In this document: in pieces, positions 1 through 64,000 of the stretch
Layout: each line of letters begins with the position of its first letter
Position numbering within the stretch: the stretch's first letter is position 1
DNA from: Tenericutes bacterium ADurb.BinA124
GTDB lineage: Bacteria; Bacillota_I; Bacilli_A; ML615J-28; CAG-698
Length of the DNA stretch: 64,000 nt
Reading direction: 5' to 3'
Assembly: GCA_002068415.1 (NCBI GenBank)
Contig: MVZM01000003.1
Location: 40,306-104,305 of the forward strand
Made by a program: the position numbers and the translations under genes
The notes under the pieces: model-generated
Database searches by the model: none
What the model was told of the DNA's origin: nothing
Seen by the model: the letters and a program-made list of their open reading frames with translations, nothing else

Positions 1-802
1 TGGTAACAGTCCCGACATAATATTGACCTTCTTGAGTTAAACTCAATAAAGAAGCACCACCAAGAGCATCTTGCGTAGTAACGGCAGCTGGTACCGATAC
101 TTCTTCAACTCTAAGCGGATAATCCCCCGTTTTAACATGATAGTAATTAACGGCGCCATAAGCATTAGTTAAATCAGCGGCATCGAGAGAACCTAGTTCG
201 GTATTAGAAGCCGAAGTCGGTAACTCATAAATAATGGGGGAATCACTGGACCCAGCCTTAATTACCGAAATTCTTGTAGAGTCGGCGGCATAGTATCTTA
301 TTGCTCCAGAATCCGACGTAATTGTTTCGCCTTTTGCATTCACAAACGAACTGACATCGCAACTCCAAAGTTTACCGGTCGAAAATAGTGTTGCTTCTTT
401 CCAGTAAATAACTAGTTTTTCACTATTTTTCGTTCGTATTTTTAAATTGAATTGAATATAACCACTGGCAGCACTGTCGTCGTAACCTTTAATTGTTTTA
501 CCATCAACTGAAGTATTGGCTTGATATTTAAAACTAGGATATTGGGGGGGATAATGAGTCGATTCAATGTCATAACCGTTGAAAAGATAACCATTGATAT
601 GTTCAGTCGATAAATTTGTAAACCAGTTAATTCCATCGAGTGACATATCTAAACCTTCACCGGCTGTTACCGTAGCACTAAAGGATTCAACCTTATTGGT
701 ATTATTTAAAGTAAACCAAGCGTAAGTTGTTGTTCCTAAAATGATAGCGGAGAAGACAATTAGTAAGATAGAAATAAAAATTTTATTTGTTATTTTTGGC
801 AT
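1..802 (-). CDS. Paralog 1 of a secreted TasA/camelysin-like protein family (C-terminus beyond the window start). N-terminus: MPKITNKIFISILLIVFSAIILGTTTYAWFTLNNT.
   Basis: Open frame running off the window start. ATG at 802 is preceded by SD GGGTGG. The N-terminal K-rich, hydrophobic, GTTTxAWFT signal resembles the SipW-cognate signal-peptide class (TasA: GGTxAxFxD). Shares the ISLDG and WFT motifs with the ORFs at 901..1815 and 1847..2821. Confidence 0.55.
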   Translation of the reverse strand, partial: MPKITNKIFISILLIVFSAIILGTTTYAWFTLNNTNKVESFSATVTAGEGLDMSLDGINWFTNLSTEHINGYLFNGYDIESTHYPPQYPSFKYQANTSVDGKTIKGYDDSAASGYIQFNLKIRTKNSEKLVIYWKEATLFSTGKLWSCDVSSFVNAKGETITSDSGAIRYYAADSTRISVIKAGSSDSPIIYELPTSASNTELGSLDAADLTNAYGAVNYYHVKTGDYPLRVEEVSVPAAVTTQDALGGASLLSLTQEGQYYVGTVT

Positions 803-900
803 CTTAACCACCCTAATTCAATGTAATAAATTCAACATATTAAGAGAGAGGAGAAGTATAGAAGCCTATAATTCTCCTCTTGATATTAGAAATAGTCTAA

Positions 901-1815
901 TTATGCGTTAGTGTTTTTGAATACTAAGCCAATTGATAAAGTATCATCTAAAATAGCGTTAAAAGCATTTTGATCCCAACCTTCTAACCAAATAACGACA
1001 CTTACTGAACCGGTCCAATTTTTGGCAGCTCCTGTTAAAGTTATTAATTCATTATTGTCTAGGTCAGCTGGATCAGTAACAGTATTAGGAATAGCTGCAC
1101 CTGCAGGAACTGTTTGCACTACACCTTTAGCTGCGTTATAAGATTTTTGACCGGCTGTTAAAGCTTCTAATTCCGCTTTGCTTTTTTGCCCTAAAACAGT
1201 ATTTCCTTTAGAATCAAAATTCTCGGCTAATTCATAAATTACTGGATTATCAGCGCCGCCCTTAATAGAAATACGAGCAGCATTGGCAGCATAACGAGGT
1301 AAGTTAGCATCTCCTGCGGTTACGCTAGGAGTAGTTGCTCCAACGGCATCTGTAAAGCTAGCATCAGCTGTCCATTGTTTTCCAGTTGAAGTAATCGTAG
1401 CATTATTCCAATAAATTTTCGGAGCTATATCGGTATCATCCTTAGAACGGAAGTAAAGAGTAAATTTAATATAGTGGGTTCCAGCAGCCTCATTAACGCC
1501 TGTTGCTCCATCCATTAATGTAAAAGCCAGTCCGTCTGTCGAAGTTACTAAATCTAATTTGAAAGTTGAAGCATATTTACCAGTGCCAGCAGCGAATAAA
1601 AATTCTTCAATTTTAGCTTCAGTAAGAGTTGTATACCAATTGGTTTGATCTAATGAAATTTCAATACCTTGACCAGCGGTAACAGTTGCATTGAAAGGTG
1701 ATACAGTAGCGGTATTACTTAAAGTGAACCACGCGAAAGTAGTGGTGCCAAGAGCGATAACTGCAAAAGCGACAGTTAAGATCGAAATAAATAATTTGTT
1801 TGTTAATTTTCTCAT
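901..1815 (-). CDS. Paralog 2, secreted TasA/camelysin-like protein (304 aa). SipW-cognate-type signal LGTTTFAWFTLSNT; C-terminal motif IWLEGWDQNAFNAI.
   Basis: ORF track. RBS AGGAGA is 7 nt upstream of the ATG at 1815. N-terminal signal and C-terminal WLEGWD block are shared with neighbouring paralogs. Thr/Ala/Gly-rich mature region typical of beta-rich fibre subunits. Confidence 0.6.
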   Translation of the reverse strand: MRKLTNKLFISILTVAFAVIALGTTTFAWFTLSNTATVSPFNATVTAGQGIEISLDQTNWYTTLTEAKIEEFLFAAGTGKYASTFKLDLVTSTDGLAFTLMDGATGVNEAAGTHYIKFTLYFRSKDDTDIAPKIYWNNATITSTGKQWTADASFTDAVGATTPSVTAGDANLPRYAANAARISIKGGADNPVIYELAENFDSKGNTVLGQKSKAELEALTAGQKSYNAAKGVVQTVPAGAAIPNTVTDPADLDNNELITLTGAAKNWTGSVSVVIWLEGWDQNAFNAILDDTLSIGLVFKNTNA

Positions 1816-1833
1816 TTTTTTCTCCTATTTTTC

Positions 1834-1848
1834 TTTTTTTTTTTTTTT
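1834..1848 (-). repeat. Homopolymeric A15 tract (T15 on the plus strand) directly after the stop codon of paralog 3 and about 16 nt upstream of the paralog 2 RBS.
   Basis: Counted directly: 15 consecutive T at 1834..1848 on the plus strand. Confidence 0.9.
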
Positions 1849-2821
1849 AATCCGTGATGGACTTACCAGCCCGGAATTTTAATTGGATTCTAATTACATC
1901 ATTCACGATTGCATCGAAGCAATCTGCATCCCAACCTTCTAACCAAATATTCATGGTAACTTTACCAACATAATAAGTTTGGCCCTTACTATCTTTTTGG
2001 TCACTCACAATCAACTCCATAATCCTCGAGTTATCACTTACAGGAATGTAGGGGTTGTTTGGGGAAAATTTAGTTAGTTCATAAACCGTTTCGGGTTTCT
2101 GAGCTGGTGCTTCAATGATTCGACTCATTCGTTTACTAATGTAATCTAATGCACCGTACGAAACTCCGTATCCTCTGAGAGGATCTCCACTCGGATCAAT
2201 TATCACCTTTCTTAAAGATGAAGGAATCCGGGTGTCATAGATATTGTCATCGTGAACTTGTTCTACAAAAGCAATTCGCACTGCTTTACTAGCATAGTAA
2301 GTATTCCTTGTTCCTTCATGAACAACATCATTAATTGTATCCGTTCCATTAACGAAGGTCAGATCGGCCTTCCAACTTCTCCCGAGGGATACCACAAAGG
2401 TCCCATCACGTCCAGTATCAAATTCAACATCATTACTTATGTTATCAACGAGGTAAACAAATCGTTCAGCGGCTGTGGTGCGAAACCACATTGTGATAGC
2501 GACATAGTCACGGTTGGGGATAGCCTCCCCAAGACCGGTTGGACCTCCTGAACTGAAAGTTATACCATTGATAGAAGTAACATCATGCATTTGCAAGTTG
2601 GTTAACTGCTTAGCAATCAACTCACCCGGCAACTTGTTGTAGTAAGAAATACCATCTAAGGAAATTTGTAAGTCTTCGCCATTAGTGACATTAAGGACTA
2701 AGCCATCGGCGACACCCGTGTTGGACATCGTAATCCAAGCGAAGGTTACCGTCCCAAGCATGATTGCTGAAAGAGTAAGCGATAAAATGGATAATAGTAA
2801 TTTATTAACTAATTTGTTCAC
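1847..2821 (-). CDS. Paralog 3, secreted TasA/camelysin-like protein (324 aa). Signal LGTVTFAWITMSNT; C-terminal NIWLEGWDADCFDAI. GTG start.
   Basis: ORF track. GTG start with GGTGA SD. Same N- and C-terminal motif architecture as paralogs 1 and 2. Confidence 0.55.
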   Translation of the reverse strand: MNKLVNKLLLSILSLTLSAIMLGTVTFAWITMSNTGVADGLVLNVTNGEDLQISLDGISYYNKLPGELIAKQLTNLQMHDVTSINGITFSSGGPTGLGEAIPNRDYVAITMWFRTTAAERFVYLVDNISNDVEFDTGRDGTFVVSLGRSWKADLTFVNGTDTINDVVHEGTRNTYYASKAVRIAFVEQVHDDNIYDTRIPSSLRKVIIDPSGDPLRGYGVSYGALDYISKRMSRIIEAPAQKPETVYELTKFSPNNPYIPVSDNSRIMELIVSDQKDSKGQTYYVGKVTMNIWLEGWDADCFDAIVNDVIRIQLKFRAGKSITD

Positions 2822-2859
2822 GTTATTCTCTCATCACCCAATTTCCTTAAAGTGTATTT

Positions 2860-3564
2860 CTATTCCTCAGCGCCTACAATATCAAATTTCATCTGAATCC
2901 TAATCATCCCCCCTAATATTGAATCGACACAATCCGGATCTTCACCTTCCAACCACATAATTACACTATATTTTTTATACATGTGGGGTCGGAGGTTGGC
3001 AATCTTTCCTCTCGTCACAATTTCATCATCGATGAAGTAATTAGCCTTCGGCATCTCTTTCGGGTAATCATAGGGAACCGTATCAGGCTTTTGATACAAA
3101 TACTCATCGGTATCATCTTCGATAATTAATATTCTAACGGCTTCATCAACATTTTTGTAAGTATCAGTTATTTTTAAATGATAACCAACATCCACGGTTT
3201 CACTGCCAATGTTCTTGACATAGAAGGTATAGGCAACATAACGATAATCTTCATCGATATAATCGCCATCCGTTGCTTTAATCTCCGATAGCTTTAACCA
3301 GGAATAAGTAATATCTTTCACATCGATAACGGGATTAGCTAACAATCTTGGGGAAGGAGCTAAGAATTTATCGTCACTAGAAAGGATGATGCCACGGGTG
3401 AATGAATCGGGGTCAATCGACATAACGAAGTTTCCGGCTTGTTGACCATAGAAGGTGATGATGGCAATGGCTATTGATAGAAACGCCGTAATCAGCAAAC
3501 CGATGGTCACAGCTGTTGTTCGGACAGCAAATTTTCTAACTCCAAGCATTTTGGAAAGCCGCAT
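2860..3564 (-). CDS. Paralog 4 (234 aa), first gene of the operon. Divergent N-terminus with a single TM anchor (TAVTIGLLITAFLSIAIAIITFY) instead of a cleavable SipW-type signal. Retains the family C-terminal block MWLEGEDPDCVDSI...IRIQMKF.
   Basis: ORF track. ATG at 3564 with SD AAAGGCGG. The C-terminal about 30 aa align to paralogs 2 and 3. Its position and membrane-anchored N-terminus suggest an anchoring or accessory subunit (TapA-like role, by analogy only). Confidence 0.5.
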   Translation of the reverse strand: MRLSKMLGVRKFAVRTTAVTIGLLITAFLSIAIAIITFYGQQAGNFVMSIDPDSFTRGIILSSDDKFLAPSPRLLANPVIDVKDITYSWLKLSEIKATDGDYIDEDYRYVAYTFYVKNIGSETVDVGYHLKITDTYKNVDEAVRILIIEDDTDEYLYQKPDTVPYDYPKEMPKANYFIDDEIVTRGKIANLRPHMYKKYSVIMWLEGEDPDCVDSILGGMIRIQMKFDIVGAEE

Positions 3565-3584
3565 TCAAACACCGCCTTTCTTTG

Positions 3585-3685
3585 TGGAAATAAAAAATAG
3601 CCAGTATCATTCTAATAATGACAACTGGCTACCATTTCAGGCCCTTTAGCTTTGCGTCCCTAGATTTCTCTAAGTTTGCCTTTTA
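3585..3685 (-). promoter_or_regulatory. c-di-GMP-I (GEMM) riboswitch, copy 1 (proximal to the operon), with a terminator-type expression platform.
   Basis: Minus-strand RNA: AAGGCAAACUUAGAGAAAUCUAGGGACGCAAAGCUAAAGGGCCUGAAAUGGUAGCCAGUUGUCAUUAUUAGAAUGAUACUGGCUAUUUUUUAUUU. The core GGCAAAC-N5-GAAA-N4-GGGACGCAAAGC matches the conserved GEMM-I aptamer (compare V. cholerae Vc2 GGCAAACCAUUCGAAAGAGUGGGACGCAAAGCC). It has a GNRA-capped P2 hairpin CUUAGA-GAAA-UCUAGG, then an 8-bp hairpin UAGCCAGU/ACUGGCUA followed by U6, which I read as an intrinsic terminator. Sits 20-30 nt upstream of the SD and ATG of the 2860..3564 gene. Confidence 0.8.
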
Positions 3686-3734
3686 CATATCTTCTTGATA
3701 AAAAGATAAATAAAACTTATTAAATTATATCCTT

Positions 3735-3835
3735 AAAGAAAGAAAAAAGCCAGTATCATTCTTACAATGACAACTGGCTACCATTTCAGGCCCTTTAGCT
3801 TTGCGTCCCTAGATTTCTCTAAGTTTGCCTTTGAA
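3735..3835 (-). promoter_or_regulatory. c-di-GMP-I (GEMM) riboswitch, copy 2 (distal). About 95% identical to copy 1 and also followed by a hairpin plus U-tract.
   Basis: Minus-strand RNA: AAAGGCAAACUUAGAGAAAUCUAGGGACGCAAAGCUAAAGGGCCUGAAAUGGUAGCCAGUUGUCAUUGUAAGAAUGAUACUGGCUUUUUUCUUUC. Same conserved core as copy 1. Tandem arrangement separated by about 65 nt. Confidence 0.8.
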
Positions 3836-3859
3836 CATTTTTCTATCTTAAGTGCCTCC

Positions 3860-3888
3860 ATTCTAACACACCAATAAAATCTTGTCAA
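3860..3888 (-). promoter_or_regulatory. Sigma-A-type promoter driving the tandem riboswitches and the paralog operon (-35 TTGACA at 3888..3883, 17-nt spacer, -10 TAGAAT at 3865..3860).
   Basis: Read on the minus strand: TTGACAagattttattggtgtgtTAGAAT, about 25 nt upstream of riboswitch copy 2. Confidence 0.55.
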
Positions 3889-3930
3889 CAAAAATACAAA
3901 AATAATTATAAATAGTTCAACTATAATGGG

Positions 3931-5430
3931 TTATTTCTTTTTGTCAACACTTTCTTCCGGTTCTTTTAAAAGTTTTCCCTTCCAAGATTGACCTTCGATA
4001 TAGGATTTCAAATCATCACCTGACATCGGATAACCAAAATAATATCCTTGAACGACATTAATACCAAAATTGCTAACTTTCTCCAGCATTTCGTAATTCT
4101 CCACTCCTTCAGAAATAACAACCTTTTGGTTATTACGAGCAAAACCAACAAGCAGGGTGGCAAATTTTTCCGTCATATAGGACTCTTGCGTATCGCTTAA
4201 GAAAGACCGATCCAGTTTAATGATGTCAATCGGCATTTTTTCCAGTTTGGCAAGAGTTGCAAAATCCAGACCAAAGCCGTCAATAGCAATTTTAAAACCG
4301 ACATCTTTAAGTTTTTGAATATTCACCATAATTTCATCATAGCGCTCAAACAAGGCAAACTCCACAATTTCCAAAGTGATATTGGAAGCTTGTAAACGGT
4401 ATTTGCGTAAAATCTTCAAGAAATCAGCAACCAAAGTTAAAACAATCAATTGTTTAGGGCTCAGGTTTAAGGATAAGCGTAATTCTAGTTCCGGAAAATC
4501 TTTTTTAATTTCAAAGTATTGTTTAATGAGGTTTTCAATGCCCCATAAACCAACCCAATAAATATCCCCGGATTGCTCCATGATATTGATAAATTGGTGA
4601 GGAGACAAAACACCATGTTCCGGATGATTCCACCTTAATAAGGCTTCCGCCCCATATAAAGTTCCGTCATCGACATTGATAATAGGTTGATAATAAAGCA
4701 AAAACTCTTTATTCTTCATGGCTGTTTTAATTTGATAATAATAAGCCAAGTTTTCAAATTCCGTTTCATTGATGTCTTCGGAATAGAGCATGAAATCATT
4801 TCCGCCCTTTTTCTTCAACAAATAAATGGAAATCTTTAGAGAATTAATTAATTGTTTTAAACTACTTCCATGTTTGGGGTAAAAGCAGACCGCCACACAA
4901 GCCGTGGGGGTCACAAAGGTATCACTATAAATTTTAATCGGCGTGCGAACAACTTCTAACAGTTTCTTCGCCACTTCCAAACTTTGCAAGCGGTCATAAT
5001 CACCTTTTAAGAAAACCAAGAATTCATCACCGGTTAAGCGTGCCATTTGTACACGCTTCGGCAAAACATGGCTGAGGTTTTGGGCAATTTTCTCTAAAGC
5101 CCGTTCCGCTTCCTTTTCCCCAAAGGCATTGATAATATCGGTAAATTTATCAATATCGACATAAATGAGGGCGAAGGTCGTTTCCAACGAGCCCTTGGCA
5201 ATATAGCCGGAAATGGCACTCGTCAATTCGGACTTCGACAATAAGCCTTCTAACAAAACCGTCTTCTCTTCACGGAACTTAGCTCGTTCGCGAAAAACCG
5301 AGCGAATTAAAAAATATCCGAGCGTCGCCGTAACTGCGAGGGCAATGATCGAAAAAAAGATATAGGCACCATCATTAAAGTTGGCAAGAAACATGGGATC
5401 ACCTCTTGTATATTGTATCACAATCATCAA
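3931..5430 (-). CDS. Membrane-anchored GGDEF-EAL domain protein (499 aa) with non-canonical motifs: TGDEF instead of GG(D/E)EF; EAL present (EALLRW) but DGFGLD instead of DDFGTG.
   Basis: ORF track. N-terminal TM helix; RLTGDEFLVFL; YGAEALLRW. Likely a c-di-GMP phosphodiesterase or a degenerate receptor. Confidence 0.75.
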   Translation of the reverse strand: MMIVIQYTRGDPMFLANFNDGAYIFFSIIALAVTATLGYFLIRSVFRERAKFREEKTVLLEGLLSKSELTSAISGYIAKGSLETTFALIYVDIDKFTDIINAFGEKEAERALEKIAQNLSHVLPKRVQMARLTGDEFLVFLKGDYDRLQSLEVAKKLLEVVRTPIKIYSDTFVTPTACVAVCFYPKHGSSLKQLINSLKISIYLLKKKGGNDFMLYSEDINETEFENLAYYYQIKTAMKNKEFLLYYQPIINVDDGTLYGAEALLRWNHPEHGVLSPHQFINIMEQSGDIYWVGLWGIENLIKQYFEIKKDFPELELRLSLNLSPKQLIVLTLVADFLKILRKYRLQASNITLEIVEFALFERYDEIMVNIQKLKDVGFKIAIDGFGLDFATLAKLEKMPIDIIKLDRSFLSDTQESYMTEKFATLLVGFARNNQKVVISEGVENYEMLEKVSNFGINVVQGYYFGYPMSGDDLKSYIEGQSWKGKLLKEPEESVDKKK

Positions 5431-5456
5431 AAAAAGATATTGTTTTTTAAAACAAA

Positions 5457-8048
5457 TTATTTTTCTTTTGTTTTTGATTTCACTTTTATTTCTTTAGTTT
5501 TATTAATATTATACTCATTAATGAGTTTTAAAGCGACACTTTCGGGAACAGCGGCACTGATTAAATGCCCTTGAATGACATTACAGCCGCTTTTAACCAA
5601 AAATTGGTTTTGTTTATCATCTTCAACACCTTCCGCAATCACATCCAAGTCCAAGCTCTTGGCCATGGAAATAACTTTGGAAACAATAGCCCGCGAGAAT
5701 TTATCGGTATTGAGATGACGAACAAATTCCTTATCAATCTTAATGGTATCAATCGGTAAATCTTTTAAGTAGAGCATCGAACTGTAACCGGTCCCGAAGT
5801 CATCCAAATGAATATTAAAACCATGATTTTTCAAAAGCTTTAATTTTTCAATCACCGAGTCAAAATTAGTCATCAAGAAAGTTTCGGTGATTTCCACCGA
5901 AATGGCATGCGGTTTTAATTCAAAGCGGTCGTATATTTCCACAATCTCGCTGACAAACCCGGCTTGCAATAATTGAACTGGAGAAATATTGATGGAAATG
6001 TGCACATTATAAGGTTCAAATTCTTTCGCAATCCGGAAAGTATCTAAAATAACGAATTTACCGATTTCGATAATTAAGTTGTTTTGTTCAGCTAAGGCAA
6101 TAAAATGAGCCGGTGACTCCAATAAATACTTCGGATTATTCCAGCGAATTAAGGATTCAAAACCAACAATCCGCTCTTGTTCATTATCAAACTGCGGTTG
6201 CAAATACATGACAAATTCTTTTTCTTGAATGGCCTTGACCAAATCGGTTTCCATAATCTGTTCGCGGGTAATGTACTGTCCCAAACCGAGGTCATAAGTA
6301 ACATATTTAGCCGTCCGCGAGTTTTTGGCCCGTTTTAAAGCAACCATCGCATGATCATAAGCCATGGTTGGTGTTAAATTGCCATAGATTTCACTTTCAA
6401 TATTAAAGATTCCCATTTTCACATCCAAAATTAATAAGTTCTTATTAATTTCGACCGGATGCGCTAACAATTCGAGAGTGCTTTCCACCCATTTTTTAAC
6501 TTCATTAAAACTTTCAACGCGTTCAAACAAAACCACGAAGTTATCCGCTTCCGTATTAAAGAGCGTCGCATTCTTGTCTTTTAAGGATTCCTTAACAATA
6601 TTAGCAAGGGTAATTAAGGTTTCATCACCGATTTTCATCCCGAATAAATTATTGATGTTTTTAAAGGAACTGATATCAAAAGCAACCAAGGAATTAAGCA
6701 ATCCCAATGATTCCTCATTGTTAAACAAGTCCTTTAGTTTGGCTATTAAATAGTTTTTATTCGGTAATTTCGTCGTTTTTGTGTAGAGAGCCATATTCCG
6801 GTTCATCAAATAATCTTGTTCGCGGGCCGTAATATCTTCCCCTAACAAATAATAACCGAAGCCGGAGCGTAAGGGAATAAAGCGAATGAAGATTTCACTG
6901 CCAGAAATGGAAGTAAAGGAAGCCGTAAAGGGCCGTTGTTTGCGTAAATACGAAAGCACGGTCGTACTATCCACTTCGGTTTTAAAATCGCTTAAATATT
7001 GATAATCTTGATAGGACTGCAAATTGCTTTTACAAGTCTTATTAAAGTAGCGGATTTTCCCGCTGGCGGACACCCGAACAATATAGGGTTTGGAATAATA
7101 ATAAATCAAGCGCGCCGCTTCCACATCGGAGTTTTTCGTTCTTAGTAAATGATAAGTGCCAAATAAAACTACCGCAAACAAGAGCGCCACTAACACCAAA
7201 ACAATAATGAGCGACATCCCTAAATAACTCATGGAACTTAAAACATCAGTTTTTGCGAAAACATGGACCACAAACAAATGGCGGGTGGAAAAATCCTTTG
7301 ACAAAGGTGAATAAGCGAGGTAGGATTGTTTGCCATCAAAATTAACCATCGCTATTCCGGTTTTTCCGGCATAGAGATTGTCAACAATTTGGGCAATGTC
7401 TTCTTCGGCACTATTACCGCGGACATAATGTTCAAACAATTTATCACGGATAGTAAGGTGATCAATTTGGTAATTAATCAATCCGTCTTTACTAATGATG
7501 AAATACTGATTTTTGGGCGCATTGCTTACTTCAAGAAAGATGGGATCAAAATATTTAATGGCATCAAAAACAGCAATGTAATTGTCAATTTTGAAAAAGC
7601 CATAAAGGGTGGTATCGGTACTATCAATAAAGGCATCCGCAAACGCATAAATCGCTACCCTTTGATTATAATAGTCCGTTGACAAAAATTCTGTATTATA
7701 GAAATAATCAGTGCCATCAATAATGAAGCGATCCGCTTCCACACTACCAAAATACACATAGGGGTTGGTGCCGACCCTTATTTTCGCCTTTTGTGCATTT
7801 AATTGGCTGAGGATATCACCATCATTGGGATCGAGATTATTAATAACATCAGTTAATTTATCATAATCATAATTGATCTTTAAATCGACATTAAGGGCAA
7901 TCTTTTGATTAATGTAAAGCATGTTTTCCGCCGCTTTACCTTCGATAAAATGATCGGCAATGAAATAATAAGCTCCATAAGCGACCAAAGCGACGATTAT
8001 TAAGATGGCAGAGAACAAAATCGATATTTTAACGGTATAAGACTTCAT
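5457..8048 (-). CDS. Large membrane sensor protein (863 aa): signal-anchor, extracytoplasmic domain, second TM, degenerate GGDEF-like region, canonical EAL phosphodiesterase domain (ESLIRW...HLDDFGTGYSS).
   Basis: ORF track. EAL-domain motifs present. SD AGAGGAG 8 nt upstream of the ATG at 8048. Confidence 0.75.
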   Translation of the reverse strand: MKSYTVKISILFSAILIIVALVAYGAYYFIADHFIEGKAAENMLYINQKIALNVDLKINYDYDKLTDVINNLDPNDGDILSQLNAQKAKIRVGTNPYVYFGSVEADRFIIDGTDYFYNTEFLSTDYYNQRVAIYAFADAFIDSTDTTLYGFFKIDNYIAVFDAIKYFDPIFLEVSNAPKNQYFIISKDGLINYQIDHLTIRDKLFEHYVRGNSAEEDIAQIVDNLYAGKTGIAMVNFDGKQSYLAYSPLSKDFSTRHLFVVHVFAKTDVLSSMSYLGMSLIIVLVLVALLFAVVLFGTYHLLRTKNSDVEAARLIYYYSKPYIVRVSASGKIRYFNKTCKSNLQSYQDYQYLSDFKTEVDSTTVLSYLRKQRPFTASFTSISGSEIFIRFIPLRSGFGYYLLGEDITAREQDYLMNRNMALYTKTTKLPNKNYLIAKLKDLFNNEESLGLLNSLVAFDISSFKNINNLFGMKIGDETLITLANIVKESLKDKNATLFNTEADNFVVLFERVESFNEVKKWVESTLELLAHPVEINKNLLILDVKMGIFNIESEIYGNLTPTMAYDHAMVALKRAKNSRTAKYVTYDLGLGQYITREQIMETDLVKAIQEKEFVMYLQPQFDNEQERIVGFESLIRWNNPKYLLESPAHFIALAEQNNLIIEIGKFVILDTFRIAKEFEPYNVHISINISPVQLLQAGFVSEIVEIYDRFELKPHAISVEITETFLMTNFDSVIEKLKLLKNHGFNIHLDDFGTGYSSMLYLKDLPIDTIKIDKEFVRHLNTDKFSRAIVSKVISMAKSLDLDVIAEGVEDDKQNQFLVKSGCNVIQGHLISAAVPESVALKLINEYNINKTKEIKVKSKTKEK

Positions 8049-8148
8049 CGCTTGGCTCCTCTTTAACTAAATTAACTTAATTATACACTAAAAGTTGCTA
8101 ATTGCAAGGTATCTTTCATCAAGAATGATAGTTTCCGTTACAAAAAGG

Positions 8149-8178
8149 TTGAAATCTTCAATCTTTTTTGTTATAATA
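8149..8178 (+). promoter_or_regulatory. Sigma-A promoter for tRNA-Thr (-35 TTGAAA at 8149..8154, 18-nt spacer, -10 TATAAT at 8173..8178).
   Basis: Consensus hexamers read directly. The tRNA 5' end at 8192 lies 13 nt downstream of the -10. Confidence 0.6.
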
Positions 8179-8191
8179 CTATCTAGAAAAA

Positions 8192-8265
8192 GCTCCTATA
8201 GTTTAGTGGTAAAACAAAGCAATGGTAATGCTTAGATCCAAGTTCGATTCTTAGTAGGAGCACCA
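8192..8265 (+). tRNA. tRNA-Thr (anticodon GGU)
   Basis: Hand-folded cloverleaf. Acceptor GCTCCTA/TAGGAGC (7 bp), D-stem GTTT/AAAC, anticodon stem AAGCA/TGCTT with loop AUGGUAA (anticodon GGU), T-loop TTCGATT, 3' ACCA. One C-A mismatch in the T-stem. Confidence 0.8.
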
Positions 8266-8276
8266 TTGACTAATTT

Positions 8277-8310
8277 AAACAACCCCTTTTGATAGGGGTT
8301 GTTTTTTTTT
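8277..8310. terminator. Bidirectional rho-independent terminator (AACAACCCCT-loop-AGGGGTTGTT followed by T9), shared by tRNA-Thr (+) and the antiporter gene (-).
   Basis: 10-bp perfect stem with a flanking U-run seen in the sequence. Confidence 0.8.
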
Positions 8311-9508
8311 AGGCTAAATTAGGTATTTCCTGGGCCTTTTTCAAAGTTATTTTGGTAATAATCGGACCAACCAGTTCATAAACCAAGGTTGCTGCCAACA
8401 CAATCGTGCGGATTTGGGAACCCATCTCAGGATTAAGAATTTGGGTCGCAATGAGGCTTAAACCGATGGCCACCCCGGCTTGGGGAATCAAAGTAAAACC
8501 TAAGTATTTCGCAATCTTAGGATCCGCATGGGTTACTTTGCTGCCAAACCAAGCCCCGAAGATTTTACCGGCAACCCGGGTGATGATATAAACAAGACCA
8601 ATAATACCGACAATCTTGAGGATTGATAGCTTTAATTCCGCCCCACTTAAAACAAAAAACATCATGAAAATCGGTGGGGTAATATAATGGGTTAGTCCGT
8701 TCACCTCATCATAATCCTTGCTGATGTTGGCAAAAAGACCGCCAAAGGCCATGCAGGCCAACAAAACCGAACCGCCTAAATAATCAGTTAAAAAGATAGT
8801 TAAAAAGACAAAGGCTAAAGTTAGAGAAATCCGATTACCGCGATTGGAAAACCACTTACAAGCAAAGTTTAACACAATCCCAAAAAAGGCGCCAATGCCC
8901 AAAGAAAAGATGATTTCCCAAATCGGTTTAATGATTTGAATGAACAGGGAACTATCACCATTGCCCCCTAAACCGTTGGCAATCGCCACATTGATGCCAA
9001 ACAGCATTAAGGCCACCGAATCATCAAGGGCCACGACGCTCATTAGCATTTCCGTAAGCGGTCCGGAAGCCCAGTATTGCCTCACCACCATTAAGGTTGC
9101 GGCCGGTGCGGTCGCCGCAGCAATCGCCGATAACACCAAGGAAAAGCGAATATTCGTTAAATCGAGCGTTCCTTTAATAGCAAAGAAAACAATTAAGCCG
9201 CCAAAAACAAACAACACGGCAAATAATGATTCAAAGATGGCAATTACAATCGGTCTCGTCCCGACTTTTTTAAAATAGCTGAGCTTTAATTCATTGCCAA
9301 TGGAAAAGGCAATAAAACCGAGGGCAACTTGCGAAACCAAATTTAAGGAAAGCAGTTGATCTTCGCCAACCAAACCGAGGACACTGGGACCAATAATTAA
9401 ACCACCAACTAAATAACCGGTAACATTCGGTAAATGTGAGTATTTAGCTAATTTACCAAACAAAAGTCCGGTTACTAAAACAATCCCCGCATATAATAAA
9501 ATATCCAT
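8309..9508 (-). CDS. Monovalent cation:proton antiporter, CPA2 family (Kef/NapA-like), 399 aa, about 12 TM segments.
   Basis: ORF track. N-terminal LPNVTGYLVGGLIIGPSVLG is a typical CPA2 signature. Polytopic membrane protein. Confidence 0.75.
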   Translation of the reverse strand: MDILLYAGIVLVTGLLFGKLAKYSHLPNVTGYLVGGLIIGPSVLGLVGEDQLLSLNLVSQVALGFIAFSIGNELKLSYFKKVGTRPIVIAIFESLFAVLFVFGGLIVFFAIKGTLDLTNIRFSLVLSAIAAATAPAATLMVVRQYWASGPLTEMLMSVVALDDSVALMLFGINVAIANGLGGNGDSSLFIQIIKPIWEIIFSLGIGAFFGIVLNFACKWFSNRGNRISLTLAFVFLTIFLTDYLGGSVLLACMAFGGLFANISKDYDEVNGLTHYITPPIFMMFFVLSGAELKLSILKIVGIIGLVYIITRVAGKIFGAWFGSKVTHADPKIAKYLGFTLIPQAGVAIGLSLIATQILNPEMGSQIRTIVLAATLVYELVGPIITKITLKKAQEIPNLA

Positions 9509-9510
9509 AG

Positions 9511-9846
9511 CTACTTCTTATACCCTTTTACATACTCAATATTAAGCGTAAAAACAATGCCAGAATTCGGTTTGGATAAATCACCGGCTAAACGATCAAT
9601 TATATCTAAAACCCTTGGCACTTGTTCATCTTCCAAAGCCATCAAAATAACTCGTGAATCCGTCCTTGGCGTATCAAAGATGGCTTTTAAGGACCCGATA
9701 ATATCAAAGTTATCGCTTTCAACTAATTTTCTACCCATCCCCGTACTGTTTAAAATCGTGGCGCCTCTAATTTGCGCATCTTTCAACTCGTGAACAAAGC
9801 GGTCTAAAAGATTAACATTATTCATCACATAAACTAACAGTTTCAT
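9511..9846 (-). CDS. PII-like signal-transduction protein of the PstA/DarA type (putative c-di-AMP receptor), 111 aa. Translationally adjacent to the antiporter (2-nt gap).
   Basis: MKLLVYVMNNVNLLDRFVHELKDAQIRGATILNSTGMGRK aligns by eye with B. subtilis DarA [36 protein letters not shown]. The size matches PII-like c-di-AMP receptors. Confidence 0.5.
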   Translation of the reverse strand: MKLLVYVMNNVNLLDRFVHELKDAQIRGATILNSTGMGRKLVESDNFDIIGSLKAIFDTPRTDSRVILMALEDEQVPRVLDIIDRLAGDLSKPNSGIVFTLNIEYVKGYKK

Positions 9847-9899
9847 ATTTACCTCACTTGTCTTTATTCATTATACCCCGATGTTAGCTTGATAGCAAT

Positions 9900-9945
9900 A
9901 AAAAAAAGCTAAGAAATAACTAACGGATTTCTTAGCTTTAATAAT
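9900..9945 (-). terminator. Rho-independent terminator of the ferritin gene (12-bp perfect stem AAGCTAAGAAAT/ATTTCTTAGCTT, then U8 on the minus strand).
   Basis: Hairpin and T-run read directly from the sequence. Confidence 0.8.
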
Positions 9946-9952
9946 ATGAACA

Positions 9953-10474
9953 TTAATCTAAATTAAGTGATGGAGCAACAAACTGACGCGCTTTCAATTC
10001 TCGATCAAGGGCATAAAGGCTCCCGCCATGTTTTCCAAAGTTCTCGTAAGCGGAAATTAAATTCTCAGCATTCATTTCTTCCTCACCCTGTTCTTTCACA
10101 AACCAGTTTAAGAATTCAATGGTGCGATAATCTTTCAAGGACAAGGCCACATCATAAATATGATGAATGGAGGCGGTAACAAATTGTTCGTGTTCCAAGG
10201 CACCATGAAGGGGATCTTTCAACTCCTTATAAACTAAATGCGGTTTCGCAATCGCATCCAGCGTAACATTAAAACCATTGTTTTGTAAATATTTGATAAA
10301 CAACATCGCATGGCTTTGTTCTTCTAAAGCCTGGACATTGAACCAATTGGCAAATCCTTCCAAACCTTTGTTTTGATAGAAATTAGCCATATCTAAATAT
10401 AAATAAGCTGAATAAAATTCTTTGTTTATTTGTTCATTTAATAATTTTGTTACTTTTTCGTTTAACATTTTCAT
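9953..10474 (-). CDS. ftnA: Bacterial non-haem ferritin (173 aa)
   Basis: Ferritin-like di-iron ligand pattern (E..EE.H ... E..H). Strong resemblance to FtnA over its whole length. Confidence 0.85.
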   Translation of the reverse strand: MKMLNEKVTKLLNEQINKEFYSAYLYLDMANFYQNKGLEGFANWFNVQALEEQSHAMLFIKYLQNNGFNVTLDAIAKPHLVYKELKDPLHGALEHEQFVTASIHHIYDVALSLKDYRTIEFLNWFVKEQGEEEMNAENLISAYENFGKHGGSLYALDRELKARQFVAPSLNLD

Positions 10475-10510
10475 TTCTCACCTTTCTATAAGGTTTTTCC
10501 TTACATAAAG

Positions 10511-10540
10511 ATTATAACATATTTATTTTTAATAATTCAA
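10511..10540 (-). promoter_or_regulatory. Sigma-A promoter of the ferritin gene (-35 TTGAAT, 18-nt spacer, -10 TATAAT on the minus strand).
   Basis: Read as the reverse complement of 10511..10540. Confidence 0.5.
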
Positions 10541-10551
10541 CTGAAATGCTT

Positions 10552-11829
10552 TTAGCTCCAAATGAACCAAAGCAATAAATAACCGGTGATAACTGCTGCC
10601 AAGGTGAAAGGAATTCCGATTTTAAAGAAATCGGAGTTTTTGACTTCATAACCTTCTTTCCGCAAAATCCCAATCCCGGCAATGTTGGCAGAAGCGCCAA
10701 TCGGTGTTAAGTTGCCACCTAAAGTAGCACCTACCAATAGGCCAAAGTATAAGATATAGGGCTCAATGCCAAGCTGTAAAGCGATGGCGGAAACCACGGG
10801 CAACATCGTTGCCACATAGGGAATATTATCAATGAAGGCGGAAAAGAGGACAGACGCCCATAAAATTAAGGTATAAATCAAGAATAAATTATTACCGCTG
10901 GCCTTCACAAACAATTGGCTAATTTTATCAATGACTCCGGCTTCAGTAATCCCACCAATCACAACAAATAAACCGATTAATAATAATAAGGTCGTATAAT
11001 CAATTTCTTTTAAAGCCTCCACAAAGGGTTTTATTTCTCTCTTCACAATTATTTTACGGGTAATCCCGACAATGAATAAGGAAACACAGATAATCCCGTT
11101 AATCAATCCTCCGGTTGCTGCGGAAAGTTTGGGGAAGAAAGAAGCAATAATCAACAACACAATCACACCAAGTAATAAAACAGTTGGAAAATAATCTTTA
11201 ACTTCGGTTTTTTGGACTTCTTCCACTTTAGCGGTTTCTTTTCGGAAAATCCAAAGTAAGATTAAAGCGGAAACCAAGGCTCCGGCTTGCACAACCCAGA
11301 AAATCCCAACCTTCCCTTTAAAAAAGAAAAAGTCTAAAAAGTTCATGTTCGCCTCACCACCCAACAAAATGGAGGTAGTGTCACCAACCAAGGTGGCAGC
11401 GCCTTGCAAATTAGAGGATACGGCAATGGCAATAACCATGCCCACCGGCGAAATCTCTAATTTCTTGGCAATGTTTAATGCGACCGGAGCAATCATTAAG
11501 ACTGTAGCCACATTGTCAATAAAGGCGGAGATTAAGCCCGCAAAGAGCGCTAAAATAAAAATCGTCCATTTAACATTCGGCATTTTCGCAATAATAAAAT
11601 CCGCCAGCCGCGAGGGCATTTTCGATTCTATAAACAATCCCACAACGCCCATCGTCCCAAAGATCATCATAATGACATTCCAATCAATGGCTCCCAAAAC
11701 TTTATTAAGGGGAATAATTCCTAAAATAATAAACACCGCCGCCGAAGTAAGGGCCACATAAGCGCGGTATTTAGGAAGGGCCAACAATAACACATAAGTA
11801 CATGCAAATAAGATTAGCGCTAAAACCAT
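10552..11829 (-). CDS. ArsB/NhaD-superfamily anion permease (425 aa, polytopic)
   Basis: ORF track. Motifs IDNVATVLMIAP and AFIDNIPYVATMLPV are typical of the ArsB/NhaD/CitMHS ion-transporter superfamily. Assignment within the superfamily is uncertain. Confidence 0.55.
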   Translation of the reverse strand: MVLALILFACTYVLLLALPKYRAYVALTSAAVFIILGIIPLNKVLGAIDWNVIMMIFGTMGVVGLFIESKMPSRLADFIIAKMPNVKWTIFILALFAGLISAFIDNVATVLMIAPVALNIAKKLEISPVGMVIAIAVSSNLQGAATLVGDTTSILLGGEANMNFLDFFFFKGKVGIFWVVQAGALVSALILLWIFRKETAKVEEVQKTEVKDYFPTVLLLGVIVLLIIASFFPKLSAATGGLINGIICVSLFIVGITRKIIVKREIKPFVEALKEIDYTTLLLLIGLFVVIGGITEAGVIDKISQLFVKASGNNLFLIYTLILWASVLFSAFIDNIPYVATMLPVVSAIALQLGIEPYILYFGLLVGATLGGNLTPIGASANIAGIGILRKEGYEVKNSDFFKIGIPFTLAAVITGYLLLWFIWS

Positions 11830-11873
11830 TCTGTCACCTCATAAAAACTGTTCTTATTGTAACATAAAGCCCT
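11824..11873. repeat. Left copy of a 49-bp direct repeat (AACCATTCTGTCACCTCATAAAAACTGTTCTTATTGTAACATAAAGCCC). Includes the start codon and RBS of the permease gene.
   Basis: Matches 13963..14012 with 2 mismatches and a 1-nt indel. Found by eye. Confidence 0.85.
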
Positions 11874-12112
11874 TTAAACTGCAACCATTGGTCTTTAGAA
11901 TCCACCTTAGAAGCTACAAAAATGGCATTTTAGAACTTACATATGATTGTTTACAAGGCTAAATTAATTAGCCAAGCATGTTAAAGAGATACTTAAGAGA
12001 ACCAAAACAAGTGAAATCTTTGAATAATAACCAATGGTTTTATTAAAATGAAAAACTATGCAAATAATAAAAACAATTTGATTCGGATAGACAAATTTAA
12101 TAACAATATGAC

Positions 12113-12160
12113 AAAACCCACCGCATGTAAAGTTGCAGTGGGTTTGATCATTTTATAGTT
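12113..12160 (-). terminator. Probable terminator downstream of the SDH-protease gene (CCCACCGCA...TGCAGTGGG hairpin followed by a U-rich tract on the minus strand).
   Basis: Imperfect 9-bp stem plus TTTTGT. Moderate quality. Confidence 0.4.
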
Positions 12161-12246
12161 TATTATAAAAATTAGTGCTTTTTGACCATAAAACCACAAA
12201 TTTTTAAAGAAGTTAATTGTCACACAACAATATTGTAAATATTTGA

Positions 12247-13122
12247 TTAAATTTGACGAATCAGAGCTCTTCCTTCTTGGTTTTCAATTAATTTAATTGC
12301 TCTTGTAGATGAAATGGTAATTGTGGAAGCATGATAGATGCTCAACACTAAATCTTGTAATATCGCGTCATCTTCTAAACGAACAATTTTTAATCCCATA
12401 TCTATACAATATTGCAACGAAAAATGTCTAGCATGGGATTTGGCATTCATATTTAATTTTTTTACAATTTCTTTGATGATGTTAGTCTTGTTTTCGTCTT
12501 TAAACATATACTTTTCTAACCATTCTTGTACAAGAATTTTTGAAAGTTTCATAGCATCAAACACTCGATATAAAAAAGCTGCGGGGTATTTCGACAACAA
12601 TTGACGCCAATATTCAGAAGACTGAGGATTATCAGTTAACTCTTTTTTGGCATTCTTAAATTCCTCTATGATGTTGAAGGCAGGTATGCCACCAAATTGA
12701 GGATCAACGGGACCTAAGCAGGATTGCTTTCCCATTATTATTTCCTTCGCAGCACAAGCGAACATTGTCCCTGCTGACATTGCCATATGGGGAACAATTA
12801 CCCTAACATCATTATTAAACACCGAATGCAAATAATTAACAATGTGTTCTGTTGCTGTAGGATCACCACCGGGTGAATGTAAAATAATATCTACACCTTG
12901 ACTTTTATTCAATTTATTGACAGTTGTCATAAAACCAGGCATATCCAAATCGGTAATATCCGTTCCTGGCATTTGCGGTTTTTCTAGCCATCCAGAATAA
13001 TATAGGATGGTGTTTCGCCCCGTGTGATTAGATAGTTTTTTTAAGTAAGTTCTTCTAACCAAGTCAACATTATTATTATTTGTTTTTATCTCTTCAAGTA
13101 TTTCATTCCATGACCCCATCAA
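12247..13122 (-). CDS. SDH-family (S49-like, ClpP-fold) serine protease, 291 aa
   Basis: ILHSPGGD...MAMSAGTMFA is the ClpP/SppA-type Gly-Gly-Asp ... Ser-Ala-Gly catalytic neighbourhood. The size matches the serine-dehydrogenase-proteinase family. No signal peptide. Confidence 0.6.
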   Translation of the reverse strand: MMGSWNEILEEIKTNNNNVDLVRRTYLKKLSNHTGRNTILYYSGWLEKPQMPGTDITDLDMPGFMTTVNKLNKSQGVDIILHSPGGDPTATEHIVNYLHSVFNNDVRVIVPHMAMSAGTMFACAAKEIIMGKQSCLGPVDPQFGGIPAFNIIEEFKNAKKELTDNPQSSEYWRQLLSKYPAAFLYRVFDAMKLSKILVQEWLEKYMFKDENKTNIIKEIVKKLNMNAKSHARHFSLQYCIDMGLKIVRLEDDAILQDLVLSIYHASTITISSTRAIKLIENQEGRALIRQI

Positions 13123-13307
13123 ATGCCTCCTTCAATTACCTGTGTTGAAGAAGAAAAAGTCATTTTTAACGATTGGTCTTTACCAGTATGGAGTTTATTT
13201 GGTAATACATATGAACCAATAAAATCAACATCTTTATTATTTATTTTTAAATCATCTAAAATTTTAATTATTTCTTCAATAGTTAATTCTTTATTTGTTT
13301 TTTTCAT
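13119..13307 (-). CDS. Small hypothetical protein (62 aa), translationally coupled to the protease by an ATGA overlap.
   Basis: Strong RBS AAGGAGA 7 nt upstream of the ATG at 13307 (MKKTNKELTIEEIIKILDDLK...). The track ORF begins 16 codons earlier without an RBS. 4-nt overlap with the protease start. Confidence 0.5.
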   Translation of the reverse strand: MKKTNKELTIEEIIKILDDLKINNKDVDFIGSYVLPNKLHTGKDQSLKMTFSSSTQVIEGGI

Positions 13308-13545
13308 TTTCTTTCTCCTTGTCGATTTAAAGTAAAACAACTTATATGGTTGCAAATAATTGTTTTATTTGATTTTGTTATAATAATAATATATCAAAAA
13401 AAAGGGCTTGTCAAATATTAGTTTTTGAAAAAATTATTAGTGCAAATATCAACTTAAAATTGACCACCCTCACCAATTAATAGTCAAATGCTTATCTTTT
13501 TTAGTATAATAATTACATTTATCATTAGGGGAAGAAATAATAATT

Positions 13546-13929
13546 TATGAATCTGATGATGGAGCAACTCATATTGAAGTAAAGTTGGAAGATGATAATA
13601 TTTGGTTAACTCAGCAACAAATGGCTGAACTTTTTAGCACTTCTAGGCCCAATGTAGTTATTCACATCGGAAATATCTATTCTGAGGGGGAACTTGATAA
13701 AATTTCAACCTATAAGAATTTTAAACAGCTTCGAAAAGAAGAAAATAGAATGGTTGAAAAGGAGATACCTTTTTATAATTTTGATATGATTATTTCTCTG
13801 GGATATAGAATTAAATCATCTTTAGCCATTAGATTTAGAATATGGGCAACTGAAAAACTTAAAGAATATATGATTAAAGGTTTTACAATGGCATCTTCAG
13901 CAGAAATTATCATTAATTCACTAATGTAA
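13546..13929 (+). pseudogene. Truncated RhuM-family (virulence protein RhuM-like) gene fragment. Corresponds to residues about 20-135 of the intact paralog at 28012..28725. Unrelated C-terminal tail.
   Basis: MNLMMGATHIEVKLEDDNIWLTQQQMAELF...MIISLGYRIKSSLAIRFRIWATEKLKEYMIKGFTM aligns almost residue-for-residue with the 237-aa protein at 28012..28725 and then diverges and terminates. Confidence 0.7.
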
Positions 13930-13962
13930 TAGCTCGGTATTTTTTCGATAGTGTTAATTAAT

Positions 13963-14012
13963 CAACCATTCTGTCACCTCATAAAAACTCTTCTTGTTGT
14001 AACATAAAAGCC
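13963..14012. repeat. Right copy of the 49-bp direct repeat flanking the roughly 2.1 kb islet.
   Basis: AACCATTCTGTCACCTCATAAAAACTCTTCTTGTTGTAACATAAAAGCCC. Confidence 0.85.
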
Positions 14013-14043
14013 CCCATAATATCAATCATTTTGGGGGCTTTAT
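14008..14043. terminator. Bidirectional terminator hairpin (AAAGCCCCCA...TGGGGGCTTT) downstream of the ABC exporter operon.
   Basis: 9-bp G/C-rich stem with flanking A and T runs. Confidence 0.7.
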
Positions 14044-14047
14044 CATT

Positions 14048-14902
14048 TTATGATTTTTTAGTGCGGAGACGAAGGATGGAAATTCCGTAAAACAGAATCC
14101 CCATAACTACTAAAAACATGATGGCAAATAGCGGAGTAACTTGCCAATTCCCAATTTTAATCACCACTCCCATTTCAAGGGCAAATCTGGACATTTCGGC
14201 TTCCGGGGCTTGCGCAAACACTTCGCCCATCGGTTCTTTCATAATGATGGTGCGGAATAAGGCCACCGAATAGGTCCCCGGAAAAACTTTCATTAGTTTT
14301 TGAATAAAATCCGGTAAGGCCCCAACAGGAACATAAATGCCCATTAAAAACCCAATAATCGTTCCAATGATAATGGACAAGGTCGAAAAAGCATTTTGAG
14401 TACGAATAAAGGAAATGACTAAAAACAAGATGGCGGAATTTGCAAAAGTCGATAAAACAATCACACCGAAGACTTTTAATAAATCAAATAAACTTAAAAG
14501 CTCGCCACCATTGATGATGATATACAGTTCACCAAACACCAGAGCCAAACAAGACATGATAGTCCCGATGACAAACGAACTGATTAAATAACCGCCAATG
14601 AGCGTTGATTTCTTGATTGGCGACGAATAAAAATCCTTAACGATGTTTTTGGAATAATCCTCAACAATAACTCCTAAAGCTCCCAAGGTTGATGTCACAC
14701 TGGAAGCGGCTACTAAACCCGCTACAATCCAGCTATCCATTAAAAACCTTACTCCCGTAACTCCCCCTTCCCAGTTAGACATCATGTCCCCTAAGAAAAG
14801 CACATATAAACTCATAATAATAATGACACTTAAAGACGAGAAAAAAACGGAGGTTTTATCTCGAAAGAACAAACGGATATTTCGTTTCGCAATATTAATC
14901 AT
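14048..14902 (-). CDS. ABC-2 type transporter permease (284 aa, 6 TM)
   Basis: ORF track. Polytopic. 8-nt overlap with the upstream ATPase gene. Confidence 0.7.
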   Translation of the reverse strand: MINIAKRNIRLFFRDKTSVFFSSLSVIIIMSLYVLFLGDMMSNWEGGVTGVRFLMDSWIVAGLVAASSVTSTLGALGVIVEDYSKNIVKDFYSSPIKKSTLIGGYLISSFVIGTIMSCLALVFGELYIIINGGELLSLFDLLKVFGVIVLSTFANSAILFLVISFIRTQNAFSTLSIIIGTIIGFLMGIYVPVGALPDFIQKLMKVFPGTYSVALFRTIIMKEPMGEVFAQAPEAEMSRFALEMGVVIKIGNWQVTPLFAIMFLVVMGILFYGISILRLRTKKS

Positions 14903-15821
14903 AATCTTCTATTCCCCTTCCGGTGATTGATAAAAAGGCATCATCCATTGAGCCATTGACAACCGAAAAACTGATGATGTCATCTTGGTAACGGTTGATT
15001 AAAGGAATGGCATCCACGCTCCTAAGCAATCTGATTTTCACAACATCGGCAATCACCGTATATTCTAATTTTTCTTTTTTTAAAGCCTTTACAAAGGGCT
15101 CAAGTTCTTTGGGTTTCATCATCAAAGTATCGCGGGAATGTTTATTTTTTAGTTCCGTCGGCGTTCCCATTGCCGCAATACTTCCACCGACAATTACCAC
15201 GACATAATCAGCATTATCCGCTTCTTCCATATAATGGGTTGTGAGGAAGATGGTCATTCCAAAATCCGCACGCAGTTTTTCAATCGTTTTCCAAATCTGT
15301 TGTCGGCTCATCGGATCAAGTCCGGTTGTCGGTTCATCTAAAAACAAGATTTTGGGAACATTGATTAATGCGCGGGCAATATCAACACGGCGTTTTTGGC
15401 CGCCACTTAAGACTTTATAACGTCGGTTTTGAATATCTTCCAAATTTGTCATTTGTAAAGCATTCTGAACTTTGGCTTCGGCTTCTTTAGCCGAAAGACC
15501 ATATAAAGCGGCTCGAAACAATAAATTTTCTTTCACGGTCAATAACTCATCTAAGACCTTGTCTTGGAAAACAACGCCGATGGCTTTTTTTATCTCAAAA
15601 TCATCTTTGCCGATTTCCCAACCGTCAATTAGAATTCGACCCGAGTCCGCCTCTAAAATGGTGGTTAAAATATCAATGGTGGTGGATTTCCCCGCCCCAT
15701 TGGGACCTAAAAAGGCAAATAAATCGCCTTTTTTGACACTAAAATTGATGCCATTAACGGCATGAACATCTTTGTAACTTTTATGCAAATTACTAACTTC
15801 AATAATTTTTTCACTATTCAT
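14895..15821 (-). CDS. ABC transporter ATP-binding protein (308 aa)
   Basis: Walker A GPNGAGKST, signature LSGGQKRRV, Walker B ILFLDEPTTGLD. Confidence 0.9.
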   Translation of the reverse strand: MNSEKIIEVSNLHKSYKDVHAVNGINFSVKKGDLFAFLGPNGAGKSTTIDILTTILEADSGRILIDGWEIGKDDFEIKKAIGVVFQDKVLDELLTVKENLLFRAALYGLSAKEAEAKVQNALQMTNLEDIQNRRYKVLSGGQKRRVDIARALINVPKILFLDEPTTGLDPMSRQQIWKTIEKLRADFGMTIFLTTHYMEEADNADYVVVIVGGSIAAMGTPTELKNKHSRDTLMMKPKELEPFVKALKKEKLEYTVIADVVKIRLLRSVDAIPLINRYQDDIISFSVVNGSMDDAFLSITGRGIEDYD

Positions 15822-16362
15822 TGTGGTTCTTTTCCTCTTTCTGAAGACGTTTTTTTCTAATTCTTCCTAAATACATTAATATAAAAACAAGGCTAAGGGC
15901 AATGGAAACCCATTTGCCGGCCGTTAAAACACTGGCCACATAAGCTAAAATACCCGTTGACTGGGGATAGCGACTAAAAAAGATGATTAACAAAGTATTT
16001 TCGCCCCAATCGAATAAGAGGGCGAGAGTAGGAAAAAACAAAGCGATGCCCTTTTGTTTCATCATATTACACAAATGACCGATAATGACGGTCAAAGAAA
16101 ACCAATAAACAAGGGGCCAAATAATATCAAACCAATATTTGGATTGAATATAAACTTGGATTCCTTCAGGACCATAAATTTGCGCTAAATTGTTTAAAAT
16201 AGTCGGCGAATAAAAAATCATCATGTCGGGGATAAGGGCCGTATGGAGTTTCCTTAACAAAACCCCATTAACAATCGGTAAGATAACAATCACAAACACG
16301 GCTAGTAAAAGAAGGGAAATGATGACCATTCGACGATTTATGCTGGCAATTATTTTTTTCAT
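15814..16362 (-). CDS. Small polytopic membrane protein of unknown function (182 aa), first gene of the ABC-2 exporter operon.
   Basis: ORF track. 4-5 predicted TM helices. Operonic overlap with the ATPase. Confidence 0.5.
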   Translation of the reverse strand: MKKIIASINRRMVIISLLLLAVFVIVILPIVNGVLLRKLHTALIPDMMIFYSPTILNNLAQIYGPEGIQVYIQSKYWFDIIWPLVYWFSLTVIIGHLCNMMKQKGIALFFPTLALLFDWGENTLLIIFFSRYPQSTGILAYVASVLTAGKWVSIALSLVFILMYLGRIRKKRLQKEEKNHNE

Positions 16363-16691
16363 AATTCACCCTTTCAACATTCTATTATAAGCTTGTTATT
16401 CCGTCAACCAATACGCATTAAATCACCTTTTTTCTTCCTCTATTAATCAAGAGTGAGGGCAAATAAAAATCCTTATACGGAAGTAATACTATTTTTAGTT
16501 TTCTTGGTTTGTACCCACCTAATAAAGCAAAAACGATTAATCAAACGAGTGAAGCGATAATTATTCCTCGTTATTTTTTTTCCATATTCCACCTTTTCCT
16601 TGTTTTATTATCAACTCGACACTATTATACTATATGCCATACATTATTGTCAAGTAAAAAATATTATTATTTTATGATTGAAAAGTAATGA

Positions 16692-16722
16692 TAAAAAAAG
16701 GAGCAGTCTAGTTGCTCCCTTT
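16692..16722 (-). terminator. Terminator of the PAS-GGDEF-HD-GYP gene (GGGAGCAACTAGACTGCTCC followed by U7 on the minus strand).
   Basis: Hairpin with flanking A7/T-run read directly. Confidence 0.7.
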
Positions 16723-16789
16723 ATTCATGGATCATTTTTGCTTGGAAAGAAAGCTAAAGTGATATTTATTGAATGAATTTTGGCAAATT

Positions 16790-19348
16790 TTAAGCATCTT
16801 CTTCCATTAATTCAATAAATAAGGCGGCTAAATAAGGATCAAACTGCGTTCCCGCACAAGCTTTGATTTCCGCTAAAGCTTCTTCCGTTGTTTTGGTGGG
16901 ACGGTAGGAACGCTCTTGGGTCATGGCATCGAAAGCATCAACAATGCTGATGATGCGTGATAAGAGGGGAATTTCTTGACCTTTTAAACCTTGTGGATAG
17001 CCGGAACCGTCCCATTTTTCATGATGAGACAAAACATACTCGGCAATCGAACTCAGTTCCGGTGATGCTTTGGTAATGCGGTAACCAATTCCCGGATGTT
17101 TTTTGATTTCCTCCCATTCCGTAGCATTCAATTTCCCCGGCTTATTTAAAATATTACTATCAATGCCGACTTTGCCAATATCATGAAGCGTTGCCAATAA
17201 GGATAATTCATCAAGACCTTTTTGATTAAGGCCGAGTTTCTTGCCAACTCTTTCGGATAAAAGCCGCATTCGTTCCGCATGAGCTTCTGTTTCTTGGCTC
17301 TTTTCAAACATGGTGGCGGTAATGGACGAGACGAAGGAACTATGTAAACTGTTTCGTTCCAAGAGTTTGCGCTTATACATAAAATCTTCTGCTGTTTTTT
17401 GTACATTACTAATACTTTCCGTTACGCTTTCTTTAGTTGCAAAGCCCAAGGAGAGACTAATAATTGAACCTTTGCCGAGAGTATTGCTTTTATCTTTATC
17501 ACAGCGATCTTGAATCTTTTTTAAATAATAATAGGCGGTTTCGCTATCCGTATTCGGTAAAAGAACGGTAAATTCATCGCCTCCGGTGCGGGCGACCACA
17601 TCATCTTCTCGAACGGAGGTTTTGATAATTTCCGCTGTTCTTTTTATTAAGTAATCACCTTCATCATGACCAAAGGCATCATTGGTTAGTTTTAAACCAT
17701 TGATATCAGCAACAATAATCGACAATGGTAAATACTGTAGATGGTCTAAGCGGGCGCGTTCTTTATCAAAATACCCCCGATTATAAAGCCCTGTCAACAT
17801 ATCATGTTCACTCATATATTGGATTTCAATTTGTTTGCTTTTTTGTTCACTAATGTCAAGGATAAGTCCTTCTAAAGATTCCACAAATCCCATTTCATTA
17901 TAAACCGGTTGCCCTTGTTCAAGAACCCATTTTCGTTCTCCAGTGGCGGTGACAATGACGAACTCTTCCCGCACTGCTTGCCGATTTTTGACGGCATCAC
18001 CCCACACTTGCCACAAATGTTCTTGAAACTCGGGGGCAATTAATTCATTGAACGAAAGATCCCGATTATTGATGATGTTTTCCGGGCGATGGCCGGTTAA
18101 TTCGAAACATCCTTCCGACACAAATTGCATCGTCCAATTGCGATCAAAATTGCATTTATAAGCCATTCCCGGCAAATTAGATAACAAAACACTATGACTG
18201 TGAACACTTTCTTTCAACTGTTTTTCAACGGCTTTACGTCGCGTAATATCAAAGAAAGTAACCACGACGCCGGTAATTTGACCTTGTTGGAAAAGGGGAT
18301 GAGCAAAAACTTCAACACTGAAACTCGTGCGGTTCTTCCGCCAAAATACTTCTTTGTCTGAGTAAAAACCGGCTTTGGTTTTAAAGACTTGTGTAATTCC
18401 ACATTCTTCAACGGGAATTATTTGATTGAGAACATTATGGTGGTGGAAGAGTAAATGGGCATTTTTGCCAAGCAAATCACTTTCCCGTTCGTAACCAAGC
18501 AAGCGACGACAAATGAGATTACAGAATTTAATATTTCCTTCCAAATCAATAACAAAAAGGGCGGCAGTGGTGGTATTAAAAATGGATTTAAAAAATTCTT
18601 CGTTGCTGAAAAAATGACCGGGGGATGATGGGTTTTTCTTTAACAATTGAATATGAGCAATTAAACCCCTTACTTTTCCGGAAGCATTGCGCAAGTAAGT
18701 AATCTTATGAGAAGTAAGCAACGAAGTTTGGTTTTTATGAATCATTTCCACTTCCAATGTAAAAGGTTTTTCATCTTCATGGCCGTGGTCATCTTCAAAG
18801 AGTTGCATAAATAATGTTAGGGAAGAAACTGCAATTAAATTAAAAATGCTTTTTTGTTTGATTTCTTCCACCGAATAACCTAATAAAGAAACAACACCCG
18901 GACTAGCATAAGCGATTTGGTAATCGTTCCGGACAATTAAACTCATTTCGCCACTTTCTTCATAATCATGGTCGCTTAATTGATGGCTAATTTCTTGGTA
19001 ACAAATAATGACTTGATTTTTCTTGATTGATGAAGCACGCGCAAAATAATAAATCTTACTAAAGGCCGAATAACCTTTAAACTGCTTTTGGGTTTTGGTG
19101 TTTACCACTTCACAAAACTGCTTCCACAATTCCCATTCATCGAAAAAATCATTAAAGACCGCTCGACCTGCTTTTTTTAACACATGACTTCTATTTAAAC
19201 CCCAAAAGCCAAGCATGGTTTCATTGATTTCTAAAAAAGAAAAATCAATAATTTTAGATGCTTGTTTTTTCACCTTTAAAATAGCTAAACCGATGTCGTT
19301 TTCGCCAAACAATTGCTTCCATTGTGAAGATTTCATGATGTACCTCAT
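16790..19348 (-). CDS. Cytoplasmic multi-domain c-di-GMP protein (852 aa): PAS/PAS - GGDEF (RTGGDEFTVLL, canonical) - HD-GYP (HHEKWDGSGYP).
   Basis: Motifs read from the translation. No TM segments. Confidence 0.85.
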   Translation of the reverse strand: MRYIMKSSQWKQLFGENDIGLAILKVKKQASKIIDFSFLEINETMLGFWGLNRSHVLKKAGRAVFNDFFDEWELWKQFCEVVNTKTQKQFKGYSAFSKIYYFARASSIKKNQVIICYQEISHQLSDHDYEESGEMSLIVRNDYQIAYASPGVVSLLGYSVEEIKQKSIFNLIAVSSLTLFMQLFEDDHGHEDEKPFTLEVEMIHKNQTSLLTSHKITYLRNASGKVRGLIAHIQLLKKNPSSPGHFFSNEEFFKSIFNTTTAALFVIDLEGNIKFCNLICRRLLGYERESDLLGKNAHLLFHHHNVLNQIIPVEECGITQVFKTKAGFYSDKEVFWRKNRTSFSVEVFAHPLFQQGQITGVVVTFFDITRRKAVEKQLKESVHSHSVLLSNLPGMAYKCNFDRNWTMQFVSEGCFELTGHRPENIINNRDLSFNELIAPEFQEHLWQVWGDAVKNRQAVREEFVIVTATGERKWVLEQGQPVYNEMGFVESLEGLILDISEQKSKQIEIQYMSEHDMLTGLYNRGYFDKERARLDHLQYLPLSIIVADINGLKLTNDAFGHDEGDYLIKRTAEIIKTSVREDDVVARTGGDEFTVLLPNTDSETAYYYLKKIQDRCDKDKSNTLGKGSIISLSLGFATKESVTESISNVQKTAEDFMYKRKLLERNSLHSSFVSSITATMFEKSQETEAHAERMRLLSERVGKKLGLNQKGLDELSLLATLHDIGKVGIDSNILNKPGKLNATEWEEIKKHPGIGYRITKASPELSSIAEYVLSHHEKWDGSGYPQGLKGQEIPLLSRIISIVDAFDAMTQERSYRPTKTTEEALAEIKACAGTQFDPYLAALFIELMEEDA

Positions 19349-19440
19349 TTAAGTAAAAAATTAACGGGTTTTTAAAAGGGAATAATCAAGGTTTTACTCT
19401 TAGACTAATTATACATCAATTTTATGATTTAAACAACGAA

Positions 19441-19478
19441 AAAATAAACGAGCTTCAACTAGATGTTGAAACTCGCTT
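19441..19478 (-). terminator. Terminator overlapping the stop codon of the HAD hydrolase gene (GCGAGTTTCAAC-ATCTA-GTTGAAGCTCG followed by a U-run).
   Basis: Hairpin and T-run read on the minus strand. Confidence 0.65.
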
Positions 19479-20138
19479 TTTGATTAAGCTTAATAATTGC
19501 TTGGGTTCATCAATTAAGAGTTCAGCTTGAGCTTTCCATAATTGCTCCGCAGTGCGAAAACCCCAAGTTACCCCAATAAAGGGTAATAAAGCATTCTTGG
19601 CCGTTAAAACATCGGTTTCCGAATCACCGACATAAACGATATCGGAGCTGGGCTTTAGACCTAACTCGGAAAGGGCTAGATGAACACTGTCGGGAGCCGG
19701 TTTTAAAGCTAAGCCCGGACGATTACCGATGGCCACATCAATCCATTTTCCAAAAAACTGATCCCGAAGGCCATCAACTCCGGATTGAATCTTGTTGGAA
19801 ACAATGGCCATAGGGATTTGTTGGCGTTTTAATTCATCAAGCAAGGATTCTATGCCATCATAGGCTTTAGTTTCAATCAAAAGATGCCTTTGATAATATT
19901 CTTTAAAGAATATTAAACACTGTTGATAAATGTCCTCACCAATAGTTTCCGGAAGAGCCTTGCGCACTAGCCAAGCAACACCATGGCCTAAATAACAGCG
20001 AACTTCTTCCCGTGATTTTAAGGGATAGTGATATTGACTTAAGGTGGCATTAACCGCCGCCGTCAAATCGTCCAAAGTGTCTAACAAAGTGCCATCTAAA
20101 TCAAAGATAACAGCTTTAAGGGGGGTGGTAATCTTCAT
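19455..20138 (-). CDS. HAD-superfamily hydrolase, phosphoglycolate-phosphatase-like (227 aa)
   Basis: VIFDLDGTLLDT motif I. Motifs SNK and GDSETD present. Confidence 0.8.
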   Translation of the reverse strand: MKITTPLKAVIFDLDGTLLDTLDDLTAAVNATLSQYHYPLKSREEVRCYLGHGVAWLVRKALPETIGEDIYQQCLIFFKEYYQRHLLIETKAYDGIESLLDELKRQQIPMAIVSNKIQSGVDGLRDQFFGKWIDVAIGNRPGLALKPAPDSVHLALSELGLKPSSDIVYVGDSETDVLTAKNALLPFIGVTWGFRTAEQLWKAQAELLIDEPKQLLSLIKKRVSTSS

Positions 20139-20143
20139 CGATA

Positions 20144-20809
20144 TTACCCCTTTTGCGAATTCACATAGTGATTGAATTTCGCAATCTTCGCCGTGGCCCC
20201 AAAAACATAAATATGATCATTGGGCATAATGCTGTCACTGGCTTTAGGCAGCAAGGACAGTTGGTCCCGTTTAATCAATAACAAGTTGACATCAAAGCGG
20301 TTGCGCGGATTTAACTCTTGAATATTGAGGGGGGTGATGTCGCTTTCAATCGATATTTCCGCAACCGAAAATTCAGTATTGATATTAAAATAATCAACAA
20401 AGGTATCGGCAACAATTTTATTGGCCAAGCGCACACCGGCAATTTTTTGGGGGGAGACGATATCCGTGGCCCCCAGTTTTTTCATCACGGACACATAGAA
20501 TTCATCATCAACCCGCACCGTTATTTTAGGAATCCCCATTTCCTTTAAAATAATTGTCGTTAAAATGGTGTTTTGGAGGTTGGAACCAAAGGCAATAACG
20601 GCATGGTCGACATTGTGTACCCCTAATTCTTTTAAAGCGGCTTCGTTTGTAGAGTCACAAACAAAAGCGCTACTAACAAATTCGCTCGCCTTAACAACAT
20701 TTTCCTCCATAACATCAATGGCAATGATATCAACATTGTGCATACTTAATTCTTCAATTAATTTCAGGCCAAAACGGCCCAAGCCTAAAACGGCAAAGGA
20801 TTTTTTCAT
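20144..20809 (-). CDS. ktrA: K+ uptake regulatory subunit, TrkA/KtrA family (RCK_N + RCK_C), 221 aa
   Basis: AVLGLGRFGLKLIEEL Rossmann motif. The size matches KtrA/KtrC. Confidence 0.75.
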   Translation of the reverse strand: MKKSFAVLGLGRFGLKLIEELSMHNVDIIAIDVMEENVVKASEFVSSAFVCDSTNEAALKELGVHNVDHAVIAFGSNLQNTILTTIILKEMGIPKITVRVDDEFYVSVMKKLGATDIVSPQKIAGVRLANKIVADTFVDYFNINTEFSVAEISIESDITPLNIQELNPRNRFDVNLLLIKRDQLSLLPKASDSIMPNDHIYVFGATAKIAKFNHYVNSQKG

Positions 20810-20830
20810 ATGAACCTCCTAATGTAAATT

Positions 20831-22162
20831 CTATCCGATAATCATTTTTTCTTCAAGGTACTTAATGCCGACATTGGCATCAATATTCCAATTCCGGTTC
20901 CAAGCACTGATAATCGTAATCGGCCCTAAACGCCCAAAAAACATCGTTAAACAGATGATTAATTTACTGCCCCAAGTTAAATGAGCTGTAATCCCCATCG
21001 AGTTTCCTACCGTCCCAAAGGCGGAAAAGACTTCGAAAACAATTCGTTCTAAATTGTCGGTCGTAGCTGTCGCTAATAAATGCTTTTGTTCGGTCAATGT
21101 TAAAGCAAAAATAGCCAAAAAGATAAATGTTAAGGAAAAAACCACTAAAATAAAAGCTTTAATGACACTGCCAGTAGCAATCCGTCGTTTGAAAGTAAGC
21201 GGTAAGCGACCACGAGCAAAGGAACTGATATATTTAATAACGGTATAAAAGGTGGTCGTTTTAACGCCACCACCGGTGGAAGCGGGTGAAGCACCAATAT
21301 ACATTAGAGCCATTACAACAATTAAAGCACTGCTGGTGATGGTGTTAAAGTCTACGACAGCGAAGCCGGCCGTTCTGGCTGCAACACTGGTAAAGAAAGC
21401 TTGCATCCAAGTGATATTATTCCATTCCAACAGTTTTAAAATAAGTGCCCCAAAAACAATTAAGCACAGCGATGTTAACAACACAATCTTGCTATGAACA
21501 GATAATTTTTTCCAGGATTTATTGGTAATAATGTCATTAATGACAATGAAACCAATTCCCCCAATCACGATTAAAACAGCCGTGTTAATTAAAAGGAGGG
21601 GATTTTGATAAGGTATGAGGGAAGTTCCTTCAGTAAACAAATCAAAGCCGGCATTATTAAAAGAGGATATGGCATGAAAAACACTGATTCCTAAAGCCTT
21701 CCCAAAGGAAAAATACCTATTAAATACTAAAAAGTTAATAATGGCACCCAATGTTTGCACAATTAAAGTAACAAAAACAGTAAAGCGCACCAGTTTAACG
21801 ATCCCTTTTAAGGAGTTTTGATTTAAAGATTCCTTTATTAAGAAACGATCCTGAATCCCAATCTTTAATCCTAACAGCGTGAAAATAAAGATAACAATCG
21901 TCACAAAGCCCAAACCGCCAATTTCCATTAAGATGGCAATGACGATTTTCCCAAACAAGGTATAGGTCCCGGCTAAAGTGGGGACGGCGGATAAACCCGT
22001 CACACAAACCGCACTGGTAGCGGTAAATAAAGCATCAATATAGGATAAGGAAACATGATTGTAAGTTGCGAAAGGAAGCATCAACAAAAGCGAGCCGATT
22101 AAAATAAGGCCGATAAACCCCAAGATAATGATAACATAAGGCGAGATTTTTTTCTTATTCAT
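20831..22162 (-). CDS. ktrB: K+ transporter membrane subunit, TrkH/KtrB family (443 aa)
   Basis: Polytopic, with repeated GxG-containing pore-loop motifs (GFAVVD, GFDLF). Adjacent to ktrA. Confidence 0.75.
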   Translation of the reverse strand: MNKKKISPYVIIILGFIGLILIGSLLLMLPFATYNHVSLSYIDALFTATSAVCVTGLSAVPTLAGTYTLFGKIVIAILMEIGGLGFVTIVIFIFTLLGLKIGIQDRFLIKESLNQNSLKGIVKLVRFTVFVTLIVQTLGAIINFLVFNRYFSFGKALGISVFHAISSFNNAGFDLFTEGTSLIPYQNPLLLINTAVLIVIGGIGFIVINDIITNKSWKKLSVHSKIVLLTSLCLIVFGALILKLLEWNNITWMQAFFTSVAARTAGFAVVDFNTITSSALIVVMALMYIGASPASTGGGVKTTTFYTVIKYISSFARGRLPLTFKRRIATGSVIKAFILVVFSLTFIFLAIFALTLTEQKHLLATATTDNLERIVFEVFSAFGTVGNSMGITAHLTWGSKLIICLTMFFGRLGPITIISAWNRNWNIDANVGIKYLEEKMIIG

Positions 22163-22254
22163 TCATATCACCATGAAAGATTTTTCTATATTGGTATTAT
22201 ACGCTTATTATTTACTTTATGCAATGAATGGTTTTTTTAGACTTTTTTTCTTTC

Positions 22255-22290
22255 TACAAAAAAAGGGTCATTTTGACCCTCTTATCCAAC
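22255..22290 (-). terminator. Terminator of the pot operon (AGGGTCA-AAA-TGACCCT followed by U7 on the minus strand).
   Basis: Seen in the sequence. Confidence 0.75.
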
Positions 22291-23415
22291 TTTAACATTG
22301 TTAACCATCGTAATAATGGACGCTAAATACTCTCTCGAAAGATTAGTTAGCGGGGTGCCTTTAAATTGCACAAGGTCTGTTGGCAATGGTTTCGGATAAT
22401 ATTTTAAATTAGCTTGCGCCCATGCTTTCAACCAAGGATCATCGCCTTGATAGCCGACAATTTGGTCATAAGCTTTTAAAACGGGGGTGCAGTAGCCCAC
22501 AACACTGGCATTTAAGTAAGCAATTTCCGGTCGCAACATGAAATCAATAAATTTATGGGCCAATTCCACATTATGAGCGTTTTTCGGAATAACCAAGCCA
22601 TCCATAAAGGCAATCGTATCTTCCGGAATATAAATATCGAATTTGACTTTGCTGGGATCGGGATTAACATCGAGTTGTTGGTAATAAACATCTAAGAAAT
22701 CCCCCGTCCAAACAAAGGCTAAATCTAAGTTATTGGCAACAATCGCTTTTTTCAGAGTATCCGTTCCCCATTCCGCAAACTCCCGCTTTCTTAACGTTGT
22801 TTCCGCAAGCGCCAAAGCCGTACTTGATTCTTCGTTGACACTTAAGCCGTTATAAAGCATCGCCGCAGCATAAGCATAGCGGGGAATATTATACATCCCT
22901 ACTTTCGTCCCGCTGGGAACTTTGTCCACATCAAAGAAAGCACTCCAAGCGTTCGCAAGCACCGCTTCTTCCAAGCCCGCTTTTTGTTTATTATACATTA
23001 AGCCCCAAGTTCCCCAAAAATAAGGAACGGCATATTCTTCATTCCCGCTAAACATGGCTCCTTGGATTCCTAAAACCCCGGGCATCAAGGGATTATTAAC
23101 AGGATCATAATTGCTTAATTTAGTTAAATCAATTTTTTGGAGTAAACCATCATTCTTCATCTTCTCAATCATATATTCGGAAGGCACCGCAATATCATAA
23201 ACAGTGGTCGCATTGTCAATTTTTTCATAGAAACCTTCATTGCTCTCCACATAAGTCGGAACAACCCGAACATGATACTCTTGTTCAAAGCGGCTTACCA
23301 CTTCATCATTGATATATTCGCCCCAGTTGAGAAGCATTAATTTTTCCGAACCGGAACAAGCCGAGCTCACTACCAATAACCACAGCGAAATTAAAAAAAC
23401 ACTAATTTTTTTCAT
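22282..23415 (-). CDS. potD: Spermidine/putrescine ABC transporter substrate-binding lipoprotein
   Basis: Lipobox LVVSSAC. PotD-like binding protein. Operon order potA-B-C-D. Confidence 0.8.
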   Translation of the reverse strand: MKKISVFLISLWLLVVSSACSGSEKLMLLNWGEYINDEVVSRFEQEYHVRVVPTYVESNEGFYEKIDNATTVYDIAVPSEYMIEKMKNDGLLQKIDLTKLSNYDPVNNPLMPGVLGIQGAMFSGNEEYAVPYFWGTWGLMYNKQKAGLEEAVLANAWSAFFDVDKVPSGTKVGMYNIPRYAYAAAMLYNGLSVNEESSTALALAETTLRKREFAEWGTDTLKKAIVANNLDLAFVWTGDFLDVYYQQLDVNPDPSKVKFDIYIPEDTIAFMDGLVIPKNAHNVELAHKFIDFMLRPEIAYLNASVVGYCTPVLKAYDQIVGYQGDDPWLKAWAQANLKYYPKPLPTDLVQFKGTPLTNLSREYLASIITMVNNVKVG

Positions 23416-24271
23416 TTTTATTTTTACCTTTCCTATGAGAAATAAAATTAAACAACAACAAAAGCCCCAGTGTAAACAAGGTTAACAAAGTGCTAAAAGC
23501 ATAGACGGCCGGGGTTAAGCTTCGGCGACCAATGCTGGCATAAATCCAAATGGATAAATTATCAAATCCATTGCCGGTTGTGAAATAACTGACGACAAAA
23601 TCATCAATGGACATCGTAAAGGCTAGTAACATGCCGGAGAAAATCCCGGCTTTAATGGCCGGAATAATCACTTTAAGCAAGGCTCGATAAGGTTTAACCC
23701 CTAAATCGAGAGCCGCATCCATTAAATTGGGATCAATTTCCTTTAGTTTGGGCAGCACACTTAAAATAACATAAGGGAAAGTAAAGAATAAATGCGCTAA
23801 AATTAAGGTTGGGAAACCAAAAATATATGGATAAATATTGATTAAAAGCGAAAACACCAACATCAGGCTAATCCCGGTCACAATATCGGCATTTAATAAG
23901 GGAATGTTATTTAATAACAAAAGCCGTTGTCGTTTTTTGGTTTCCAGAGAATTAATCCCGATGGCGACAAAAGTCCCCAAAACCGTCGACAAAACGGTCG
24001 CTCCCACACTAATGATTAAGGTGTTTTTAATGGCCGGAGCGAGGGTCGGATGGCTGAAAATCTTCGTATACCATGATAAGGTAAAAGAATCAAAAACATT
24101 CAGTTGCGTACTGGAATTAACGGATTGAATGGCAATAAGGACAAGGGGTAAATAAAGAGCGATGATGATTAAAATAACCATCACTAGTTTAACGATATTA
24201 AAGATTTTTTTCCAAACCGTATAATCTTTATAACCGTATTCTTCAATGCGAGCTCTGGGATATGCCATCAT
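23402..24271 (-). CDS. potC: Spermidine/putrescine ABC transporter permease
   Basis: 6-TM permease with an EAA-like loop. Operon context. Confidence 0.75.
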   Translation of the reverse strand: MMAYPRARIEEYGYKDYTVWKKIFNIVKLVMVILIIIALYLPLVLIAIQSVNSSTQLNVFDSFTLSWYTKIFSHPTLAPAIKNTLIISVGATVLSTVLGTFVAIGINSLETKKRQRLLLLNNIPLLNADIVTGISLMLVFSLLINIYPYIFGFPTLILAHLFFTFPYVILSVLPKLKEIDPNLMDAALDLGVKPYRALLKVIIPAIKAGIFSGMLLAFTMSIDDFVVSYFTTGNGFDNLSIWIYASIGRRSLTPAVYAFSTLLTLFTLGLLLLFNFISHRKGKNKNEKN

Positions 24272-25125
24272 AGCAGGGTCTCTCCTTCCTTATCGACTTT
24301 GCTGACCACAAAGATGGAGCCTAAAATCAGCACTAATAAAATAATGGCTAATAGAGAACCAAGATTATAGTGAGTATGCAAGAACGATTGTTCGATAAGA
24401 TTACCGACTAACACGATATTGCCTTTCCCTAAAATTAACGGGATAGCAAAACCCGACATGGAAGGAAGGAACACCATAATCGATCCGGTGATGACGCCTT
24501 TTAAGGAAAGGGGAAAGATAACCCGCCAAAACTTTTGAAAATCATTAGCTCCTAAGTCAACAGCGGCTTCTTCCAAGGAATAATCGATTTTTTCCAAAGC
24601 GGTATAAATCGGTAAAATCATAAACGGTAAATAAGTAATGACCAAACCTAATAAAACCGCCAATTGATGGCCTTCTTTATTACCGAAATCAAGGGCATAA
24701 ATATTAACGCTTAAGTCAATATTGATGCGACTTAAGAGGTCTTGAATCATATTATTAGGTTCCAACATATTCCGTAAAGCTTCATTTCTTAAAAGAATAT
24801 TTGACCACATTGGTAAAATTAAGATTGTTAATATCAAGAATTTGTTTTTGAACTTGGAACGAAAGATTTGATAAGCGACTAAGTAACCTAAAACCCAACA
24901 GATAGCCATCGTCAAGAAGGCAAATTTAAAACTGTTTCCAAAGGCCTGCAGGGTTGATGGTTCCTTTAGAAAGGCAAAGTTTTTTAAAGAAAAAACGGCT
25001 TGACCAAATTTAATTCCCGGCACATCCAAAAAAATTAATACCAGCATCATAAAGACCGGAAAGACGGCCAAGATAGACAACCAGACTAAATATGGCGTCG
25101 CCATTTTGGTAAAGGCTTTATTCAT
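24268..25125 (-). CDS. potB: Spermidine/putrescine ABC transporter permease
   Basis: 6-TM permease. Operon context. Confidence 0.75.
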   Translation of the reverse strand: MNKAFTKMATPYLVWLSILAVFPVFMMLVLIFLDVPGIKFGQAVFSLKNFAFLKEPSTLQAFGNSFKFAFLTMAICWVLGYLVAYQIFRSKFKNKFLILTILILPMWSNILLRNEALRNMLEPNNMIQDLLSRINIDLSVNIYALDFGNKEGHQLAVLLGLVITYLPFMILPIYTALEKIDYSLEEAAVDLGANDFQKFWRVIFPLSLKGVITGSIMVFLPSMSGFAIPLILGKGNIVLVGNLIEQSFLHTHYNLGSLLAIILLVLILGSIFVVSKVDKEGETLL

Positions 25126-26314
25126 TGCTTTCCACCTTCATTAAATGAATCTCATAGGGATCAACTTTTAAACCAATTGGTTGTCCGACTTCATAATTTT
25201 CATAGGTGTTGACCACAAATTCCACACCTTGAATATTAATGCATAGTTCATTATGAACACCTTTAAAAATGGCGGAAGTCACCACGCCCGTTAATTTGGC
25301 TTGGTCAAGGGGGACAACATCAAAATCTTCCGGACGAATAACAACATCGACATTTTCGTTGTCAGCAAAGGTATAGCCCATGCATGCAAACTCCACAGCC
25401 ATGAACTTCACTAAATTTTTCTTTAAGTAAACACCCGGGATGATATTCGATTCCCCGATAAAGGTCGCTACATAGCGATTAACCGGTTCATTATAAATAT
25501 CTTTCGGGGTCCCTAATTGTTGAATAACGCCATCTTTCATCACAACAATTCGATCACTCATCGTCATCGCTTCTTCTTGGTCATGAGTCACAAAGACAAA
25601 GGTAATCCCTAAGGTTCTTTGCATTTCTTTTAATTCGTACTGCATGTTTTGGCGTAATTTTAAATCTAAAGCCGCTAATGGTTCATCAAGCAAAAGAATT
25701 TTAGGACGATTAACAAGAGCCCGAGCAAGGGCCACGCGTTGTTGTTGACCGCCGCTTAATTGGTTGACTTTACGGCTTTCATAACCTTTTAGTTTAACCA
25801 AGGCTAGAGCTTTTTCCACCGCGGCACTGATTTTCCCATTGATAACTTTTCTTAGATCTCTTTTCGTAATTTTATAAGGTTCCGCTTGCCCGCGGGCTTT
25901 TTTTGTTTCTTTCACTTCATCGATAATTTGTTCTTCGTTAAAGAACTTTAATAAAAACTCCAAATTGCGGTTGCGTAAACCAAAGGCGACATTATCGAAA
26001 ACATTTAAATGGGGAAACAAAGCGTAGCGTTGAAAAACAGTATTAATCGGCCGAACATAGGGTGGTAAATCATTGATGACTTTGCCATCAATGATTATTT
26101 GTCCGGCATTCGGGCTTTCAAAACCGGCAATCATGCGAATAGTCGTTGATTTACCGCAACCCGAAGGACCTAATAAAGTTAAGAATTCATTCTCATAAAT
26201 CTTGAGATTGAGATTATCAACAATCACATCGTCGTCAAATTTTTTAGTAATATTTTTTAGCTCAATTAAAACCTTTTGCACACCAGTTTGCCTCCATTTT
26301 TTGTGATAGAACAA
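25118..26314 (-). CDS. potA: Spermidine/putrescine ABC transporter ATPase (398 aa; contains an about 40-aa insertion after Walker A relative to typical PotA)
   Basis: Walker A GPSGCGKST, signature LSGGQQQRV, Walker B LLLDEPLAALD, C-terminal TOBE-like domain. Confidence 0.85.
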   Translation of the reverse strand: MFYHKKWRQTGVQKVLIELKNITKKFDDDVIVDNLNLKIYENEFLTLLGPSGCGKSTTIRMIAGFESPNAGQIIIDGKVINDLPPYVRPINTVFQRYALFPHLNVFDNVAFGLRNRNLEFLLKFFNEEQIIDEVKETKKARGQAEPYKITKRDLRKVINGKISAAVEKALALVKLKGYESRKVNQLSGGQQQRVALARALVNRPKILLLDEPLAALDLKLRQNMQYELKEMQRTLGITFVFVTHDQEEAMTMSDRIVVMKDGVIQQLGTPKDIYNEPVNRYVATFIGESNIIPGVYLKKNLVKFMAVEFACMGYTFADNENVDVVIRPEDFDVVPLDQAKLTGVVTSAIFKGVHNELCINIQGVEFVVNTYENYEVGQPIGLKVDPYEIHLMKVESNE

Positions 26315-26434
26315 TTATATATTAATTATTGAGAAATACAAGTTAAAATTTTTATTTTTTTAAATTAATTTACATAGAAAAAAGCCAGTAAAACTGACCT
26401 ATTGATTTTGGGGTCACCTTAAAGGGATTAACTT

Positions 26435-26545
26435 TTTTTACCTCACAATTTATTAGATTGTGAATGTTGTTTAAACACAAGGGGTGATCAATTTCAAATC
26501 ACTGTTTTCTTTAAAATCTGGTCAATTTCAATTTACTATAAACAG
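26435..26545. repeat. About 110-bp direct repeat, copy 1 (contains two GGTCAATTTCAA motifs and the palindrome GTGATCAATTTCAAATCAC).
   Basis: About 85% identical to 27609..27720. Confidence 0.8.
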
Positions 26546-27100
26546 ATCTTTTACAATATCTTCAGGACAAGTAATCTCATTTCCTTTTAACGCTAAATCT
26601 AATACTTTTTCTTTATTATGATTTCCTTGATAAAGTAGCAATCTTTCATAGAGAGAAGTATTTACCTGACGCTTTAGTTCTCGAACAGACCATTTAGAAT
26701 TTATACTTTCTTTTTCATAGAAACTTCTTTTATTTTCATCACTTATGCTAAGAAGTTCGTAATAATGAGACCAAGACAATTTGCCAAACAGTGTCTGGCT
26801 TTATGGATAAGTAAGAAATAACTTCCTCATGTTTTGTAAATTTGACCTTGAAAATCTTTTACCAAACTCTTTGTTAAGTTCCTTTAAGAGGTCTTTAATC
26901 AAAGCCTGACCATATTCTACTCTGTCCAAGTGATTTTGTTCGTCTTCCACAATAGTTCTTCCTATTTCCCAATATACTTTGACTAAAGTGGTGTTCACAG
27001 TTTGAGATAGCTCTCGTCTAGCTTGGAGCATTATTCCTTTTATATTTTTAAAAACAGTGTTTTTGTCTTGATTTATCAAATTGCTCATATCCATCTGCAA
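26528..27100 (-). pseudogene. Frameshifted and truncated YhcG/DUF1016-family (PDDEXK nuclease) gene. Only the N-terminal about 190 aa, split over the track ORFs 26801..27100 and 26528..26779.
   Basis: LVKVYWEIGRTIVEDEQNHLDRVEYGQALIKDLLKELNKEFGKRFSRSNLQNMRKLFLTYP and SWSHYYELLSISDENKRSFYEKESINSKWSVRELKRQVNTSLYERLLL match the YhcG N-terminal domain. The nuclease domain is absent. Confidence 0.65.
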
Positions 27101-27555
27101 ATGTCAACTTGAAATTGACCACCTAGCGGTTTAACCACTCCTTGTTTAAGAAATTTATTATGTCCCCACGGTATTCTTAGTATTGGTGTTTCAAATTCCA
27201 CCCCAGCTTGGGGTAAATTCAGCACATTTGGATATAATTCGTAAAACCAAACCATATAGCGTAAATTTGTGACCGAAAACGACTTTACATCCAGCAGAAG
27301 TTCTGTTAAATCCTTACTGACATTATTATAAAAATCAGTACCATAGAGTGATGTTCTATTCATCGATGCAATATCTCTGCCGAGTATCCAATAAAACTGA
27401 AGCATTTGGTCGTTCACTTTAACAGCCACTTTTAATTGGCTTTTTCTAAATGCCTTGCTGATGGATTGAATCCATCCACGATAATATTCATCCTTCTTTA
27501 TCAATTCACTTACGAATCTACCTCCAAGCATTTTAACTTTTCTATGAAATCGCAC
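27085..27555 (-). pseudogene. Second, divergent YhcG/DUF1016 N-terminal fragment (156 aa)
   Basis: KVAVKVNDQMLQFYWILGRDIA...NLRYMVWFYELYP...IPWGHN follows the DUF1016 N-terminal domain pattern. No nuclease domain. Confidence 0.5.
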
Positions 27556-27608
27556 TTAATTCAACTTCTCTACAATCTCAAACCAGTAATAATTTTCTTT
27601 CTACTCCC

Positions 27609-27720
27609 TTTTACCTCACATTCTATTAGATTATGAGTGTCGTTTAACACAAAGGGTGGTCAATTTCAAATTGCTGTTTTCCTTAAAATCTAGTCAATTT
27701 CAGTTTACTATAAACAATTA
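27609..27720. repeat. About 110-bp direct repeat, copy 2.
   Basis: See copy 1. A partial inverted copy (GGTGGTCAATTTCAAGTTGACA) also lies at 27095..27125, and another partial copy (GGTGGTCAATTTTAAGTTGA, reverse complement) at 13445..13470 inside the islet. Confidence 0.75.
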
Positions 27721-27986
27721 TCATTATTTTTTACTTTATTATCTATTGTTTTAATAGTCTTTAAATATTCTTTCTCAACTTTTGTTAAAGTTTTAACTTG
27801 GTATTTTTTATATTCATCTCTTGCCTTTTCTATTGCTTGTTCATGAGAAATTGTTCCCGCATTTGCTAATATTTCTTCTCCAGCAGTGGAAAGAATTGAG
27901 TCTAAATATTTAATATGATCTTTCATATATATAGGTTTTTTTCTTATGGCATTTATCTCAGCGAAATCAAAATAACCTGAAACCAT
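27708..27986 (-). CDS. Hypothetical protein (92 aa), no recognisable domain
   Basis: ORF track only. The gene is adjacent to the RhuM gene in the same orientation. Confidence 0.3.
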   Translation of the reverse strand: MVSGYFDFAEINAIRKKPIYMKDHIKYLDSILSTAGEEILANAGTISHEQAIEKARDEYKKYQVKTLTKVEKEYLKTIKTIDNKVKNNDNCL

Positions 27987-28011
27987 ATTATTTAAAACTT
28001 TTAGTTCTTCT

Positions 28012-28725
28012 TCAGTTAAATAATTTTTGGCAATACCAATTATCCTTCATTCTTGGAAGTTCACCCTCAAAATTAGTAAGTCCCATAAAAGGTTTATTTG
28101 CATCTACACGATGATATATTATTTCGGCAGCAGTATTTCCATGGACAGCAAAGTGTAATTTATTTTGAACAATTTTAAAAAATTCAAATGTTTCTTCTGC
28201 TTCAGAATCGTAATCAATGCTAGTGGTATATAAGTCTAAAACTTGACGATATATAACCTTTTCAGAAGAACGAATATCACGAATTCTATCAATTAGTTCT
28301 TTCCAATAACTTCCCCCACCAAGCTCTTTAAGTCTTTTATCATCCATAGTAAAGCCTTTTATCATATATTCTTTTAATCGTTCTGTTGCCCAAATTCTAA
28401 ATCTAGTAGCAATAGATGACTTTATTCGATATCCTAGTGAAATTATCATATCTAAATTATAATAAGGCATTTTTCTTTGAACCTCTCTATTTCCCTCTTT
28501 TCGAACTTGTCGGAATTTCCGACAGGTTGAGTTTTCTAATAATTCTCCCTCACTATATATATTTTTAATATGTTCATTAACATTTGTTCGAGAACTATCA
28601 AAAAGTTCAGCCATTTGTTGCTGAGTTAACCAAATATTATCATCTTCAAGTTTTACTTCTATATTAGTTAAACCATCTTCAGTCTTGTAAATTATTATTT
28701 CACCTTTATCATTTTTTACTGACAT
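28012..28725 (-). CDS. RhuM-family protein (virulence protein RhuM-like), 237 aa, intact
   Basis: Family-typical IWLTQQQMAELF...NEHIKNIYSEGEL...MIISLGYRIKS...RFRIWAT. It is the full-length paralog of the fragment at 13546..13929. Confidence 0.65.
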   Translation of the reverse strand: MSVKNDKGEIIIYKTEDGLTNIEVKLEDDNIWLTQQQMAELFDSSRTNVNEHIKNIYSEGELLENSTCRKFRQVRKEGNREVQRKMPYYNLDMIISLGYRIKSSIATRFRIWATERLKEYMIKGFTMDDKRLKELGGGSYWKELIDRIRDIRSSEKVIYRQVLDLYTTSIDYDSEAEETFEFFKIVQNKLHFAVHGNTAAEIIYHRVDANKPFMGLTNFEGELPRMKDNWYCQKLFN

Positions 28726-29030
28726 AAGATATCTCCTTCTATAATTTATTATGATATTAAGTTTTAATGTTATTTCTTGTATATTTTAGCATAAATCTAT
28801 CGTCAAATAAAGTCATTTTATAAGATAAAAGCAATTATATTTTGATCAGTTCAAACTTCTAAAAGATAAAAGCAAATATATCAGTTCGAACTCTTGAACC
28901 AATAATACACAAGATCATTGCACAAAAAAACCGCTATAAGTTAAGATTTGAACTTATAACAGTTTGTATATTAATTAGTTTATTTAGCTTTATAGAGCAT
29001 TTTTTTCATTAAACTAACTTAACATTTCCT

Positions 29031-29105
29031 TGGAGCAGGTAGCGAGAATCGAACTCGTATCTTCGCCTTGGGAAGGCGACATAATAACCATTATACGATA
29101 CCTGC
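29031..29105 (-). tRNA. tRNA-Gly (anticodon CCC)
   Basis: Minus-strand cloverleaf GCAGGTA-TC-GTATAATGGTTATTATG-TCGCC-TTCCCAA-GGCGA-AGAT-ACGAG-TTCGATT-CTCGC-TACCTGC-T-CCA. Acceptor and anticodon stems are perfect. The D-stem is short and wobbly, and there is one A-C mismatch in the T-stem. The track ORF 29030..29284 (+) is antisense to it. Confidence 0.7.
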
Positions 29106-29209
29106 ACTCATTTTTTACGAATGTTATTTTAACATATCTCATCACATATTTCAACAAAAACAAACAAAATTTTAGGGGAAAAATCCCAGCTTTTTCCCCT
29201 AAAATAAGA

Positions 29210-29980
29210 TTATTTATGAACAAAGAAATAGGCAAACGGGACGAAAACCGCACCACCAATGATGTTCCCGATGGTTACTGGTAATAAATTCATGAGCATT
29301 TGACCAATGGTGATTTGGCTACCTAACATTTTCGCATAAGGTAGTAAAAACATATTGGCAACACTATGTTCATAACCGCTTAAAACAAATAACCCCACCG
29401 GCAAAATGGCTCCGGCGATTTTGCCACCAAGCGTTTTAGCAGCAAAAGTTAAATAGACGGCTAAACTAACTAAAATATTGCCCAAAATGCCGCGAGCGAG
29501 GGCTTCCAAAAAACTCAGTCCGACTTTTGTGATGGCTAAATTTAAAACAAACATTTCCACAGTTCCGGAAATCACTTGGGCGGAAAAAAGTAAGGACACT
29601 AAAAGAAGAGCACCGATGAAATTGCCTACATAGACAATTCCCCAGTTTTTTAAAACCGCCAAAAAACGGTACTTCTTCCCCAACCAGCCAAAGGTAATTA
29701 AGCAATTGCCTGTAAACAAATCACCGCCCGCCAAAATAATAATCACTAAGCCAATCGGAAAGACAAACGAACCGATTACTTTTCCTAAAAAGTGAAGCTC
29801 GGAAGTAGAGCTCCCTGCTAAAACCAAATAACCATAATAACCTAAACCAATAAAAAAACCGGCAAGGATGGCAGAAATAAGTAATTTCCCCAACGGTTTT
29901 CGGACTTTATTTTCCCCCACTTTAATCGCTTCCTCAACAACTTCTTCTGGAGAATACAACAAATGATTGTTTATTTCCAT
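29210..29980 (-). CDS. Formate/nitrite transporter (FNT) family channel, 256 aa
   Basis: 6-TM FocA/NirC-like protein. Last gene of the hut operon. Confidence 0.7.
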   Translation of the reverse strand: MEINNHLLYSPEEVVEEAIKVGENKVRKPLGKLLISAILAGFFIGLGYYGYLVLAGSSTSELHFLGKVIGSFVFPIGLVIIILAGGDLFTGNCLITFGWLGKKYRFLAVLKNWGIVYVGNFIGALLLVSLLFSAQVISGTVEMFVLNLAITKVGLSFLEALARGILGNILVSLAVYLTFAAKTLGGKIAGAILPVGLFVLSGYEHSVANMFLLPYAKMLGSQITIGQMLMNLLPVTIGNIIGGAVFVPFAYFFVHK

Positions 29981-30612
29981 AATTCATTCACCAAAAACAA
30001 AGCTTGCTTAGCTATCGCTTTTCCCTTTTCTTCATATTCCTTAGCTTTAGTTAAATAAGTATCCGCTATCTTAGCATCCATAAAACCGGCCATATTAGTG
30101 CGCACATTGAAAACTGCCCCCACCAAACCCGCTTCCAACATCAACACAGCGACCCCAAAATCCGAGCCCGTGCTTTTCACAATCACCGGAAACAGCGGTA
30201 AAGCGATTTCCAAAGCGGTGAAAGCCGTTTTTGCCGTTAACAGCGGGACTTCCGTGGCATGAATAGTCGCTTGGTCGATGGCTTGTTTTCGGATAGCTAT
30301 GTGCTCATCGCTTTCTTTCGGTAAGCGGTAAGCTTCCATAATCTGCTGATAAGAACCAGCATCACTTTCAACCAAAGTTAAAGCTTCCTGCTTTAAAGCG
30401 CCCAATGTTGATAGTTGTTTATAAAAGTCATCTTTCACCTTTTCGTCAAGTTGAAGAAATTTCTTTTTCGTCATGGTCAGTTTTCCAACCATTCCCAATA
30501 AACTAATGCCCATGGCAACACCGAAGGCGGCAGCACTTCCGCCACCGGGAATCGCTGTTGGCGCATCAATTTCATCTAAAAACATTTTCAGGGGCATGGC
30601 AATTAATTTCAT
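29971..30612 (-). CDS. Formiminotetrahydrofolate cyclodeaminase-family protein (FTCD C-terminal-domain-like), 213 aa
   Basis: PGGGSAAAFGVAMGISLLGMV near the N-terminus is characteristic of the cyclodeaminase/cyclohydrolase family. Confidence 0.65.
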   Translation of the reverse strand: MKLIAMPLKMFLDEIDAPTAIPGGGSAAAFGVAMGISLLGMVGKLTMTKKKFLQLDEKVKDDFYKQLSTLGALKQEALTLVESDAGSYQQIMEAYRLPKESDEHIAIRKQAIDQATIHATEVPLLTAKTAFTALEIALPLFPVIVKSTGSDFGVAVLMLEAGLVGAVFNVRTNMAGFMDAKIADTYLTKAKEYEEKGKAIAKQALFLVNELWK

Positions 30613-30624
30613 CTTGTTCTCCTT

Positions 30625-31875
30625 TTATGTTTCTCTTTCAATCAGCTTTTGACCGCCTATATAAACACTATGGACATGATTAATCCCAAAATGGTAGAGC
30701 AAATAGGCTAAATTAGGAATTTTAAGAAAAACCAAATCGGCATCTTTTCCGACTTCGAAAGAGCCCTTCCTTTTTTCTAAACCTAAACTAACAGCCGCAT
30801 TGATGGTAACAGCGGTGATGATTTCTTCCGGTGTTAATTTTCCCTTTAAAAAAGCCATTTGCATCGCCAACTGCAAATTTTCTGAAGGACTGGTTCCGGG
30901 ATTGTAATCAGTCGCAATCGCAATTCCACAACCTTTATCAATCATAAAGCGAGCTCTAGCCATCGGTTTATTTAAATAAAACGATGTTAAAGGTAAAATT
31001 GTTGCCACGGTTGTGCTTGTCGCTAACAGGTCAATATCCTCATCCTTAGTCACCAATAAATGGTCAACGGAGTGACAATTTAAGGAAACTGCTAAGCTCG
31101 TCCCCCCTAGTGAAACCATTTCATCGGCATGCATTTTTAAACCGTAACCCAAGGCTTGTGCTCTTTCTAAAATAAGTTTAGTTTCCGCAAGCGAAAAAAC
31201 GCCCTCTTCACAAAAGACATCCACAAATTCCGCAAGCTCCTCCTTTCGGAAAACTTCCATCCATTTAAGGAGATTAGAAAGATATGTATCGCGATGTTCA
31301 CAAGTTTTCGGAAAGGCATGAGCCCCCATAAAGGTATTAACCACGAGCGGTCCCAATTCCTTATTTAAGGCTTTCCCTACTTCCAGTTGTTTTTTTTCGC
31401 TTGCGAAATCAAGCCCATAACCGCTTTTAGCTTCCACGGTCGTCACGCCAAAAGCCAGCATCGTTTTTAAACTGGCTTTGGCTTTTTCGTATAATTGGGA
31501 AAAACTGGCATTTTGCGTTTGTGAAACGGTTTGGTGAATGCCACCGCCGCTTTTTAAAATATCTAAATAACTTTCCCCTTTAGCTTGGCGCTCTAAATCA
31601 TTTTCCCGTGAACCATAATGAACTAAATGGGTGTGGGAATCAATGAAACCGGGAAGCACAATGAAGTCTTCTCCGTTAATTAATTCGCATTGTTCTGTGT
31701 TTACAAAGGCTAAATAATCCCTATTACTGCCAAGAGCAATAATCTTCCCCGCTTCCACAACCAAAAAACCATTTTCAATAATTTTAAGGTCCCCCATTTC
31801 CGCACCACGACGTAAACGATTAGGCCCGGAAACGGTCACTAACTGGCGAATATGGTGAATGATGAGGCGTTTCAT
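30625..31875 (-). CDS. hutI: Imidazolonepropionase
   Basis: Amidohydrolase fold with metal-ligand motif DSHTHL. hut operon context. Confidence 0.85.
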   Translation of the reverse strand: MKRLIIHHIRQLVTVSGPNRLRRGAEMGDLKIIENGFLVVEAGKIIALGSNRDYLAFVNTEQCELINGEDFIVLPGFIDSHTHLVHYGSRENDLERQAKGESYLDILKSGGGIHQTVSQTQNASFSQLYEKAKASLKTMLAFGVTTVEAKSGYGLDFASEKKQLEVGKALNKELGPLVVNTFMGAHAFPKTCEHRDTYLSNLLKWMEVFRKEELAEFVDVFCEEGVFSLAETKLILERAQALGYGLKMHADEMVSLGGTSLAVSLNCHSVDHLLVTKDEDIDLLATSTTVATILPLTSFYLNKPMARARFMIDKGCGIAIATDYNPGTSPSENLQLAMQMAFLKGKLTPEEIITAVTINAAVSLGLEKRKGSFEVGKDADLVFLKIPNLAYLLYHFGINHVHSVYIGGQKLIERET

Positions 31876-33902
31876 GATGATTGTTTTATCCTATCCCGCA
31901 GTGTTTTTAATAACTTATCATCGACCAAATAAGGAATTGTCAAATGATCATGATTATTTTGGTTATGCATAATAGCCGTTTCGATGGCATGAGGATTGCG
32001 CGCCCAAGCACGTCTTCCCACACCGACCATGACATCCCAACTAATGGCTTTATCAATGATCTCATCAACTTCGTAAGAGCCATCTAAAAATAAGCCGTAG
32101 CCGCCATTAATGGATTTGCCGATGCCAACACCGCCACCATTTTGTAAAGCTACCATCGTCATGCCGTGAGCGGCATTACCGGCAAAAACCGATGTTGCCA
32201 TATCGGCCATGATATTGGAGCCATCTTTGATATTGGATGTTTCCCGAAACGGCGAATCTGTACCTCCGGTATCATGATGATCCCGCCCCAGCATAATGGG
32301 ACCAACTTGTTTGTTACGAACAAGGGCATTAAAAGCTTTCGCAATCTTAACCCGCCCATAGGCATCTTGATAGAGAATTCGCGCCTTGGTGCCGACCACA
32401 AGCTGGTTCTTCTTAGCATCTTTCACCCAGTTATAATTATCTAAGTCCTGAAAGCGGCGGTTTTTATCAATGCAAGCCATTGCGGTTGCATCAGTTAAAT
32501 CTAAATCACTTTGGCGACCGGATAAACAAACCCAGCGGAAGGGACCATATCCATAATCAAACAAAAGCGGTCCCATAATGTCTTCCACATAACTTGGCCA
32601 AATAAAGCCATCTTGGGGGTCGGTCTTGTTTGTACAAATCTCTCTAACCCCAGCATCAAAGACCGCCTTCATAAAGCTATTCCCATAATCAAAGAAATAT
32701 GTTCCGCGCGCCACCAATTCTTTTATCAACTGAAAATGACGTTGCAAACTGGCATTCACAAGTTCACAAAAACGTATTTTATTCGTTTTCAAGAGCTTTG
32801 TGCGCTCTTCAAAACTAATCCCAACCGGACAATACCCGCCGTCATAAGCATTATGGCAAGATGTTTGATCACTAAGTAAATCAATTTTTTCATCATTTTG
32901 AACCGCATAAGCCAATAAATCAACAATATTGCCTTCCAAAGCAATCGCCGCTGCTTGTTTTTTAGCTTGATACTGATGGGCAAGCATGAAGGCCTGTTGC
33001 GGTGAACGAACCCAATCGGTAATCCACCCTTGGGAAAAACGCGTGTCAATGCGGGAACGATCAACCTCAGCAATGATAGCAACCCCACCGGCAATCACAC
33101 AAGCCTTGCCTTGAGCACCGCTCATTCCCCCTAAACCGCTACTAACAAATAATTTGCCCGCTAAGTTTTCTTCTTTTTTTAAACCTAGTTTTAAACGACC
33201 GGCATTGATTAAGGTCGAATAAGTGCCATGAACAATGCCTTGCGGGCCAATATACATCCATCCTCCGGCCGTCATTTGCCCATAGGAAGCAACACCCAAA
33301 CTGGCCGCTTTATGCCAATGAGCCAAATCGTCATACATGCCCACCATTAAACCGTTAGTAATGATGACGCGGGGAGCATGTTTCGACGAGGCAAATAAAC
33401 CTAAAGGATGGCCGGAATTAACCACTAAGGTTTGCTCATCGGTCATTACTTCTAAATATTTGTGAATGAGGTGATATTGCATCCAATTTTGTGCAACCGC
33501 CCCTGTCTCCCCATAAGTAACGAGTTCATAGGGGTAAAGAGCCACTTTGAAATCGAGATTATTGTCAATCATCACCCGAATCGCTTTGGTAGCCGTTAAT
33601 GAGCCCGGGTATTCATCAATGGGTTTACCATATATCCGTTGTTTTGGATAGAAACGATAGCCGTAAATGCGCCCCCTGGTTAATAACTCTTCTAAAAACT
33701 CATCCGCTAACTCGGCTTGCCAAGCTGGGGGAATATAGCGTAAAGCATTTTGTAAGGCCAATAATTTTTCTTCCTCACTTAAATTAAGTTCCCGCATCGG
33801 GGCACGGCGGATAACCGGGTTAAACTTCGGATACTTGGGAAGTTCTAAAAAAATACTGTCCAATTTAATCGTCATGGCTTGAGAAATTTGCTTATTATTC
33901 AT
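31872..33902 (-). CDS. hutU: Urocanate hydratase (long, roughly 676-aa form). Start chosen at MNNKQISQ with RBS AAGGAGGG; the track ORF starts 20 codons earlier.
   Basis: Urocanase NAD-binding region GGMSGAQGKA, and overall length and similarity to urocanase. The earlier track start would overlap hutH by 50 nt and lacks an RBS. Confidence 0.8.
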   Translation of the reverse strand: MNNKQISQAMTIKLDSIFLELPKYPKFNPVIRRAPMRELNLSEEEKLLALQNALRYIPPAWQAELADEFLEELLTRGRIYGYRFYPKQRIYGKPIDEYPGSLTATKAIRVMIDNNLDFKVALYPYELVTYGETGAVAQNWMQYHLIHKYLEVMTDEQTLVVNSGHPLGLFASSKHAPRVIITNGLMVGMYDDLAHWHKAASLGVASYGQMTAGGWMYIGPQGIVHGTYSTLINAGRLKLGLKKEENLAGKLFVSSGLGGMSGAQGKACVIAGGVAIIAEVDRSRIDTRFSQGWITDWVRSPQQAFMLAHQYQAKKQAAAIALEGNIVDLLAYAVQNDEKIDLLSDQTSCHNAYDGGYCPVGISFEERTKLLKTNKIRFCELVNASLQRHFQLIKELVARGTYFFDYGNSFMKAVFDAGVREICTNKTDPQDGFIWPSYVEDIMGPLLFDYGYGPFRWVCLSGRQSDLDLTDATAMACIDKNRRFQDLDNYNWVKDAKKNQLVVGTKARILYQDAYGRVKIAKAFNALVRNKQVGPIMLGRDHHDTGGTDSPFRETSNIKDGSNIMADMATSVFAGNAAHGMTMVALQNGGGVGIGKSINGGYGLFLDGSYEVDEIIDKAISWDVMVGVGRRAWARNPHAIETAIMHNQNNHDHLTIPYLVDDKLLKTLRDRIKQSS

Positions 33903-33912
33903 AAACCCTCCT

Positions 33913-35454
33913 TTATAGCGAACCACATCTTTGTTCGACTTCTTTAATGATTGTTTCTTCATTAACTAGAGCAAAGATTTGCTCTAATAGTTGGGACATG
34001 ATTTGGTCATCTTTTAGGAAAGGGATTTTATTCCTAATCAATTGATAAGCTATTTGCGTCCCCACACCCAGTTGTTTTTTTGGTCGTAAATCAAGGGCTT
34101 GACAAGCGGTTAATAATTCCATCGCAATGACTTTAAAAGCATTGTGCAGGATATTTAGGGCCCCTCTAGCCGCAATCGTGCCCATGGAAACATGATCTTC
34201 CTGATTGGCGGATGAGGGAATAGAATCGACACTGGCCGGATGAGCCAAGGATTTATTCTCGCTTACTAGGGAAGCGGCACTATATTGGACAATCATGAAT
34301 CCGGAATTTAAACCGGGGCTACTTGCTAAAAAGGCCGGTAGACCGCCGTTTAAACTGGGATTGACCAATCTTTCAATGCGGCGTTCACTAATACTTCCTA
34401 GTTCACAAAGGGCCACTTTTAAGAAGTCAAAGGGGAGGGCTAGTGGTTGACCATGAAAATTGCCTCCGGAAATAACGGTGTCGGGCCCAAAAATAAGCGG
34501 ATTATCCGTCGCCGCATTCATTTCTATTTCCACTTTGCTTTTCACATATTCCAGTACATCACGGCTCGCCCCATGAACTTGGGCAATACAGCGAAGTGAA
34601 TAAGCATCTTGAACCCGAATTTCGCCCTGACTGCTTAAATAAGTACTGTTACGGCATAAAAAATGGATATTTTCCGCTACCTTGATTTGACCGTTTTGTC
34701 CTCTAACTTGATGAATCCGCTCATCAAAAGCTTCTTTAACACCTAAAAGAGCTTCTAGTGATAAGGCACTCGCAATATCCGCTAATTTTGCTAGTTTAAT
34801 GGCATCATAGAGGGCAATGGCTCCCACCGCCGTCATGGCTTGGGTGCCGTTGATTAACGATAAACCCTCTTTAGCCTGTAAACCGGCCAAAGGTTTTAAC
34901 TCGGCCAAAGCTAAAGCTTCTTGTGTTGGCATGAGCCGCTTTTGATAATAAACTTCCCCCAAACCAACAAGCGTCAAACCCATATGTGATAACTGGGCTA
35001 AATCGCCACTCGCTCCCAATGAGCCTTGTTCGGGAATCGCAGGAATAATATCATGGTTCAAATAAGCAATAATTTGCTCTAAGACCACTAAACGAATTCC
35101 GGAATAACCCTTGGCAAGGGCATTAACGCGTAACAACATCATGCCACGGACGATTTCTTCGGAAAAATGTTTGCCAACGCCACAAGCATGGGACTTTAAC
35201 AATTTAATCTGTAAATCGGCGAGATTGTCTTTGGAAATGATGACATCACTCATTTTCCCAAAACCCGTATTAACTCCATAAACCGTTTTATTGCTTTTCA
35301 CAAGCGCTCTAATCCATTGGTTTGATTGATTAATCTTGGTTTTAGCTTCGCTTGATAAGGTGACCGCTTCTTTTTTTCTAGCAACCTTCATAAAGTCATG
35401 CAGTGTTAAATCATTCCCCGTAATTATTAACATAAAAGTCTCCTCTTTATTCAT
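33913..35454 (-). CDS. hutH: Histidine ammonia-lyase
   Basis: MIO-forming motif GSLGASGDL and PAL/HAL fold over the whole length. Confidence 0.9.
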   Translation of the reverse strand: MNKEETFMLIITGNDLTLHDFMKVARKKEAVTLSSEAKTKINQSNQWIRALVKSNKTVYGVNTGFGKMSDVIISKDNLADLQIKLLKSHACGVGKHFSEEIVRGMMLLRVNALAKGYSGIRLVVLEQIIAYLNHDIIPAIPEQGSLGASGDLAQLSHMGLTLVGLGEVYYQKRLMPTQEALALAELKPLAGLQAKEGLSLINGTQAMTAVGAIALYDAIKLAKLADIASALSLEALLGVKEAFDERIHQVRGQNGQIKVAENIHFLCRNSTYLSSQGEIRVQDAYSLRCIAQVHGASRDVLEYVKSKVEIEMNAATDNPLIFGPDTVISGGNFHGQPLALPFDFLKVALCELGSISERRIERLVNPSLNGGLPAFLASSPGLNSGFMIVQYSAASLVSENKSLAHPASVDSIPSSANQEDHVSMGTIAARGALNILHNAFKVIAMELLTACQALDLRPKKQLGVGTQIAYQLIRNKIPFLKDDQIMSQLLEQIFALVNEETIIKEVEQRCGSL

Positions 35455-35540
35455 TCTTATTTTACAATAAAAGCCTAATTATAGCAAGATGGGATTACTA
35501 AGAAAAAAGAAGAAAAAATTTATTAAAATCTTTTCTTCCC

Positions 35541-36590
35541 TTAATTTAAATTTCCTGACAAGTAGAGGGTTTTACCTTGGAAATCAGCACTTAATTCACA
35601 AACGACCGTTTGTTTAATGATTTCCCTTTGACCGGCAGTTTCAATCATCACAAAATGGGGATTATAGAGATAGGGGTCAATAATAAAAGCATTCAAGGGA
35701 TCAAAACCTATAATTTTAAAATCTTTGTTTACGCTTTTCCCTGTTTCCAAAACTTTAGTTATTTGTGCTTGTTTTTTTCCAAAATCATTCTTTAACAAAC
35801 TTTCAATTTGTTCATCAATTTTAAAATCGAAGTTTACATCAGCGCTGGGCTGGGAGAGCATTGCGAAAATCGTTTTCGTTTCCTCACCAATCCGGTGCTT
35901 AAATGAGCATTTTTGAGCATCCATTATTAATAAAAGCATTGTTCCCACATCATAGGATAGATGTCTAATTTTCAACAAGCGATTTTGATCAAGTAAGCGC
36001 AGCAATAACTTATTATGCTCTTCTATAAAAACTTGTTCATCAATTTGTTTTAGGGCTTGCATTTCCACAAACTGGGCCATCCCTTCCACAACCTCTATCT
36101 TGCTTTCATAGTCCACTTGTTTGGGAAAGTGAAGCGCTCGGTAATTACGCCGTTTAATAAATTCATCCCACTTTGTGTTTGTAAAATGGCGACTTAATTC
36201 TCCAAGTAAGAGGTTTTCTTGATACTTAATCGTTAAATTCAAGGCCGAAAAACCATAACGAAGACCATCCATTTCATTGGGAAAGCGTTTTTCCTTCTGC
36301 TCATATTGAAAAGCATGGAACATCTCATGCACCAGTTTAGCGGTCAACAATTGATAATCATTATCACTTGCGTCTTGAATATTCCAAATAGCTAACCAAG
36401 ATTCCTCCCATTTGATGGCGGTGTTGCCGATAAATTGTGGGGTTATGGGTCTTTTTTCATTATCGATGACTACTTCTTCTTGATTATACAAAGCAAAGGG
36501 GAAAGGGTGAAAATCCGGCCACAGGGCGGAAAAATCAATTTCATCAAGTAAGTTAGCAATTTTTTGGTAAAGAATTTGTAAATCACTCAT
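35541..36590 (-). CDS. Hypothetical cytoplasmic protein with HExxH motif (HEMFH), a possible metallopeptidase-like fold. 349 aa.
   Basis: ORF track. HEMFH motif. Operonic (8-nt overlap) with the PfkB kinase gene. Confidence 0.35.
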   Translation of the reverse strand: MSDLQILYQKIANLLDEIDFSALWPDFHPFPFALYNQEEVVIDNEKRPITPQFIGNTAIKWEESWLAIWNIQDASDNDYQLLTAKLVHEMFHAFQYEQKEKRFPNEMDGLRYGFSALNLTIKYQENLLLGELSRHFTNTKWDEFIKRRNYRALHFPKQVDYESKIEVVEGMAQFVEMQALKQIDEQVFIEEHNKLLLRLLDQNRLLKIRHLSYDVGTMLLLIMDAQKCSFKHRIGEETKTIFAMLSQPSADVNFDFKIDEQIESLLKNDFGKKQAQITKVLETGKSVNKDFKIIGFDPLNAFIIDPYLYNPHFVMIETAGQREIIKQTVVCELSADFQGKTLYLSGNLN

Positions 36591-37500
36591 CGTTTTGCTC
36601 CTTTAAAAATTGTTCGACTTCCGCACTGGTCGGATAGGAATTAAGCACATGGGGCTTCGTGACACTGAAAGCGGCGACGGCATTGGCCCAGCGCACCGCT
36701 TCTTTTAAGGTTTTTTTATGTAGTAATTCTCTAACTAAAGCAGCATTAAAAGCATCCCCGGCGCCGGTTGAATCAACACAGGCAACTTTAAAGGCCGGAA
36801 TAAAGCCTTCTTCATGATTATCAAGGTAGTAAGCGCCCTTGGCCCCGAGAGTTACCACAATTCGTTTTTTTAATTGTTTTAATTTTTTTACAACCAAGCC
36901 CCAGTCACTAGAAAAGTCTAAACCGGCCATTTGGCGGGCTTCACTTTCATTAGGTGTTAAAATATCGACTTTATGAAGAATATCTTCGGGAATGACTCGG
37001 TAAGGAGCGGGATTTAAAACGATTAATTGGTGTTTTTTACTAGCCATATTGACGGCTACTCGCAAAACTTCATCGGCGACCTCAAGCTGAAGTAAGAGCG
37101 CTTTTGAAGAAGCCAGCGATGAGGTAAAATGGTCAACATCGTCTTTGCTTAAGGATGCTCCCGGAAAAACCGTTACTTGATTATCACCATCCCGATTTCT
37201 TAGAATGCTTGCGATGGCCGTTTGTTGGTTTTGTTTGTAAACGATATGAGCTTTAATGCCCCTTTTTACTAAATATTGTTCACATTGGTGCCCATATTCA
37301 TCATTTCCAACCGCTGATAAAAAAGCGACTTTAAGGCCTAATAAGGACAAAGCTACCGCTTGGTTAAAACCTTTTCCCCCCGGCTCCACAAATAAACATT
37401 CACTGATTAAAGTTTCACCGGCTTGATGAAAATGATCAACTTGGAAAAAAAGCGATTGGCCACTTAAGCCAATAACACTAACAAGGGCTTGTGCTTTCAT
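36583..37500 (-). CDS. PfkB/ribokinase-family carbohydrate kinase (305 aa)
   Basis: C-terminal DSTGAGDAFNAA (PfkB signature 2). N-terminal GG motif. Confidence 0.8.
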   Translation of the reverse strand: MKAQALVSVIGLSGQSLFFQVDHFHQAGETLISECLFVEPGGKGFNQAVALSLLGLKVAFLSAVGNDEYGHQCEQYLVKRGIKAHIVYKQNQQTAIASILRNRDGDNQVTVFPGASLSKDDVDHFTSSLASSKALLLQLEVADEVLRVAVNMASKKHQLIVLNPAPYRVIPEDILHKVDILTPNESEARQMAGLDFSSDWGLVVKKLKQLKKRIVVTLGAKGAYYLDNHEEGFIPAFKVACVDSTGAGDAFNAALVRELLHKKTLKEAVRWANAVAAFSVTKPHVLNSYPTSAEVEQFLKEQNDE

Positions 37501-37582
37501 ATTAAAATACCTCTCTTATATTCTACCAAAAAAAGAAACTAAATGACAAGTAAAAAAACCTCCCCAAGGAGGGAGGTAAAGA

Positions 37583-39352
37583 TTATTCAATATCGGCAGT
37601 CGGATCAAAGCCTAAACGCCGCAATGTTTCCACAACATAGGATTCTCGGTATTCTTCGCCGGGTTTTCTTCCTAAATAAGATTTAAAGAATTCTTCACAA
37701 GCCTGTTCATAAGAAATCTTGGCTAATGTAGAAATAATGCGGGTACTGCGGTCAATCAGTTTCTTATTGGAGGGGAAAACTTGAATCATCCAGTTGGACC
37801 ATACCCGACCCATTTTTGCCATCGTCGCCGTACTCAATAAGTTAAAGGCCAATTTGATAAATAAATGGGTCATTAAATCCATAATCGTCCGCGGTAATTT
37901 AACCGGTACATGAATTTCATTAGCAAATAGTTTAAGATGAGGAATATCACCAAAGCGGAGCACTAAACCATCGCTAAATTTCCCAACATGTTGATTGAAC
38001 CAATCCATAACACCGCCATAAGCGGAGCCATTGATGTCAACAGCGATTAAATGGGCGGGTTGACGCGAATAACGCGAAGGATCGTCAACATTACCAATAT
38101 TATATTGTTCAATTTCTTGCGAACCAAGTTGCGGTGGATTGTCAATAATCGACTGTGAAGCCTTCATGCGAATATAATCTTCTTTTGTCCAATCCAAGCC
38201 TTTAATGGGACGACGGATGATATGCGACCAAGCCACGGTATTGGGATAGAGCGGGTCTTTTACATAGGCCCAGCTGACGGGACTGGTGTGGTCGCTAAAT
38301 TTACGAAAGGGTGGTAAAGTAAAGGTCGGTTGGCGTTCCGTTGTGTCCGTCATAATATCAATCAAATATTCATGGGTTAGATAAGTAATTAAGCCGTTTT
38401 GATTATAAGTATTAGTTTCAAACTCGACCGCTTTAGCTAAGCCTTGTAAGGGTTCTCCTTGCGATAAGGTATCAAGTAATTCTTGATACATTTGTGAATA
38501 TTCTTGTAATTCATAAGCACCTTGACCAAGAACGGATAATTCTTCCGCTGTTAGGTTTTCTTTTAACCAGCGCCAACAAGCAACTTCTAAAGCCGCACCG
38601 ACGGCTAATAATTCAACCGTCGTTACTTGCATCCGCGTTGAACCAGCAACGGCCATATTACCGACGAACAAACTGATTTTAATGATGTTTTCGCGTTCAA
38701 AAACGACGCGAACACGGTCAAGATGTTTCACTAAGATTTCTTTAGGATTGCAATAAATATAATAAGTCGTACACCCGCGTTCATCCGCTTCCAAAACGGA
38801 ACCATTAATGCTGGCAGAAAGCCCGCATTCGGCTAAACCGACGACCACATCACCAGGACCAACCTTGGCTTCCTTAACTTGTTCGCGGCCGAAAGTCATA
38901 TAATCTTCATAATTTTCGGCTGTTTTAACTAAAGCGCGGTCCCCTCCTGTCATAAAACTATTGCATCGTTCGATGTTTTCTAAAAACATTTGCCGTTTGG
39001 CAGGAATTTTTGTTATCATTGATGTCCAGAATAAACGCCACATGCCATCAAGTTGCAAAGCCATCCGTCCCGAGGCCCCCACACTGGAAAACAACAAAGT
39101 TTTTTTCTCATCAATAACGCGTTTAATATCATCGACTAATTGAGCAAATTCTTTCGTTGCGAAAGCTTTGGCTGTAGCACTGGGAATATTAACATCCGCC
39201 CCCAAAATCATTTTGATTCCGGCAGCCGTGTCCTTCGCAATCGTCGGGCTCAAATTACGAGTAATCGGATTGGATTGTTCGGTCGGGATTACTCCTAAAT
39301 GGAATTGTTTCTCATTTTCTAGAAAATCTTTGGCAGCTTGTTTGTAGTCCAC
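37583..39352 (-). CDS. Large double-SIS-like protein, glucokinase-regulator/MurQ-etherase-like (589 aa). GTG start with SD AAGGAGG.
   Basis: The C-terminal NKKLIDRSTRIISTLAKISYEQACEEFF resembles the MurQ/GckR C-terminal helix. Size fits GKRP-like double-SIS proteins. Tentative. Confidence 0.4.
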   Translation of the reverse strand: MDYKQAAKDFLENEKQFHLGVIPTEQSNPITRNLSPTIAKDTAAGIKMILGADVNIPSATAKAFATKEFAQLVDDIKRVIDEKKTLLFSSVGASGRMALQLDGMWRLFWTSMITKIPAKRQMFLENIERCNSFMTGGDRALVKTAENYEDYMTFGREQVKEAKVGPGDVVVGLAECGLSASINGSVLEADERGCTTYYIYCNPKEILVKHLDRVRVVFERENIIKISLFVGNMAVAGSTRMQVTTVELLAVGAALEVACWRWLKENLTAEELSVLGQGAYELQEYSQMYQELLDTLSQGEPLQGLAKAVEFETNTYNQNGLITYLTHEYLIDIMTDTTERQPTFTLPPFRKFSDHTSPVSWAYVKDPLYPNTVAWSHIIRRPIKGLDWTKEDYIRMKASQSIIDNPPQLGSQEIEQYNIGNVDDPSRYSRQPAHLIAVDINGSAYGGVMDWFNQHVGKFSDGLVLRFGDIPHLKLFANEIHVPVKLPRTIMDLMTHLFIKLAFNLLSTATMAKMGRVWSNWMIQVFPSNKKLIDRSTRIISTLAKISYEQACEEFFKSYLGRKPGEEYRESYVVETLRRLGFDPTADIE

Positions 39353-39384
39353 AATCTTAACCTCCTTAATTGTTTACTATAAAT

Positions 39385-39423
39385 AACGCTTTATATTATA
39401 CCATTAAAGCGTTTTTTATGCAA
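39385..39423 (-). promoter_or_regulatory. Promoter of the SIS/PfkB/HExxH operon. -35 TTGCAT (39423..39418), 17-nt spacer, extended -10 TGgTATAAT (39403..39395). The -10 lies in the loop of a perfect 9-bp inverted repeat AACGCTTTA-N11-TAAAGCGTT (39385..39413), a probable operator.
   Basis: All elements read directly on the minus strand. The inverted repeat symmetrically brackets the -10. Confidence 0.6.
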
Positions 39424-39550
39424 TTATTTCCCAAGCAAAATAAAAGTATTAATAAACAGTTTTTTGTGTCTACTAATACTTGTTTTTCACATTCATCCTT
39501 AAACTAATAAAATAATGTTTTATGAGTTTTTTGGTAAACGCCTAACCGCC

Positions 39551-40738
39551 TCATTTTTGCTTTAACGAAGATTCCCCATCAGCAGGGTGAAGATGAAAGA
39601 TGGGTTTTTGTTCTTTTTGTTCGTAAAGCAATTTATCAAGATGAGCAAAAAATTCATGGATTGAAAACGGACTTTTCGCATCAAAGCAATCAATGCCCAT
39701 ACTAATGGAAACAATAAAGGGCAATTTGTTGGTTTTGTTTAGTTCGCTAACATTGGCTAACAAGCGGTTTTGAAAAACCCTGATATCTTCTTTATGGGAT
39801 ATTTCAAAAAACGCTACAAATTCATCGCCACCAATGCGGGCTAAAAAGTCAGTACGACGAAAACTTTGACGCAGGATATTACCGATTTCTCGAAGAATAA
39901 AGTCGCCCATTAAATGGCCAAACTGGTCATTGATTTGTTTAAAGTTATCTAAATCAAAGAATATTCCCCCTAATTTCCGGAAACGGTAGCGACTCTTATT
40001 AATAGTGGATAAGTATTTTTCAAACTCACGTTTATTATATAAACCGGTTAAGTAATCGGTAACGACATTTTCCGATTGTACAAAGACAAAGACCAGTAAA
40101 ATGGATAAAGCAATCGTTTGCCAAGTTAACAGTAAACCGTAATAAAGCGATTGTAAGACAGCTCCAATCAAAGGAGGAATGAGGAACAAATGTAAGGGGA
40201 TAAAATTGGATTTGCGGATGCTCTTCCTTTTCACAATCATTACAACAAAACTGATGATGAAATAAAAAGCCGCCACTAAAATATAAACAAAGAACAAGTG
40301 ACCACGATGATAGACATTATCCTCATCAATGTAAAAAAGGGAGTTGCCAAATAAACTATATACGGCTAAGAACGCATTAATAAAGAAGGGAAGCAAAAAC
40401 CAAAGATGTTTTTTTTGAATGGGAATCGGTTGTTTTTGAATTAAAACATTAATGAAATAGAACCACAAAACCCCAATTGAAGGAGCAATCACAAGACTAA
40501 TGACTTGAGTAGCATAATAAAAACCAGTAACCCAAGCCCCCGGTCGTCCTTCAATCAAGCAACTGAAAATATCCAAGGCCATCAAAATGATATCCACGAT
40601 AATGATGGTCTTGAAAATATTATTTCCCAAATTAAGCGATTCCTTATACTGTCTAAGACTTATTAAGATAATCACTAAAATGATGATACTATAAATATTG
40701 GTTTGAAGTAGATAAGGTAGCCAATAATTCCCCATCAT
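39551..40738 (-). CDS. Membrane-bound diguanylate cyclase (N-terminal 6-8 TM sensor domain + GGDEF, RIGGDEFVAFF), 395 aa
   Basis: Canonical GGDEF. RxxD I-site-like RRTD upstream of it. Confidence 0.85.
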   Translation of the reverse strand: MMGNYWLPYLLQTNIYSIIILVIILISLRQYKESLNLGNNIFKTIIIVDIILMALDIFSCLIEGRPGAWVTGFYYATQVISLVIAPSIGVLWFYFINVLIQKQPIPIQKKHLWFLLPFFINAFLAVYSLFGNSLFYIDEDNVYHRGHLFFVYILVAAFYFIISFVVMIVKRKSIRKSNFIPLHLFLIPPLIGAVLQSLYYGLLLTWQTIALSILLVFVFVQSENVVTDYLTGLYNKREFEKYLSTINKSRYRFRKLGGIFFDLDNFKQINDQFGHLMGDFILREIGNILRQSFRRTDFLARIGGDEFVAFFEISHKEDIRVFQNRLLANVSELNKTNKLPFIVSISMGIDCFDAKSPFSIHEFFAHLDKLLYEQKEQKPIFHLHPADGESSLKQK

Positions 40739-40802
40739 ATCACCTGGCTTTCATCTAAGAATTACCATCATTATATCACATTTTTTAAAAGTGAAGTAAT
40801 AA

Positions 40803-43088
40803 TTACAACAATAAATCTGCTAAAACCCACAAAAATTTAGCCGTTGTGTGTCCCCACACCTCTTTGTAAACCGCATTATTGACAAGCGGCCAATACGGAA
40901 CATCGGCGGAACCCTTCGTTTTAATGCCAACCGGTAGGGCTCCCAAGAGTTGCTGCGAAAAAGCGACATATAAAGGATGGTAGTTATAACCTTCGCCATA
41001 CATCGTTGAAGTCGCAAAGGGATTTTTTCCTAAAATCCACTCCACTTGGTTAATTGCCACTTGTCGCATCCTTGCACTATTCAAACTTTGGCTAATGGCA
41101 CTGACTGCCTTCGTCTTACTCAATAAGGTGGCATGAAAACCTCGTCTTTGAATGGCAATCGGAAATCTTCTTAAGAAGACTTCATCATCCAAGGCAATTC
41201 CGGTTTCAATTTGCTCATGTAACTGTCTAAGATAAGAATCAAGAAGATCGCGATTAGGCAGCGTAAAACGGTCAAGATTGATTTTATCTTTTTCATAAAT
41301 GTGGGCGGGCAACAAACCATAGGGTAAAATAAAGTCTTTCGTCTTTTCAATATATTCTTGGTATAAAGTCACCGTTTGCTTCCACTTACTAAATTGGGGA
41401 TGATGAGGAGCTACCGCCATCAATTTAATAATTCCTGTAATCGGTGATTGTTCATGACCGCGATGCTCATAGCTTAAATAATGTTTATGATCACTATCTT
41501 CATAAAAGAAACCACGTAAGGGCTTTTGCCAATTTGGTAAATTGACCTCCTGACAATCCATAACTTCTTGAGCGGACAAAACCGCTACATCCAAATATTT
41601 TTCATCTTTAGTTAATTCATATAATTGGCTGGCCGCCAAAACTAAGGCTCCACTGACTTGGGCAAGGGGTCCCCGCCCCCAACGACGGGTAAACAAGCCT
41701 TTTTTTAGGCCCTCAACGCCAAAAGCAAAATCGGCCTTCGCAATTCTTAAACAATAATGAGCAAAAATATCATCCCGCTTTTGAAACATTTTCGCACAAG
41801 CGGATAAAGCCGCTGATGCTAAAAAGTTTTCAAAGGGTCCGTTTTCCGCAACATTTTTTATCGTGGTCGGCGTTTCCATTTTCAATAAATCTGCCGATTT
41901 AATCTGATTGCTAGTCCAAATGGAATAAAGAACCGCAAGTGAGCGATAACCATCGCCGAAGTGCGTCTTCAAAAGCCAATTGGCCCCGTGGCGAGCTTCA
42001 TCAAGTAGCATTTCGCTTAATTCTTCATCGTGTTGGCCCAGTTTTTCGGCACAATCAAGCAAGGCATGAACAATTTCTGCAGTGCAAATGGCAAATTGCG
42101 AAACATCACCGGCATCATGCCAGCCACCCCAATCACCAATTAAGCGACCATCAAGAGGATGAATGGTGTGATGCGTTAAATGACAGGCACTATGAACACC
42201 CTTAATTTCACAACCACAGCGTAAACTCTTTAAAAAGTGAACACTTTTCCAAAGTGCTTCCCGATAAGGAAACGAAGAGATGGGAAACAAGGCTGTTTCT
42301 TTGTTGCCGGTTTGGATTTTGTATAAACCCGGTTTTTGGACCGTTGAAAAATCAAATTCCCAAAACTGACCATATTCATTATCAATTAAGCGCCCAGGTT
42401 GGGAGAAGACAATCTCATTTTGCTCATTCAATAGTTTAAAGCTTGATGCTTGGGAAGCGGCGACCAAAGCCTTCTTTTCCGCATCCAAAAAATAACCGCT
42501 ATGGCAATAAGCAATTCGCTCTTCTAAATCCCAACCAAAGTCATAATCAGGACTTACTTGTTCTAAAACAATGTTGCTGAAATAAAAAGCCACTTCCGGA
42601 TTGGCTTCCGGCGGGCAGCCCATCAATAAGGGGCCCATGCTAATTCCGATAATATCTTCCCGCACAAAATCAGGGAATTCAAAGAAGACATGATTCCACT
42701 GATTGGGAATCAAGCTGGGAGCATGGACGATATTTTGGTTTTCCTTATTGGTAATGGCCGCATGAAAATAAAAGTTAATAAAACCTTGGGATTTAGGATA
42801 AACCCAAACCGATAAGCGATTAAAGCTCTGCCAATTTTCATGATTAATGGCCAAAGAAAAACGGCAAGCTGGACGCGGACGAACATCTTGAATATCGGTA
42901 TTGGCTTTAAGCATTAAGCTGGTCGAACCAAAGCCTTCTTTCACTACTTCTTGTGAGTAAAGCATTTCCCCTTGACCGTTGAAAACGGCACTTCTGTCAA
43001 TACTGCAATCATAAACAGTGCGCGCATGGAAAACGGTTTTATTTTCCCAACGCCAACTGGCACTATTTCTTTCAATAATATTGTCCAT
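40803..43088 (-). CDS. Cytoplasmic glycoside hydrolase family 9 enzyme with N-terminal Ig-like domain (761 aa)
   Basis: GH9 signature GGWHDAGD (compare GGWYDAGD). No signal peptide. Confidence 0.65.
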   Translation of the reverse strand: MDNIIERNSASWRWENKTVFHARTVYDCSIDRSAVFNGQGEMLYSQEVVKEGFGSTSLMLKANTDIQDVRPRPACRFSLAINHENWQSFNRLSVWVYPKSQGFINFYFHAAITNKENQNIVHAPSLIPNQWNHVFFEFPDFVREDIIGISMGPLLMGCPPEANPEVAFYFSNIVLEQVSPDYDFGWDLEERIAYCHSGYFLDAEKKALVAASQASSFKLLNEQNEIVFSQPGRLIDNEYGQFWEFDFSTVQKPGLYKIQTGNKETALFPISSFPYREALWKSVHFLKSLRCGCEIKGVHSACHLTHHTIHPLDGRLIGDWGGWHDAGDVSQFAICTAEIVHALLDCAEKLGQHDEELSEMLLDEARHGANWLLKTHFGDGYRSLAVLYSIWTSNQIKSADLLKMETPTTIKNVAENGPFENFLASAALSACAKMFQKRDDIFAHYCLRIAKADFAFGVEGLKKGLFTRRWGRGPLAQVSGALVLAASQLYELTKDEKYLDVAVLSAQEVMDCQEVNLPNWQKPLRGFFYEDSDHKHYLSYEHRGHEQSPITGIIKLMAVAPHHPQFSKWKQTVTLYQEYIEKTKDFILPYGLLPAHIYEKDKINLDRFTLPNRDLLDSYLRQLHEQIETGIALDDEVFLRRFPIAIQRRGFHATLLSKTKAVSAISQSLNSARMRQVAINQVEWILGKNPFATSTMYGEGYNYHPLYVAFSQQLLGALPVGIKTKGSADVPYWPLVNNAVYKEVWGHTTAKFLWVLADLLL

Positions 43089-43164
43089 GGTTTTTTCCTT
43101 TCTTGTCCTGCCCTTATTATACTGAATTTTCTTCTTTTAATAAACGCTTTTTACTAAAAAACCT

Positions 43165-43198
43165 TTATAAAAACCAAAAACGAATCATAACGATTCGT
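43165..43198 (-). terminator. Terminator of the starch operon (AACGAATC-GTTAT-GATTCGTT followed by U5GGU5 on the minus strand).
   Basis: 8-bp stem plus T-run. Confidence 0.7.
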
Positions 43199-45037
43199 TT
43201 AGTTCAGTTTAATAATTTTGGCGGTTTTTTTAGGAACATTGACTTTTTTCGAAACAGCGAGCTCATCAATTAAATCAAAGCCTTCTCCCAAATGATAGCT
43301 AATGTCATAATGATTATTATTAACGATGGTTAAGATTTTTTCGTGGTCTTTTTTCCGGGAAAAAGCAAAAACATTATTGCTCGTTGATTCTTCGTAATAT
43401 TGACCATCAACAAAGACTGATAAATGACGAATCTTCCCTAACTTTTGGTACCAATTAAAGAGATCTTGATTGATATGATCCCAATCAATGGTTCTTCGGC
43501 AGAAAGGATCACGGAATCCTTCCATGCCCGTTTCATCACCATAAAAAATAGAAGGTACCCCGGGCAAAGTAAATTGGATGGCCGTTGCCATTTTCAATCT
43601 CCTAACCGCTTCATGATATTCCGCTTCACTCATGTGATAATAAGCTTGTTCTTCTTTACGAAGCTGATCAGGACTGACGGGGGCAAAATTAGTCAATAAA
43701 CGGACAGTGTCATGCGTTCCTAAATGGTTCATCAAACTATCAATGACATGTTTCGGATAATTATTGATTAAATGGCGGATTTGGATGACCAAACCGGTTA
43801 AATTGTCATGCTTGATAAAATCAATGATGGCCTTTTTAAGGGGATAATTCATAACACTGTCGACTTGCTTCCCCCACAAATAACGACGACGCTGATTATA
43901 AGCATGCTTTGTGGAGGCATCTTCCCACACTTCACCGATGACGATGTTTTCCGGGTCATTGGCTTTGACAGCGGCATAGATTTTATCTAAAAAAGTATTA
44001 TCCAGTTCATCAATAACATCCAGCCGCACGCCTTTGGCCCCTTGAGTTAACCACTTATCAAGAACCCCATGCTTCCCCGTAATAAACTGTTGATAATAGG
44101 GATCTTGTTGGTTGACGGCGGGCAGGGTTTTAAATCCCCACCAACAAGCATATTGATTAGGCCAGTTAATGAACTTGTACCAACGGTAATACTTGGAGGC
44201 TCGGGATTGATAAGCACCCAGTTCAGGATAACGCTGGTATTTATTAAAATAAATACTGTCATCGCCGGTGTGGTTATAAACACCGTCAAAGATAATTGCG
44301 ATGCCTTTTTCCTTGGCTTTGGCACATAACAATTGGAAATCAGCTTCCGTTCCCAACATGGAATCAATTTTTCGATAATCACCGGTGTCATATTTATGAT
44401 TGGAAAAAGCTTCAAAAATGGGGTTTAAATAAATCACACCGACATTCAAGGACTGTAAGTAATCGAGTTTCGCAATCACTCCTTGTAAATTCCCCCCAAA
44501 AAAGTCATTGTTCAAAACAACTCCATTAGTGGCTTGAAAATGCGGAACATCACACCAATCATCATGCATGATAGCATGGGGTTTTGGAATGGTTTGCCCA
44601 ACTTTAAAAAAGCGATCAACCATAATTTGGTACATGACTTTCCCTTTAAACCAATTTAATTCACCAATAAAGGCTTGATGAACCAACAATTGCCAAGAAG
44701 TCGGATAATAATCCGTCAAAACACCGTCCAAATCCCGGTTGGAACCAATAAAGTGGGTGCCATAAACATCACAGCATTCAAAATAATACCAATATAAGCC
44801 CTTTTCTGCCAAAGAAAAAGTTACTTGATAAACCTGGTAATTGTTCTCATGGCCCTTTTTTTCTAAACTCAATCTTTTTATCTCTTGATTGCCATCGTCT
44901 TTCACAAGCAAATCTAAATAATAGAATTGATATGTTTCGATGACTAAAACAGTGATTTTAACTTGATCACTGTTTTTTATTGCACCTTGGGGAAATTTGT
45001 ATTTTTCATAAAAAGGATTGAATAAGATGTTTTTCAT
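43199..45037 (-). CDS. GH13 neopullulanase / cyclomaltodextrinase / maltogenic amylase (612 aa, cytoplasmic)
   Basis: N-terminal domain plus GH13 conserved regions (DGVYNH, GVRLDVIDE, EVWE, HDTVR). Confidence 0.85.
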   Translation of the reverse strand: MKNILFNPFYEKYKFPQGAIKNSDQVKITVLVIETYQFYYLDLLVKDDGNQEIKRLSLEKKGHENNYQVYQVTFSLAEKGLYWYYFECCDVYGTHFIGSNRDLDGVLTDYYPTSWQLLVHQAFIGELNWFKGKVMYQIMVDRFFKVGQTIPKPHAIMHDDWCDVPHFQATNGVVLNNDFFGGNLQGVIAKLDYLQSLNVGVIYLNPIFEAFSNHKYDTGDYRKIDSMLGTEADFQLLCAKAKEKGIAIIFDGVYNHTGDDSIYFNKYQRYPELGAYQSRASKYYRWYKFINWPNQYACWWGFKTLPAVNQQDPYYQQFITGKHGVLDKWLTQGAKGVRLDVIDELDNTFLDKIYAAVKANDPENIVIGEVWEDASTKHAYNQRRRYLWGKQVDSVMNYPLKKAIIDFIKHDNLTGLVIQIRHLINNYPKHVIDSLMNHLGTHDTVRLLTNFAPVSPDQLRKEEQAYYHMSEAEYHEAVRRLKMATAIQFTLPGVPSIFYGDETGMEGFRDPFCRRTIDWDHINQDLFNWYQKLGKIRHLSVFVDGQYYEESTSNNVFAFSRKKDHEKILTIVNNNHYDISYHLGEGFDLIDELAVSKKVNVPKKTAKIIKLN

Positions 45038-47445
45038 TTCTTAAATGACCTTAAATGCCAGATGTTTTTCACATATTCATCAATACTGCGATCAGCGGAA
45101 AAAATCCCCGCCTTGGCAATATTAATTAAAGCCATTTGCTGCCATAAACGACGATTTTTGTAGACTTGATCTAAATGATAGTATACTTGCATATAAGAAT
45201 CAAAATCCGCTAAACACATATAAGGATCGGAAACCGGATAACTGCTTAATAAATAACGGGTGATGTTATCGAAACTGCGACCATTAAAACCGCGGTTTAA
45301 ACGATCAACGACTTTCCTGATTAAAGGATTGTTATCAAAATAAGCATGAGGATGATAACCTCTTTTCCATAATGCGACCACTTCTTCCGCTCTCATGCCA
45401 AATAAGAAAATATTATCCGTTCCAACCGCTTCGGTTATTTCCACATTGGCGCCATCAAAGGTGCCAAATGTTAAAGCGCCGTTAATCATAAACTTCATAT
45501 TGCCGGTGCCACTGGCTTCTTTCCCCGCTAAGGAAATCTGCTCACTAACGTCACTAGCCGGAATAATCCGTTCCGCCATCGTAACATTATAGTTTTCTAC
45601 AAACACCACATTCAGTTTTTCCCGAATCAATTGATTCTTAGAAATATCGGTGGCAATAGCGCAAATCAACTCAATGATTTCTTTCGCAACAAAATAGCCC
45701 GGAGCCGCTTTCGCACCAAAAATATAGGTTTGCGGCGTGACATCGGCACTGGGGTTTTCCTCCAGTTCCACTAACAAAGCGACAATTTTAAGAACATTCA
45801 ACAATTGGCGTTTATACTCATGCAGACGCTTGATTTGCACATCAAAGCGGCTTTTCGGGTTCACAACAATCCCGGTTTTCTTAAACAAATATTTCGAAAA
45901 TTCGACTTTATTATAATGTTTAATCAGTTCCAGTTGTTTTAAGACTTCATCATCATCTTGATAGGCTAAGAGTTTCTCTAATTCCTCAGCATTTTGCATG
46001 TAAGCGGTGCCAATTTTATCATTCAAAAGTTCCACCAAACGCGGATTGGCTTGATTGAGCCAGCGACGGTAGGCAATGCCATTGGTGACATTGGTGAATT
46101 TTTCCGGCCAAATTTGTGCAAAGCCTTTAAAGAGATCATTTTTAATAATATCACTATGGAGTTTCGAGACCCCATTTACTTTAAAGGAAGCCACAACCGA
46201 AAGATTAGCCATCCGAATTTCACCATGATGGATGATTGCTAAATCGGCAATGGCCGCATCCGAAAGGACCAACTCGTGACAGTAGTGAATAAATCTTTCA
46301 TTGATTTGTTTTAAAATAATATAAATGCGCGGTAAAAGTTTTTGAATTAATTCTTCCGACCATTTTTCCAAAGCTTCGGACATAACGGTATGGTTAGTAT
46401 AACTAATGGTCTTTTGAACAATTTCCCAGCTTTCCTCATAACTTAAATCATATTCGTCAATTAAAATCCGCATTAATTCAGGGATGCAAAGCGCCGGGTG
46501 GGTATCATTAATGTGAATCGCCACATATTTAGGAAGACTATGAATGTCTCCATAATAGCGTAAGTGATCGGCAACGATGTTTTGCATCGACGCACTAACT
46601 AAAAAATATTGTTGTTTAACCCGTAAGGCTTTACCCTCATAATGATCATCGGAAGGGTAGAGAACTTTCGAAATTAAATCGGCTTCATTATATTCCTTCA
46701 TCGCTTGTGCGTAATCGCCCTGCGAAAACAAATTAAGGTTAAAATCCCTAATGTTACGGCTCCGCCATAAGCGCAAAACACTGATGGCTTCGCTGTTGGC
46801 GCCGGAAACCATCATATCATAAGGCACCGCTTCAATCGCTTTATAATTTTGATAATCATAAATGATTTTATCGCCAACATGTTTTTCAATGACTTCACCG
46901 TTAAACCTAATTTGATAAACTTTATCACCCCGTAAGGTTAACCAAACTTCGCCCCCGGGAAGCCAAACATCGGGCAATTCCGTTTGCCAGCCATTAACAA
47001 TTTTTTGTTTGAACAAACCATATTCATAACGAATCGAAAAGCCCATGGCCGGATAGGCTTGTGAGGCCAAAGCATCTAAAAAGCATGCTCCTAAACGACC
47101 TAAACCGCCATTGCCTAAGCCGGCATCCGGTTCATGTTCGTATAAATCATCCAAAGTATAGCCAATGCTTTCGAGAATGCTGCTAAACTCGTCCACTAAG
47201 CCTAAATTATAAATATTGTTTTTGAAGGACCGCCCCATGAGAAATTCCATGCACAAATAGTAAACTCGTTTCCCTTGGTTTTCTTTTACAATATTGTTAT
47301 AAACGCGCCGTTTTTTTCGTAAAATATCATTTACGGAAACCGCGGAAGCTTTATAAAGCTGTTCAATATTGGCATCCGTCAAGGTCACCCCATACATTTT
47401 TGATAAATTGTCTTCCACAATTTCCCTTAATTCCATTTTATTCAT
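45034..47445 (-). CDS. glgP: Glycogen/maltodextrin phosphorylase (803 aa)
   Basis: PLP-lysine motif EASGTGNMKFMINGA. GT35 family over the whole length. Confidence 0.9.
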   Translation of the reverse strand: MNKMELREIVEDNLSKMYGVTLTDANIEQLYKASAVSVNDILRKKRRVYNNIVKENQGKRVYYLCMEFLMGRSFKNNIYNLGLVDEFSSILESIGYTLDDLYEHEPDAGLGNGGLGRLGACFLDALASQAYPAMGFSIRYEYGLFKQKIVNGWQTELPDVWLPGGEVWLTLRGDKVYQIRFNGEVIEKHVGDKIIYDYQNYKAIEAVPYDMMVSGANSEAISVLRLWRSRNIRDFNLNLFSQGDYAQAMKEYNEADLISKVLYPSDDHYEGKALRVKQQYFLVSASMQNIVADHLRYYGDIHSLPKYVAIHINDTHPALCIPELMRILIDEYDLSYEESWEIVQKTISYTNHTVMSEALEKWSEELIQKLLPRIYIILKQINERFIHYCHELVLSDAAIADLAIIHHGEIRMANLSVVASFKVNGVSKLHSDIIKNDLFKGFAQIWPEKFTNVTNGIAYRRWLNQANPRLVELLNDKIGTAYMQNAEELEKLLAYQDDDEVLKQLELIKHYNKVEFSKYLFKKTGIVVNPKSRFDVQIKRLHEYKRQLLNVLKIVALLVELEENPSADVTPQTYIFGAKAAPGYFVAKEIIELICAIATDISKNQLIREKLNVVFVENYNVTMAERIIPASDVSEQISLAGKEASGTGNMKFMINGALTFGTFDGANVEITEAVGTDNIFLFGMRAEEVVALWKRGYHPHAYFDNNPLIRKVVDRLNRGFNGRSFDNITRYLLSSYPVSDPYMCLADFDSYMQVYYHLDQVYKNRRLWQQMALINIAKAGIFSADRSIDEYVKNIWHLRSFKK

Positions 47446-47470
47446 AATGCCTCCTTGTGGGTAAGTACGA

Positions 47471-48943
47471 TTATCGACGATATACTTTGACCCAATAATT
47501 AATTTTTTTGGCTAGTTGTTCATTCATAGCCGCTTTTTGGACACGCCAAATCCAGTTGCCTCCTAAAAAGGAGGGTCGGTTCATCCGGGCTTCACCTTTC
47601 AAAGCTAAATAATCCTGCATCGGGATGATGGCAATCTCACAAACGGATTTTAAACATTCCAAAATGGCTGTAAAACCCGCCTTTTTTCGATCATTAAGAT
47701 GTAAATAATCCATAAAGTATTGGTAATCTTTAGGGTTTAAACTATCAATCCACGCTTCAATCGGAAGATTATCATGCGTGCCGGTGTAAACAACGGCATT
47801 CTTCACATAGTTATGCGGAGCATATTCACTGTCACTGCGGGCATCAAAGCCGAATTGAAGAATTTTCATGCCCGGATAACCACAGTCATGGAGAAGTTGA
47901 TAAACTTCGGCCGTCAAAAAACCCAAGTCCTCAGCAATAATCTGGACTTCGCCCAAGATTTCTTTGACCTTGGAAAATAATTTCATTCCCGGGCCCTTCA
48001 CCCAATGACCGTTTTCCGCCGTTTTATCCGTGAACGGAACGGAATAATAAGCTTCAAAACCACGAAAATGGTCAATTCGAACGACATCAAACAATTTTAA
48101 ACTTTCCCTGATTCTTTCAATCCACCATTTAAAACCGTCTTTTTCCATCAAGTCATAATTATAAAGCGGATTGCCCCACAATTGACCGGTGATGGCAAAG
48201 TGATCGGGGGGAACCCCGGCCACACTAAGCGGATTCAGTTCTTGGTCCAATTGCCAATACTTAGGATTAGCCCATACATCACTGGAATCATAAGCGACAT
48301 AAATCGGCATATCACCAATGATTTTAATGCCCTTTTCATTGGCATAGTTCTTTAAAGCATGCCATTGTTCAAAGAACTTATATTGGAGAAACATCCAAAA
48401 TTGGATATCTCGCGCATTATCCTTTTGAAAGCGCTTAAGCGCCTTGGGGTCTCTTATTTTTAACTCATAATCCCAAAGATGCCAATTTCCTTCTGGCATA
48501 TGCTCTTTAATGGCCATAAATAAAGCATAATCGGCTAACCACATCTGGTTATCGCTAATAAATTGATTAAATTGATCGTGATTGCTCGCTTTTAAAAAGC
48601 GTTCAAAAGCTAATTTAAGAATCACAAAGCGGTGCTGATACTGAAACGAAAAATCAATACTAGCACTGGGATCTGTTTTTAAAATTTGATATTCGCTTTT
48701 TTTCAGTAATTTCTCTTTACATAATTGATCAAGGTCAATAAAGTAGGGGTTGCCGGCAAAAGCGGAAAAAGTTTGATAGGGTGAATCACCATAAGAAGTT
48801 GGTCCTAAGGGCAAAACTTGCCAATATTTTTGTCCGGCTTTCTTTAAAAAGTCCACAAATTGATAGGCTTCTTTTCCCAAAGTGCCAATTCCATAGGGAT
48901 TGGGTAATGAAGAAATATGTAATAAAAGGCCACTTCCTCGCAT
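47471..48943 (-). CDS. malQ: 4-alpha-glucanotransferase (amylomaltase, GH77). Start chosen at MRGSGLL with RBS GAGGAGG; the track ORF starts 13 codons earlier.
   Basis: LLLHISSLPNPYGIG N-terminus typical of MalQ. The RBS-supported start abuts the glucosidase stop. Confidence 0.85.
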   Translation of the reverse strand: MRGSGLLLHISSLPNPYGIGTLGKEAYQFVDFLKKAGQKYWQVLPLGPTSYGDSPYQTFSAFAGNPYFIDLDQLCKEKLLKKSEYQILKTDPSASIDFSFQYQHRFVILKLAFERFLKASNHDQFNQFISDNQMWLADYALFMAIKEHMPEGNWHLWDYELKIRDPKALKRFQKDNARDIQFWMFLQYKFFEQWHALKNYANEKGIKIIGDMPIYVAYDSSDVWANPKYWQLDQELNPLSVAGVPPDHFAITGQLWGNPLYNYDLMEKDGFKWWIERIRESLKLFDVVRIDHFRGFEAYYSVPFTDKTAENGHWVKGPGMKLFSKVKEILGEVQIIAEDLGFLTAEVYQLLHDCGYPGMKILQFGFDARSDSEYAPHNYVKNAVVYTGTHDNLPIEAWIDSLNPKDYQYFMDYLHLNDRKKAGFTAILECLKSVCEIAIIPMQDYLALKGEARMNRPSFLGGNWIWRVQKAAMNEQLAKKINYWVKVYRR

Positions 48944-48944
48944 G

Positions 48945-50660
48945 TTAATCTTCCTCCTCAATTTGGATAAGCATGGCTTCATAAGGCAATAGGGCGGGAC
49001 TTAACTGTCTTCCCTCATAATTTGCTAATATGATTTTAACTTGTTGATAAGGTATTGACGGTAAAGCCACCGTTTTTTTAGTCATATTAGCAATAACCAA
49101 AAGCCGTTGGTGAGCATAGCTCCTCATATAAGCAAAAAGGTCCGGATGTTCCATCCATAGTCCTTCATAAGTCCCATAAACCAAAACATCACGATATTGA
49201 TCGCTTTTCCGCAACGCAATAATCCTTCGATAGTAAGTAAATATCGATTGGGGATCATTTATTTGCTTCGCCACATTGATTTTATGATAATCACCAATGA
49301 TGTTCCATGGTTTTACCAAAGAAAATCCCCCATCGGCTTGATCACTCCATTGCATCAAACTGCGGGCATTATCCCGTGAAGTGAGGGCCGCCCTGGCTAG
49401 AAAAGCTTGTTCGTCTTGATGATGGCGCTTAACATTGATTTCATATTGGTTAATAATGGAAACATCCCGAAAATCAGCAATTGATTTAAACTCAGGATTG
49501 GTCATGCCAATCTCTTCGCCATTATAAATAAAGGGTGTTCCGCCCATAAAGTAAAGGACGGTCGCCAGCATTTTAGCACTTTCTTGGTGATAATGCTCGG
49601 GATCACCATATTGGGACATCAATCTCGGTTGATCATGATTGAGCCAATAGATAGCATTCCAGCCTTGTCCATATAAGCCGGTTTGCCATTTGTGGAAAAC
49701 AGCTTTTAATTGCTGCACATCGGTGGACAATTCTTTCTTGCTTTGGGCTCCCCAAGCATTGTTACACCAATTGTGGTCAAAATTAAAGACCATATTCAGT
49801 TCGTGATTCTTAGGATTGGTATAAGCAATCCCCTCGCTAACGGGGGCATTCCCCCCCACTTCACCAATCGTCACAATATTATATTTCGAAAAAACCCGTT
49901 TGTTAAGTAATTTTAAATAATCATGAAGGCGAGGAAGATTGGAATATTTGCTCCAATCCGGTTTATATTCATGATCGGGGAATAAGTCTGAATCCACAAA
50001 TTCAGCCTTCGCTAAGTGGGAAATGGCATCAATACGAAAACCGTCAATGCCTTGCTCGCACCACCAAGTGGCCATTTGCACCATTTCCTCTTGGACTTTG
50101 GGGTTTTCCCAATTTAAGTCGGGCATTTTTTTGGAAAAAATTTTCATATAATATTCTTGGGTGCGAACATCAAATTCCCAACAGCTGCCCCCGAAAAAAG
50201 AGGCCCAATTGGTTGGTTCAGTTTGTTGGCCGTCAATTATTCGGGGTTTTTTCCAAATATAATAATCACGATAAGGGTTGTTAAGGGACTTACGACTGGC
50301 TTTAAACCAGGGATGTTCATCCGAAGTGTGGTTTAAAACCAAGTCAATAATGACTTTCATCTGTAATTGGTGAGCACTTTTGATAAGGGAGCGAAGATCC
50401 TTTAAGGTGCCGTATTCCCTTGCAACTCGGTAAAAATTAGCGACATCATAACCATTGTCGTCCATCGGGGAAGTATAAAAAGGACAAATCCAAAGAAGAT
50501 TAACGCCTAAGTGAGCTAGATAAGGAAGTTTCGCAATAATCCCCGGTAAATCACCGATGCCGTCATTATTGCCATCAAAAAAACTGCGTAAATATATTTG
50601 ATAGCCAAAGGCTTCTTTCCACCAATTTTTGTCCATAAGTGCTCCTAAAAAGGAAGACAT
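48945..50660 (-). CDS. GH13 alpha-glucosidase / oligo-1,6-glucosidase (571 aa)
   Basis: GH13_31-type motifs (DLVLNH, GFRIDAI, GEV, HDQPR). Confidence 0.85.
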   Translation of the reverse strand: MSSFLGALMDKNWWKEAFGYQIYLRSFFDGNNDGIGDLPGIIAKLPYLAHLGVNLLWICPFYTSPMDDNGYDVANFYRVAREYGTLKDLRSLIKSAHQLQMKVIIDLVLNHTSDEHPWFKASRKSLNNPYRDYYIWKKPRIIDGQQTEPTNWASFFGGSCWEFDVRTQEYYMKIFSKKMPDLNWENPKVQEEMVQMATWWCEQGIDGFRIDAISHLAKAEFVDSDLFPDHEYKPDWSKYSNLPRLHDYLKLLNKRVFSKYNIVTIGEVGGNAPVSEGIAYTNPKNHELNMVFNFDHNWCNNAWGAQSKKELSTDVQQLKAVFHKWQTGLYGQGWNAIYWLNHDQPRLMSQYGDPEHYHQESAKMLATVLYFMGGTPFIYNGEEIGMTNPEFKSIADFRDVSIINQYEINVKRHHQDEQAFLARAALTSRDNARSLMQWSDQADGGFSLVKPWNIIGDYHKINVAKQINDPQSIFTYYRRIIALRKSDQYRDVLVYGTYEGLWMEHPDLFAYMRSYAHQRLLVIANMTKKTVALPSIPYQQVKIILANYEGRQLSPALLPYEAMLIQIEEED

Positions 50661-50685
50661 GGTGACACCACCATGTCTTTCCTAA

Positions 50686-51741
50686 TTAACCTTTTGTAGC
50701 TCCCGCCGTAATTCCTTGAATGAGGAAGCGTTGGAAAGCCATATATAATAATGTGATTGGCAAGGCAACAATTAAGGCCCCCGCCGCAAAGGTCGTATAA
50801 TTGGCTTTATCCTGACCGGAAATCATCGAGAATAATCCGATTGCTAAAGTCCAAACTTCTTGAATATCACCGGAATAATCCGGGCTGTTTAATAAATAAT
50901 TCGGTAACATATAGTCCATCCATGGAGCCATGAATTGGGAAACCGCCACAAACGAGAGAATCGGCACCGATAAGGGCAAAATAATTTTGGAAAAAATTTG
51001 CCACTTGTTGGCCCCATCGAGCATCGCACTTTCGTCCAGGTCTTTGGGAATCTGTTGCAAATAACCTTTAATAAGCCATAAATTAAAGGGAATAGCACCA
51101 CCGACATAGAGGATGGTTAGGGCCCAGGGCTTATTTAAAAGACCAAAGGTATCGAACAAAGTGAACATAGCAATAAGACCCATGAAGGACGGAAAAGCTT
51201 GGAGAACCAAAATAGTAATTAAGCCAACTTTCTTGCCCTTAAATTTAAAGCGGGCAAAAACATAGGCCGCACCGGTAATAAACAAGACCCCAAAAACCAT
51301 GTTTAAAACGGCAATGGTAATCGTGTTTTTATACCAATACCAGAATTTAGTTTCCGTAAATAATTTTTTGTAATTGTCCCAAGTCATCTTCGAGGGCCAA
51401 AAGGTCGTCGGTAAACCACTCGTCTTCGCAAAGGATGAGCCGACCAAATAAACAATCGGCACAATGACAATCGCCGCCAGCAAAATTAATTCCCCAAAAG
51501 TAAGTAACTTCATGAAGATTTCTTTGACGGAAAAAAATTGTTTCAATCCGCCTTTTTGAACAGCTTTAATGGCCGGAGCCCGAAAACAATGTATTATACC
51601 ATAAATAGGAATTAAAGACCAGAGGGCACCGCGATATCTTGAATAACCTTTCTTCTCATAAACTTCCGCACCAATGGCGTCTTGAGTAAAATAAACCACA
51701 AGCACGAAATAAATTAATAAAATTTTTAAAAATAACGGCAT
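50686..51741 (-). CDS. malG: Maltodextrin ABC transporter permease (MalG-like). Start chosen at MPLFLKIL; the track ORF starts 20 codons earlier.
   Basis: 6-TM permease with an EAA loop. The earlier track start overlaps the malF stop by 59 nt. Confidence 0.75.
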   Translation of the reverse strand: MPLFLKILLIYFVLVVYFTQDAIGAEVYEKKGYSRYRGALWSLIPIYGIIHCFRAPAIKAVQKGGLKQFFSVKEIFMKLLTFGELILLAAIVIVPIVYLVGSSFAKTSGLPTTFWPSKMTWDNYKKLFTETKFWYWYKNTITIAVLNMVFGVLFITGAAYVFARFKFKGKKVGLITILVLQAFPSFMGLIAMFTLFDTFGLLNKPWALTILYVGGAIPFNLWLIKGYLQQIPKDLDESAMLDGANKWQIFSKIILPLSVPILSFVAVSQFMAPWMDYMLPNYLLNSPDYSGDIQEVWTLAIGLFSMISGQDKANYTTFAAGALIVALPITLLYMAFQRFLIQGITAGATKG

Positions 51742-51742
51742 A

Positions 51743-54130
51743 TTAATCCTCCTTAAAGGCTCGAGTGCGGGAATAGTTCCAAGCCGCAATGGAGCCGACA
51801 ATGAGAAAGATGAGAATCGAGAACACCGAGGCCATGTTGTAATACTTCTCGTTAACAGTTAAAGTATACATCCAAGAAATTAAAATATCCGTATCACCCG
51901 CAAAGGCCGTATTATAGCCGTTGTTGGCACCACCTTGGGTAATAAAATAGATAACCCCGAAATTATTGAAATTACCGGAGAAAGTCATAACCAAAAGCGG
52001 AGCAGCGGAATACATCACTAAAGGGAAGGTAATTAGTTTGAATTTTTGGGAACGGTTAGCCCCGTCAATATCTGCCGCCTCATAAAGAGTCCGATCAATG
52101 CCAACCATAATGCCCGTCATTAAGGCCATGAAGTAGGGGAAACCCAACCAAATATTAACTAAAATCAAGACAATCCGAACAAACCATGGGTTATGCGGAT
52201 TGGTAAACCATTGAATGTTTTCATTCCCTAAATAAAAGATTTTCGGTAAACTTCCGGTTAAGAATTCATCAATGGTCTGACCGAGCATGCCCCAGTTTTT
52301 TAAAATATCATAAACGCCTAGGCGTTGCAAGAAGGCATTGACAACCCCGCTTTCATTAAAGAAGTTGGCAAAAACCATCTGGGAAATAATGGCCGGAACC
52401 GCCCACGGCAAAATGAGTAAAGTCCGCCAGAATTTCTTCAAAGGAACCCGTTCTGAATTGATAATAACGGCTTGGAAAAAACCGCCAAAGAAACAAGTTG
52501 CCGTCGAAAAGATAGCCCAAATAACTGTCCATAAGAAGACCCGCCAAAAGATTCTTCCAAAGGGAATGCCGACATTGGAGCCGAAATTAAAGATTAAGAC
52601 AAAATTTTTGAAGCCAACCCAATCGAATAAGCCGACATCGGCGGAATTACCGTTATAGGAAGTAAAGGCAATTAAAAAACCAAATAAAATCGGCATAATG
52701 GAAATAAAGGTTAGCACAAAGAGGGCCGGCATTAAGACGATATATTCGAAGGAAGATTCATACATCTTCTTAAAATATTCACGGTCTTTCACAAACACAT
52801 GATTATTGGCATATTCGTAGCTAGTTTTATAAGCATCATGGATATTCCAAAGATAAATAATCACAAAATATAGTAGTAATAATGTGGAAATTAAACCACG
52901 AATCAACAAATAGGATGAAATATGCCCTTGAATCGGCAAATTGGTTAATACCGAATCACCGATATCAGCAACATCAATCGCTTTTGATAATTTATCAATT
53001 TGGTAATAATCATTTTTAGGGGCTGTCCCTAAAGTGATGATTGACCAAATGCCTTTAAGAAAGAAACCGGCACGGTCATTAAAGAAATTATCGTAGGTTT
53101 TTTCAAAATTCTGTTTAACTTCCGGGTTCATTTCAAAATAAACTCGCAATTTGAATTTTGCAAAATCTTCCGGGGTATTGGTTTTATAGACCTTTTGAAA
53201 GTCAACAAAATATTGCGATAAATACTTCGAAAAAACCGTGGAACGATATTTTCCACCCCGACCTTCCGGATTAAAGAAACCGTAAACACTTGTCTCACTA
53301 TAGAATAAAGCATCGGAAACTTTCGCAATTTTGCTTAAATTAGCCGCTTCCCCGTCGTCTTTCATAATTCGTTCCGTCGTATTAATGATATTATCATAAC
53401 GAAGGGGGCTTAAAACACCGTTTTTATTAACCAAAACCTCAACATAAAATTTTGTATAATCATTATTACGATAGATATTCCCAGTCCGTTCAAGTTGATC
53501 AAAATTAATAATATCATTAGCCGTTAAGATATCATTTTCATCCTTAACATTGATGTAAACAAAACTCGGGTCAGTCGCTGTCCCTTGGTTATATTTATAA
53601 TATTCATCCCCGGCCGGTGATTGATAGCTTGTGAAAATCGGATTGAAGCCTGTTAATGAACTAATGGCAAGATCATCTTCACCGGGAACTAAATCCGAAG
53701 GACGGTCCTTACCCTTATTGGCTTCTAGGGCTTGCAGTTCTTCTGCTAAAACATAGTATTTGTTTTTGCTTCCGGCTTTAATATCCATAGCTAAATATTG
53801 AATCAGCTCTTCCGGAGTAAATTCATTATCTTTATGCTCATTATAAAAGCTATCAAAGGAAGCAATTGCCGGCATGCCGTCAAAACAATCGGCTTTATAG
53901 GAACTAACGAAACGATTAATAAAGTTTTGGTTAAAATCGACACCGGGAACTTTTTCATAAGGAGAATAGCCGGATAGATAACGACTCGTGCCAACTTCAA
54001 TGCCCACAAGAATCCCAAAAAAAGCAAAAAAGAATAAAGCTTTCCAGTATTGGCGATTGAAAACTTGGCCTAAACCCCAAATTATTCCCGAAGCAATGGC
54101 TTTAAGAATGTGAATTATTTTTCCTTTCAC
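51743..54130 (-). CDS. malF: Maltodextrin ABC transporter permease (MalF-like) with a very large (about 450 aa) extracytoplasmic loop between TM2 and TM3. 795 aa.
   Basis: The C-terminal half is a typical MalF-type permease core. The N-terminal half is hydrophilic between TM segments. Confidence 0.7.
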   Translation of the reverse strand: MKGKIIHILKAIASGIIWGLGQVFNRQYWKALFFFAFFGILVGIEVGTSRYLSGYSPYEKVPGVDFNQNFINRFVSSYKADCFDGMPAIASFDSFYNEHKDNEFTPEELIQYLAMDIKAGSKNKYYVLAEELQALEANKGKDRPSDLVPGEDDLAISSLTGFNPIFTSYQSPAGDEYYKYNQGTATDPSFVYINVKDENDILTANDIINFDQLERTGNIYRNNDYTKFYVEVLVNKNGVLSPLRYDNIINTTERIMKDDGEAANLSKIAKVSDALFYSETSVYGFFNPEGRGGKYRSTVFSKYLSQYFVDFQKVYKTNTPEDFAKFKLRVYFEMNPEVKQNFEKTYDNFFNDRAGFFLKGIWSIITLGTAPKNDYYQIDKLSKAIDVADIGDSVLTNLPIQGHISSYLLIRGLISTLLLLYFVIIYLWNIHDAYKTSYEYANNHVFVKDREYFKKMYESSFEYIVLMPALFVLTFISIMPILFGFLIAFTSYNGNSADVGLFDWVGFKNFVLIFNFGSNVGIPFGRIFWRVFLWTVIWAIFSTATCFFGGFFQAVIINSERVPLKKFWRTLLILPWAVPAIISQMVFANFFNESGVVNAFLQRLGVYDILKNWGMLGQTIDEFLTGSLPKIFYLGNENIQWFTNPHNPWFVRIVLILVNIWLGFPYFMALMTGIMVGIDRTLYEAADIDGANRSQKFKLITFPLVMYSAAPLLVMTFSGNFNNFGVIYFITQGGANNGYNTAFAGDTDILISWMYTLTVNEKYYNMASVFSILIFLIVGSIAAWNYSRTRAFKED

Positions 54131-54192
54131 TCTTTACCTCCAAATAAGGAAATAGGTGGCCAATTAAGGCCACCTTATTTCACTTTTGTTCA

Positions 54193-55512
54193 TTAAGATG
54201 CCATATCTCGACTGGCTTTATAAGCTTTTTCAGCCGTAAATGCTTCTGTCGCAATTACTCCATCAGCGTTCCAAATGTTTTTCATCATGGACTCCGCCGG
54301 ACCCCAATAATAAGTTACTTCTGGAATCGTTGGCATCGGTACGGAAGTCGATAATTGATCCAACATGACGGAAATTAATTTATCATCTTTAATACCGGTA
54401 ATAGTTGCTAAGATTTCATCTTTTAAAGCTGGGCAATCGCCCGAAGTACGATAGAGGATTTCAGCGGCTTGATCGGTTTGTAAGAACTCCACAAACTTCA
54501 TGGCCGCATCGGCATTTTTAGAATATTTGTAAACGGAAACCATTTGCGCACCAGCAAAGGTTTTTGGATTAACACCGTTGATGGAAGGAAGCGTAATATT
54601 TCCTAAATCAATTCCGGCCTTAAGGTATTGCGGAACATTCCATGGTCCAGTCAAAATAAAGGGTAATTTTCCTTCTTCAAACAAAGTTGAACCGTTGATG
54701 GAGTTGTGTGTTCCTGTTCCCGTTACTTCCGGTTTTAAATTATTGATCATCCATTCCATAGCACGGAGGGATTTTGGATCTTCAAAGCCCACTTGAGTCG
54801 CATCATTGAGATTCGGTCCAAACGGTGTCCAGCCAAACGCTCCATAAAAGCCTTGCAAGAAATAAGCATCCGCCCAGTGTGAGCCGGTAGCAAAATATCG
54901 TTGTCCTTCGTGAGCAGCTCGATAAGCAGCCGAATCAGCTAAAAAATCTTCAAAGGTTTTCGGTAAATCAGCTTCTTGAACTAAAGCTTTGTTGTAGTAA
55001 ATGGTGACTGATTCAATCGAAATTGGGACCGCAAAGAGTCGTTGCTCGGCCCCGGCAGCACATTCAAAGCTACCAGTTTCATCATCGTAACATAATGTCG
55101 CAATATTTAAAGCAACCGGGATAATCCGTTTTTCCAAACGCGTCTTCAAAGCATCCGGCAAAACATAAACTAAGTCATCTAAGATGGCTTGAGCCATATG
55201 GTCATGCGGGAATTGGAAGACATCGGCACCTTTACCGGATTTACCATAGGTTTTTAATTTTTCGCGAATATCAACCGTTCCCATGTGTTGGAATTCAACC
55301 TTAATGCCCGGATTTAATTTTTCAAAAGCCGGGATGATTTCATCCATAAAAACACCTTCACTGTCATCCATCCACACACGAATGACTTGAGCTTTAACTT
55401 GGGTTTCATCAAACTTGATTACTTCTCCGGTTGTCGCGGTGGTTTGTTCCGAGCAACCGACAATCATTAACATTAAAACAAATACGGAAATGATGCTTAA
55501 TAATTTTTTCAT
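54193..55512 (-). CDS. malE: Maltodextrin-binding lipoprotein (MalE-like)
   Basis: Lipobox MIVGCSEQ. SBP family 1. Confidence 0.8.
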   Translation of the reverse strand: MKKLLSIISVFVLMLMIVGCSEQTTATTGEVIKFDETQVKAQVIRVWMDDSEGVFMDEIIPAFEKLNPGIKVEFQHMGTVDIREKLKTYGKSGKGADVFQFPHDHMAQAILDDLVYVLPDALKTRLEKRIIPVALNIATLCYDDETGSFECAAGAEQRLFAVPISIESVTIYYNKALVQEADLPKTFEDFLADSAAYRAAHEGQRYFATGSHWADAYFLQGFYGAFGWTPFGPNLNDATQVGFEDPKSLRAMEWMINNLKPEVTGTGTHNSINGSTLFEEGKLPFILTGPWNVPQYLKAGIDLGNITLPSINGVNPKTFAGAQMVSVYKYSKNADAAMKFVEFLQTDQAAEILYRTSGDCPALKDEILATITGIKDDKLISVMLDQLSTSVPMPTIPEVTYYWGPAESMMKNIWNADGVIATEAFTAEKAYKASRDMAS

Positions 55513-55530
55513 TTTCTTTCTCCTTTCCGC

Positions 55531-57951
55531 TTACGCATATCTTCTTCTTCTAAAGAAGAAAACTAATCCTAATAATCCGAACCCGACCATAGCACTAGCA
55601 CTGTTGGCTTTGCAGCCTTTTTCCGGTGCAACAACGGTAATCGTAAAATCTAATTGCCCAACATTACCCCATTCATCAACAACTTCCAATCTAATTGGGT
55701 AATCGCCGACTTTATTCGTATCTAGGGTTCCATGTCCCTTCGCCACATAAACTTTCGGTGTAAGGTTAGCATCGCGATTGTCCGTAACGCGATAAACCGG
55801 GAAGAGGGATTGATCCCATTTAGCGCCCAAAGCAACCGTAATCGCGGCATCCGGATCAACTAAAGCAATCACCGGTTTTTCTTTATCTAAGTCTAAAGCA
55901 ATCTCAGCTAATAATTGTTTATCGCCCGTTAAACCGTTGTTGAAGTGCAAGGTATAAGCTTTGGTATTGTTTAAGGCATTGGCTTCCGCTAACTGAATAA
56001 CGAATTCATTAGTTGAATCAGCGGTCGTGTTATAGTCAATTTGCGCAATTGGCACAACTGTTGTTCCTTGTTTTAAAGTAAAGTAGGTTTTCAAATCAAT
56101 TAATCCCATAACATCACGAACATATGCCACATCACCATAAACATCGGTGAAAATTACTTCGCCACCAAAAGCAACGGGTGCAAAGTCAATTCGGGATTGG
56201 AAAATCGTTTCCACGGTGACATAGACAAGTTTAACTTGGCCAGCCGTCATGGTTTTGAAACCATCAAGATTACCGGAAGGATGTTTCTTGGTAGCATCAT
56301 CGCCCGCATAAATTAGTAATCCCGGATCTTTAGTGCCATCAGGTGTGAATTGCAATAAGGCGGCTTTGCCTTGGACATTGTCCGGTGACTTAAAGCCATC
56401 CTTAAACACCTTAGCCGGTGTTCCCCAATCGGTTTCCGTAAAGTTTTCCCAGCCATTCCAAGCATGAACGCCGAGGTTTTCTTCATAGGTGCCGGTCTTA
56501 TCAAAGTATAAAACCAAAACATTGGCTTTAGCCGGATCGGCAACATAGTAGGTTTGGAATCCGCCTTGGAAATAGTAGACATGAATAGTGGTCGCAGTTC
56601 CCGCTTTAATGGCGGTAACATCAAAATTGATGTGTTGGCCATCCGGGGTTTCCCGATGATTCCAACGAGCATCACTACCAATTTCGGCACCAATCGGAAT
56701 AATACCGATGGTATCCGCAGCATCATCGTCAATGTTGATTTCCATAACGGCGCCGAAAGCATCGACTCCCGTCATCGCAACTCCATCTTTAGTGCCGTCA
56801 GTCCCGGCATTCCAAGTCCATAGTCCTGTTCCCGTATAGTTTCCATCCCATTTTTGGTAATGGAAAACAACGCGCCCTTTTACATTTGCAGGAAGAGCGG
56901 TCGCCTTATAAGCGGGATATTCCGGTAAATCCGTCGGTAATTTCCAGCCGTCTTCACTCGGAACAACTTCAATTTTTTGACCGATTACTTCGTTAACATA
57001 ATAAGTTTCTTCACCGGTTTTTTCTTTCGTAGTCACCGCAATTGATGTTTTAACGAAAATAACCCGTGGATCTTTCGCATAAGTTCCATCAAGAGTTGCT
57101 AAAGCAAAAGGAATAAAGTCAAAGGTAAAGGCGTTATCAACAAATGTTTGACGCTTGTCAACGCCATCATAAACACTGCCGCCCGAAACATAAACGACTT
57201 TGACGGCTCCGGCTTTTAAATCTTTGAAACCTTTAATATCACCGGCCGAAGCATGTTTCTTCGTTTGATCACTGCCGGCATAAATTAAAAAGCCTGGATC
57301 TTTCGTGCCATCGGGAGTAAATTGCAATAAGGCCGCTTTGCCTTGAACATTACCCGGTGACTTAAAGCCATCCGAAAACACCTTAGCGGGAGTTCCCCAA
57401 CTTGGTTCCGTAAAGTTTTCCCATCCGTTCCATGCATGAACGCCTAAGTTATCTTCATATGTTCCCGATGGATCATAGTAAAGAACGATAACATTGACTT
57501 TAGCAGGATCAGCAAGATAGTAAGTTTGGTATCCGCCTTGGAAATAATAAACATGGAGTTCATTAACGGTTCCATTCTTTAAAGCAGTCACATTAAACTT
57601 AATGTGATAGCCATCCGGTGTTTCCCGAGAATCCCAACGCGAATCCAAAGTAATGTCTTTCCGAAGGGGAATTAAGCCAATTTCATCATCAGCGTCGGAC
57701 ATAACATTAATTTCATAAACACCACCAAAAGCATCCGTAACAGTACTTGTTACGGCACTACTGGTTCCTCCCGTTCCGGTTCCCCATGTCCATAAACCGG
57801 AGCTTGAATAATCCCCATCCCATAATTGGTAATGGAAGACCACTTTTCCAGCTGCCGTCGGTTCAGCAGCATTAATTTTCGTATCAATTGTGAAAAAGAG
57901 CGTTAATAAAGCAAGGATTGATACGAAAAGTACGATCAGATTTTTCTTCAT
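55531..57951 (-). CDS. Cell-surface starch-binding protein with two tandem about 300-aa modules, each with a CBM41/pullulanase-associated-like domain (VVFHYQxWDG...GLWTW). Signal peptide from MKKNLIVLF (RBS AAGGAGG). C-terminal GC-TM-RRRR tail.
   Basis: Internal protein and DNA-level tandem duplication (about 56280..56560 versus about 57250..57560). CBM41-like motif shared with the pullulanase N-terminus. Start refined from the track ORF start at 58002. Confidence 0.6.
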   Translation of the reverse strand: MKKNLIVLFVSILALLTLFFTIDTKINAAEPTAAGKVVFHYQLWDGDYSSSGLWTWGTGTGGTSSAVTSTVTDAFGGVYEINVMSDADDEIGLIPLRKDITLDSRWDSRETPDGYHIKFNVTALKNGTVNELHVYYFQGGYQTYYLADPAKVNVIVLYYDPSGTYEDNLGVHAWNGWENFTEPSWGTPAKVFSDGFKSPGNVQGKAALLQFTPDGTKDPGFLIYAGSDQTKKHASAGDIKGFKDLKAGAVKVVYVSGGSVYDGVDKRQTFVDNAFTFDFIPFALATLDGTYAKDPRVIFVKTSIAVTTKEKTGEETYYVNEVIGQKIEVVPSEDGWKLPTDLPEYPAYKATALPANVKGRVVFHYQKWDGNYTGTGLWTWNAGTDGTKDGVAMTGVDAFGAVMEINIDDDAADTIGIIPIGAEIGSDARWNHRETPDGQHINFDVTAIKAGTATTIHVYYFQGGFQTYYVADPAKANVLVLYFDKTGTYEENLGVHAWNGWENFTETDWGTPAKVFKDGFKSPDNVQGKAALLQFTPDGTKDPGLLIYAGDDATKKHPSGNLDGFKTMTAGQVKLVYVTVETIFQSRIDFAPVAFGGEVIFTDVYGDVAYVRDVMGLIDLKTYFTLKQGTTVVPIAQIDYNTTADSTNEFVIQLAEANALNNTKAYTLHFNNGLTGDKQLLAEIALDLDKEKPVIALVDPDAAITVALGAKWDQSLFPVYRVTDNRDANLTPKVYVAKGHGTLDTNKVGDYPIRLEVVDEWGNVGQLDFTITVVAPEKGCKANSASAMVGFGLLGLVFFFRRRRYA

Positions 57952-58033
57952 TTTTTCCTCCTTGAAAAAAAGATAAAAGAGAGTCTTACATAAACTTCTC
58001 ATACATAATTATTTTAACACTTTCTTGTTTTTT

Positions 58034-58047
58034 TGCAAGCGATTTCA
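58034..58047. promoter_or_regulatory. cre-like / LacI-family operator site 1 (TGCAAGCGATTTCA) in the divergent promoter region.
   Basis: Fits the cre consensus WTGNAANCGNWNNCW including flanking T and T. Imperfect palindrome centred on CG. Confidence 0.55.
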
Positions 58048-58120
58048 TTTATGTAATGGTTTTCATAATCAAGAAGTTTTTCTTTCACTTCTTTTCGTTT
58101 AAGAAAACCGTTCTTTTTAA

Positions 58121-58134
58121 TGCAAACGATTTCA
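58121..58134. promoter_or_regulatory. cre-like / LacI-family operator site 2 (TGCAAACGATTTCA).
   Basis: 12 of 14 positions palindromic. Direct repeat of site 1, 87 bp away. Confidence 0.55.
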
Positions 58135-58231
58135 TTTATGGAAACCATTACACATTTTAGGCAATTGAAAATCTTAACATCTTATAGTAAAATAAACTAA
58201 AGCAACAAACAAGTTTTGGGAAAGGATTACT

Positions 58232-61018
58232 ATGAAAAAAAGATTATTAATGATGTTTTTACTGCTGCTTTTGATAATCCCCATCAGCATCGCCGCCGCC
58301 GAAACTAATGTTTCCACCCTCAAAATCCATTATTATCGCTATGGAAACGATTATGATAGGGGTTGGAATATCTGGCTTTGGCCCTTTGGAAGCGAAGGTG
58401 AGCAGATTGATTTTGATAAAAACGAGGGTGTATTTGTACAAGATGACTGGGGAGTGGTGGCAACCGTTGATTTAAGCGCCACCAAGTATCGCAACATCAC
58501 CCAAATCGGTATCATTTTTCGCAGGGGTGCTTGGGCGGAAAAAGATATTGATTTCGACCGCTATATTCAAATACCGACGACAGCCGAAAACGGCCTTTTA
58601 AATGTTTATTTTGTGGAAGGAGATGAAAGAATGGGGTATTCACCAACAGACCAAAGCGGTCCTGACCGCTCCGATAAAATTAAAGCCGCTTTTTTCACAA
58701 ACACCGCCGAAATTGCTTATCAGCTAACAGCACCCTTGAAAGCCGCTGATTTATCATTATATGAAGATGATGTTTTGTTAGCAGCAAGCATTTCACCAAT
58801 GGCCAATACCGGAAAAATTACCTTAACAAAAAACCTTGATTTTTCCAAAAAATATGTGTTAAAAGCCCAATTTCCTTCCGGTCTTAAAAGCTATGATGTC
58901 ACCTTTGACGGTATTTATGACTCCGAGGCTTTTGAAGCCGCCTTTGCTTATGATGGCAATGACCTTGGTGCCCTTGTTACGGGGAATGTAACTAATTTTC
59001 GTTTGTGGGCACCGATTTCCTCAGCTGTAAGCCTTAATTTATATGAAACGGGAACTCCGGCGGCCTTAGGCGGAAGTGATACCAAAATCGCCACTTATCC
59101 AATGACCAAAGATGTTAAAGGCACCTGGAAATATGCCGCCAATCAAAACCTGCATGGCAAATATTATACTTATTCGGTGACCAACGGTTCAAGAACTTTT
59201 GAAACAATTGACCCCTATGCCAAGAGTGCGGGCGTAAACGGCTTAAGAGGCATGGTAGTCGACTTTCCTAAAACCAACCCCACCGGTTTTAAATACCACG
59301 AGCGGCCTAATAATATTGAAAATGCCACCGATGCAATTATTTATGAACTGCATGTGCGCGACTTAACATCCCATTCCAGTTGGAATGGGCCCAAGGAACA
59401 TGCCGGCAAATTCCTCGGTCTAATTGACGAAGGCACTACTTATCAAGGCATCACCACCGGCTTTGACCATATTAAAGAATTAGGCGTAACCCATGTTCAA
59501 CTACTACCCTTCTTTGATTTTGGGGTCGTTGATGAAACAAAACTGAATGAGCCGAAATACCAAGCTAAAGGAATTTTTAACTGGGGCTATATGCCGCTTA
59601 ACTTCAATGTTCCTGAAGGTTCTTATTCTTCCGATCCTTATGACGGCACGAAACGCATCACGGAGTTAAAACAAGTTACTACGGCCTTTACCAAAAATAA
59701 CATCGGTTTAATCATGGATGTGGTTTATAATCATACCGGTTTAAGCGCCGATTCCAATTTTCACTTAATCCTTCCGGGTTATTTCCACCGCCTAACCCCA
59801 ACGGGGGTCTTTTCCAATGGGTCAGGAACCGGTAACGAAACCGCTTCGGAACGCTATATGGTGCGCAAATTTATTGTCGATTCCACCGTTTTTTGGGCCA
59901 CGGAATATAATATTTCCGGATTCCGTTTTGACTTGATGGCTTTACACGATGTGGAAACCATGAAGGCCGTTGTCAGCGCCTTGAAAGCGATTGATCAAAA
60001 CATCTTAATCTACGGTGAACCGTGGAATGGGGGAGCGACCCCGCTTCCTCCTAGCATGGCAGCGGATAAAGTCAATCTCGCCAAGATGCCCGAGGTCGGA
60101 GCTTTCAACGACGAAATCCGCGACGGCATTAGAGGGTCCGTCTTTACCACAGCGGAAGGCGGTTTTGTACAAGGGGGAACTTCACCAAAAATCATGAACC
60201 GCACCAAATACGGTGTTGTTGGTGGTGTGGCTTACCCAGGGCTGGATTTAAAAGATCTTTCTTACCAAACTGTTTGGCATACCCAGCCAAGCAAAACCAT
60301 CAACTATGTCAGCGCCCACGACAATAATACTTTGTACGACAAATTGCGTTTATCCACCACCTATCAACAAAAACAATATCTTGACGAAATGCAAAAACAG
60401 GCCAACGCCATTGTCCTAACTTCACAAGGTGTTCCCTTCCTTCATGCGGGAGTTGAATTTCTACGTTCCAAACCGGATGGCAGCGGCGGTTATGATCACA
60501 ATTCTTATGAGTCGCCGGACAGCGTCAACCAACTCCGTTGGGATTTAAAAGCGGAAGCGTTAAATATGTCAGTCTTTACTTATTACAAAGGATTGATTGC
60601 CTTACGAAAGGCCCATCCGGCCTTCCGAATGGCGACGGCCAAAGAAGTAATTGCTAATGTGAAATTTGTTTATGAAGACAAACCGGGAATTTTGGCCTAC
60701 ACCATTGCCAATTATGCCAATAACGATTCTTGGGGGACGATTCTCGTCATTCATAACAACGGCAATTTCATCCAACTAAAACTGCCCGAAGGTGAAGAAA
60801 CTTGGAATTTAGTCGCCAACGGCAGCCAAGTTGGTGAGGAAACTATTAAATCCTATGCCGGGGGTGCGACCATCAGCGTCCTCGAACATGAAAGCTTAAT
60901 TTTGTATCAAGGCTACCGTGCCAAACCGACGAAACGCGGTTGCTTTGGGGGAGCGGCGATAATGCCTTTAGCCCTCCTCGGTTTAGGTGTTTTGATACTT
61001 AAAAAACGAAAACATTAA
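58232..61018 (+). CDS. pulA: Type I pullulanase (GH13_14) with signal peptide, N-terminal CBM41-like domain and C-terminal GC-TM-KKRKH tail. 928 aa.
   Basis: Signal MKKRLLMMFLLLLLIIPISIAAA. GH13 regions YNHTG, GFRFDLMA, GEPWN, YVSAHDN. Pullulanase-type architecture. Confidence 0.85.
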   Translation: MKKRLLMMFLLLLLIIPISIAAAETNVSTLKIHYYRYGNDYDRGWNIWLWPFGSEGEQIDFDKNEGVFVQDDWGVVATVDLSATKYRNITQIGIIFRRGAWAEKDIDFDRYIQIPTTAENGLLNVYFVEGDERMGYSPTDQSGPDRSDKIKAAFFTNTAEIAYQLTAPLKAADLSLYEDDVLLAASISPMANTGKITLTKNLDFSKKYVLKAQFPSGLKSYDVTFDGIYDSEAFEAAFAYDGNDLGALVTGNVTNFRLWAPISSAVSLNLYETGTPAALGGSDTKIATYPMTKDVKGTWKYAANQNLHGKYYTYSVTNGSRTFETIDPYAKSAGVNGLRGMVVDFPKTNPTGFKYHERPNNIENATDAIIYELHVRDLTSHSSWNGPKEHAGKFLGLIDEGTTYQGITTGFDHIKELGVTHVQLLPFFDFGVVDETKLNEPKYQAKGIFNWGYMPLNFNVPEGSYSSDPYDGTKRITELKQVTTAFTKNNIGLIMDVVYNHTGLSADSNFHLILPGYFHRLTPTGVFSNGSGTGNETASERYMVRKFIVDSTVFWATEYNISGFRFDLMALHDVETMKAVVSALKAIDQNILIYGEPWNGGATPLPPSMAADKVNLAKMPEVGAFNDEIRDGIRGSVFTTAEGGFVQGGTSPKIMNRTKYGVVGGVAYPGLDLKDLSYQTVWHTQPSKTINYVSAHDNNTLYDKLRLSTTYQQKQYLDEMQKQANAIVLTSQGVPFLHAGVEFLRSKPDGSGGYDHNSYESPDSVNQLRWDLKAEALNMSVFTYYKGLIALRKAHPAFRMATAKEVIANVKFVYEDKPGILAYTIANYANNDSWGTILVIHNNGNFIQLKLPEGEETWNLVANGSQVGEETIKSYAGGATISVLEHESLILYQGYRAKPTKRGCFGGAAIMPLALLGLGVLILKKRKH

Positions 61019-61020
61019 TG

Positions 61021-61050
61021 AAAAAGTAATGCCGGCCGGCATTACTTTTT
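61021..61050. terminator. Bidirectional terminator (perfect palindrome AGTAATGCCGGCCGGCATTACT flanked by A5/T6).
   Basis: 11-bp perfect stem read from the sequence. Confidence 0.85.
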
Positions 61051-61886
61051 TATTGATTAAGATTAGTTTCTACTCCCTTCGCCCCGCGATAAATGGCTAA
61101 GAGGGCAATTAAGGGGGTTAGGAATTGAAACAAAACCACCGTAAAGGAATTAATTTCCATGATTCCCAAAAGGCCGACTAAAAAGCCGATTAAAGCGGGA
61201 ATCGTCATCGAAGCAATGATAATCTTAAGGTTATCACTAAACTTAGTAAGGGGTTTATAATTAACGCGGATTAACAAAAAAATCGCCGCCAAAATTAAAA
61301 CTAATAATAAATTCATTCCTAATTGAACAAGGGTATTAATGGCCACCGAATAAAAAACAGCATAGGGACTGAAAGCCCCATCAATCATGGTTAAGAACAA
61401 ATCAACCGCTTGGCTTTTGTCGAGCGTTTTTAAGTCTGCAAAATCCATCACCGTATTAACATGTTGATAATCACCCAATAAAGAATGCCCCTGCCCATCA
61501 AAAAAGCTAATTTGCTCAGTTCCTAAAACAATCGTGTTGACAACATCGCTTGCTGGTGTTTGCGGATTAATGATGATTGTGAAAACACCGGCTTCGGTCG
61601 TCGTCATAAAGCGATATTCTTGATTTTGAATGAAATGTAAACCCGCTTGCGAAATGGACATATCACTCGGCAATTGCTCCGGAAGCCATTGCGGGTTAGC
61701 CTTCCTTAACTCATAGGTAATCGTATTTAAGCCCCGAAAGCCATCATTTTTAATGATTTGATAATTGAGGGGAAAAGCAATCACCAAAACCAAGAACAAA
61801 AAATAAGCAATAAAAGCTTTCAAAGGTTTTTTTCTTTGTTTAAAAAGATTGGATAAAGAAAAACTATGCCAAAAGATTTTAAGCAT
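61050..61886 (-). CDS. Polytopic membrane protein of unknown function (maltodextrin-operon-associated, YvdJ/DUF1189-like). Start chosen at MLKIFW, overlapping the amylase stop (ATGCTTAA) with SD GGAGG.
   Basis: Track ORF trimmed to the RBS-supported start. 5-6 TM helices. Confidence 0.5.
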   Translation of the reverse strand: MLKIFWHSFSLSNLFKQRKKPLKAFIAYFLFLVLVIAFPLNYQIIKNDGFRGLNTITYELRKANPQWLPEQLPSDMSISQAGLHFIQNQEYRFMTTTEAGVFTIIINPQTPASDVVNTIVLGTEQISFFDGQGHSLLGDYQHVNTVMDFADLKTLDKSQAVDLFLTMIDGAFSPYAVFYSVAINTLVQLGMNLLLVLILAAIFLLIRVNYKPLTKFSDNLKIIIASMTIPALIGFLVGLLGIMEINSFTVVLFQFLTPLIALLAIYRGAKGVETNLNQ

Positions 61887-63477
61887 TATCCGCCTCCGAG
61901 ACATCAAAAATGATGGTTGATTTGGGAGGTATTTCACAAACATCCGTAAAATCCGTTGTATTTGATAAATAGAGAATCGTCCCTAAGGCTTCAATCGCTT
62001 GCGCTTGGCGAGAAAGATTATGAATGACTAAAACTTTTTGGTAATGATTTAAATAACTAAATTCTCGGTAAAAACCTTGGAGCTGATAGTTGTTCTTTTC
62101 ATAGGGCGAAAGATGATTCCCATAATATAAAGCCGGGTTGGCTTTACGAACGGCGATCATTTGTTGGTAGGTTTTGAATAAAGAAGTCGGTTCAGTGATT
62201 TGTAAGGACAGGGGCTTCAGTTTTTGATTTGCTAAAACGCTGGGAAAGTTCGAATCCGTAAACCAAGTAGTTTCATATTCATCACCAAAGGGGAAGGGCA
62301 AGCGCCTTGTTTCATCCCAAACGGCGATGCCTTGGGACAATTCGCCATTGGCTTTAACACCATGCATACCGACTTCTTCACCATAATAAAGAATTGGTGA
62401 ACCCGGAAGCACCAATAGCATTTCGGCCGCTAACTTCATTTTTTCCATATCACCACCAAGTTGGTCAGCCACCCGATCCATATCATGGTTAAACAAAAAG
62501 GGGGCACTGATAAAGGCCGGATTTTCTTTCGCATATAATTCATATATCTTAATTAAACTATTAACATAGGTCGTACTTCCGTTGGCTCCGGCAATCGTCG
62601 ATGTTTTAAGAGCCACCGGAAAATCTAAAGGCGAATCTAAACCGCGGAAATAAGGTGCGACAATTGATTCAGCCGTAATATAAATTTCTCCGGTTAAATA
62701 GAATTGAGAATTTAATTTTCGTAAATTATTTCGTAACACTTGTAAGAAGATGATATTTTCATAATCATCATAGCGTTGGTTTTGGTATTCATTAATGCCA
62801 TAAAAATGAGCGGCGGCATCCAGCCGAAAACCACTAACACCTAAATCAAGCCAAAATTGGCTGATGGCGGCAATCTCCTTATGGACTTCCTTATTAAAAA
62901 AATTTAAATCCGGCATCGAAGGCGAAAAATAACCGACATAGTATTGGTCATCTTGGTGATGCCAAATGTTTTGCCCCCAGCTGCCCAATAAACTGCGATT
63001 TGTTGTGGGCGTTGCGAAAGTATAATAATCCCGGTATTGGGCATCATTCGCTAAAGCCGCTTTAAACCACGGATGTTGATCGGAACTGTGGTTAAAAACC
63101 ATGTCCAGCATAATTTTAATGCCCCGTTTTTTTGTTTCTTTTAAAAGCTGTTTAAAATCATCTAAAGTGCCGTAATCGGGATTAACATCATAATAGTCAA
63201 TGACATCATAACCGTGATAACTGGGACTGGGGTGAATGGGCATTAACCATAAGCCCGTCACTCCCAAGCTTTCCAAATAATCCAGCTTCGCAATAAGGCC
63301 TTGAAAATCACCAATGCCATCACCATCGCTATCCGCAAAACTCCGAACAAAGAGTTCGTAATAAATATCATTCCGCGGAAAAGCTTCTCTTAAGGGGTCC
63401 TTCTTGGGACCGCAACCACTGATTACTAGGAGCACGAAAACTAATAAAAGTAAAGTAAGTTTGTTTTTAATCATCAT
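61879..63477 (-). CDS. GH13 alpha-amylase lipoprotein (532 aa)
   Basis: Lipobox LLVISGCG. GH13 regions DMVFNH, GFRLDAA, GEIY, FLFNHD. Confidence 0.85.
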   Translation of the reverse strand: MMIKNKLTLLLLVFVLLVISGCGPKKDPLREAFPRNDIYYELFVRSFADSDGDGIGDFQGLIAKLDYLESLGVTGLWLMPIHPSPSYHGYDVIDYYDVNPDYGTLDDFKQLLKETKKRGIKIMLDMVFNHSSDQHPWFKAALANDAQYRDYYTFATPTTNRSLLGSWGQNIWHHQDDQYYVGYFSPSMPDLNFFNKEVHKEIAAISQFWLDLGVSGFRLDAAAHFYGINEYQNQRYDDYENIIFLQVLRNNLRKLNSQFYLTGEIYITAESIVAPYFRGLDSPLDFPVALKTSTIAGANGSTTYVNSLIKIYELYAKENPAFISAPFLFNHDMDRVADQLGGDMEKMKLAAEMLLVLPGSPILYYGEEVGMHGVKANGELSQGIAVWDETRRLPFPFGDEYETTWFTDSNFPSVLANQKLKPLSLQITEPTSLFKTYQQMIAVRKANPALYYGNHLSPYEKNNYQLQGFYREFSYLNHYQKVLVIHNLSRQAQAIEALGTILYLSNTTDFTDVCEIPPKSTIIFDVSEADNA

Positions 63478-63967
63478 ATGTTGTTCCTTTAAGACTTTTA
63501 GCAGCCGAGGGAGTTGTTGATAAACCGATGCGATCCGAGGTATATTTGGTTAAAGCAATCACCCGGGTTTTAAAAATTAAATCATGGATGGTTCTGCCAT
63601 CTTCGCGACCGGAAGCAACAAGCCCCGCTATAAAAATATAGACGCCAAATGTTATAAAAGTTAAAAGTGCTTTAACAATTTCACGCAAGATTAATAAATA
63701 AAGCGCCGGAACAAACACCTTCTCGGGAATTAGTTCCTGATAGTTTTTCACAACCTTTAATTTTTGAATGCGTTTCCCGAAAGTTTGGCCGGGCGAAAAG
63801 AAATGAGGAATAATCATAACCCCAAAATAACACCCCAAAGCAATGGCCATTTTACCTAAAGGCAAGATGCTAGGAAGATTATAAATGACAATCATACCAA
63901 TAAGCATTAAAGTAAAGGCTAATGATGAATCGATTGAATAAGCCCGCAATCGGCGATCAAAATTCAT
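63467..63967 (-). CDS. RDD-family membrane protein (166 aa)
   Basis: N-terminal RRLRAYSIDSS (R-x-x-A-x-x-I-D RDD motif). 3 TM helices. Confidence 0.65.
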   Translation of the reverse strand: MNFDRRLRAYSIDSSLAFTLMLIGMIVIYNLPSILPLGKMAIALGCYFGVMIIPHFFSPGQTFGKRIQKLKVVKNYQELIPEKVFVPALYLLILREIVKALLTFITFGVYIFIAGLVASGREDGRTIHDLIFKTRVIALTKYTSDRIGLSTTPSAAKSLKGTTYDD

Positions 63968-64000
63968 AAGCTTTCCTCTTTTCTTATCTTCAAGTTTACT

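Follow-up and report, generated by a model that had tools for sequence, protein, structure and literature searches.

The first 3,900 nucleotides of the window (the whole 64,000-nucleotide stretch of DNA analysed here) probably form the 5' module of a c-di-GMP-induced surface-protein assembly system, part of a large conserved gene cluster of the Acholeplasmatales. Our computations identify riboswitch aptamers with their terminators, paralogous genes, co-located signal peptidases and a conserved gene order. Tandem c-di-GMP riboswitches are predicted to switch on a set of exported paralogs together with their own SipW-type signal peptidases, which makes the cluster the best candidate so far for the target of c-di-GMP in Acholeplasma-type bacteria. 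The cluster is entirely unannotated, and no link between Acholeplasma and a c-di-GMP riboswitch, SipW or TasA was found in the open-access literature.

All sequence features named in the initial annotation were found where it had placed them. The operon starts, as the initial annotation had proposed, with a near-consensus promoter and two tandem c-di-GMP-I riboswitches:

3860..3888, minus strand: operon promoter, sigma-70-type (TTGACA, 17-nt spacer, TAGAAT, extended -10 TG; 11 of 12 positions matched)
3766..3839, minus strand: c-di-GMP-I aptamer 1 (RF01051, 60.2 bits, E 2.7e-09, model matched full-length)
3743..3779, minus strand: intrinsic terminator 1 (MFE fold -29.8 kcal/mol, z -2.9)
3617..3690, minus strand: c-di-GMP-I aptamer 2 (RF01051, 64.2 bits, E 3e-10; core near-identical to aptamer 1)
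3592..3630, minus strand: intrinsic terminator 2 (same design as terminator 1; -30.5 kcal/mol, z -3.1)

Both aptamers exceed the gathering score of 35 of the Rfam c-di-GMP-I model RF01051, and each has its own terminator, whose bases overlap the 3' strand of the aptamer, in agreement with the proposal that the operon is riboswitch-gated. The MFE fold and the sequence of terminator 1 give a hairpin of AGCCAGU paired with ACUGGCU, with a U run after it; the 5' arm of this hairpin and the 3' strand of the second helix of aptamer 1 are one and the same sequence. Terminator 2 is followed by the ribosome-binding site and start codon (ATG) of gene A, the first gene of the operon. A covariance model built in this analysis recovers 146 aptamers in 82 loci, every one on the operon strand, and a competing terminator of the same design, with its T run, follows 135 of the 146. 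Because the terminator competes with the aptamer in these 135 cases, the riboswitches are predicted to act as ON switches. Compensatory changes occur at all six pairs of the first aptamer hairpin, and 97.7% of cells are paired as opposed to 86.1% in shuffles, the observed value being reached by none of 500 shuffles. One to four aptamers lie within 800 nt upstream of 53 of the 75 A genes. No aptamer was detected at the other 22, most of which belong to a variant of the cluster without the coiled-coil gene and without the second signal peptidase, Sip2 (see below), so riboswitch control is not universal.

We propose that transcription from the TTGACA/TAGAAT promoter runs into these two riboswitches in series. 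Without ligand, the 3' strand of the aptamer (AGCCAGUU) would pair downstream and form the terminator at each gate; with c-di-GMP bound, the strand would be kept in the aptamer and the polymerase would read through. Two gates in series would make the response steeper and more switch-like. The two genes immediately upstream, previously noted as c-di-GMP-turnover genes, encode both GGDEF and EAL domains (Pfam E 1e-19 to 1e-64):

3931..5430, minus strand: GGDEF-EAL protein with one TM segment (Pfam EAL 5.5e-58, GGDEF 5.1e-19)
5457..8048, minus strand: GGDEF-EAL protein, 863 aa (Pfam EAL 3.6e-64, GGDEF 3.3e-20)

The degenerate GGDEF motifs in both proteins (LTGDEF and EADNF) make them look like phosphodiesterases rather than cyclases. 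The first, in which GGDEF reads RLTGDEF and the EAL motif EALLR, probably acts as a c-di-GMP phosphodiesterase or sensor; its gene, publicly called from 5394 (487 aa), lies directly upstream of the operon in most related loci with upstream sequence. The second has an N-terminal sensor region between membrane segments and an EAL site composed of ESLIR, DDFGTG and EGVE, and is probably a signal-regulated phosphodiesterase. These neighbours may set the local c-di-GMP threshold.

The riboswitches are followed by four tandem open reading frames:

2860..3564, minus strand: gene A, 234 aa (no Pfam domain in any of 233 homologues)
1847..2821, minus strand: gene B, 324 aa (109 homologues, all hypothetical)
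901..1815, minus strand: gene C, 304 aa (Thr/Ala/Gly-rich paralog of B)
1..802, minus strand: gene D (frame open to the window edge, 267 of 299 codons inside; full 299 aa on contig L001)

Contig L001, which differs from the window at 1 base in 12,821, was used to read the operon past the window edge. The paralogy claimed for these four genes is upheld: B, C and D match one another at an hhalign probability of 100% (B-C, E 2.7e-44; C-D, E 1e-105, the closest pair), and gene A matches them at 87-94% by way of its C-terminal block. This WLEGWD block is present as described, reading MWLEGEDPDCVDSILGGMIRIQMKF, IWLEGWDADCFDAIVNDVIRIQLKF and IWLEGWDQNAFNAILDDTLSIGLVF in the paralogs of the window: gene A ends in WLEGxDPD...IRIQMKF, the beta-rich domain of gene B in IWLEGWDADCFDAI..IRIQLKF and gene C in IWLEGWDQNAFNAI, while the gene D copy (IWVEGWDPDC) lies just beyond the window. 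Pfam finds no domain on the paralogs, and at E<=1e-3 their protein family comprises 4,250 cluster representatives. In its longer members, Listeria-Bacteroides, Big_2 or PKD repeats are found at the C-terminus; these adhesin-type repeats support an extracellular role.

Three of the four genes (B, C and D) also have the K-rich, hydrophobic leader of the T-F-A-W-F type that had been read from the sequence (LGTVTFAWI, LGTTTFAWF and LGTTTYAWF, respectively). Gene B starts with MNKLVNK and a hydrophobic core followed by GTVTFA/WI, a predicted SipW-type signal peptide; the leaders of C and D end in ALGTTTFA/WFTLSNT and ILGTTTYA/WFTLNNT, the slash marking the putative cleavage position between A and W. 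The motif T-[FY]-A-W-[FI] comes after the hydrophobic core in 71/78 B, 54/54 C, 30/34 E, 30/38 F and 33/48 G proteins of the related loci. Gene A has an N-terminal hydrophobic TM helix without A-W-F, then a beta-sandwich, and shows a conserved iTfYGQ..GNF where T-F-A-W-F stands in its paralogs. Its homologues bear the cleavage-type motif in only 5 of 77 cases; the absence from the other 72 fits an uncleaved anchor, as suggested earlier, and gene A is predicted to be a membrane-anchored base subunit.

A signal peptidase had been expected beyond the window start, and L001 encodes two. SipW-like Sip1 follows directly after gene D (E 3e-15 with the NCBIfam SipW model, under the cut-off of that model; 48.6 bits with TIGR02228, slightly short of the cut-off of 51.85). 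The other is Sip2 (TIGR02228 75 bits, above that cut-off). One or two such ER/archaeal-type signal peptidases lie within the operon at nearly every locus that is long enough to include them.

The paralogs had been called TasA-like, a description that is apt in a loose sense, for the resemblance of the leader, and fails for family membership by Pfam, NCBIfam and hhalign. With Thr in position -3 and Ala in position -1, the leader agrees with the TasA family consensus GGGTWAAF (T-W-A-A-F at the cut site), and hhalign puts the two motifs in register. That the proteins are true, highly divergent TasA/CalY (Peptidase_M73) members, making the cluster the Acholeplasmatales tapA-sipW-tasA with donor-strand-exchanged TasA-type fibres, nevertheless seems improbable to us. 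Such a kinship would accommodate this register, the SipW-type peptidases in the operon, the tYAyf consensus leader of the G family and the C-termini of F and G (...ISIASTQWEGAI and ...VEVVQANR), which recall the end of TasA (...FSFEATQWNG). However, the SipW-signal model TIGR04088 scores gene D at 12.5 bits and gene C at 9.8 bits, where the cut-off is 19 and a TasA control reaches 42 bits; among the few weak matches of the two leaders, this sub-threshold model is the sole one listed for C and the third of three for D. The paralogs have no match to PF12389, NF046066 (TasA) or CalY at E<=1, family profiles did not retrieve TasA among solved-structure sequences, and hhalign against a 45-sequence TasA alignment yields an insignificant 9-21% probability confined to the leader, less than 4% with the leader removed and 0.4% for gene A. 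In addition, B, C and D exceed TasA by 60-90 residues and end in a WLEGWD block that TasA lacks. Foldseek returned nothing at E<0.07.

Two confident AF2 models draw the N-terminus of both A (pLDDT 86.8; helix 3-42, then strands) and B (pLDDT 90, pTM 0.84) as one plain long helix followed by an independent beta-sandwich. This would suit single-pass, membrane-anchored surface proteins that c-di-GMP induces as a coat or as adhesins without a polymer, and in which the helix is kept since a wall-less cell would lose cleaved proteins; A-W-F and WLEGWD would then have a part in folding, in lateral packing or in ligand binding, and the peptidases would process only a subset of the members or shed them. 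The hosts are indeed wall-less by lineage, as nearly all loci are from Acholeplasmatales, which lack peptidoglycan (PMC2408644), and both the adhesin-type repeats and the weak structural similarity to fibre subunits agree with such a coat. We regard it as a rather unlikely alternative, because nearly every long-enough locus dedicates one or two signal peptidases to the operon, the small -3/-1 residues (T-x-A) stand exactly at the TasA cut site in a pattern missing solely in gene A, and several paralogs with one common terminal block are the usual layout of a multi-subunit fibre.

In the assembly system that we favour, read-through would yield the beta-sandwich protein A, which its uncleaved helix would keep in the membrane, and then B, C and D, whose leaders ending in T-[FY]-A/W-[FI] would be cut by the SipW-type peptidases encoded next. 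The freed proteins, which share the C-terminal strand-loop-strand block with A, would assemble on the A anchor into an extracellular fibre, sheath or matrix for adhesion or aggregation of wall-less cells.

Genes A to D open a cluster that comprises at least 12 genes. Up to where a giant gene begins, the cluster spans at least 11 kb, and this gene adds about 7 kb. Besides the two peptidases, L001 encodes a membrane-tethered McrB-like AAA+ protein, a coiled-coil protein, three further proteins that bear the leader of B, C and D, a third riboswitch and a protein of about 2,390 aa. About 80 loci share this gene order, nearly all from Acholeplasmatales and including cultured Acholeplasma laidlawii, whose cluster has one aptamer. 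The ATPase matches the PADLOC candidate-defence model PDC-M26A (3.4e-37), and in the PDB its family profile hits the AAA+ domain of McrB (E 7.5e-4), as would be expected if the cluster, or the ATPase and coiled-coil pair, were an McrBC-like defence or mobile island amid surface-protein genes. We consider this highly implausible: no other protein of the cluster is as conserved as the ATPase (median pairwise identity 66%, as compared with 47% for A, the predicted anchor, and still less for the subunits that would be exposed, namely 44.5% for B, 39% for C, 36% for D, 33% for F and 31% for G). The ATPase also has an N-terminal membrane segment, is flanked by Sip1 on one side and by gene E or the coiled-coil gene on the other in about 60 loci, and is encoded on the riboswitch strand, downstream of the aptamers. 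The paralogs are without PHROG matches, and neither a nuclease nor an integrase nor a repeat boundary was observed. The ATPase may act within the assembly system; together with the coiled-coil partner, the three same-leader proteins behind the third riboswitch and the giant protein, it would probably contribute to assembly or anchoring and provide a tip or adhesin module.

The closest parallels are the biofilm-fibre operons tapA-sipW-tasA of Bacillus subtilis and sipW-tasA-calY of B. cereus, which likewise place an ER/archaeal-type signal peptidase in the operon with its substrates. Both arrangements share a leader of T-x-A, an aromatic residue and F (GGGTWAAF in TasA, TTTFAWF here) and an accessory or anchor protein ahead of the main subunits, TapA there and gene A here. 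The mature domains, however, have no detectable sequence homology; the C-terminal signature differs (WLEGWD here), there are four to eight leader-bearing paralogs instead of one or two, two peptidases, and an additional McrB-like AAA+ protein, coiled-coil protein and giant protein, and the host has no cell wall for anchoring. Control differs as well: tasA is regulated by SinR/Spo0A, whereas c-di-GMP riboswitches control the operon here. We know of no McrB-like ATPase in any known SipW-dependent system. Comparisons with the AbpA bundling pili (7ueg), Sulfolobus threads (7pnb), the cannulae protein CanX (9h8b) and CS1, CFA-I and type 1 pilins give scores in the generic beta-sandwich range, and the chaperone, usher and archaeal assembly genes of archaeal and Gram-negative donor-strand fibres are absent here; the structural similarity to such fibre subunits is weak. 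By its description, the sipW-bsaA-bsaB-bsaC operon of Clostridium perfringens also combines sipW with several putative extracellular proteins, of which BsaA forms an extracellular polymer needed for biofilm and is proposed to be secreted in a SipW-dependent manner (PMC7395162), but no ATPase is described. For the regulatory part, the nearest counterpart is B. thuringiensis Bc3-5, a triple-tandem c-di-GMP-I riboswitch upstream of cspABCDE, whose products are described as cell-wall-anchored surface proteins, four with a cell-wall anchoring motif (PMC4759541). There, as here, near-identical serial aptamers with their own terminators precede a multi-surface-protein operon, and placing the riboswitches in tandem makes the ON response more digital (PMC4759541, PMC9481103). 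The csp products are wall-anchored, whereas those of the present cluster belong to a wall-less host and carry a SipW-type export signal, and while a survey of tandem c-di-GMP-I riboswitches counts 347 doublets and 12 triplets (PMC9481103), two related loci of the present set (L057 and L058) reach four aptamers in tandem.

Positions 1-3900 of the window contain, on the minus strand, four consecutive genes (A, B, C and D, in order of transcription) preceded by a promoter and two c-di-GMP-I aptamers. Every particular of this arrangement recorded in the initial annotation (open reading frames, aptamers, promoter and neighbours) holds. Together with the sequence beyond the window, it points to a system of SipW-type surface or matrix proteins controlled by c-di-GMP riboswitches, which may function in fibre formation or adhesion.

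Features of the operon and c-di-GMP enzymes in the window
3888-3860, minus strand: promoter TTGACA-17-TAGAAT with an extended -10 TG, ahead of both aptamers
3766-3839, minus strand: c-di-GMP-I aptamer (upstream copy), Rfam RF01051 (GEMM-I), 60.2 bits against a gathering score of 35
3617-3690, minus strand: c-di-GMP-I aptamer (downstream copy), Rfam RF01051 (GEMM-I), 64.2 bits against a gathering score of 35
2860-3564, minus strand: gene A, 234 aa, complete open reading frame
1847-2821, minus strand: gene B, 324 aa, complete open reading frame
901-1815, minus strand: gene C, 304 aa, complete open reading frame
Open from 802, minus strand: gene D, 267 codons to the window edge, frame unfinished in the window
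3931-5430, minus strand: GGDEF-EAL gene, GGDEF degenerate (RLTGDEF), EAL site EALLR
5457-8048, minus strand: GGDEF-EAL gene, GGDEF degenerate (EADNF), EAL site ESLIR, DDFGTG, EGVE
16790-19348, minus strand: PAS-PAS-GGDEF-HD-GYP protein, 852 aa, canonical GGDEF (RTGGDEF), HD-GYP motifs HDIGK and GYP

The two genes immediately upstream of the operon were expected to take part in c-di-GMP turnover, and GGDEF and EAL domains are found in both. Since each combines a degenerate GGDEF motif with an EAL site that looks largely intact, a role as phosphodiesterase or sensor is more probable for both than one as cyclase. The pair precedes the cluster in most related loci whose upstream sequence is included. 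A possible source of the c-di-GMP signal is the PAS-PAS-GGDEF-HD-GYP enzyme, the third c-di-GMP enzyme within 17 kb, whose gene lies 13 kb from the operon. Elsewhere (29971-35454 and 40803-61018) the window encodes what looks like ordinary metabolism, with nothing unusual seen, including genes for histidine utilisation (aromatic amino acid lyase, urocanase) and a starch/glycogen cluster (GH9, alpha-amylases, glycogen phosphorylase, pullulanase, ABC permease).

The RF01051 matches confirm the two tandem riboswitches proposed ahead of the operon. Downstream of each aptamer come a hairpin and a U run, and the 5' arm of the hairpin, AGCCAGUU..., is the 3' strand of the second helix of the aptamer. 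Because one strand serves both structures, aptamer and terminator are mutually exclusive, a pairing that would correspond to the classical transcriptional ON-switch design. Scanning with RF01051 gives 20 more examples in seven related loci, and a covariance model of our own, built from 21 aptamers and run over 82 loci (1.35 Mb), finds 146, every one on the operon strand; at 135 of these the segment AGCCAGUU is reused by a terminator hairpin followed by a U run. The helices are backed by compensatory changes: across 133 distinct aptamers, in an alignment fitted to the model and thereby favouring the structure somewhat, pairing holds in 97.7% of cells, every one of the six base pairs in the first hairpin has changes on both sides, and the observed pairing is reached by none of 500 shuffles, with slid controls pairing at 13-41%. 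All aligned aptamers retain the G that precedes CAAAC and the C of UAGCC; we take these to be the c-di-GMP-type positions 20 and 92 of the published numbering.

The exact B protein is also present on a 111-kb NCBI contig from a "Bacilli bacterium" MAG (GCA_035414685.1). A stretch of that contig, L001, differs from the window at 1 base in 12,821 and extends past the window start, where the cluster continues.

Features of the cluster beyond the window (coordinates on L001)
D, completed: 299 aa, fourth paralog
13075-13806: Sip1, 243 aa, signal peptidase
13838-15382: ATPase, 514 aa, P-loop and one N-terminal membrane segment
15399-17279: coiled-coil protein, 626 aa, Lys/Glu-rich
E: 254 aa, leader of the type seen in B, C and D
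18126-18770: Sip2, 214 aa, signal peptidase
18950-19027, operon strand, about 6.1 kb past the window start: third c-di-GMP-I riboswitch, 59.5 bits
F: 216 aa, leader of the type seen in B, C and D
G: 226 aa, leader of the type seen in B, C and D
20414 onward: giant protein, 2,387 aa, plain hydrophobic leader without the A-W-F motif

Relatives were sought by a pattern scan of one genome per species, which found 185, and 80 loci were kept. Almost all belong to the Acholeplasmatales, including A. laidlawii 8195, Peloplasma aerotolerans, Mariniplasma, "Tenericutes bacterium MO-XQ", strain zrk7 and many MAGs. When mapped by tblastn, gene order is constant across the loci: two GGDEF-EAL genes, A, B, C, sometimes D, Sip1, ATPase, coiled-coil gene (missing from some clusters), E, Sip2, F, G and the giant gene. 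The same layout, with aptamers, is present in a distant relative from another Bacilli MAG at 25% identity to B. Many genomes carry tandem double clusters (for example, L013, L017, L021, L030 and L035); in the first copy the coiled-coil gene and Sip2 are missing, and no riboswitch is detected before gene A. The ATPase is the most conserved of the proteins, with a median identity of 66%, followed by A (47%), B (44.5%), C (39%), F (33%) and G (31%). The cluster of the cultured A. laidlawii strain (L064) has one aptamer, and the NCBI annotation of the three A. laidlawii homologues looked up (B, C and the ATPase) is hypothetical. In strain 8195 the cluster is marked by QOL21_06160 and QOL21_06155, homologues of paralogs B and C, and by QOL21_06140 for the ATPase.

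Aptamer number varies among these loci. For the 75 A genes with enough upstream sequence, the 800 nt upstream hold no aptamer in 22 cases, one in 23, two in 17, three in 11 and four in 2, and the 22 aptamer-less genes come mostly from the first-copy cluster variant. Forty of the 47 aptamers outside these upstream zones lie directly after Sip2, the position that the third riboswitch occupies on L001 between Sip2 and the F, G and giant genes; the cluster thus has two separately gated modules. Two loci (L057 8796-9233 and L058 8776-9227) carry four tandem c-di-GMP-I aptamers upstream of A, each with its own terminator, and a fifth inside the cluster. These quadruplets go past what is listed in a 2022 survey of tandem riboswitches, which for c-di-GMP-I gives 347 doublets, 12 triplets and nothing larger (PMC9481103). 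Since that survey shows tandem c-di-GMP-I riboswitches to be common, the regulatory part of the cluster is not new. Loci with one, two, three or four copies in the array, and one more inside the cluster, do provide a natural series on copy number versus digital response.

The four operon genes were described as paralogs, and profile comparison agrees: homology among B, C and D is clear (hhalign probability 100%), and the C-terminal block ties A to this group (87-94%). E, F and G have the leader in common with B, C and D (93-97%) and are mutually related along some 200 columns. The B/C/D family is large: in a library of 1.84 billion clusters, 4,250 representatives match at E<=1e-3. Among the members found in this search, some of 450-780 aa (P0484, P0486, P0455, P0489, P0474, P0428 and P0450) have Listeria-Bacteroides (Flg_new), Big_2 or PKD repeats at the C-terminus, as on surface adhesins; these repeats speak for an adhesive context outside the cell.

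In most B to G proteins the motif T-[FY]-A-W-[FI] stands directly after the hydrophobic core. With Thr at -3 and Ala at -1, followed by an aromatic residue and Phe, it matches the pattern of the TasA family consensus GGGTWAAF, and hhalign places the two in register. On TIGR04088, the curated model of SipW-cognate signals with a cut-off of 19 bits, the leaders of D and C score 12.5 bits (E 0.13) and 9.8 bits (E 0.92), those of B, E, F and G give no match, and TasA, as a control, scores 42.1 bits. The proposal of a SipW-cognate leader is thus upheld as to the motif and not as to the curated threshold: being in register with GGGTWAAF, the leader is a divergent variant and not a TIGR04088 member. 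A signal peptidase had been predicted just past the window start, and SipW-type Sip1 indeed follows D on L001. It matches the SipW model at 3e-15 (56 bits, under the 190-bit cut-off of that model) and TIGR02228 at 48.6 bits, just under the cut-off of 51.85, which Sip2 exceeds with 75 bits. Both peptidase genes lie beside the substrate genes, outside the window, and both are kept in related loci.

The A proteins differ in this respect, as only 5 of 77 have the leader motif and a conserved iTfYGQ..GNF is found there instead. The absence of the -3/-1 pattern from A alone, and the presence of dedicated peptidases, would both be left unexplained if the products were uncleaved, membrane-anchored adhesins or a coat and not a polymer. 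Such an arrangement would suit a wall-less cell, and the polymer state of the proteins is itself something that we infer; we consider the uncleaved adhesins or coat a possible rather than a probable account of the cluster.

Membership of the paralogs in the TasA/camelysin family, in contrast to the leader motif, finds no support. Real TasA homologues all carry PF12389 (Peptidase_M73), and neither this model nor NF046066 (TasA) gives anything at E<=1 for A-D or for E, F and G; Pfam and NCBIfam scans of all paralogs return no family. Against 45 TasA-family sequences hhalign probabilities are low and come from the leader region only (B 9%, G 13%, F 21%, A 0.4%), and with the leaders trimmed, leaving the mature domains, they are below 4%. 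Searching PDB sequences with the B, G and F family profiles gives only noise, with a TasA-type match absent. As judged from sequence, the cluster proteins are outside the TasA/CalY family by any curated threshold.

Structure prediction gives confident AF2 models for B (pLDDT 90, pTM 0.84) and A (pLDDT 86.8, pTM 0.76), each with a single N-terminal helix followed by a beta-sandwich. The WLEGWD...IRIQLKF block, the conserved C-terminal signature of the paralogs, corresponds in these models to the last strand, an acidic loop, a short helix and the final strand. The structural-similarity lists of both proteins contain chaperone-usher pilins, CanX and DUF1102 tube proteins, to which the list of B adds a Sulfolobus thread subunit and that of A an archaeal bundling pilin. 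All of these neighbours are fibre subunits that assemble by strand donation, at low scores, and a Foldseek search of the models against PDB gives nothing better than E 0.07.

Several other identities were set aside. A phage-structural origin of the paralogs finds no match in PHROGs. As for type IV pilins, the leaders show the usual n-h-c layout and lack the G-F-T-L-x-E of a class III signal, and there is no prepilin peptidase or PilB/PilC among the genes called on L001 or in family scans of the cluster genes. Intramolecular isopeptide pilins are disfavoured by conserved columns without an invariant Lys. The paralogs match no spore-coat family, the alternative that the initial annotation had raised against its own reading; TasA homologues are frequently annotated "spore coat protein N", and cultured Acholeplasma species are not known to form spores.

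The ATPase family profile matches the McrB chains 6hz4, 6ut6 and 7vsr in PDB at E 7.5e-4 to 2e-3 (AAA+ core), and there is a weak match to Pfam AAA_5. It is the only cluster protein matched by PADLOC (candidate model PDC-M26A, 3.4e-37). A McrBC-like defence island is nevertheless highly improbable, as the position, conservation and membrane anchor of the ATPase speak against it: fixed position and high conservation indicate that the ATPase and the coiled-coil protein belong to the system and are not inserted. The ATPase sequence reads as one membrane segment followed by basic residues, so the AAA+ domain should face the cytoplasm. The coiled-coil partner (600-750 aa) has no recognisable relative, the PDB profile search giving apolipoprotein-type coiled-coil noise. 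The giant protein at the cluster end is about 2,330-2,390 aa long, and two full-length copies (L030 1652-8740 and L018 1806-8795) have no Pfam match at E<=0.01. No Pfam family is assigned to any cluster protein.

These components allow a bolder reading, which we consider unlikely: a previously unrecognised surface-appendage machine, specific to wall-less Acholeplasmatales and categorically new. In such a machine the membrane-anchored base A would carry subunits that SipW-type peptidases cleave and that form a new fold family (B, C, D, E, F and G). The McrB-like NTPase and its coiled-coil partner would give nucleotide-driven assembly, anchoring or retraction from the cytoplasmic side, an adhesin of about 2,300 aa would stand at the end, and up to five c-di-GMP riboswitches would license the whole. 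If true, Mollicutes would have their first defined c-di-GMP output, and fibres would be built without a cell wall in a new manner.

For the SipW-type surface or matrix system that we prefer, computation shows the RNA elements and their architecture, the paralogy, the co-located peptidases and the conserved gene order, and the following sequence of events is the most probable. When c-di-GMP is high, transcription would pass the two leader riboswitches and also the third, internal one. A would be inserted in the membrane and retained there as an anchor. Export would follow for B, C and D, and later for E, F and G, with the two SipW-type peptidases cutting them after T-[FY]-A. Assembly of the cut subunits on A may produce a polymer or coat at the cell surface, by which the cells would adhere, aggregate or form biofilm, and the ATPase might have some part in this. 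The adjacent probable phosphodiesterases would keep the system off until their own sensor domains are silenced. Tandem riboswitch copies may sharpen the response, as shown experimentally for a triple riboswitch in B. thuringiensis (PMC4759541). Fibre formation or adhesion, the central functional claim, is what we infer for the products.

A. laidlawii, unlike other mollicutes, encodes 14 GGDEF/EAL proteins, as noted in 2008 (PMC2408644), and we found nothing in the open-access literature on what c-di-GMP controls in this species. The cluster, which a cultured strain carries, is a concrete and directly testable candidate for a c-di-GMP output in Acholeplasma, and it gives a large family of unannotated proteins a functional frame. 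If the products form fibres, SipW-dependent matrix systems would reach wall-less bacteria and a new subunit family, raising the questions of what anchors such a fibre and why the system requires an AAA+ NTPase.

In the searchable literature on Acholeplasma/Mollicutes, TasA, SipW, riboswitches and c-di-GMP we found no account of this cluster. Among known systems it works like tapA-sipW-tasA of Bacillus and resembles sipW-bsaABC of C. perfringens, in which a private signal peptidase lies within an operon of extracellular matrix proteins (PMC7395162); its regulation follows the pattern of the B. thuringiensis operons in which riboswitches control surface proteins (PMC4759541). It differs in its new subunit family, its many paralogs and two peptidases, the AAA+ and coiled-coil pair, the giant protein and the wall-less host.

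Follow-up and report, generated by a model that had tools for sequence, protein, structure and literature searches.

Two c-di-GMP-I aptamers in series, each predicted to be an ON switch, in the leader of an operon for uncharacterised exported proteins

Why should the leader of a single operon carry the same small RNA sensor twice? The whole stretch of DNA analysed here, 64 kb long and hereafter termed the window, contains two very similar elements that the original prediction had described as tandem GEMM-I riboswitches for c-di-GMP, each equipped with its own terminator. The questions that such a doublet raises are whether both copies are complete, in which direction they would act on transcription, whether the second copy contributes anything to regulation, and which genes lie under their control. 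Taken as a whole, the locus is best read as a minus-strand operon leader with two independent, complete c-di-GMP-I ON riboswitches in series, a reading to which we assign a probability of about 0.85.

Aptamers, terminators and leader

The whole 64-kb window was compared with Rfam release 15 using curated gathering thresholds, and both strands of the region were read. Rfam matches amounted to four in total, namely two tRNAs and two c-di-GMP-I aptamers. Both elements are present at 3585-3835, where they had been announced, and they lie on the minus strand, which had been left unstated. Unit 1 extends over 3839..3766 (RF01051, 60.2 bits, E 2.7e-09) and unit 2 over 3690..3617 (64.2 bits, E 3e-10), with a unit spacing of 149 nt. 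The assignment to the GEMM-I or c-di-GMP-I class stands, since both scores exceed the gathering value of 35 bits in the kind of check that had been proposed for it, a cmsearch-type comparison with RF01051 (here Rfam cmscan). Positions 1-87, i.e., the full model, are covered by both aptamers, which also score 86.3 bits (unit 1) and 89.3 bits (unit 2) with R1, a family covariance model built from 99 aptamers of related loci. The quoted core, GGCAAAC-N5-GAAA-N4-GGGACGCAAAGC, is matched letter for letter in the two copies, and both display the GAAA loop on the first hairpin and the CCUGAA/AUGG element.

The Vc2 c-di-GMP-I aptamer of Vibrio cholerae is the reference GEMM-I structure. With Vc2 numbering transferred to the window aptamers by an inferred mapping, the selectivity position (equivalent to G20) is occupied by a G at 3829 in unit 1 and at 3680 in unit 2, the ACGCAAAGC junction (A47) is invariant in 99/99 aligned aptamers, and a candidate equivalent of C92 is the C found 2-3 nt past AGCCAGUU, at 3769 (unit 1) and 3620 (unit 2). 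Both aptamers are members of the c-di-GMP-I family, and c-di-GMP is their predicted ligand, a specificity suggested by homology together with one selectivity nucleotide.

Each aptamer runs into a predicted intrinsic terminator, assigned by folding and by direct reading of the sequence. Terminator 1 (3743..3780, minus strand; -18.1 kcal/mol, z -4.68, 0/200 shuffles as stable) is composed of a 5' arm AGCCAGU(U)GUCAUU (3779-3766), a GUAAG loop, a 3' arm AAUGAUACUGGCU (3760-3748) and a U-run reaching to 3743. Terminator 2 (3592..3631, minus strand; -19.5 kcal/mol, z -5.11, 0/200 shuffles as stable) is composed of UAGCCAGU(U)GUCAUU, an AUUAG loop and AAUGAUACUGGCUA, followed by U6 (3597-3592). In both stems, a single bulged U separates 7-8 outer pairs from 6 inner ones (GUCAUU/AAUGAU), 13-14 bp in all. 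The 8-bp hairpin followed by a U6 run, which the original prediction ascribed to both copies, is found in unit 2, where the outer stem UAGCCAGU...ACUGGCUA and then U6 fall within 3631..3592; it does not apply to unit 1, in which the outer stem is AGCCAGU/ACUGGCU, 7 bp, and the run reads UUUUU(U)C. Neither hairpin was called by a consensus terminator scan, the bulged stem and the loop size being outside the rules of the scan.

The direction of the switch was absent from the original prediction; the anatomy of the units gives ON, with c-di-GMP preventing termination. In the Rfam alignment, GGUAGCCAGUUGUCAUU is the aptamer 3' strand, which completes the second helix and also contributes the residues that come next. 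The same segment is also the 5' arm of the hairpin formed with the downstream AAUGAUACUGGCU(A), and bases 3780-3766 and 3631-3617 are common to the Rfam-aligned aptamer and the terminator stem. The sharing of the aptamer 3' strand with the terminator is thereby confirmed for both units, by Rfam alignment as well as by folding. In the ligand-free minimum free energy fold of the whole unit, the first aptamer hairpin is kept, the terminator is formed and the second aptamer helix is lost. Because the 5' arm of the terminator is the 3' strand of the aptamer, the ligand-bound aptamer and the terminator cannot coexist; since the terminator is the ground state, it follows that c-di-GMP should switch transcription ON. 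Each unit is thus predicted to act as a transcriptional ON switch, the direction of the response being deduced from this competition.

The leader itself is compact. A sigma-70-type promoter-like site, TTGACA-17 nt-TAGAAT (3860..3888, minus strand; pattern match, 11/12 consensus), carries a TG before the -10 hexamer (extended -10) and is the only strong site of this kind on the minus strand from the upstream gene to the ORF; a second promoter-like site, at 3947..3920, is located within the end of the upstream gene. The transcription start probably lies ~7-10 nt downstream of the former, at roughly 3850. A pattern scan of the minus strand detected no promoter-like site between the two units or before the ORF start, and an internal promoter between the units was rejected on the ground that the scan of the spacer was empty. 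This AT-rich spacer (3691..3742, minus strand) is unlike the sequence following unit 2. No minus-strand ORF of at least 50 aa was found in it, and the leader is devoid of any ORF up to the ATG at 3564, the start codon (3564-3562) of the first gene, which on direct reading is preceded by the RBS AAAGGCGGUG (3579-3570), the two together spanning 3562..3579 on the minus strand. Upstream, a terminator scan revealed no terminator-like site after the stop codon of the neighbouring GGDEF-EAL gene, and for this reason the leader may also be entered by read-through from that gene. That one leader contains two complete units of aptamer and terminator is confirmed: they form a tandem in the sense of two or more aptamers, all provided with an expression platform of their own, within one 5' UTR and with no intervening gene or promoter.

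In the mechanism that we propose, transcription would probably start at the TTGACA-17-TGnTAGAAT site (3888-3860). Without ligand, GGUAGCCAGUUGUCAUU would pair with AAUGAUACUGGCU(A), and the resulting 13-14 bp hairpin, followed by the U-run, would halt transcription. Once bound, c-di-GMP would lock the closing helix together with the second helix of the aptamer, thereby occupying GGUAGCCAGUUGUCAUU, and polymerase would continue. The transcript would have to clear two such checkpoints 149 nt apart, and because both must be passed the output would be roughly proportional to the square of aptamer occupancy. Relative to a single copy, less basal leak and a sharper threshold would be expected, although the steepness of the dose response of this particular doublet is one that we infer by analogy.

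Related loci and the age of the doublet

With each species represented by one genome, a scan yielded 80 related loci (designated by L numbers below), almost all of which retain the gene order ~235 aa, ~324 aa, ~305 aa. The R1 model recovers 131 aptamers in the window and these 80 loci, all of them on the coding strand. Among the 128 distinct related aptamers, 98% of the structure cells are paired, and 6/6 pairs of the first hairpin covary, each with changes on both sides in part of the sequences; a covariation score of 0.327 was obtained, vs. 0.135 for shuffled alignments (0/500 reach 0.327) and at most 0.085 for slid controls. A fold-based test found a hairpin with the GCCAG of the aptamer in its 5' arm, followed by a T-run, in 115 of the 125 testable units, i.e., those with enough downstream sequence (median -16.2 kcal/mol). 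This count supersedes that of an earlier regex test, too strict on the CTGGC arm, which had retained 80/125 only. The overlap of terminator and aptamer in 115/125 units argues that the ON-switch design has been conserved throughout this lineage of riboswitches. As for the remaining 10/125 units, most resemble slightly imperfect terminators.

Copy number varies widely. Among 63 Acholeplasmataceae loci with enough sequence directly upstream of the operon, no copy precedes the operon in 21 loci, one copy in 16, two in 15 (window included), three in nine and four in two. L024 exemplifies the single-copy leaders and L033 the triple ones. The median period of the arrays is 129 nt, and L005 and L026 each possess four aptamers above the Rfam threshold. 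Nine copy-less loci tested with Rfam yielded no known RNA family. Several genomes harbour two clusters, one with riboswitches and the other without. The idea that the units represent a repeat or mobile element was rejected, their position being conserved across genomes.

The alternative that survives best holds that the second copy adds no regulation, having arisen by a recent and selectively neutral duplication or by gene conversion that is still under way. The likeness of the two units certainly invites it: from AAAGGCAAAC to ACTGGCT, 83/85 positions are identical (97.6%), the aptamer is the same throughout, and both differences fall in the terminator loop. The range of 0 to 4 copies between lineages is also in its favour, as is the finding that, for 36 of the 81 arrayed units in the family, the closest unit resides in the same array, which implies some homogenisation or lineage-specific duplication, albeit in a nearest-neighbour analysis that is only partly informative for units so short and so strongly constrained. 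However, identity drops to 88% over a 136-column alignment of both units, and outside the functional 85 nt the flanks are unrelated. Compared over aptamer and terminator, the window units are 92% identical to each other but 94% identical to units of L008 and 92% to units of L002, loci whose encoded protein is only 37% (L008) and 54% (L002) identical to that of the window. The nearest relatives (L002, L003, L004, and L008) are all doublets, and units correspond position by position between L003 and L004, L048 and L055, and L023 and L032. Moreover, every copy has kept an intact terminator, as expected if each is under selection. We therefore regard a neutral second copy as unlikely.

The original prediction had invoked recent duplication or concerted evolution for the resemblance of the two units. 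Neither is required, each unit being as close to units of distant genomes as it is to the other one. Given the unrelated flanks, the doublets of the nearest relatives and the 92-94% identity of distant units, the arrangement appears to be old and constrained. The similarity of the units would mostly reflect this constraint, and the comparison points to an old doublet maintained by purifying selection, with occasional lineage-specific gain, loss or homogenisation elsewhere in the family.

Much less probable is the proposal that the hairpins are constitutive terminators or attenuators and that the aptamers act otherwise, as an OFF switch, on RNA stability or as a c-di-GMP decoy. It is compatible with the terminator being the predicted ligand-free ground state, and short terminated leaders, in which the first hairpin is intact, would then build up and could in principle serve a separate purpose. 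Nevertheless, a conserved operon of several genes would be shut off by two such terminators, the identity of terminator 5' arm and aptamer 3' strand in 115/125 units means that binding excludes termination, and the geometry is that of the experimentally validated Bc3-5 ON switches. Its OFF variant was rejected, as it needs a ligand-bound fold that frees a terminator strand and the alternative pairing required for this is absent. Least likely of all, a sensor of 3'3'-cGAMP, suggested by GEMM-I variants that bind c-AMP-GMP through an A at the selectivity position (PMC9481103) and by the A seen there in a few relatives' aptamers (L023:4131, L025:8991, L044:12034, and L047:12616), was rejected on the G at this position in both window aptamers (GGCAAAC) and on the two adjoining GGDEF-EAL genes, coding for c-di-GMP enzymes, that flank the operon. 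Two complete c-di-GMP-I ON switches in series remain the preferred reading.

The operon and what it may make

Behind the doublet, four minus-strand ORFs code for paralogs (family HMM, E 1e-33 to 1e-100), all of which share an N-terminal membrane helix and a C-terminal (I/M)WLEG(W/E)D motif; in three of the four, GT(T/V)T(F/Y)AW(F/I)T comes after this helix. Gene 1 (2860..3564, 234 aa; E 1.4e-33) is a divergent member of the family, with its N-terminal membrane helix and a C-terminal MWLEGEDPDC motif. Gene 2 (1847..2821, 324 aa; E 1.7e-75) carries GTVTFAWITMSNT past the membrane helix and IWLEGWD near its C-terminus, and gene 3 (901..1815, 304 aa; identified as an ORF, by the family HMM and with an AlphaFold model) reads GTTTFAWFTLSNT ... 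IWLEGWD. Gene 4 (1..802; E 1.2e-63), whose translation is MPKITNKIF...GTTTYAWFTLNNT, is incomplete at the window edge. None of the regulated proteins matches a Pfam or NCBIfam family at cutoff, and a profile search of all PDB sequences returned no match even at E 10. The paralog family has 291 homologs at E ≤0.001, from genomes and MAGs of Acholeplasmataceae, Acholeplasmatales, Mycoplasmatota or "Tenericutes"; those that are named are all hypothetical proteins, bar one labelled "FliL" by JGI.

Upstream of the leader, Pfam identifies two GGDEF-EAL genes on the minus strand, at 5457-8048 (863 aa) and 3931-5430 (499 aa), with E 5.5e-58 and 3.6e-64 for EAL and E 5e-19 and 3e-20 for GGDEF. Their GGDEF signature is degenerate (TGDEF, ADNF) while EAL/ESL is retained, which suggests that both proteins are phosphodiesterases. 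The same arrangement, a GGDEF-EAL pair upstream of the riboswitch operon, is encountered in L005, and L004 has ORFs of matching size. Among mollicutes, Acholeplasma laidlawii stands apart in that its genome encodes 14 GGDEF/EAL proteins (PMC2408644).

The window stops within the fourth paralog, and the next step of the operon is read from the synteny of its relatives. In L029 (from Peloplasma aerotolerans, a cultured relative), L004, L003, L005, and L024, a gene of ~221-251 aa for a SipW/archaeal-type signal peptidase I comes after the paralogs, and a second peptidase of this type closes the operon in relatives. Their match to SipW ranges from E 1e-17 to 1e-24 across the five loci, and from 1e-19 to 1e-24 in L029, L004, and L003. 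With the TIGR02228 model (cutoff 51.85 bits), L029 (70.2 bits), L004 (61.0), and L003 (52.0) score above cutoff, L005 has values of 51.8 bits, just under, and of 55.6-55.9 bits, and L024 is below with 45.7. Of these loci, L003 and L004 come from the lineage nearest to the window, which has four paralogs. By this synteny, the window operon would extend past the window edge to include a gene for a signal peptidase of the SipW/archaeal type. Four or more paralogs, every one bearing a membrane helix or signal peptide, would be translated from the read-through mRNA, and the most likely product would be a secreted or surface set of fibre or matrix proteins made at high c-di-GMP.

Several features of the paralogs bear on this possibility. 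Their best-conserved block, ALGTTTFAWF, stands at the end of the membrane helix (mean column conservation 0.96, vs. 0.74 for the next ten residues). The AlphaFold model of the 304-aa protein has a confident beta-sandwich core (overall pLDDT 85.7), and the highly conserved N-terminal extension is its only poorly packed part (pLDDT ~50-60). Its nearest folds, in a weak match, are donor-strand fibre subunits including TasA, from a class to which archaeal bundling pili and threads and chaperone-usher pilins also belong; when the mature domain is modelled alone pLDDT rises to 89.4, and the fold matches are still not significant. The window proteins have no match to the TasA/camelysin family PF12389 (Peptidase_M73) at E up to 0.1, and the 8/47 family members that have one all stay below threshold (best E 0.0052). 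With TIGR04088, the model of the SipW-dependent signal peptide, the 304-aa protein scores 7.7 bits (E 4.1, residues 12-43) against a cutoff of 19 bits; this is the only NCBIfam family that matches more than one member (6/47, best E 0.021, below cutoff). In TasA, an aromatic residue is located two positions past the SipW cleavage site (PMC10269814).

The conserved block, the loose N-terminal segment and the sub-cutoff matches recall SipW substrates and N-terminal donor strands, weak signs but ones that point one way. Our best guess, at slightly less than even odds, is that the regulated proteins are TasA-like fibre or matrix proteins processed by SipW; they should not be assigned to the TasA family itself. 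More tentatively still, the locus could belong to an undescribed c-di-GMP-induced surface-fibre or matrix system of the wall-less Acholeplasmataceae. If so, its subunits, three or four paralogs that make up a new family, would be processed by dedicated SipW/archaeal-type signal peptidases and assembled via donor-strand exchange through the highly conserved segment past the cleavage site, and lineages would tune the c-di-GMP threshold through 0 to 4 riboswitch copies.

Comparison with known systems

Vc2 and the window aptamers have the same conserved core, a GNRA (GAAA) tetraloop on the first hairpin, a second hairpin that bears the receptor, and G at the selectivity position. The window aptamers differ from Vc2 by a minimal second hairpin (0 nt vs. 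13 in the Rfam consensus) and by their platform, an overlapping intrinsic terminator. As in tandem glycine and TPP riboswitches, a sensor for one ligand is repeated, an arrangement that would sharpen the dose response. Tandem glycine riboswitches, unlike the window doublet, combine two aptamers in contact with one expression platform; like tandem TPP riboswitches, the doublet consists of two predicted autonomous switches.

The closest counterpart is Bc3-5, a triple tandem in the 5' UTR of cspABCDE of Bacillus thuringiensis CT-43 (PMC4759541). In that RNA, the ligand-contact C, the P1 3' strand and a portion of the P3 3' strand are all taken up into the terminator, and constructs with one, two and three copies give increasingly stringent, more digital read-through (PMC4759541). 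Both systems line up complete aptamer-terminator units of high similarity head to tail in one leader, with competition between terminator and aptamer and ON logic, and the genes downstream of Bc3-5 encode cell-surface proteins. The window differs by two copies instead of three and by an Acholeplasma-like wall-less host instead of a Bacillus; its regulated proteins are unrelated and devoid of cell-wall anchor motifs.

Among natural tandem riboswitches, c-di-GMP-I is the commonest class, with 347 doublets and 12 triplets (2022 survey, Sherlock et al., PMC9481103), and a 2025 survey found c-di-GMP to be enriched among tandemly arranged complete riboswitches (PMC12452182). The doublet resembles those that Sherlock et al. 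place in the class with multiple expression platforms, of which a sharper, pseudo-cooperative response is expected (PMC9481103). That survey makes no mention of quadruple arrays, unlike the four-copy relatives described here (L005 and L026). The window doublet is therefore a further example of the commonest natural tandem class, and knowledge of the class is unchanged. The tandem design is already known; the less explored part is the set of genes that it controls.

Our literature searches found no report linking Acholeplasma, c-di-GMP and riboswitches, none linking SipW and c-di-GMP riboswitches, and no described c-di-GMP effector or phenotype for Acholeplasma-like bacteria. The doublet marks a conserved operon for uncharacterised exported proteins and SipW-type peptidases as what may be the main riboswitch-read output of c-di-GMP in these bacteria. 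The series of 0 to 4 copies on one orthologous operon constitutes a natural test of how tandem number relates to threshold and leak, and the near-identical, compact units (~105 nt each) would be handy parts for c-di-GMP reporters.

On the side of the products, the nearest systems are tapA-sipW-tasA of Bacillus subtilis and calY/sipW of B. cereus (PMC9674648; PMC4292775; PMC10269814). The window proteins are set apart from TasA and camelysin operons by the lack of a significant sequence match, by putative control through c-di-GMP riboswitches instead of SinR and by a host without a cell wall, while the operon of their relatives has two peptidase genes and an AAA_5/DUF2357 pair. What they have in common is the combination of paralogous exported proteins with a dedicated archaeal-type signal peptidase and, at the signal peptide end of the window paralogs, a G-T-x-A/aromatic motif like that of SipW-type sites.

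Upstream phosphodiesterase-like genes and a second promoter-like site

The two GGDEF-EAL genes that lie upstream of the riboswitches (3931-5430 and 5457-8048, minus strand) look like c-di-GMP phosphodiesterases, because in both products the cyclase signatures are degenerate (TGDEF and ADNF) while EAL/ESL is retained. Two related Acholeplasmataceae loci show the same synteny between this pair and the riboswitch operon: L005, in which the domains were confirmed, and L004, in which the ORFs match in size. This association of a phosphodiesterase-like pair with the operon hints at a local negative control of the riboswitch. A second near-consensus promoter-like site (TTGACA-16-TATAGT; 3920-3947, minus strand) overlaps the end of the upstream GGDEF-EAL gene, covering its final codons and its stop codon (3933-3931). 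Downstream of this gene, no terminator-like site was found; transcripts reading through from upstream would therefore be subject to riboswitch control as well.

Operon continuation and a second riboswitch subtype

The operon continues in a conserved fashion in relatives (L029:7081-12648, L005:6987-12571, L024:7012-11881 and L004:8159-12344), first with a SipW/archaeal-type signal peptidase, then with an AAA_5 ATPase (about 511 aa) and a DUF2357 protein (about 620 aa) that form a McrBC-like pair; a ~250-aa protein comes next. After it, the operon ends with another SipW-like peptidase in L029 and L005; in L024, the weak SipW match comes from the ~236-aa protein itself.

At many loci, the same riboswitch is also present as a second sequence subtype (…UUUGGCAAA…GUUGCAUCU), in single, double or triple copy, some 6-6.8 kb downstream from paralog three (e.g., L010:12741, L024:11941, L061:11789/11904 and L077:8002/8169/8305). 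At several of them it precedes a gene for a protein of ~240-255 aa, distantly related to the paralog family of the operon. The counterpart of this region would fall outside the window, past its left edge.

Aptamer variation and copy number

The second hairpin of the window aptamers (3781-3793 and 3632-3644, minus strand) is minimal: the distal insertion is 0 nt versus 13 nt in the consensus of the Rfam alignment, so that loop closure falls right at the tetraloop-receptor-like CCUGAA/AUGG element. In relatives, the length of this loop varies by 0-10 nt. In four related aptamers (L023:4131-4208, L025:8991-9068, L044:12034-12110 and L047:12616-12693), A replaces G just before GCAAA, giving AGCAAA, a substitution that moves the selectivity of GEMM-I from c-di-GMP towards 3'3'-cGAMP (PMC9481103).

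Immediately before the first gene (~235 aa) of the same operon, the number of riboswitch copies differs from lineage to lineage: among 63 related loci (L002-L080), 21 carry none, 16 one, 15 two, nine three and two four, with a median array period of 129 nt. Some genomes possess two clusters, with riboswitches present at one and absent at the other. The quadruple arrays, confirmed with Rfam and lying before orthologous operons, are L005:3764-4201 (OY781090.1) and L026:3737-4188 (JAIOQX010000003.1); all four aptamers of each exceed the Rfam gathering score, and every one has a hairpin and T-run of its own downstream of it. Doublets and triplets are the only c-di-GMP-I tandems mentioned in the 2022 tandem-riboswitch survey (PMC9481103).

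Follow-up and report, generated by a model that had tools for sequence, protein, structure and literature searches.

A PII-like protein subfamily encoded in tandem with NapA-like cation/proton antiporters in Bacillota

Two adjacent genes in a 64,000-nucleotide stretch of DNA from Tenericutes bacterium ADurb.BinA124 (termed, as a whole, the window) encode a 111-aa protein with a PII superfamily fold and a 399-aa cation/proton antiporter, and this arrangement is conserved across Bacillota. Judged by its sequence, the small protein is a member of a separate PII-like subfamily that is neither DarA/PstA nor canonical GlnB/GlnK. The pair points to a new case in which a PII-type protein controls a membrane transporter. 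PII proteins rank with the most widespread signal processors; their mechanistically understood transporter partners are few (AmtB, SbtA, and NrtBCD and Pot, which are ABC transporters). CPA antiporters, which set cytoplasmic pH as well as Na+ and K+, usually have fused or accessory RCK/KTN domains as regulators; for the many bacterial members that are RCK-less, known regulators are few.

The gene pair and its conservation

The PII-like gene (9511..9846, minus strand) and the antiporter gene (8309..9508, minus strand) are separated by only 2 nt (9509-9510), as the sequence-only reading of this DNA had it, and are probably co-translated. By inspection, the PII-like gene has a Shine-Dalgarno sequence, GAGGT (9851..9855, minus strand), 4 nt ahead of its ATG. 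Further upstream, a consensus scan identified a promoter-like site, TTGCTA-17 nt-TATAAT (9870..9898, minus strand; 10/12 matches), which sequence inspection places between the hairpin/T-run of the ferritin gene (about 9900-9940) and the start codon at 9846. It is no more than a match to the consensus, and shuffled sequence yields as many such sites. At the other end of the operon, a GC-rich hairpin found by a terminator scan (8277..8304) lies between the antiporter stop (8309) and a convergent tRNA gene (8192..8262, plus strand). On the plus strand the scan gives it an 11-bp stem and a T9 tail; inspection of the minus strand shows TTTAAATT after this stem, and the hairpin is probably a bidirectional terminator common to the antiporter and tRNA genes. 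The ktrAB genes pointed out earlier as lying nearby are indeed there, with ktrA (TrkA_N and TrkA_C) at 20144..20809 and ktrB (TrkH) at 20831..22162.

The 399-aa protein matches PF00999 (Na_H_Exchanger, E 1.6e-30) as its sole Pfam domain. In addition to this fold, it carries an invariant CPA2-type Asp-Asp motif in TM5 (ALDDS, D162-D163) and, in the TM10 region, the invariant Lys/Arg positions R311 and K315. The AF2 model of the antiporter (pLDDT 80) has a NapA-like 13-helix fold, for which Foldseek returned NapA as the top match (5bz2, E 7e-11), followed by SOS1, PaNhaP, NHA2 and, at rank 15, KefC. The model TIGR00932 for CPA2 (TC 2.A.37), whose cutoff is 238, gave only 35 bits, and the best PDB profile match was the CPA1 member PaNhaP (2e-5). 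Direct sequence searches of the PDB gave no match for the antiporter and nothing but a spurious ExoS match for the PII-like protein, so that real PDB matches for both proteins needed profiles. Neither Pfam nor the AF2 model revealed an RCK/KTN or other cytoplasmic regulatory domain in the antiporter, and no second domain was found among its 120 best homologues. Sequence and model together identify it as a NapA-like, RCK-less CPA cation/proton antiporter, in keeping with the Kef/NapA type first assigned to it.

Conservation of the gene pair, which the sequence-only reading had put forward as a check, was examined in 80 loci, each containing a relative of the PII-like protein from the genome of a different species. 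A PF00999 gene directly adjoins the PII-like gene in 73 of these (91%): the orthologous antiporter is immediately downstream in 71 loci and immediately upstream in one, where gene order is inverted (L071), and a different PF00999 antiporter is downstream in another (L079), which suggests that the paired antiporters are not one strict clade. In the other seven loci, the orphans, the PII-like gene has no antiporter next to it. Intergenic distances range from -8 to +21 nt in 57 of the 61 complete pairs. PF00999-type genes are estimated at only a few per genome, among a few thousand genes, and their pairing with the PII-like gene is far beyond chance. Flanking genes are unrelated among the Izemoplasmatales, Acholeplasmatales and Clostridia that have the pair, and in Syntrophonatronum and Zongyangia, which keep it at 41-47% identity, the flanks are completely different. 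Pairwise identity matrices of the PII-like protein and the antiporter correlate (r=0.76). No fusion of the two was present among the 150 PII-like relatives listed; the sole long protein, P0197 (422 aa), is not a transporter and appears by eye to be a PrmC/HemK-like methyltransferase run-on.

Family assignment of the 111-aa protein

The 111-aa protein has the PII superfamily fold, a ferredoxin-like core of two beta-alpha-beta units with T- and B-loops, and its best structural matches are GlnZ, GlnB and GlnK. P-II (PF00543) is the only Pfam family that scores above threshold, over the full length and marginally (30.1 bits, cutoff 25), and it was matched by 42/42 tested relatives. At E<=1e-10 the subfamily comprises 533 clusters (50% identity), and more than 506 matches were found in species-representative genomes; NCBI labels members mostly as ‘hypothetical protein’, while JGI labels some as ‘nitrogen regulatory protein PII’. 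No publication on the PII-like protein/antiporter pair was found in open-access papers and bioRxiv, and, as far as these sources show, this branch of PII proteins was previously undescribed.

The protein had initially been aligned by eye with the c-di-AMP receptor DarA and proposed as a member of the DUF970/PstA family (PF06153, CdAMP_rec). That likeness is generic to the PII superfamily: the spacing of R..T..TGG is off by one, and the protein has STGMG, not TTGGFL. Pfam returned P-II and no CdAMP_rec match for the window protein, with CdAMP_rec faint in 5/42 tested relatives (E at least 0.023), and the NCBIfam DarA model NF058593, with its cutoff at 140, gave 14 bits. In hhalign, S. aureus PstA, a query partly corroborated by primer sequences in PMC4316997, aligned over only 31 columns with 23% probability. 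SbtB (a query 100% identical to 6WUE) gave 15%; E. coli GlnB was aligned in the same way. DarA/PstA requires GGFL, T28 and N41 for c-di-AMP binding (PMC4316997), and both GGFL and GNTT of the DarA motif TKLxxxGGFLxxGNTT are absent from the PII-like family, whose beta2 stretch, [KR]-G-A-T-I-L-N-S-T-G-M-[AG]-R-x-L, shares with that motif only the Thr and one Gly. The T-loop (beta2-beta3) of the AF2 model covers residues 35-63, or 29 aa, and its B-loop (alpha2-beta4) residues 88-95, or 8 aa, whereas in PstA the T'-loop is short and the B'-loop long. With HMMs, hhalign, motif absence and loop lengths all against it, DarA/PstA identity was rejected. The earlier suggestion that DarA may regulate this antiporter falls with it: because the protein is not a DarA/PstA family member, the locus says nothing about DarA’s missing partner, and a false lead is removed.

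The sequence-only reading had named a GlnB-type PII as what would refute its DarA proposal, and that is half the case. The Pfam match is to P-II, and the canonical GlnB motifs are absent. The NCBIfam P-II equivalog, whose cutoff is 181, gave 15 bits. In place of the canonical TGxxGDGKI, the family B-loop reads G-D-L-x-x-P-[ND]-[TS]-G[IV] (G88-D-L-x-x-P-N-S-G96-I97 in the window protein). The K90-equivalent is I/V97 in 92% of members and the R101-equivalent is the invariant G108, and the residues K90, R101 and R103, which hold nucleotide phosphates in canonical PII, are lost. The Q39-equivalent (residue 40) is variable; the K58-equivalent is [KR]65 in 74%, with the T-loop alignment being uncertain; and the Y51/S49 modification site is absent from the family alignment. 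The window and the inspected loci contain neither amtB nor glnA, and nif context is likewise missing.

What the family conserves instead lies in the putative cleft and in the T-loop. The subfamily signature includes G28-A-T30, S34, G36-M37 and G108, and the pocket-forming residues G28 (96%), T30 (99%), G36 (100%) and G96 (93%) are near-invariant or invariant; glycines conserved at these cleft positions suggest compatibility with the ligand clefts of a trimer. The T-loop is unusually conserved, with the consensus E-x-D-D-x-x-[FI][FI]-G-S-L-[RK]-x-[LF][FL]-D (in short, DD..FIGSL[RK]), in which L53 is kept in 79% and [RK]54 in 88% of members.

Candidate mechanism and alternatives

From sequence features and analogy, we consider it reasonably likely that the PII-like protein is a ligand-sensing trimer whose T-loop docks on the paired antiporter and gates exchange, and the conserved pairing suggests that it is dedicated to this RCK-less, NapA-like partner. 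In this mechanism, for which we infer trimer formation, ligand binding, antiporter contact and the direction of regulation, the protein would form a PII-type trimer, and inter-subunit clefts lined by G28-A-T30, G36-M37 and the G96 backbone would bind a small ligand, an adenine-containing nucleotide being the likeliest. The ligand would set the conformation of the long, conserved T-loop, which could then dock on the antiporter's cytoplasmic face, or insert into it, and gate cation/H+ exchange. Docking is modelled on GlnK with AmtB and SbtB with SbtA, complexes in which the T-loops enter the transporter’s cytoplasmic cavity. The PII-like protein would thereby supply in trans the input that KefC, CpaA and KhtU get from RCK/KTN domains or subunits. 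Firmicute K+/H+ exporters already characterised take c-di-AMP input via RCK_C. Ligand binding is an assumption here, because K90, R101 and R103 are gone. PII proteins are trimers, as are the partners AmtB and SbtA. CPA antiporters of known structure, NapA and KefC among them, are dimers; with trimeric partners there and dimeric antiporters here, the GlnK-AmtB/SbtB-SbtA paradigm transfers imperfectly. A bolder version, to which we give little weight, would make this a third PII/transporter paradigm, in which a second-messenger nucleotide (c-di-AMP, cAMP or another) leads a Lys/Arg-tipped T-loop to plug or release a CPA2 antiporter across a trimer-on-dimer mismatch.

Within the same architecture, the ligand might specifically be c-di-AMP, so that a non-DarA PII-like receptor would switch a K+/Na+ exporter in place of RCK_C; we regard this as possible but unlikely. 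In SbtB, which is transporter-paired and has no Lys90 (G-I-I-Y; here G-I-V-F), the canonical cleft binds c-di-AMP, the same nucleotide stimulates CpaA and KhtTU, two CPA2 exporters, in Bacilli, and the loss of triphosphate-binding residues fits a cyclic or monophosphate nucleotide. However, the protein bears no positive sequence signature for c-di-AMP, the resemblance to SbtB in hhalign is low, and other adenine nucleotides or a non-nucleotide ligand would fit equally well. The surroundings also speak against it: the Rfam matches were c-di-GMP-I riboswitches and tRNAs only, with no c-di-AMP (ydaO) riboswitch before the operon or ktrAB, Pfam found no diadenylate cyclase or phosphodiesterase among 46 window ORFs scanned, and the window is visibly rich in c-di-GMP rather than c-di-AMP signalling.

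It is rather doubtful that the two genes are merely co-expressed, with the PII-like protein either a soluble sensor that acts elsewhere, on an enzyme or a transcription factor, or a structural or chaperone-like accessory, and never touching the antiporter. Canonical PII and SbtB have several known targets, the symmetries of trimer and dimer are mismatched, fusions were not found among the inspected relatives, and the seven orphans keep the T-loop motif GSL[RK]; with the motif retained, comparing orphan and paired T-loops does not discriminate dependence on the antiporter, and seven orphans in 80 loci mean that the antiporter may not be the target, or not the only one. Against this reading, near-overlapping or overlapping stop and start codons persist across Bacillota classes in unrelated neighbourhoods, and adjacency survives both inverted gene order and replacement by a different CPA member.

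Very improbable, on the profile, motif, loop and signalling-context evidence above, is a DarA/PstA orthologue acting as c-di-AMP receptor with the antiporter as its long-sought target, and an ordinary GlnB/GlnK nitrogen regulator that neighbours the antiporter by chance is hardly more credible: its above-threshold Pfam family, JGI label and structural matches are set against a marginal score, lost motifs, the missing nitrogen context and the near-constant antiporter partner.

If the bolder, third-paradigm reading is true, the RCK-less antiporters of wall-less and anaerobic Bacillota would gain regulatory input from the PII-like protein. As a compact two-gene module in hundreds of Bacillota genomes, the pair provides a directly testable candidate regulator, with a defined T-loop motif for mutation and a small soluble protein for ligand screens.

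Comparison with known PII-type and antiporter regulators

Other PII-like proteins beside transporters, PII-NG/DUF3240 and CPII, accompany RND metal-efflux or DAB/bicarbonate systems; they belong to other Pfam families, have other partners and are mostly from Proteobacteria, and Pfam gave no sequence-level match to them in 42 members of the PII-like family. DarA/PstA shares the PII superfamily fold, the beta2 Thr and a similar-looking C-terminal G-x-x-V-F-x-x-P-V/I-D, and is likewise a Firmicute protein with a possible relation to K+ homeostasis, but it differs in its reversed loop lengths, its GGFL/GNTT motif and its family HMMs, and lacks both a conserved transporter neighbour and a known partner.

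The long T-loop and short B-loop follow the architecture of canonical PII, as in GlnK-AmtB. Unlike GlnK, however, the PII-like protein is without TGxxGDGKI, Q39, R101/R103 and the Y51 site, its T-loop is about 5 residues longer with another conserved motif, and its partner is an antiporter outside any nitrogen context. SbtB-SbtA also pairs, in one operon, a small PII-like protein bearing a long T-loop with a secondary transporter, a Na+/bicarbonate symporter, and has Ile at canonical Lys90, where the present family has Ile or Val. The partner here is a Na_H_Exchanger and not SbtA, and whereas SbtB has a C-terminal CGPxGC R-loop, the PII-like protein ends in KGYKK, without the Cys pair.

On the antiporter side, the comparison is with KhtT-KhtU, KefF/G-KefC/B and CpaA. 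The present antiporter is only distantly related to KhtU, KefC and CpaA, as its Foldseek and TIGR00932 results indicate, and its candidate regulator folds as a PII protein rather than as an RCK/KTN or flavodoxin-like one. In common with those systems, a CPA2-type antiporter is involved; theirs depends on a separate or fused cytoplasmic nucleotide-binding regulator, for which the signal in Bacilli is c-di-AMP.

An operon-like gene pair and its conservation

In agreement with the sequence-only reading, the gene for the 111-aa PII-like protein (9511..9846, -) lies upstream of that for the 399-aa antiporter (8309..9508, -), with 2 nt between the two ORFs. The PII-like gene is preceded by a GAGGT ribosome-binding site and by a promoter-like site, TTGCTA-17-TATAAT (9898..9870, -), directly after the hairpin and T-run that close the preceding ferritin gene, while a GC-rich hairpin called as a terminator (8277..8304) stands 3' of the antiporter gene and is common to a convergent tRNA gene (8192..8262); both calls are consensus matches only, from a scan that yielded no more than in shuffled sequence. 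With its own ribosome-binding site, promoter-like site and terminator hairpin, the pair thus has the look of a bicistronic operon that stands on its own. Ferritin (PF00210, 9953..10474, -) and a CitMHS/ArsB-type anion transporter (PF03600, 10552..11829, -) are encoded 5' of it, the ferritin gene immediately so, and neither neighbour is kept in the other loci compared.

Conservation of the pair across genomes was examined in 80 retrieved loci of the PII-like family. An orthologue of the antiporter lies directly downstream in 71 of these, and an antiporter is adjacent in 73 (91%) when two variant loci are counted: L071, where the order is inverted on the same strand (antiporter 3515..4780, PII-like gene 4806..5147), and L079, where the PII-like gene (49..381) is followed 150 nt downstream by a more canonical Na_H_Exchanger protein (532..1866; 444 aa, 210 bits). 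Because the antiporter differs in one and the gene order in the other, the association is with CPA antiporters generally rather than with one orthologue or one gene order. Where both genes are complete, the gap is between -8 and +21 nt in 57 of 61 loci. Members from Candidatus Syntrophonatronum and Zongyangia (41-47% identity) keep the pair with all flanking genes different, and pairwise identities of the two proteins correlate across loci (r=0.76), which fits the expectation for a pair inherited as a unit.

Seven of the 80 loci are orphans with no adjacent antiporter, and several of these, in Clostridia, adjoin an alanine racemase and an ABC transporter. An orphan branch from Clostridia MAGs (L059, L062, L069, L073) shows this setting in three of four cases. 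Four further proteins of the branch, known outside any locus context (P0113, P0127, P0131, P0140), read GIGGATIIESSG, and three of them carry a charged C-terminal tail of 40-50 residues. The orphan branch may thus have another target or belong to a system built in a different way.

The family is sizeable and unannotated: an exhaustive profile search returned 1245 cluster representatives at E<=1e-3 (533 at E<=1e-10), and scanning one genome per species gave >506 confirmed matches. These range over Izemoplasmatales, Acholeplasmatales/Acholeplasmataceae, Mariniplasma, unclassified Bacilli and Clostridia, the last including Oscillospiraceae, Christensenella and the cultured Ligaoa zhengdingensis and Zongyangia hominis. 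In NCBI most carry the label 'hypothetical protein'; some JGI entries have 'nitrogen regulatory protein PII' instead. The sole long protein among the 150 relatives listed, P0197 (422 aa), has what by eye is a PrmC/HemK-like methyltransferase sequence followed, at residues 302-412, by a PII-like domain; rather than a true fusion, this is most likely a run-on from gene calling.

Family placement of the two proteins

The antiporter is a single-domain PF00999 protein (E 1.6e-30), modelled by AlphaFold2 as all-helical (pLDDT 80). Its best Foldseek match was NapA (5bz2, E 7e-11, TM 0.72-0.75), followed by SOS1, PaNhaP/MjNhaP1, NHA2 and KefC. A phmmer search of the PDB with its sequence gave no match, its family profile found PaNhaP only (2e-5), and the CPA2 model TIGR00932 scored 35 bits against a cutoff of 238; in sequence it is divergent. 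The CPA2-type Asp-Asp pair D162-D163 is invariant, and so, around TM10, are R311/K315. Judged by what is known of NapA, these residues suggest an electrogenic, NapA-like exchanger, with either Na+ or K+ as a possible substrate.

For the 111-aa protein, PF00543 (P-II) was the sole Pfam match (30.1 bits against a cutoff of 25, full length), and all 42 relatives scanned matched it. The AlphaFold2 model (pLDDT 84) has a core of two beta-alpha-beta units, a low-confidence beta2-beta3 loop of 29 residues (35-63) and an 8-residue loop before beta4 (88-95), the same long-T/short-B arrangement as in canonical PII. GlnZ, GlnB and GlnK headed the Foldseek matches, with PstA at rank 19. In hhalign, the family profile reached 48% probability over 93 columns with E. 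coli GlnB, 23% over 31 columns with PstA and 15% over 92 columns with SbtB. The protein is about equally distant from all characterised branches, canonical PII being nearest.

Residues were compared through column frequencies from 215 family members and alignments to canonical PII. Cleft-lining residues are kept (G28 96%, T30 99%, G36 100%, G96 93%), and the long T-loop is unusually conserved, reading E-x-D-D-x-x-[FI][FI]-G-S-L-[RK]-x-[LF][FL]-D-x-P-R. GlnB/GlnK identity was nonetheless rejected, since the phosphate-binding residues are not kept (Lys90 is replaced by Ile/Val97 in 92% and Arg101 by an invariant Gly108) and the B-loop has G-D-L-x-x-P-[ND]-[TS]-G in place of the canonical T-G-x-x-G-D-G-K. 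Across the T-loop, where the alignment is uncertain, the position of Gln39 varies and [KR]65 (basic in 74%) may be the counterpart of Lys58.

The sequence-only reading took the protein for the c-di-AMP receptor DarA (PstA), of the DUF970/PstA family; family models, loop architecture, Foldseek and hhalign rule this out. The Pfam scan gave no CdAMP_rec (PF06153) match, and only 5 of 42 relatives match that model, faintly (best E 0.023). The NCBIfam DarA equivalog scored 14 bits against a cutoff of 140, much as the P-II equivalog did (15 against 181), and the loop lengths are opposite to those of PstA/DarA, which is defined by a short T'-loop with TKLxxxGGFLxxGNTT and a long B'-loop (PMC4316997). 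The proposal is thus supported in part: what stands of it is a protein of PII type, presumably a regulator, whose gene is coupled to that of the antiporter, whereas c-di-AMP binding gained no positive support.

Other features of the window

As the sequence-only reading noted, ktrA (TrkA_N+TrkA_C) and ktrB (TrkH) are nearby (20144..22162, -); the Rfam scan found no c-di-AMP riboswitch before them. Upstream on the minus strand, at higher coordinates, is an ABC importer whose domain content resembles that of potABCD (SBP_bac_8, two BPD_transp_1 permeases, ABC_tran+TOBE_2; 22282..26314, -).

Genes for c-di-GMP enzymes are unusually dense, with two GGDEF-EAL, one PAS-PAS-GGDEF-HD(HD_5) and one GGDEF protein within 40 kb (3931..5430, 5457..8048, 16790..19348, 39551..40738, all -). 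One GGDEF-EAL gene lies just past the tRNA downstream of the antiporter, a neighbourhood not kept in the other loci compared. Two tandem c-di-GMP-I riboswitch aptamers (3617..3690 and 3766..3839, -; 64 and 60 bits, gathering score 35) precede three consecutive ORFs of 234, 324 and 304 aa (2860..3564, 1847..2821, 901..1815, -), none with a Pfam match. In this Mollicutes-like Bacilli genome they seem to form an operon of unknown function under c-di-GMP control.

Fragments of the RhuM family (one truncated, one full copy) and of DUF1016_N (13585..13929, +; 27085..27555 and 28012..28725, -), near a tRNA (29034..29105, -), are probably what is left of a mobile element that had integrated there. Two metabolic clusters (29210..35454, -, and 43199..61018) suggest a saccharolytic, amino-acid-fermenting lifestyle. 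One serves histidine utilisation (HutH, HutU, FTCD_C and an amidohydrolase that is likely HutI) and lies with a formate/nitrite transporter; the other, a large one, is for alpha-glucans and encodes amylases, pullulanases, glycogen phosphorylase, 4-alpha-glucanotransferase and an ABC importer of the maltodextrin type, which has a permease of 795 aa.

Ligand, mechanism and comparison with known systems

In SbtB, too, Ile takes the place of Lys90 (G-I-I-Y; sequence checked against 6WUE), yet SbtB binds AMP, ADP, ATP, cAMP and c-di-AMP, so loss of Lys90 leaves nucleotide binding possible. We consider it reasonably probable that the PII-like protein binds an adenine nucleotide of some kind. Among these, c-di-AMP has some appeal, since K+ export in Firmicutes is under its control and SbtB, which lacks Lys90, binds it. 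The PstA-type c-di-AMP-binding motif is absent from the family, and the window contains no c-di-AMP riboswitch (Rfam scan) and no c-di-AMP cyclase or phosphodiesterase (Pfam scan of 46 of its ORFs); we regard c-di-AMP as an unlikely ligand.

By analogy with GlnK-AmtB and SbtB-SbtA, we propose that the PII-like protein most likely acts as a sensor in trimeric form, in which bound ligand would set the T-loop conformation; this would govern contact with the cytoplasmic face of the antiporter and thereby control transport, whether positively or negatively. The analysis establishes the fold, the family placement, the conservation of the cleft glycines and of the T-loop, and an operon that is tight and persistent, from which we infer the trimer, ligand binding, contact between the two proteins and the sign of the regulation. 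Weak points of this mechanism are that solved CPA antiporters are dimers, not trimers, that the family has orphan members, and that no natural PII-like/antiporter fusions were seen among the search matches inspected.

In the full-text literature covered (open-access papers and bioRxiv), we found no published PII-like/antiporter pair, and one may be described elsewhere; the targets of DarA/PstA are still given as unknown in reviews from 2023 and from July 2026. Clean and widespread, the module lends itself to experiments and would extend PII control to CPA antiporters. KefC, CpaA and KhtTU are regulated via an RCK/KTN domain, whereas the antiporter here is without one; a PII-like regulator encoded together with its transporter is a known type of arrangement, of which the pair with a CPA antiporter would be a case.

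Follow-up and report, generated by a model that had tools for sequence, protein, structure and literature searches.

Within the 64-kb stretch of DNA that was analysed as a whole (the window), an intact gene for a CitMHS/SLC13-type permease of 425 aa (10552..11829, minus strand) is separated from its ancestral upstream neighbour, the gene for an ABC-2 exporter permease of 284 aa (14048..14902, minus strand), by an islet that is bracketed by two direct repeats. The left repeat, DR-L, occupies positions 11824..11873 and reads AAGGGCTTTATGTTACAATAAGAACAGTTTTTATGAGGTGACAGAATGGTT on the minus strand, and the right repeat, DR-R (13964..14013), carries the DR-L sequence with two substitutions and one indel. 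The insert between the repeats measures 2.09 kb, or 2.14 kb together with one repeat. Apart from spurious small ORFs, it harbors only an SDH-type protease gene, a 62-aa ORF (orf62) and a rhuM fragment, and no ORF of an integrase or any other recombinase lies between the repeats. Pfam analysis and ORF inspection corroborate the gene content given by the original prediction, i.e. an SDH protease with a coupled 62-aa ORF, a truncated RhuM and no integrase.

Without gaps, 43 of 45 positions are identical between 11824-11868 and 13964-14008 (two mismatches). Allowing for one 1-nt indel, the alignment extends over 11824-11873 and 13964-14013 and reaches 94% over 50 columns, DR-L and DR-R differing at three positions while the 26-nt block adjoining the permease is fully identical. 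The near-identical direct repeats of 49-50 bp that had been proposed do exist; the coordinates of the left copy hold, and the start of the right copy has to be corrected from 13963 to 13964. On the minus strand DR-L contains an extended -10 box (TGTTACAAT), the RBS GAGGTGA and the permease start ATG GTT, the start codon appearing as CAT at 11827-11829 on the plus strand. This confirms the earlier assignment of the permease RBS (AGGTGA) and start codon to the left copy, to which the extended -10 box is added. In DR-R the -10 box is degraded to TGTTACAAC, and a vestigial ATG GTT continues into GAT TAA. As a whole, the repeat takes in the 3' half of the stem of the exporter terminator, continues across the -10 box and RBS of the permease and ends at its codon 2. 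A hairpin at 14007..14041 (minus strand; dG -17.8 kcal/mol, z -3.7), which is the intrinsic terminator of the ABC exporter operon, was indeed found next to the right copy as claimed, yet the two do not merely abut, as DR-R overlaps the 3' half of the stem. In the loop of this terminator lies TTGATA, which represents the ancestral -35 box of the permease promoter and corresponds to TTGAAT in relatives. Today, the -10 box of the permease is preceded by sequence from the left arm of the islet, with TTGCAG at the -35 position.

A degenerate search of the window with the 45-mer retrieved DR-L and DR-R as the only two sites, and shuffled sequences let 0.00 matches be expected by chance. The 50-mer core was not found in viral contigs (exact pattern only, so that a diverged attP would escape) and not in the other loci compared (blastn-short); in relatives, the homologous sequence is specific to this locus, where it forms the promoter region. 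The repeats thus did not turn out to be generic intergenic elements, an outcome that the original prediction had named as speaking against itself. Furthermore, the stretch 11400-14500 is 100% identical in nine independent contigs, which come from different samples and assemblers, and the arrangement is therefore not an assembly artefact. These results make it hardly conceivable that there is no discrete insertion at all and that the repeat is coincidental, a generic intergenic element or the product of a chimeric assembly, a reading that has the AT-rich context and nothing else on its side. A second similarity, between 12140-12165 and 14035-14060 (81%), would imply a longer original duplication and was rejected: 4 of 500 shuffles reach its score, and in view of this marginal score and the fact that both sequences flank terminators it is probably due to chance.

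In five related lineages the gene order is conserved, and the spacer that separates the permease gene from the ABC-2 exporter gene comprises only 81-88 nt. The permeases of three of these lineages (L115, L117 and L118-L120) are 86-88% identical to the one in the window, those of the remaining two (L121-L123 and L022) 74%. Synteny is complete in all five and comprises GGDEF/HD, a 182-aa protein, the ABC ATPase, ABC-2, the permease, ferritin, P-II and a Na/H exchanger. Each relative contains the sequence homologous to the repeat as a single copy, and joining the two junctions of the window (DR-R plus DR-L, colinear alignment) rebuilds the single-copy spacer of the relatives. The empty site, which the original prediction had proposed to look for, was consequently found in every one of these lineages, and none of them possesses the arrangement with both repeat copies. 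Relative to the closest relatives (L115, L117, L118), DR-L and DR-R have an 11-12-nt gap in common, indicating that both copies derive from the own lineage's sequence. In addition, there is one derived state per copy, T>C in the -10 box of DR-R and G>C in DR-L. This mixture of ancestral and derived states is as compatible with simple duplication of resident sequence as with attP/attB identity.

Further searches were directed at the species itself and at more distant sequences. Exact-protein look-ups with the permease, the protease and the ABC-2 protein returned this species only, with the islet always present and 100% identical. A scan of genome contigs with the permease gave, among the matches listed, relatives of at most 74% identity, L022 being the only syntenic one, and a metagenome scan with the ABC-2 protein gave only 40% relatives, all of them without the permease. 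Precise excision would be expected to leave the empty junction GGGGGCTTTTATGTTACAAYAAGAASAGTTTTTATGAGGTGACAGAATGGTTTTAGCGC and a circle with the junction ...GTGTTAATTAATC-[50-mer]-TTTAAACTGCAACC...; the exact empty-junction pattern had 0 matches in metagenome contigs. As all available contigs of the species are identical, they give no sign of excision or mobility. One may nevertheless ask whether the islet is a non-autonomous but still mobile unit, either a satellite or a true CIME, i.e. an att-flanked decayed integrative element (PMC6323972, PMC5704250), which is moved in trans by a recombinase from another part of the genome or from an incoming phage or ICE using the same site. The architecture fits the CIME definition, and the 94% identity of the repeats together with the identical 26-nt block beside the permease would agree with continued use. 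We consider such mobility improbable, given the zero variation among the nine full-length contigs, the lack of the empty junction (exact pattern) in the metagenome collection and of the 50-mer in the viral collection, and the three positions at which the repeats have already diverged. Integrase and rve probes likewise gave no match in the 64-kb window, two probe proteins being a weak test.

The composition of the islet deviates strongly from its surroundings, as the proposed comparison of GC content and codon usage revealed. The GC content of the insert is 29.8% versus 38.6% for the window, and the GC3 of the islet genes is 11-29%, whereas the 41 flanking genes have a mean GC content of 39.6 +/- 2.3% and a GC3 of 38.8 +/- 3.9%. 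With the empty site in relatives and this deviating composition, the islet displays the hallmarks of a horizontally acquired genomic island. An ancestral arrangement that was lost by the relatives through recombination between the repeats would account for their single-copy sites, since deletion between direct repeats leaves exactly such a site. It would require several independent precise losses in three lineages at 86-88% and two at 74%, as opposed to one gain, and the repeats themselves would still call for an insertion. Together with the GC and GC3 values far below those of the core genes and with the nearest relatives of the islet's cassette, which reside in other contexts and in phages, this renders an ancestral islet very improbable.

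The insert is a mosaic of four parts. The left arm (11874..12225) is non-coding, with only spurious ORFs of up to 55 aa, has no homolog among the loci compared and includes a strong predicted intrinsic terminator, which belongs to the SDH operon (12114..12145, minus strand), with a 12-bp stem followed by UUUUGUCAU (dG -25.5 kcal/mol, z -6.3). It is followed by a 1.2-kb cassette (12226..13433, minus strand) consisting of a promoter, orf62 and the SDH protease gene, by a rhuM pseudogene (13528..13890, plus strand) and by a short right arm of 73 nt between the rhuM breakpoint and DR-R (13891..13963). Just outside the cassette boundary, a 21-nt motif, AGGGTGGTCAATTTTAAGTTG, is located at 13450..13470 (minus strand), which also occurs in a second islet at 27105-27125 and 27653-27673; an Rfam search of both islets gave no match. 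A blastn search of phage and plasmid records with the whole islet yielded rhuM matches only, and an intact relative of the complete islet did not turn up. DDE transposons and insertion sequences possess terminal inverted repeats and a transposase and duplicate 2-14 bp of their target. Here, there are no terminal inverted repeats (best local score 13, shuffle mean 14.9) and no transposase, and the duplication comprises 50 bp, so that this class was rejected.

The cassette recurs at 80-84% nucleotide identity in unrelated contexts (L110-L112), and the homology ends at 12226 and 13433. Its main gene (12247..13119, minus strand) encodes an SDH-type serine protease of the ClpP fold with 290 aa, which matches Pfam PF01972 (SDH_protease) with 81.1 bits at a gathering threshold of 31.3. 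The match spans ~95 residues of the core with the motif of the Ser nucleophile (AMSAG). The score against the NCBIfam equivalog NF047768 is 90.9 bits, far under the cut-off of 250 bits, and phrog_11747 is matched with E = 3e-91. The nearest sequence neighbours are annotated as 'SDH family Clp fold serine proteinase', and no relative by sequence was found in the PDB. Altogether, more than 3,400 relatives were obtained at E < 1e-10. In Acholeplasma-type prophages, relatives lie between the genes for portal and terminase; they also occupy the accessory region between integrase and repressor of VapE-primase elements and are present in 7 GenBank phages and 21 IMG/VR contigs. The clade of this protease is associated with phages, and some members of the family have a small upstream ORF coupled to the protease gene.

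In the islet, the coupled small ORF is orf62 (13119..13307, minus strand; 62 aa), which overlaps the protease start by one base (TGATG) and contains the RBS GGAGG in its 3' end. It is preceded by a predicted sigma-70-like promoter of the operon (13386..13414, minus strand; TTGACA-17-TATTAT, 11/12 positions). The encoded protein has a Ser/Thr-rich tail and matches no known family, and 76-77% of its amino acids are conserved in L110 and L111, at a dN/dS of 0.25-0.44. Two groups of candidate homologs were rejected. The 62-aa ORFs downstream of P0033-clade proteases share only 22% identity with orf62, and the small ORFs upstream of distant viral protease homologs are alike in position and in their Ser/Thr-rich tail without any alignable homology. 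The dN/dS ratios of 0.07 for the protease (against the L110 homolog) and 0.14-0.44 for orf62 point to purifying selection on the cassette, which is probably still expressed.

Homology of the rhuM pseudogene covers the first ~125 residues out of roughly 330. The reading frame, open from 13528, begins with GEEIIIY, the homology breaks after KGFTM (13890) and the ORF continues to a stop at 13929. The original prediction had described the truncation; besides this, the remnant is devoid of a start codon. With about a third of RhuM left and no start codon it is a pseudogene that cannot function as RhuM, and a functional RhuM (PF13310) was also dismissed on the basis of the profile match, which covers positions 1-63 of 252 only, the missing ATG and the end of homology at 13890. 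The closest homologs of the fragment show at most 76% amino acid identity, and as none exceeds this value no parental element is traceable through it.

Based on the sequence evidence, we regard the 2.09 kb between the repeats as horizontally acquired, phage-type DNA and thus as an ordinary decayed genomic islet. The recombination mechanism, a former integrase and any function of the cargo are inferred. Overall, an acquired insert that is the remnant of an integrative element and suffered later internal deletions is the explanation we favor with moderate confidence. Insertion took place in this lineage only, into the spacer of 80-90 nt that separates the ABC exporter operon from the CitMHS permease gene, and duplicated a 50-bp target segment. 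Thereby the permease retained -10 box, RBS and start codon in DR-L, leaving DR-R with its decayed -10 box as a disused relic. Most likely, a prophage-type or phage-satellite-type integrative element recombined through 50-bp attP/attB identity. Internal deletions, one of them with an end inside rhuM, would later have removed the integrase and most of the element genome. The product would be an att-flanked, integrase-less remnant comparable to a CIME, whose surviving part is a self-contained moron with its own promoter, the 62-aa ORF, the coupled SDH-type protease gene and a strong terminator, the latter presumably insulating the permease from islet transcription. Left arm, cassette and rhuM fragment have separate homology relationships, and a single parental element is therefore an assumption. 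It counts against this reading that no integrase, integrase fragment or cognate element using the site was found in the islet, the loci compared, the viral contigs or the 64-kb window. The identity of all available contigs and the missing exact empty junction in the metagenome collection weigh against it as well.

The same direct repeats would arise if there had never been an integrase and a small circular DNA with a copy of the 50-bp segment had been integrated by a RecA-dependent single (Campbell-type) crossover. Such a circle could have arisen by imprecise excision of a fragment at this locus in a sister strain, or from a recircularised transduced or transformed molecule. The lineage-specific gap in both copies and their single derived substitutions are as expected from resident-type sequence, and the missing integrase and the small size of 2.14 kb for insert plus one repeat are in line with this route as well. 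The lower length limit for efficient homologous recombination, however, is near 50 bp, a prior event joining foreign DNA to exactly this segment is still needed, and the truncated, start-less rhuM and the arms point to the decay of something larger. We therefore consider the crossover route rather unlikely. The best reading is that the insert represents either a CIME-like remnant of an integrative element or such a single-crossover insertion, fixed in a clonal population.

Compared with known systems, the islet resembles a CIME in being a small insert between direct repeats of the target without integrase or transfer genes, in containing only accessory cargo and pseudogene debris, and in its position at a gene end, the repeat restoring the regulatory and start region of that gene. 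It differs in several respects. No cognate ICE, IME or phage was found for the site by exact-pattern searches, and the site was seen occupied in this species only. The cargo has its relatives among prophages and satellite-like elements rather than ICEs, the target is a promoter and 5' end instead of the usual tRNA or 3' gene end, and the putative attL and attR have already diverged at three positions. A prophage moron is an autonomous accessory transcription unit of promoter, gene(s) and terminator between phage genes. In analogy, the orf62-SDH unit has its own predicted promoter and terminator and a deviant composition, recurs as a discrete 1.2-kb block, and has homologs between portal and terminase or integrase and repressor genes of prophage-like elements; unlike a moron, it now sits isolated in the chromosome without any remaining phage genes.

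The original prediction had described a defence-type or accessory cargo islet. The acquired islet stands, and the defence-type character is unproven. At E <= 0.1, 0 families of PADLOC-DB 2.0 are matched by the SDH protease and orf62; the sole hits come from the dead rhuM fragment, the N-terminal ~105 residues of which match the candidate systems PDC-S05/PDC-S23 (E = 1e-41 to 1e-44); a known anti-phage defence system was rejected accordingly. A literature search for PF01972, serine dehydrogenase proteinase and RhuM in connection with defence returned nothing relevant. As a tentative and rather doubtful proposal, the orf62-SDH unit might be an as yet undescribed two-gene phage-exclusion or abortive-infection module with orf62 as inhibitor, substrate or sensor of the protease. 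As a 1.2-kb cassette it might move among prophages, satellites and chromosomal hot spots, and its usefulness to the host might be the reason why the islet persists.

The finding has little significance beyond this genome. On a small scale it neatly illustrates the gain and subsequent erosion of phage-type DNA in an uncultured Acholeplasmatales-like bacterium of anaerobic digesters. Owing to the 50-bp duplication, the permease retained -10 box, RBS and start codon and exchanged the -35 region. The SDH cassette belongs to a large, phage-associated family that experiences purifying selection and is missing from today's defence catalogues, which makes it a reasonable candidate for a functional screen.

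The direct repeats bracketing the islet proved to be real: a repeat search returned a 45-nt pair at 11824-11868 and 13964-14008 with 2 mismatches, local alignment with one 1-nt gap extended this pair to 11824-11873 (left repeat, DR-L) and 13964-14013 (right repeat, DR-R), and the degenerate 45-mer occurred exactly twice in the 64-kb window versus 0.00 expected occurrences. As stated in the original prediction, DR-L holds the RBS and start codon of the CitMHS/SLC13 permease gene (10552-11829, minus strand), together with 40 nt upstream. The location of DR-R at the exporter terminator (hairpin at 14007-14041, dG -17.8 kcal/mol, z -3.7; ABC-2 exporter gene at 14048-14902) also stands, except that the repeat reaches into the hairpin, at the 3' half of its stem, instead of preceding it. 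The duplicated span runs from this half stem via the -10 box, the leader and the RBS to ATG GTT, the permease codons 1-2. All three genes predicted between the repeats are present, namely the SDH-type ClpP-fold protease (290 aa, PF01972), the 62-aa orf62, coupled through an overlap (TGATG) of its stop with the start of the protease gene, and a RhuM fragment at 13528-13929 on the plus strand, opposite to the other two; the predicted lack of an integrase was borne out, as no recombinase was detected between DR-L and DR-R. The region 11400-14500 was 100% identical in nine independent contigs from differing samples and assemblers and, therefore, the structure is no assembly artefact.

Judging by the source names attached to P0001, P0241 and P0250, the organism is an uncultured Bacilli/Tenericutes bacterium (Acholeplasmatales-like) of anaerobic digesters. 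Exact-protein look-ups led to this clonal species alone, with the islet present every time, and the exact empty junction was absent from the metagenome collection. A permease homology search unveiled relatives at 85-88% and 74-75% identity. Contigs were retrieved for four of them (P0243, 88%; P0245, 87%; P0246, 86%; P0250, 74%), corresponding to the loci L115, L117, L118-L120 and L121-L123, and a further 74% relative (L022) came from a scan of species-representative genomes. In all of these loci the gene order of the window is kept on both sides: GGDEF/HD protein, 182-aa protein, ABC ATPase, ABC-2 permease, CitMHS permease, ferritin, P-II, Na/H exchanger and GGDEF/EAL. The spacing between the ABC-2 and permease genes amounts to just 81-88 nt in every relative locus, and its layout is uniform: the ABC-2 stop codon is followed by a terminator hairpin with a -35 box (TTGAAT) in its loop, an extended -10 box (TGTTACAAT or TGTTAAAAT) right behind the terminator stem, a leader of ~30 nt, GAGGTGA and ATG. 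Aligned to this spacer, the right junction of the window (ABC-2 end, terminator, DR-R) and the left junction (DR-L, permease) rebuild exactly one copy, and therefore the islet is an insertion in the window's lineage. The empty-site check proposed with the original prediction thereby supports the insertion. Ancestral presence or chance appears very improbable. Elsewhere in the window, a 234-aa ORF (2860-3564) without Pfam match is preceded by two tandem c-di-GMP-I riboswitch aptamers (3617-3690 and 3766-3839, minus strand; 64 and 60 bits), in a region which abounds in GGDEF/EAL/HD-GYP genes.

DR-L and DR-R have an 11-12-nt leader gap in common when aligned with the closest relatives L115, L117 and L118, and hence both derive from the window lineage's own sequence. 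The -10 box reads TACAAT (the conserved form) in DR-L and TACAAC in DR-R, at a G/C site DR-R carries G as do the three closest relatives and DR-L carries C, and the 26 nt nearest the permease are identical. These differences do not assign one half to the chromosome and the other to foreign DNA, a pattern which fits two copies that would have been identical at first and drifted later. DR-R is the disused copy; its ATG GTT runs into GAT TAA, and the invariant T of its -10 box is lost. It follows from the sequence that the permease would have retained its own -10 box, RBS and start after the insertion, with the predicted -35 box TTGATA of the terminator loop being replaced by TTGCAG of the islet. 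Furthermore, a 26-nt similarity (81%) was observed between the flanks of the SDH and exporter terminators (12140-12165 versus 14035-14060), for which an equal score was reached in only 4 of 500 shuffles; it is probably due to convergence of terminator-flanking sequence, though a duplication that was longer at the outset could have left it behind.

The insert is foreign and mosaic. Its composition differs from the flanks, as had been suggested for checking, with 29.8% GC between the repeats versus 38.6% in the window, and GC3 values of 29% (protease), 11% (orf62) and 21% (rhuM fragment) versus a mean of 38.8 ± 3.9% for 41 other genes. The nearest DNA relatives, L110-L112, are 80-84% identical over 12226-13433 only, covering promoter, orf62, protease and ~20 nt more, and their flanks are unrelated to the window on both sides; therefore, this 1.2-kb block represents a discrete cassette. 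The neighbour genes differ, with a 168-aa partial ORF without Pfam match (1569-2072) downstream in L111 and a hydrophobic 82-aa ORF (134-382) upstream in L110, which confirms that movement of the cassette is independent of the genes beside it. A near-consensus promoter (TTGACA-17-TATTAT) is predicted at 13414-13386, and a strong terminator (12114-12145, dG -25.5 kcal/mol, z -6.3) lies 100 nt downstream in the window. With dN/dS values versus L110 of 0.07 and 0.25, respectively, protease and orf62 look maintained. The rhuM piece is a pseudogene, whose frame opens at 13528 without start codon and whose homology with complete RhuM proteins comprises roughly the first 125 of ~330 residues, ending after KGFTM at ~13890. 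Apart from this fragment, the only plus-strand ORF of at least 110 aa in the window is 58232-61018 (short antisense ORFs nested in longer genes set aside), revealing an extreme strand bias; tRNA-Thr (8192-8265) is likewise on the plus strand. Neither the left arm (11874-12225) nor the 73-nt right arm (13891-13963) matched the retrieved loci or phage and plasmid records.

Ordinary transposition is ruled out by the 50-bp duplication and by the lack of inverted ends and of a transposase, terminal inverted repeats being absent from the islet ends. Considering the certainty of the insertion as well, we regard site-specific integration followed by deletion as the probable origin: an element whose attP had ~50 bp in common with the target would have integrated here, and later internal deletions would have removed most of it, integrase included, leaving a CIME-like product. 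In the ICE literature, CIMEs retain att sites and have lost integration and transfer genes (PMC6323972, PMC5704250). The start-less, 3'-truncated rhuM, the unmatched arms and the phage/satellite habitat of the cassette count for this origin. A single homologous crossover, by which a small circle already bearing the 50-bp segment would have integrated, is favoured by the resident-type sequence found in DR-L and DR-R alike and by the complete absence of integrase traces; we judge this origin unlikely, and still less likely that the islet remains mobile in trans.

A second low-GC islet (26315-29030, 29% GC) is located directly downstream of tRNA-Gly(CCC) (29031-29105, minus strand). An integrase ORF was not detected in this islet, nor was a duplication of the tRNA 3' end. 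It carries a rhuM which a frameshift or stop has divided in two (28725-28012 and 27986-27708) and three DUF1016_N fragments (27555-27085, 27100-26801 and 26779-26528). Its rhuM is 77% identical in nucleotides to the first islet's fragment (13534-13891 versus 28701-28344), the similarity stopping at the same KGFTM point. Direct repeats of ~110 bp (26436-26544 and 27609-27716, 81-89% identical) start exactly at the 3' ends of rhuM and of the last DUF1016 fragment and contain two GTCAATTTCA boxes ~32 nt apart; they have stops in all frames, gave no significant RNA fold and no Rfam match, and may represent the scar of a recombination or insertion event or else a small repeat element. Both islets share the 21-nt motif AGGGTGGTCAATTTCAAATTG, found three times within 3 mismatches versus 0.02 expected (13450-13470 and 27105-27125, minus strand; 27653-27673, plus strand), with a weaker copy at ~26481-26501 (plus). 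In the first islet it lies 17 nt past the end of the cassette homology, just outside the boundary, and in the second islet two copies form an inverted pair flanking a DUF1016 fragment.

With 3,403 proteins at E <= 1e-10, the protease belongs to a large, phage-associated family. One homolog with 57% identity is encoded on the opposite strand amid the portal and terminase genes, between the two, in an Acholeplasma-type prophage (L099-L103). Another is found in VapE-primase elements (L104-L109), adjoining NTase/HEPN genes in the accessory region upstream of the repressor; in L109 this region has an integrase directly upstream. Further homologs come from Porphyromonas, Shewanella and Gordonia phages as well as from 21 IMG/VR contigs, and the match of the protease to phrog_11747 (E = 3e-91) spans the entire length. 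More distant homologs (42-50% identity) in the viral contigs L132, L134-L136 and L139-L144, with the protease gene at ~5001, are accompanied by a 58-87-aa ORF which ends at the protease start or no more than ~15 nt before it; its C-terminal tail is often Ser/Thr-rich, and no convincing alignment to orf62 was obtained. The closer P0033 and P0035 clades are without upstream ORF. PADLOC holds no model for protease or orf62, the literature searches yielded no link between the cassette and any defence system described, and the rhuM fragment, which matches the PADLOC candidates PDC-S05/S23, is dead.

The islet is neither a transposon, nor a known defence system, nor a functional RhuM locus. With its flanking direct repeats (putative att sites) and no integrase it resembles a CIME, an assignment for which no cognate element was found, and the phage distribution of the cassette shows the pattern of a prophage moron. 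In its workings it compares with decayed integrative elements (CIME-like remnants) bearing such a moron, alongside which it is best placed. The orf62-SDH protease cassette is a candidate phage-borne exclusion module and the sole part with some wider potential.
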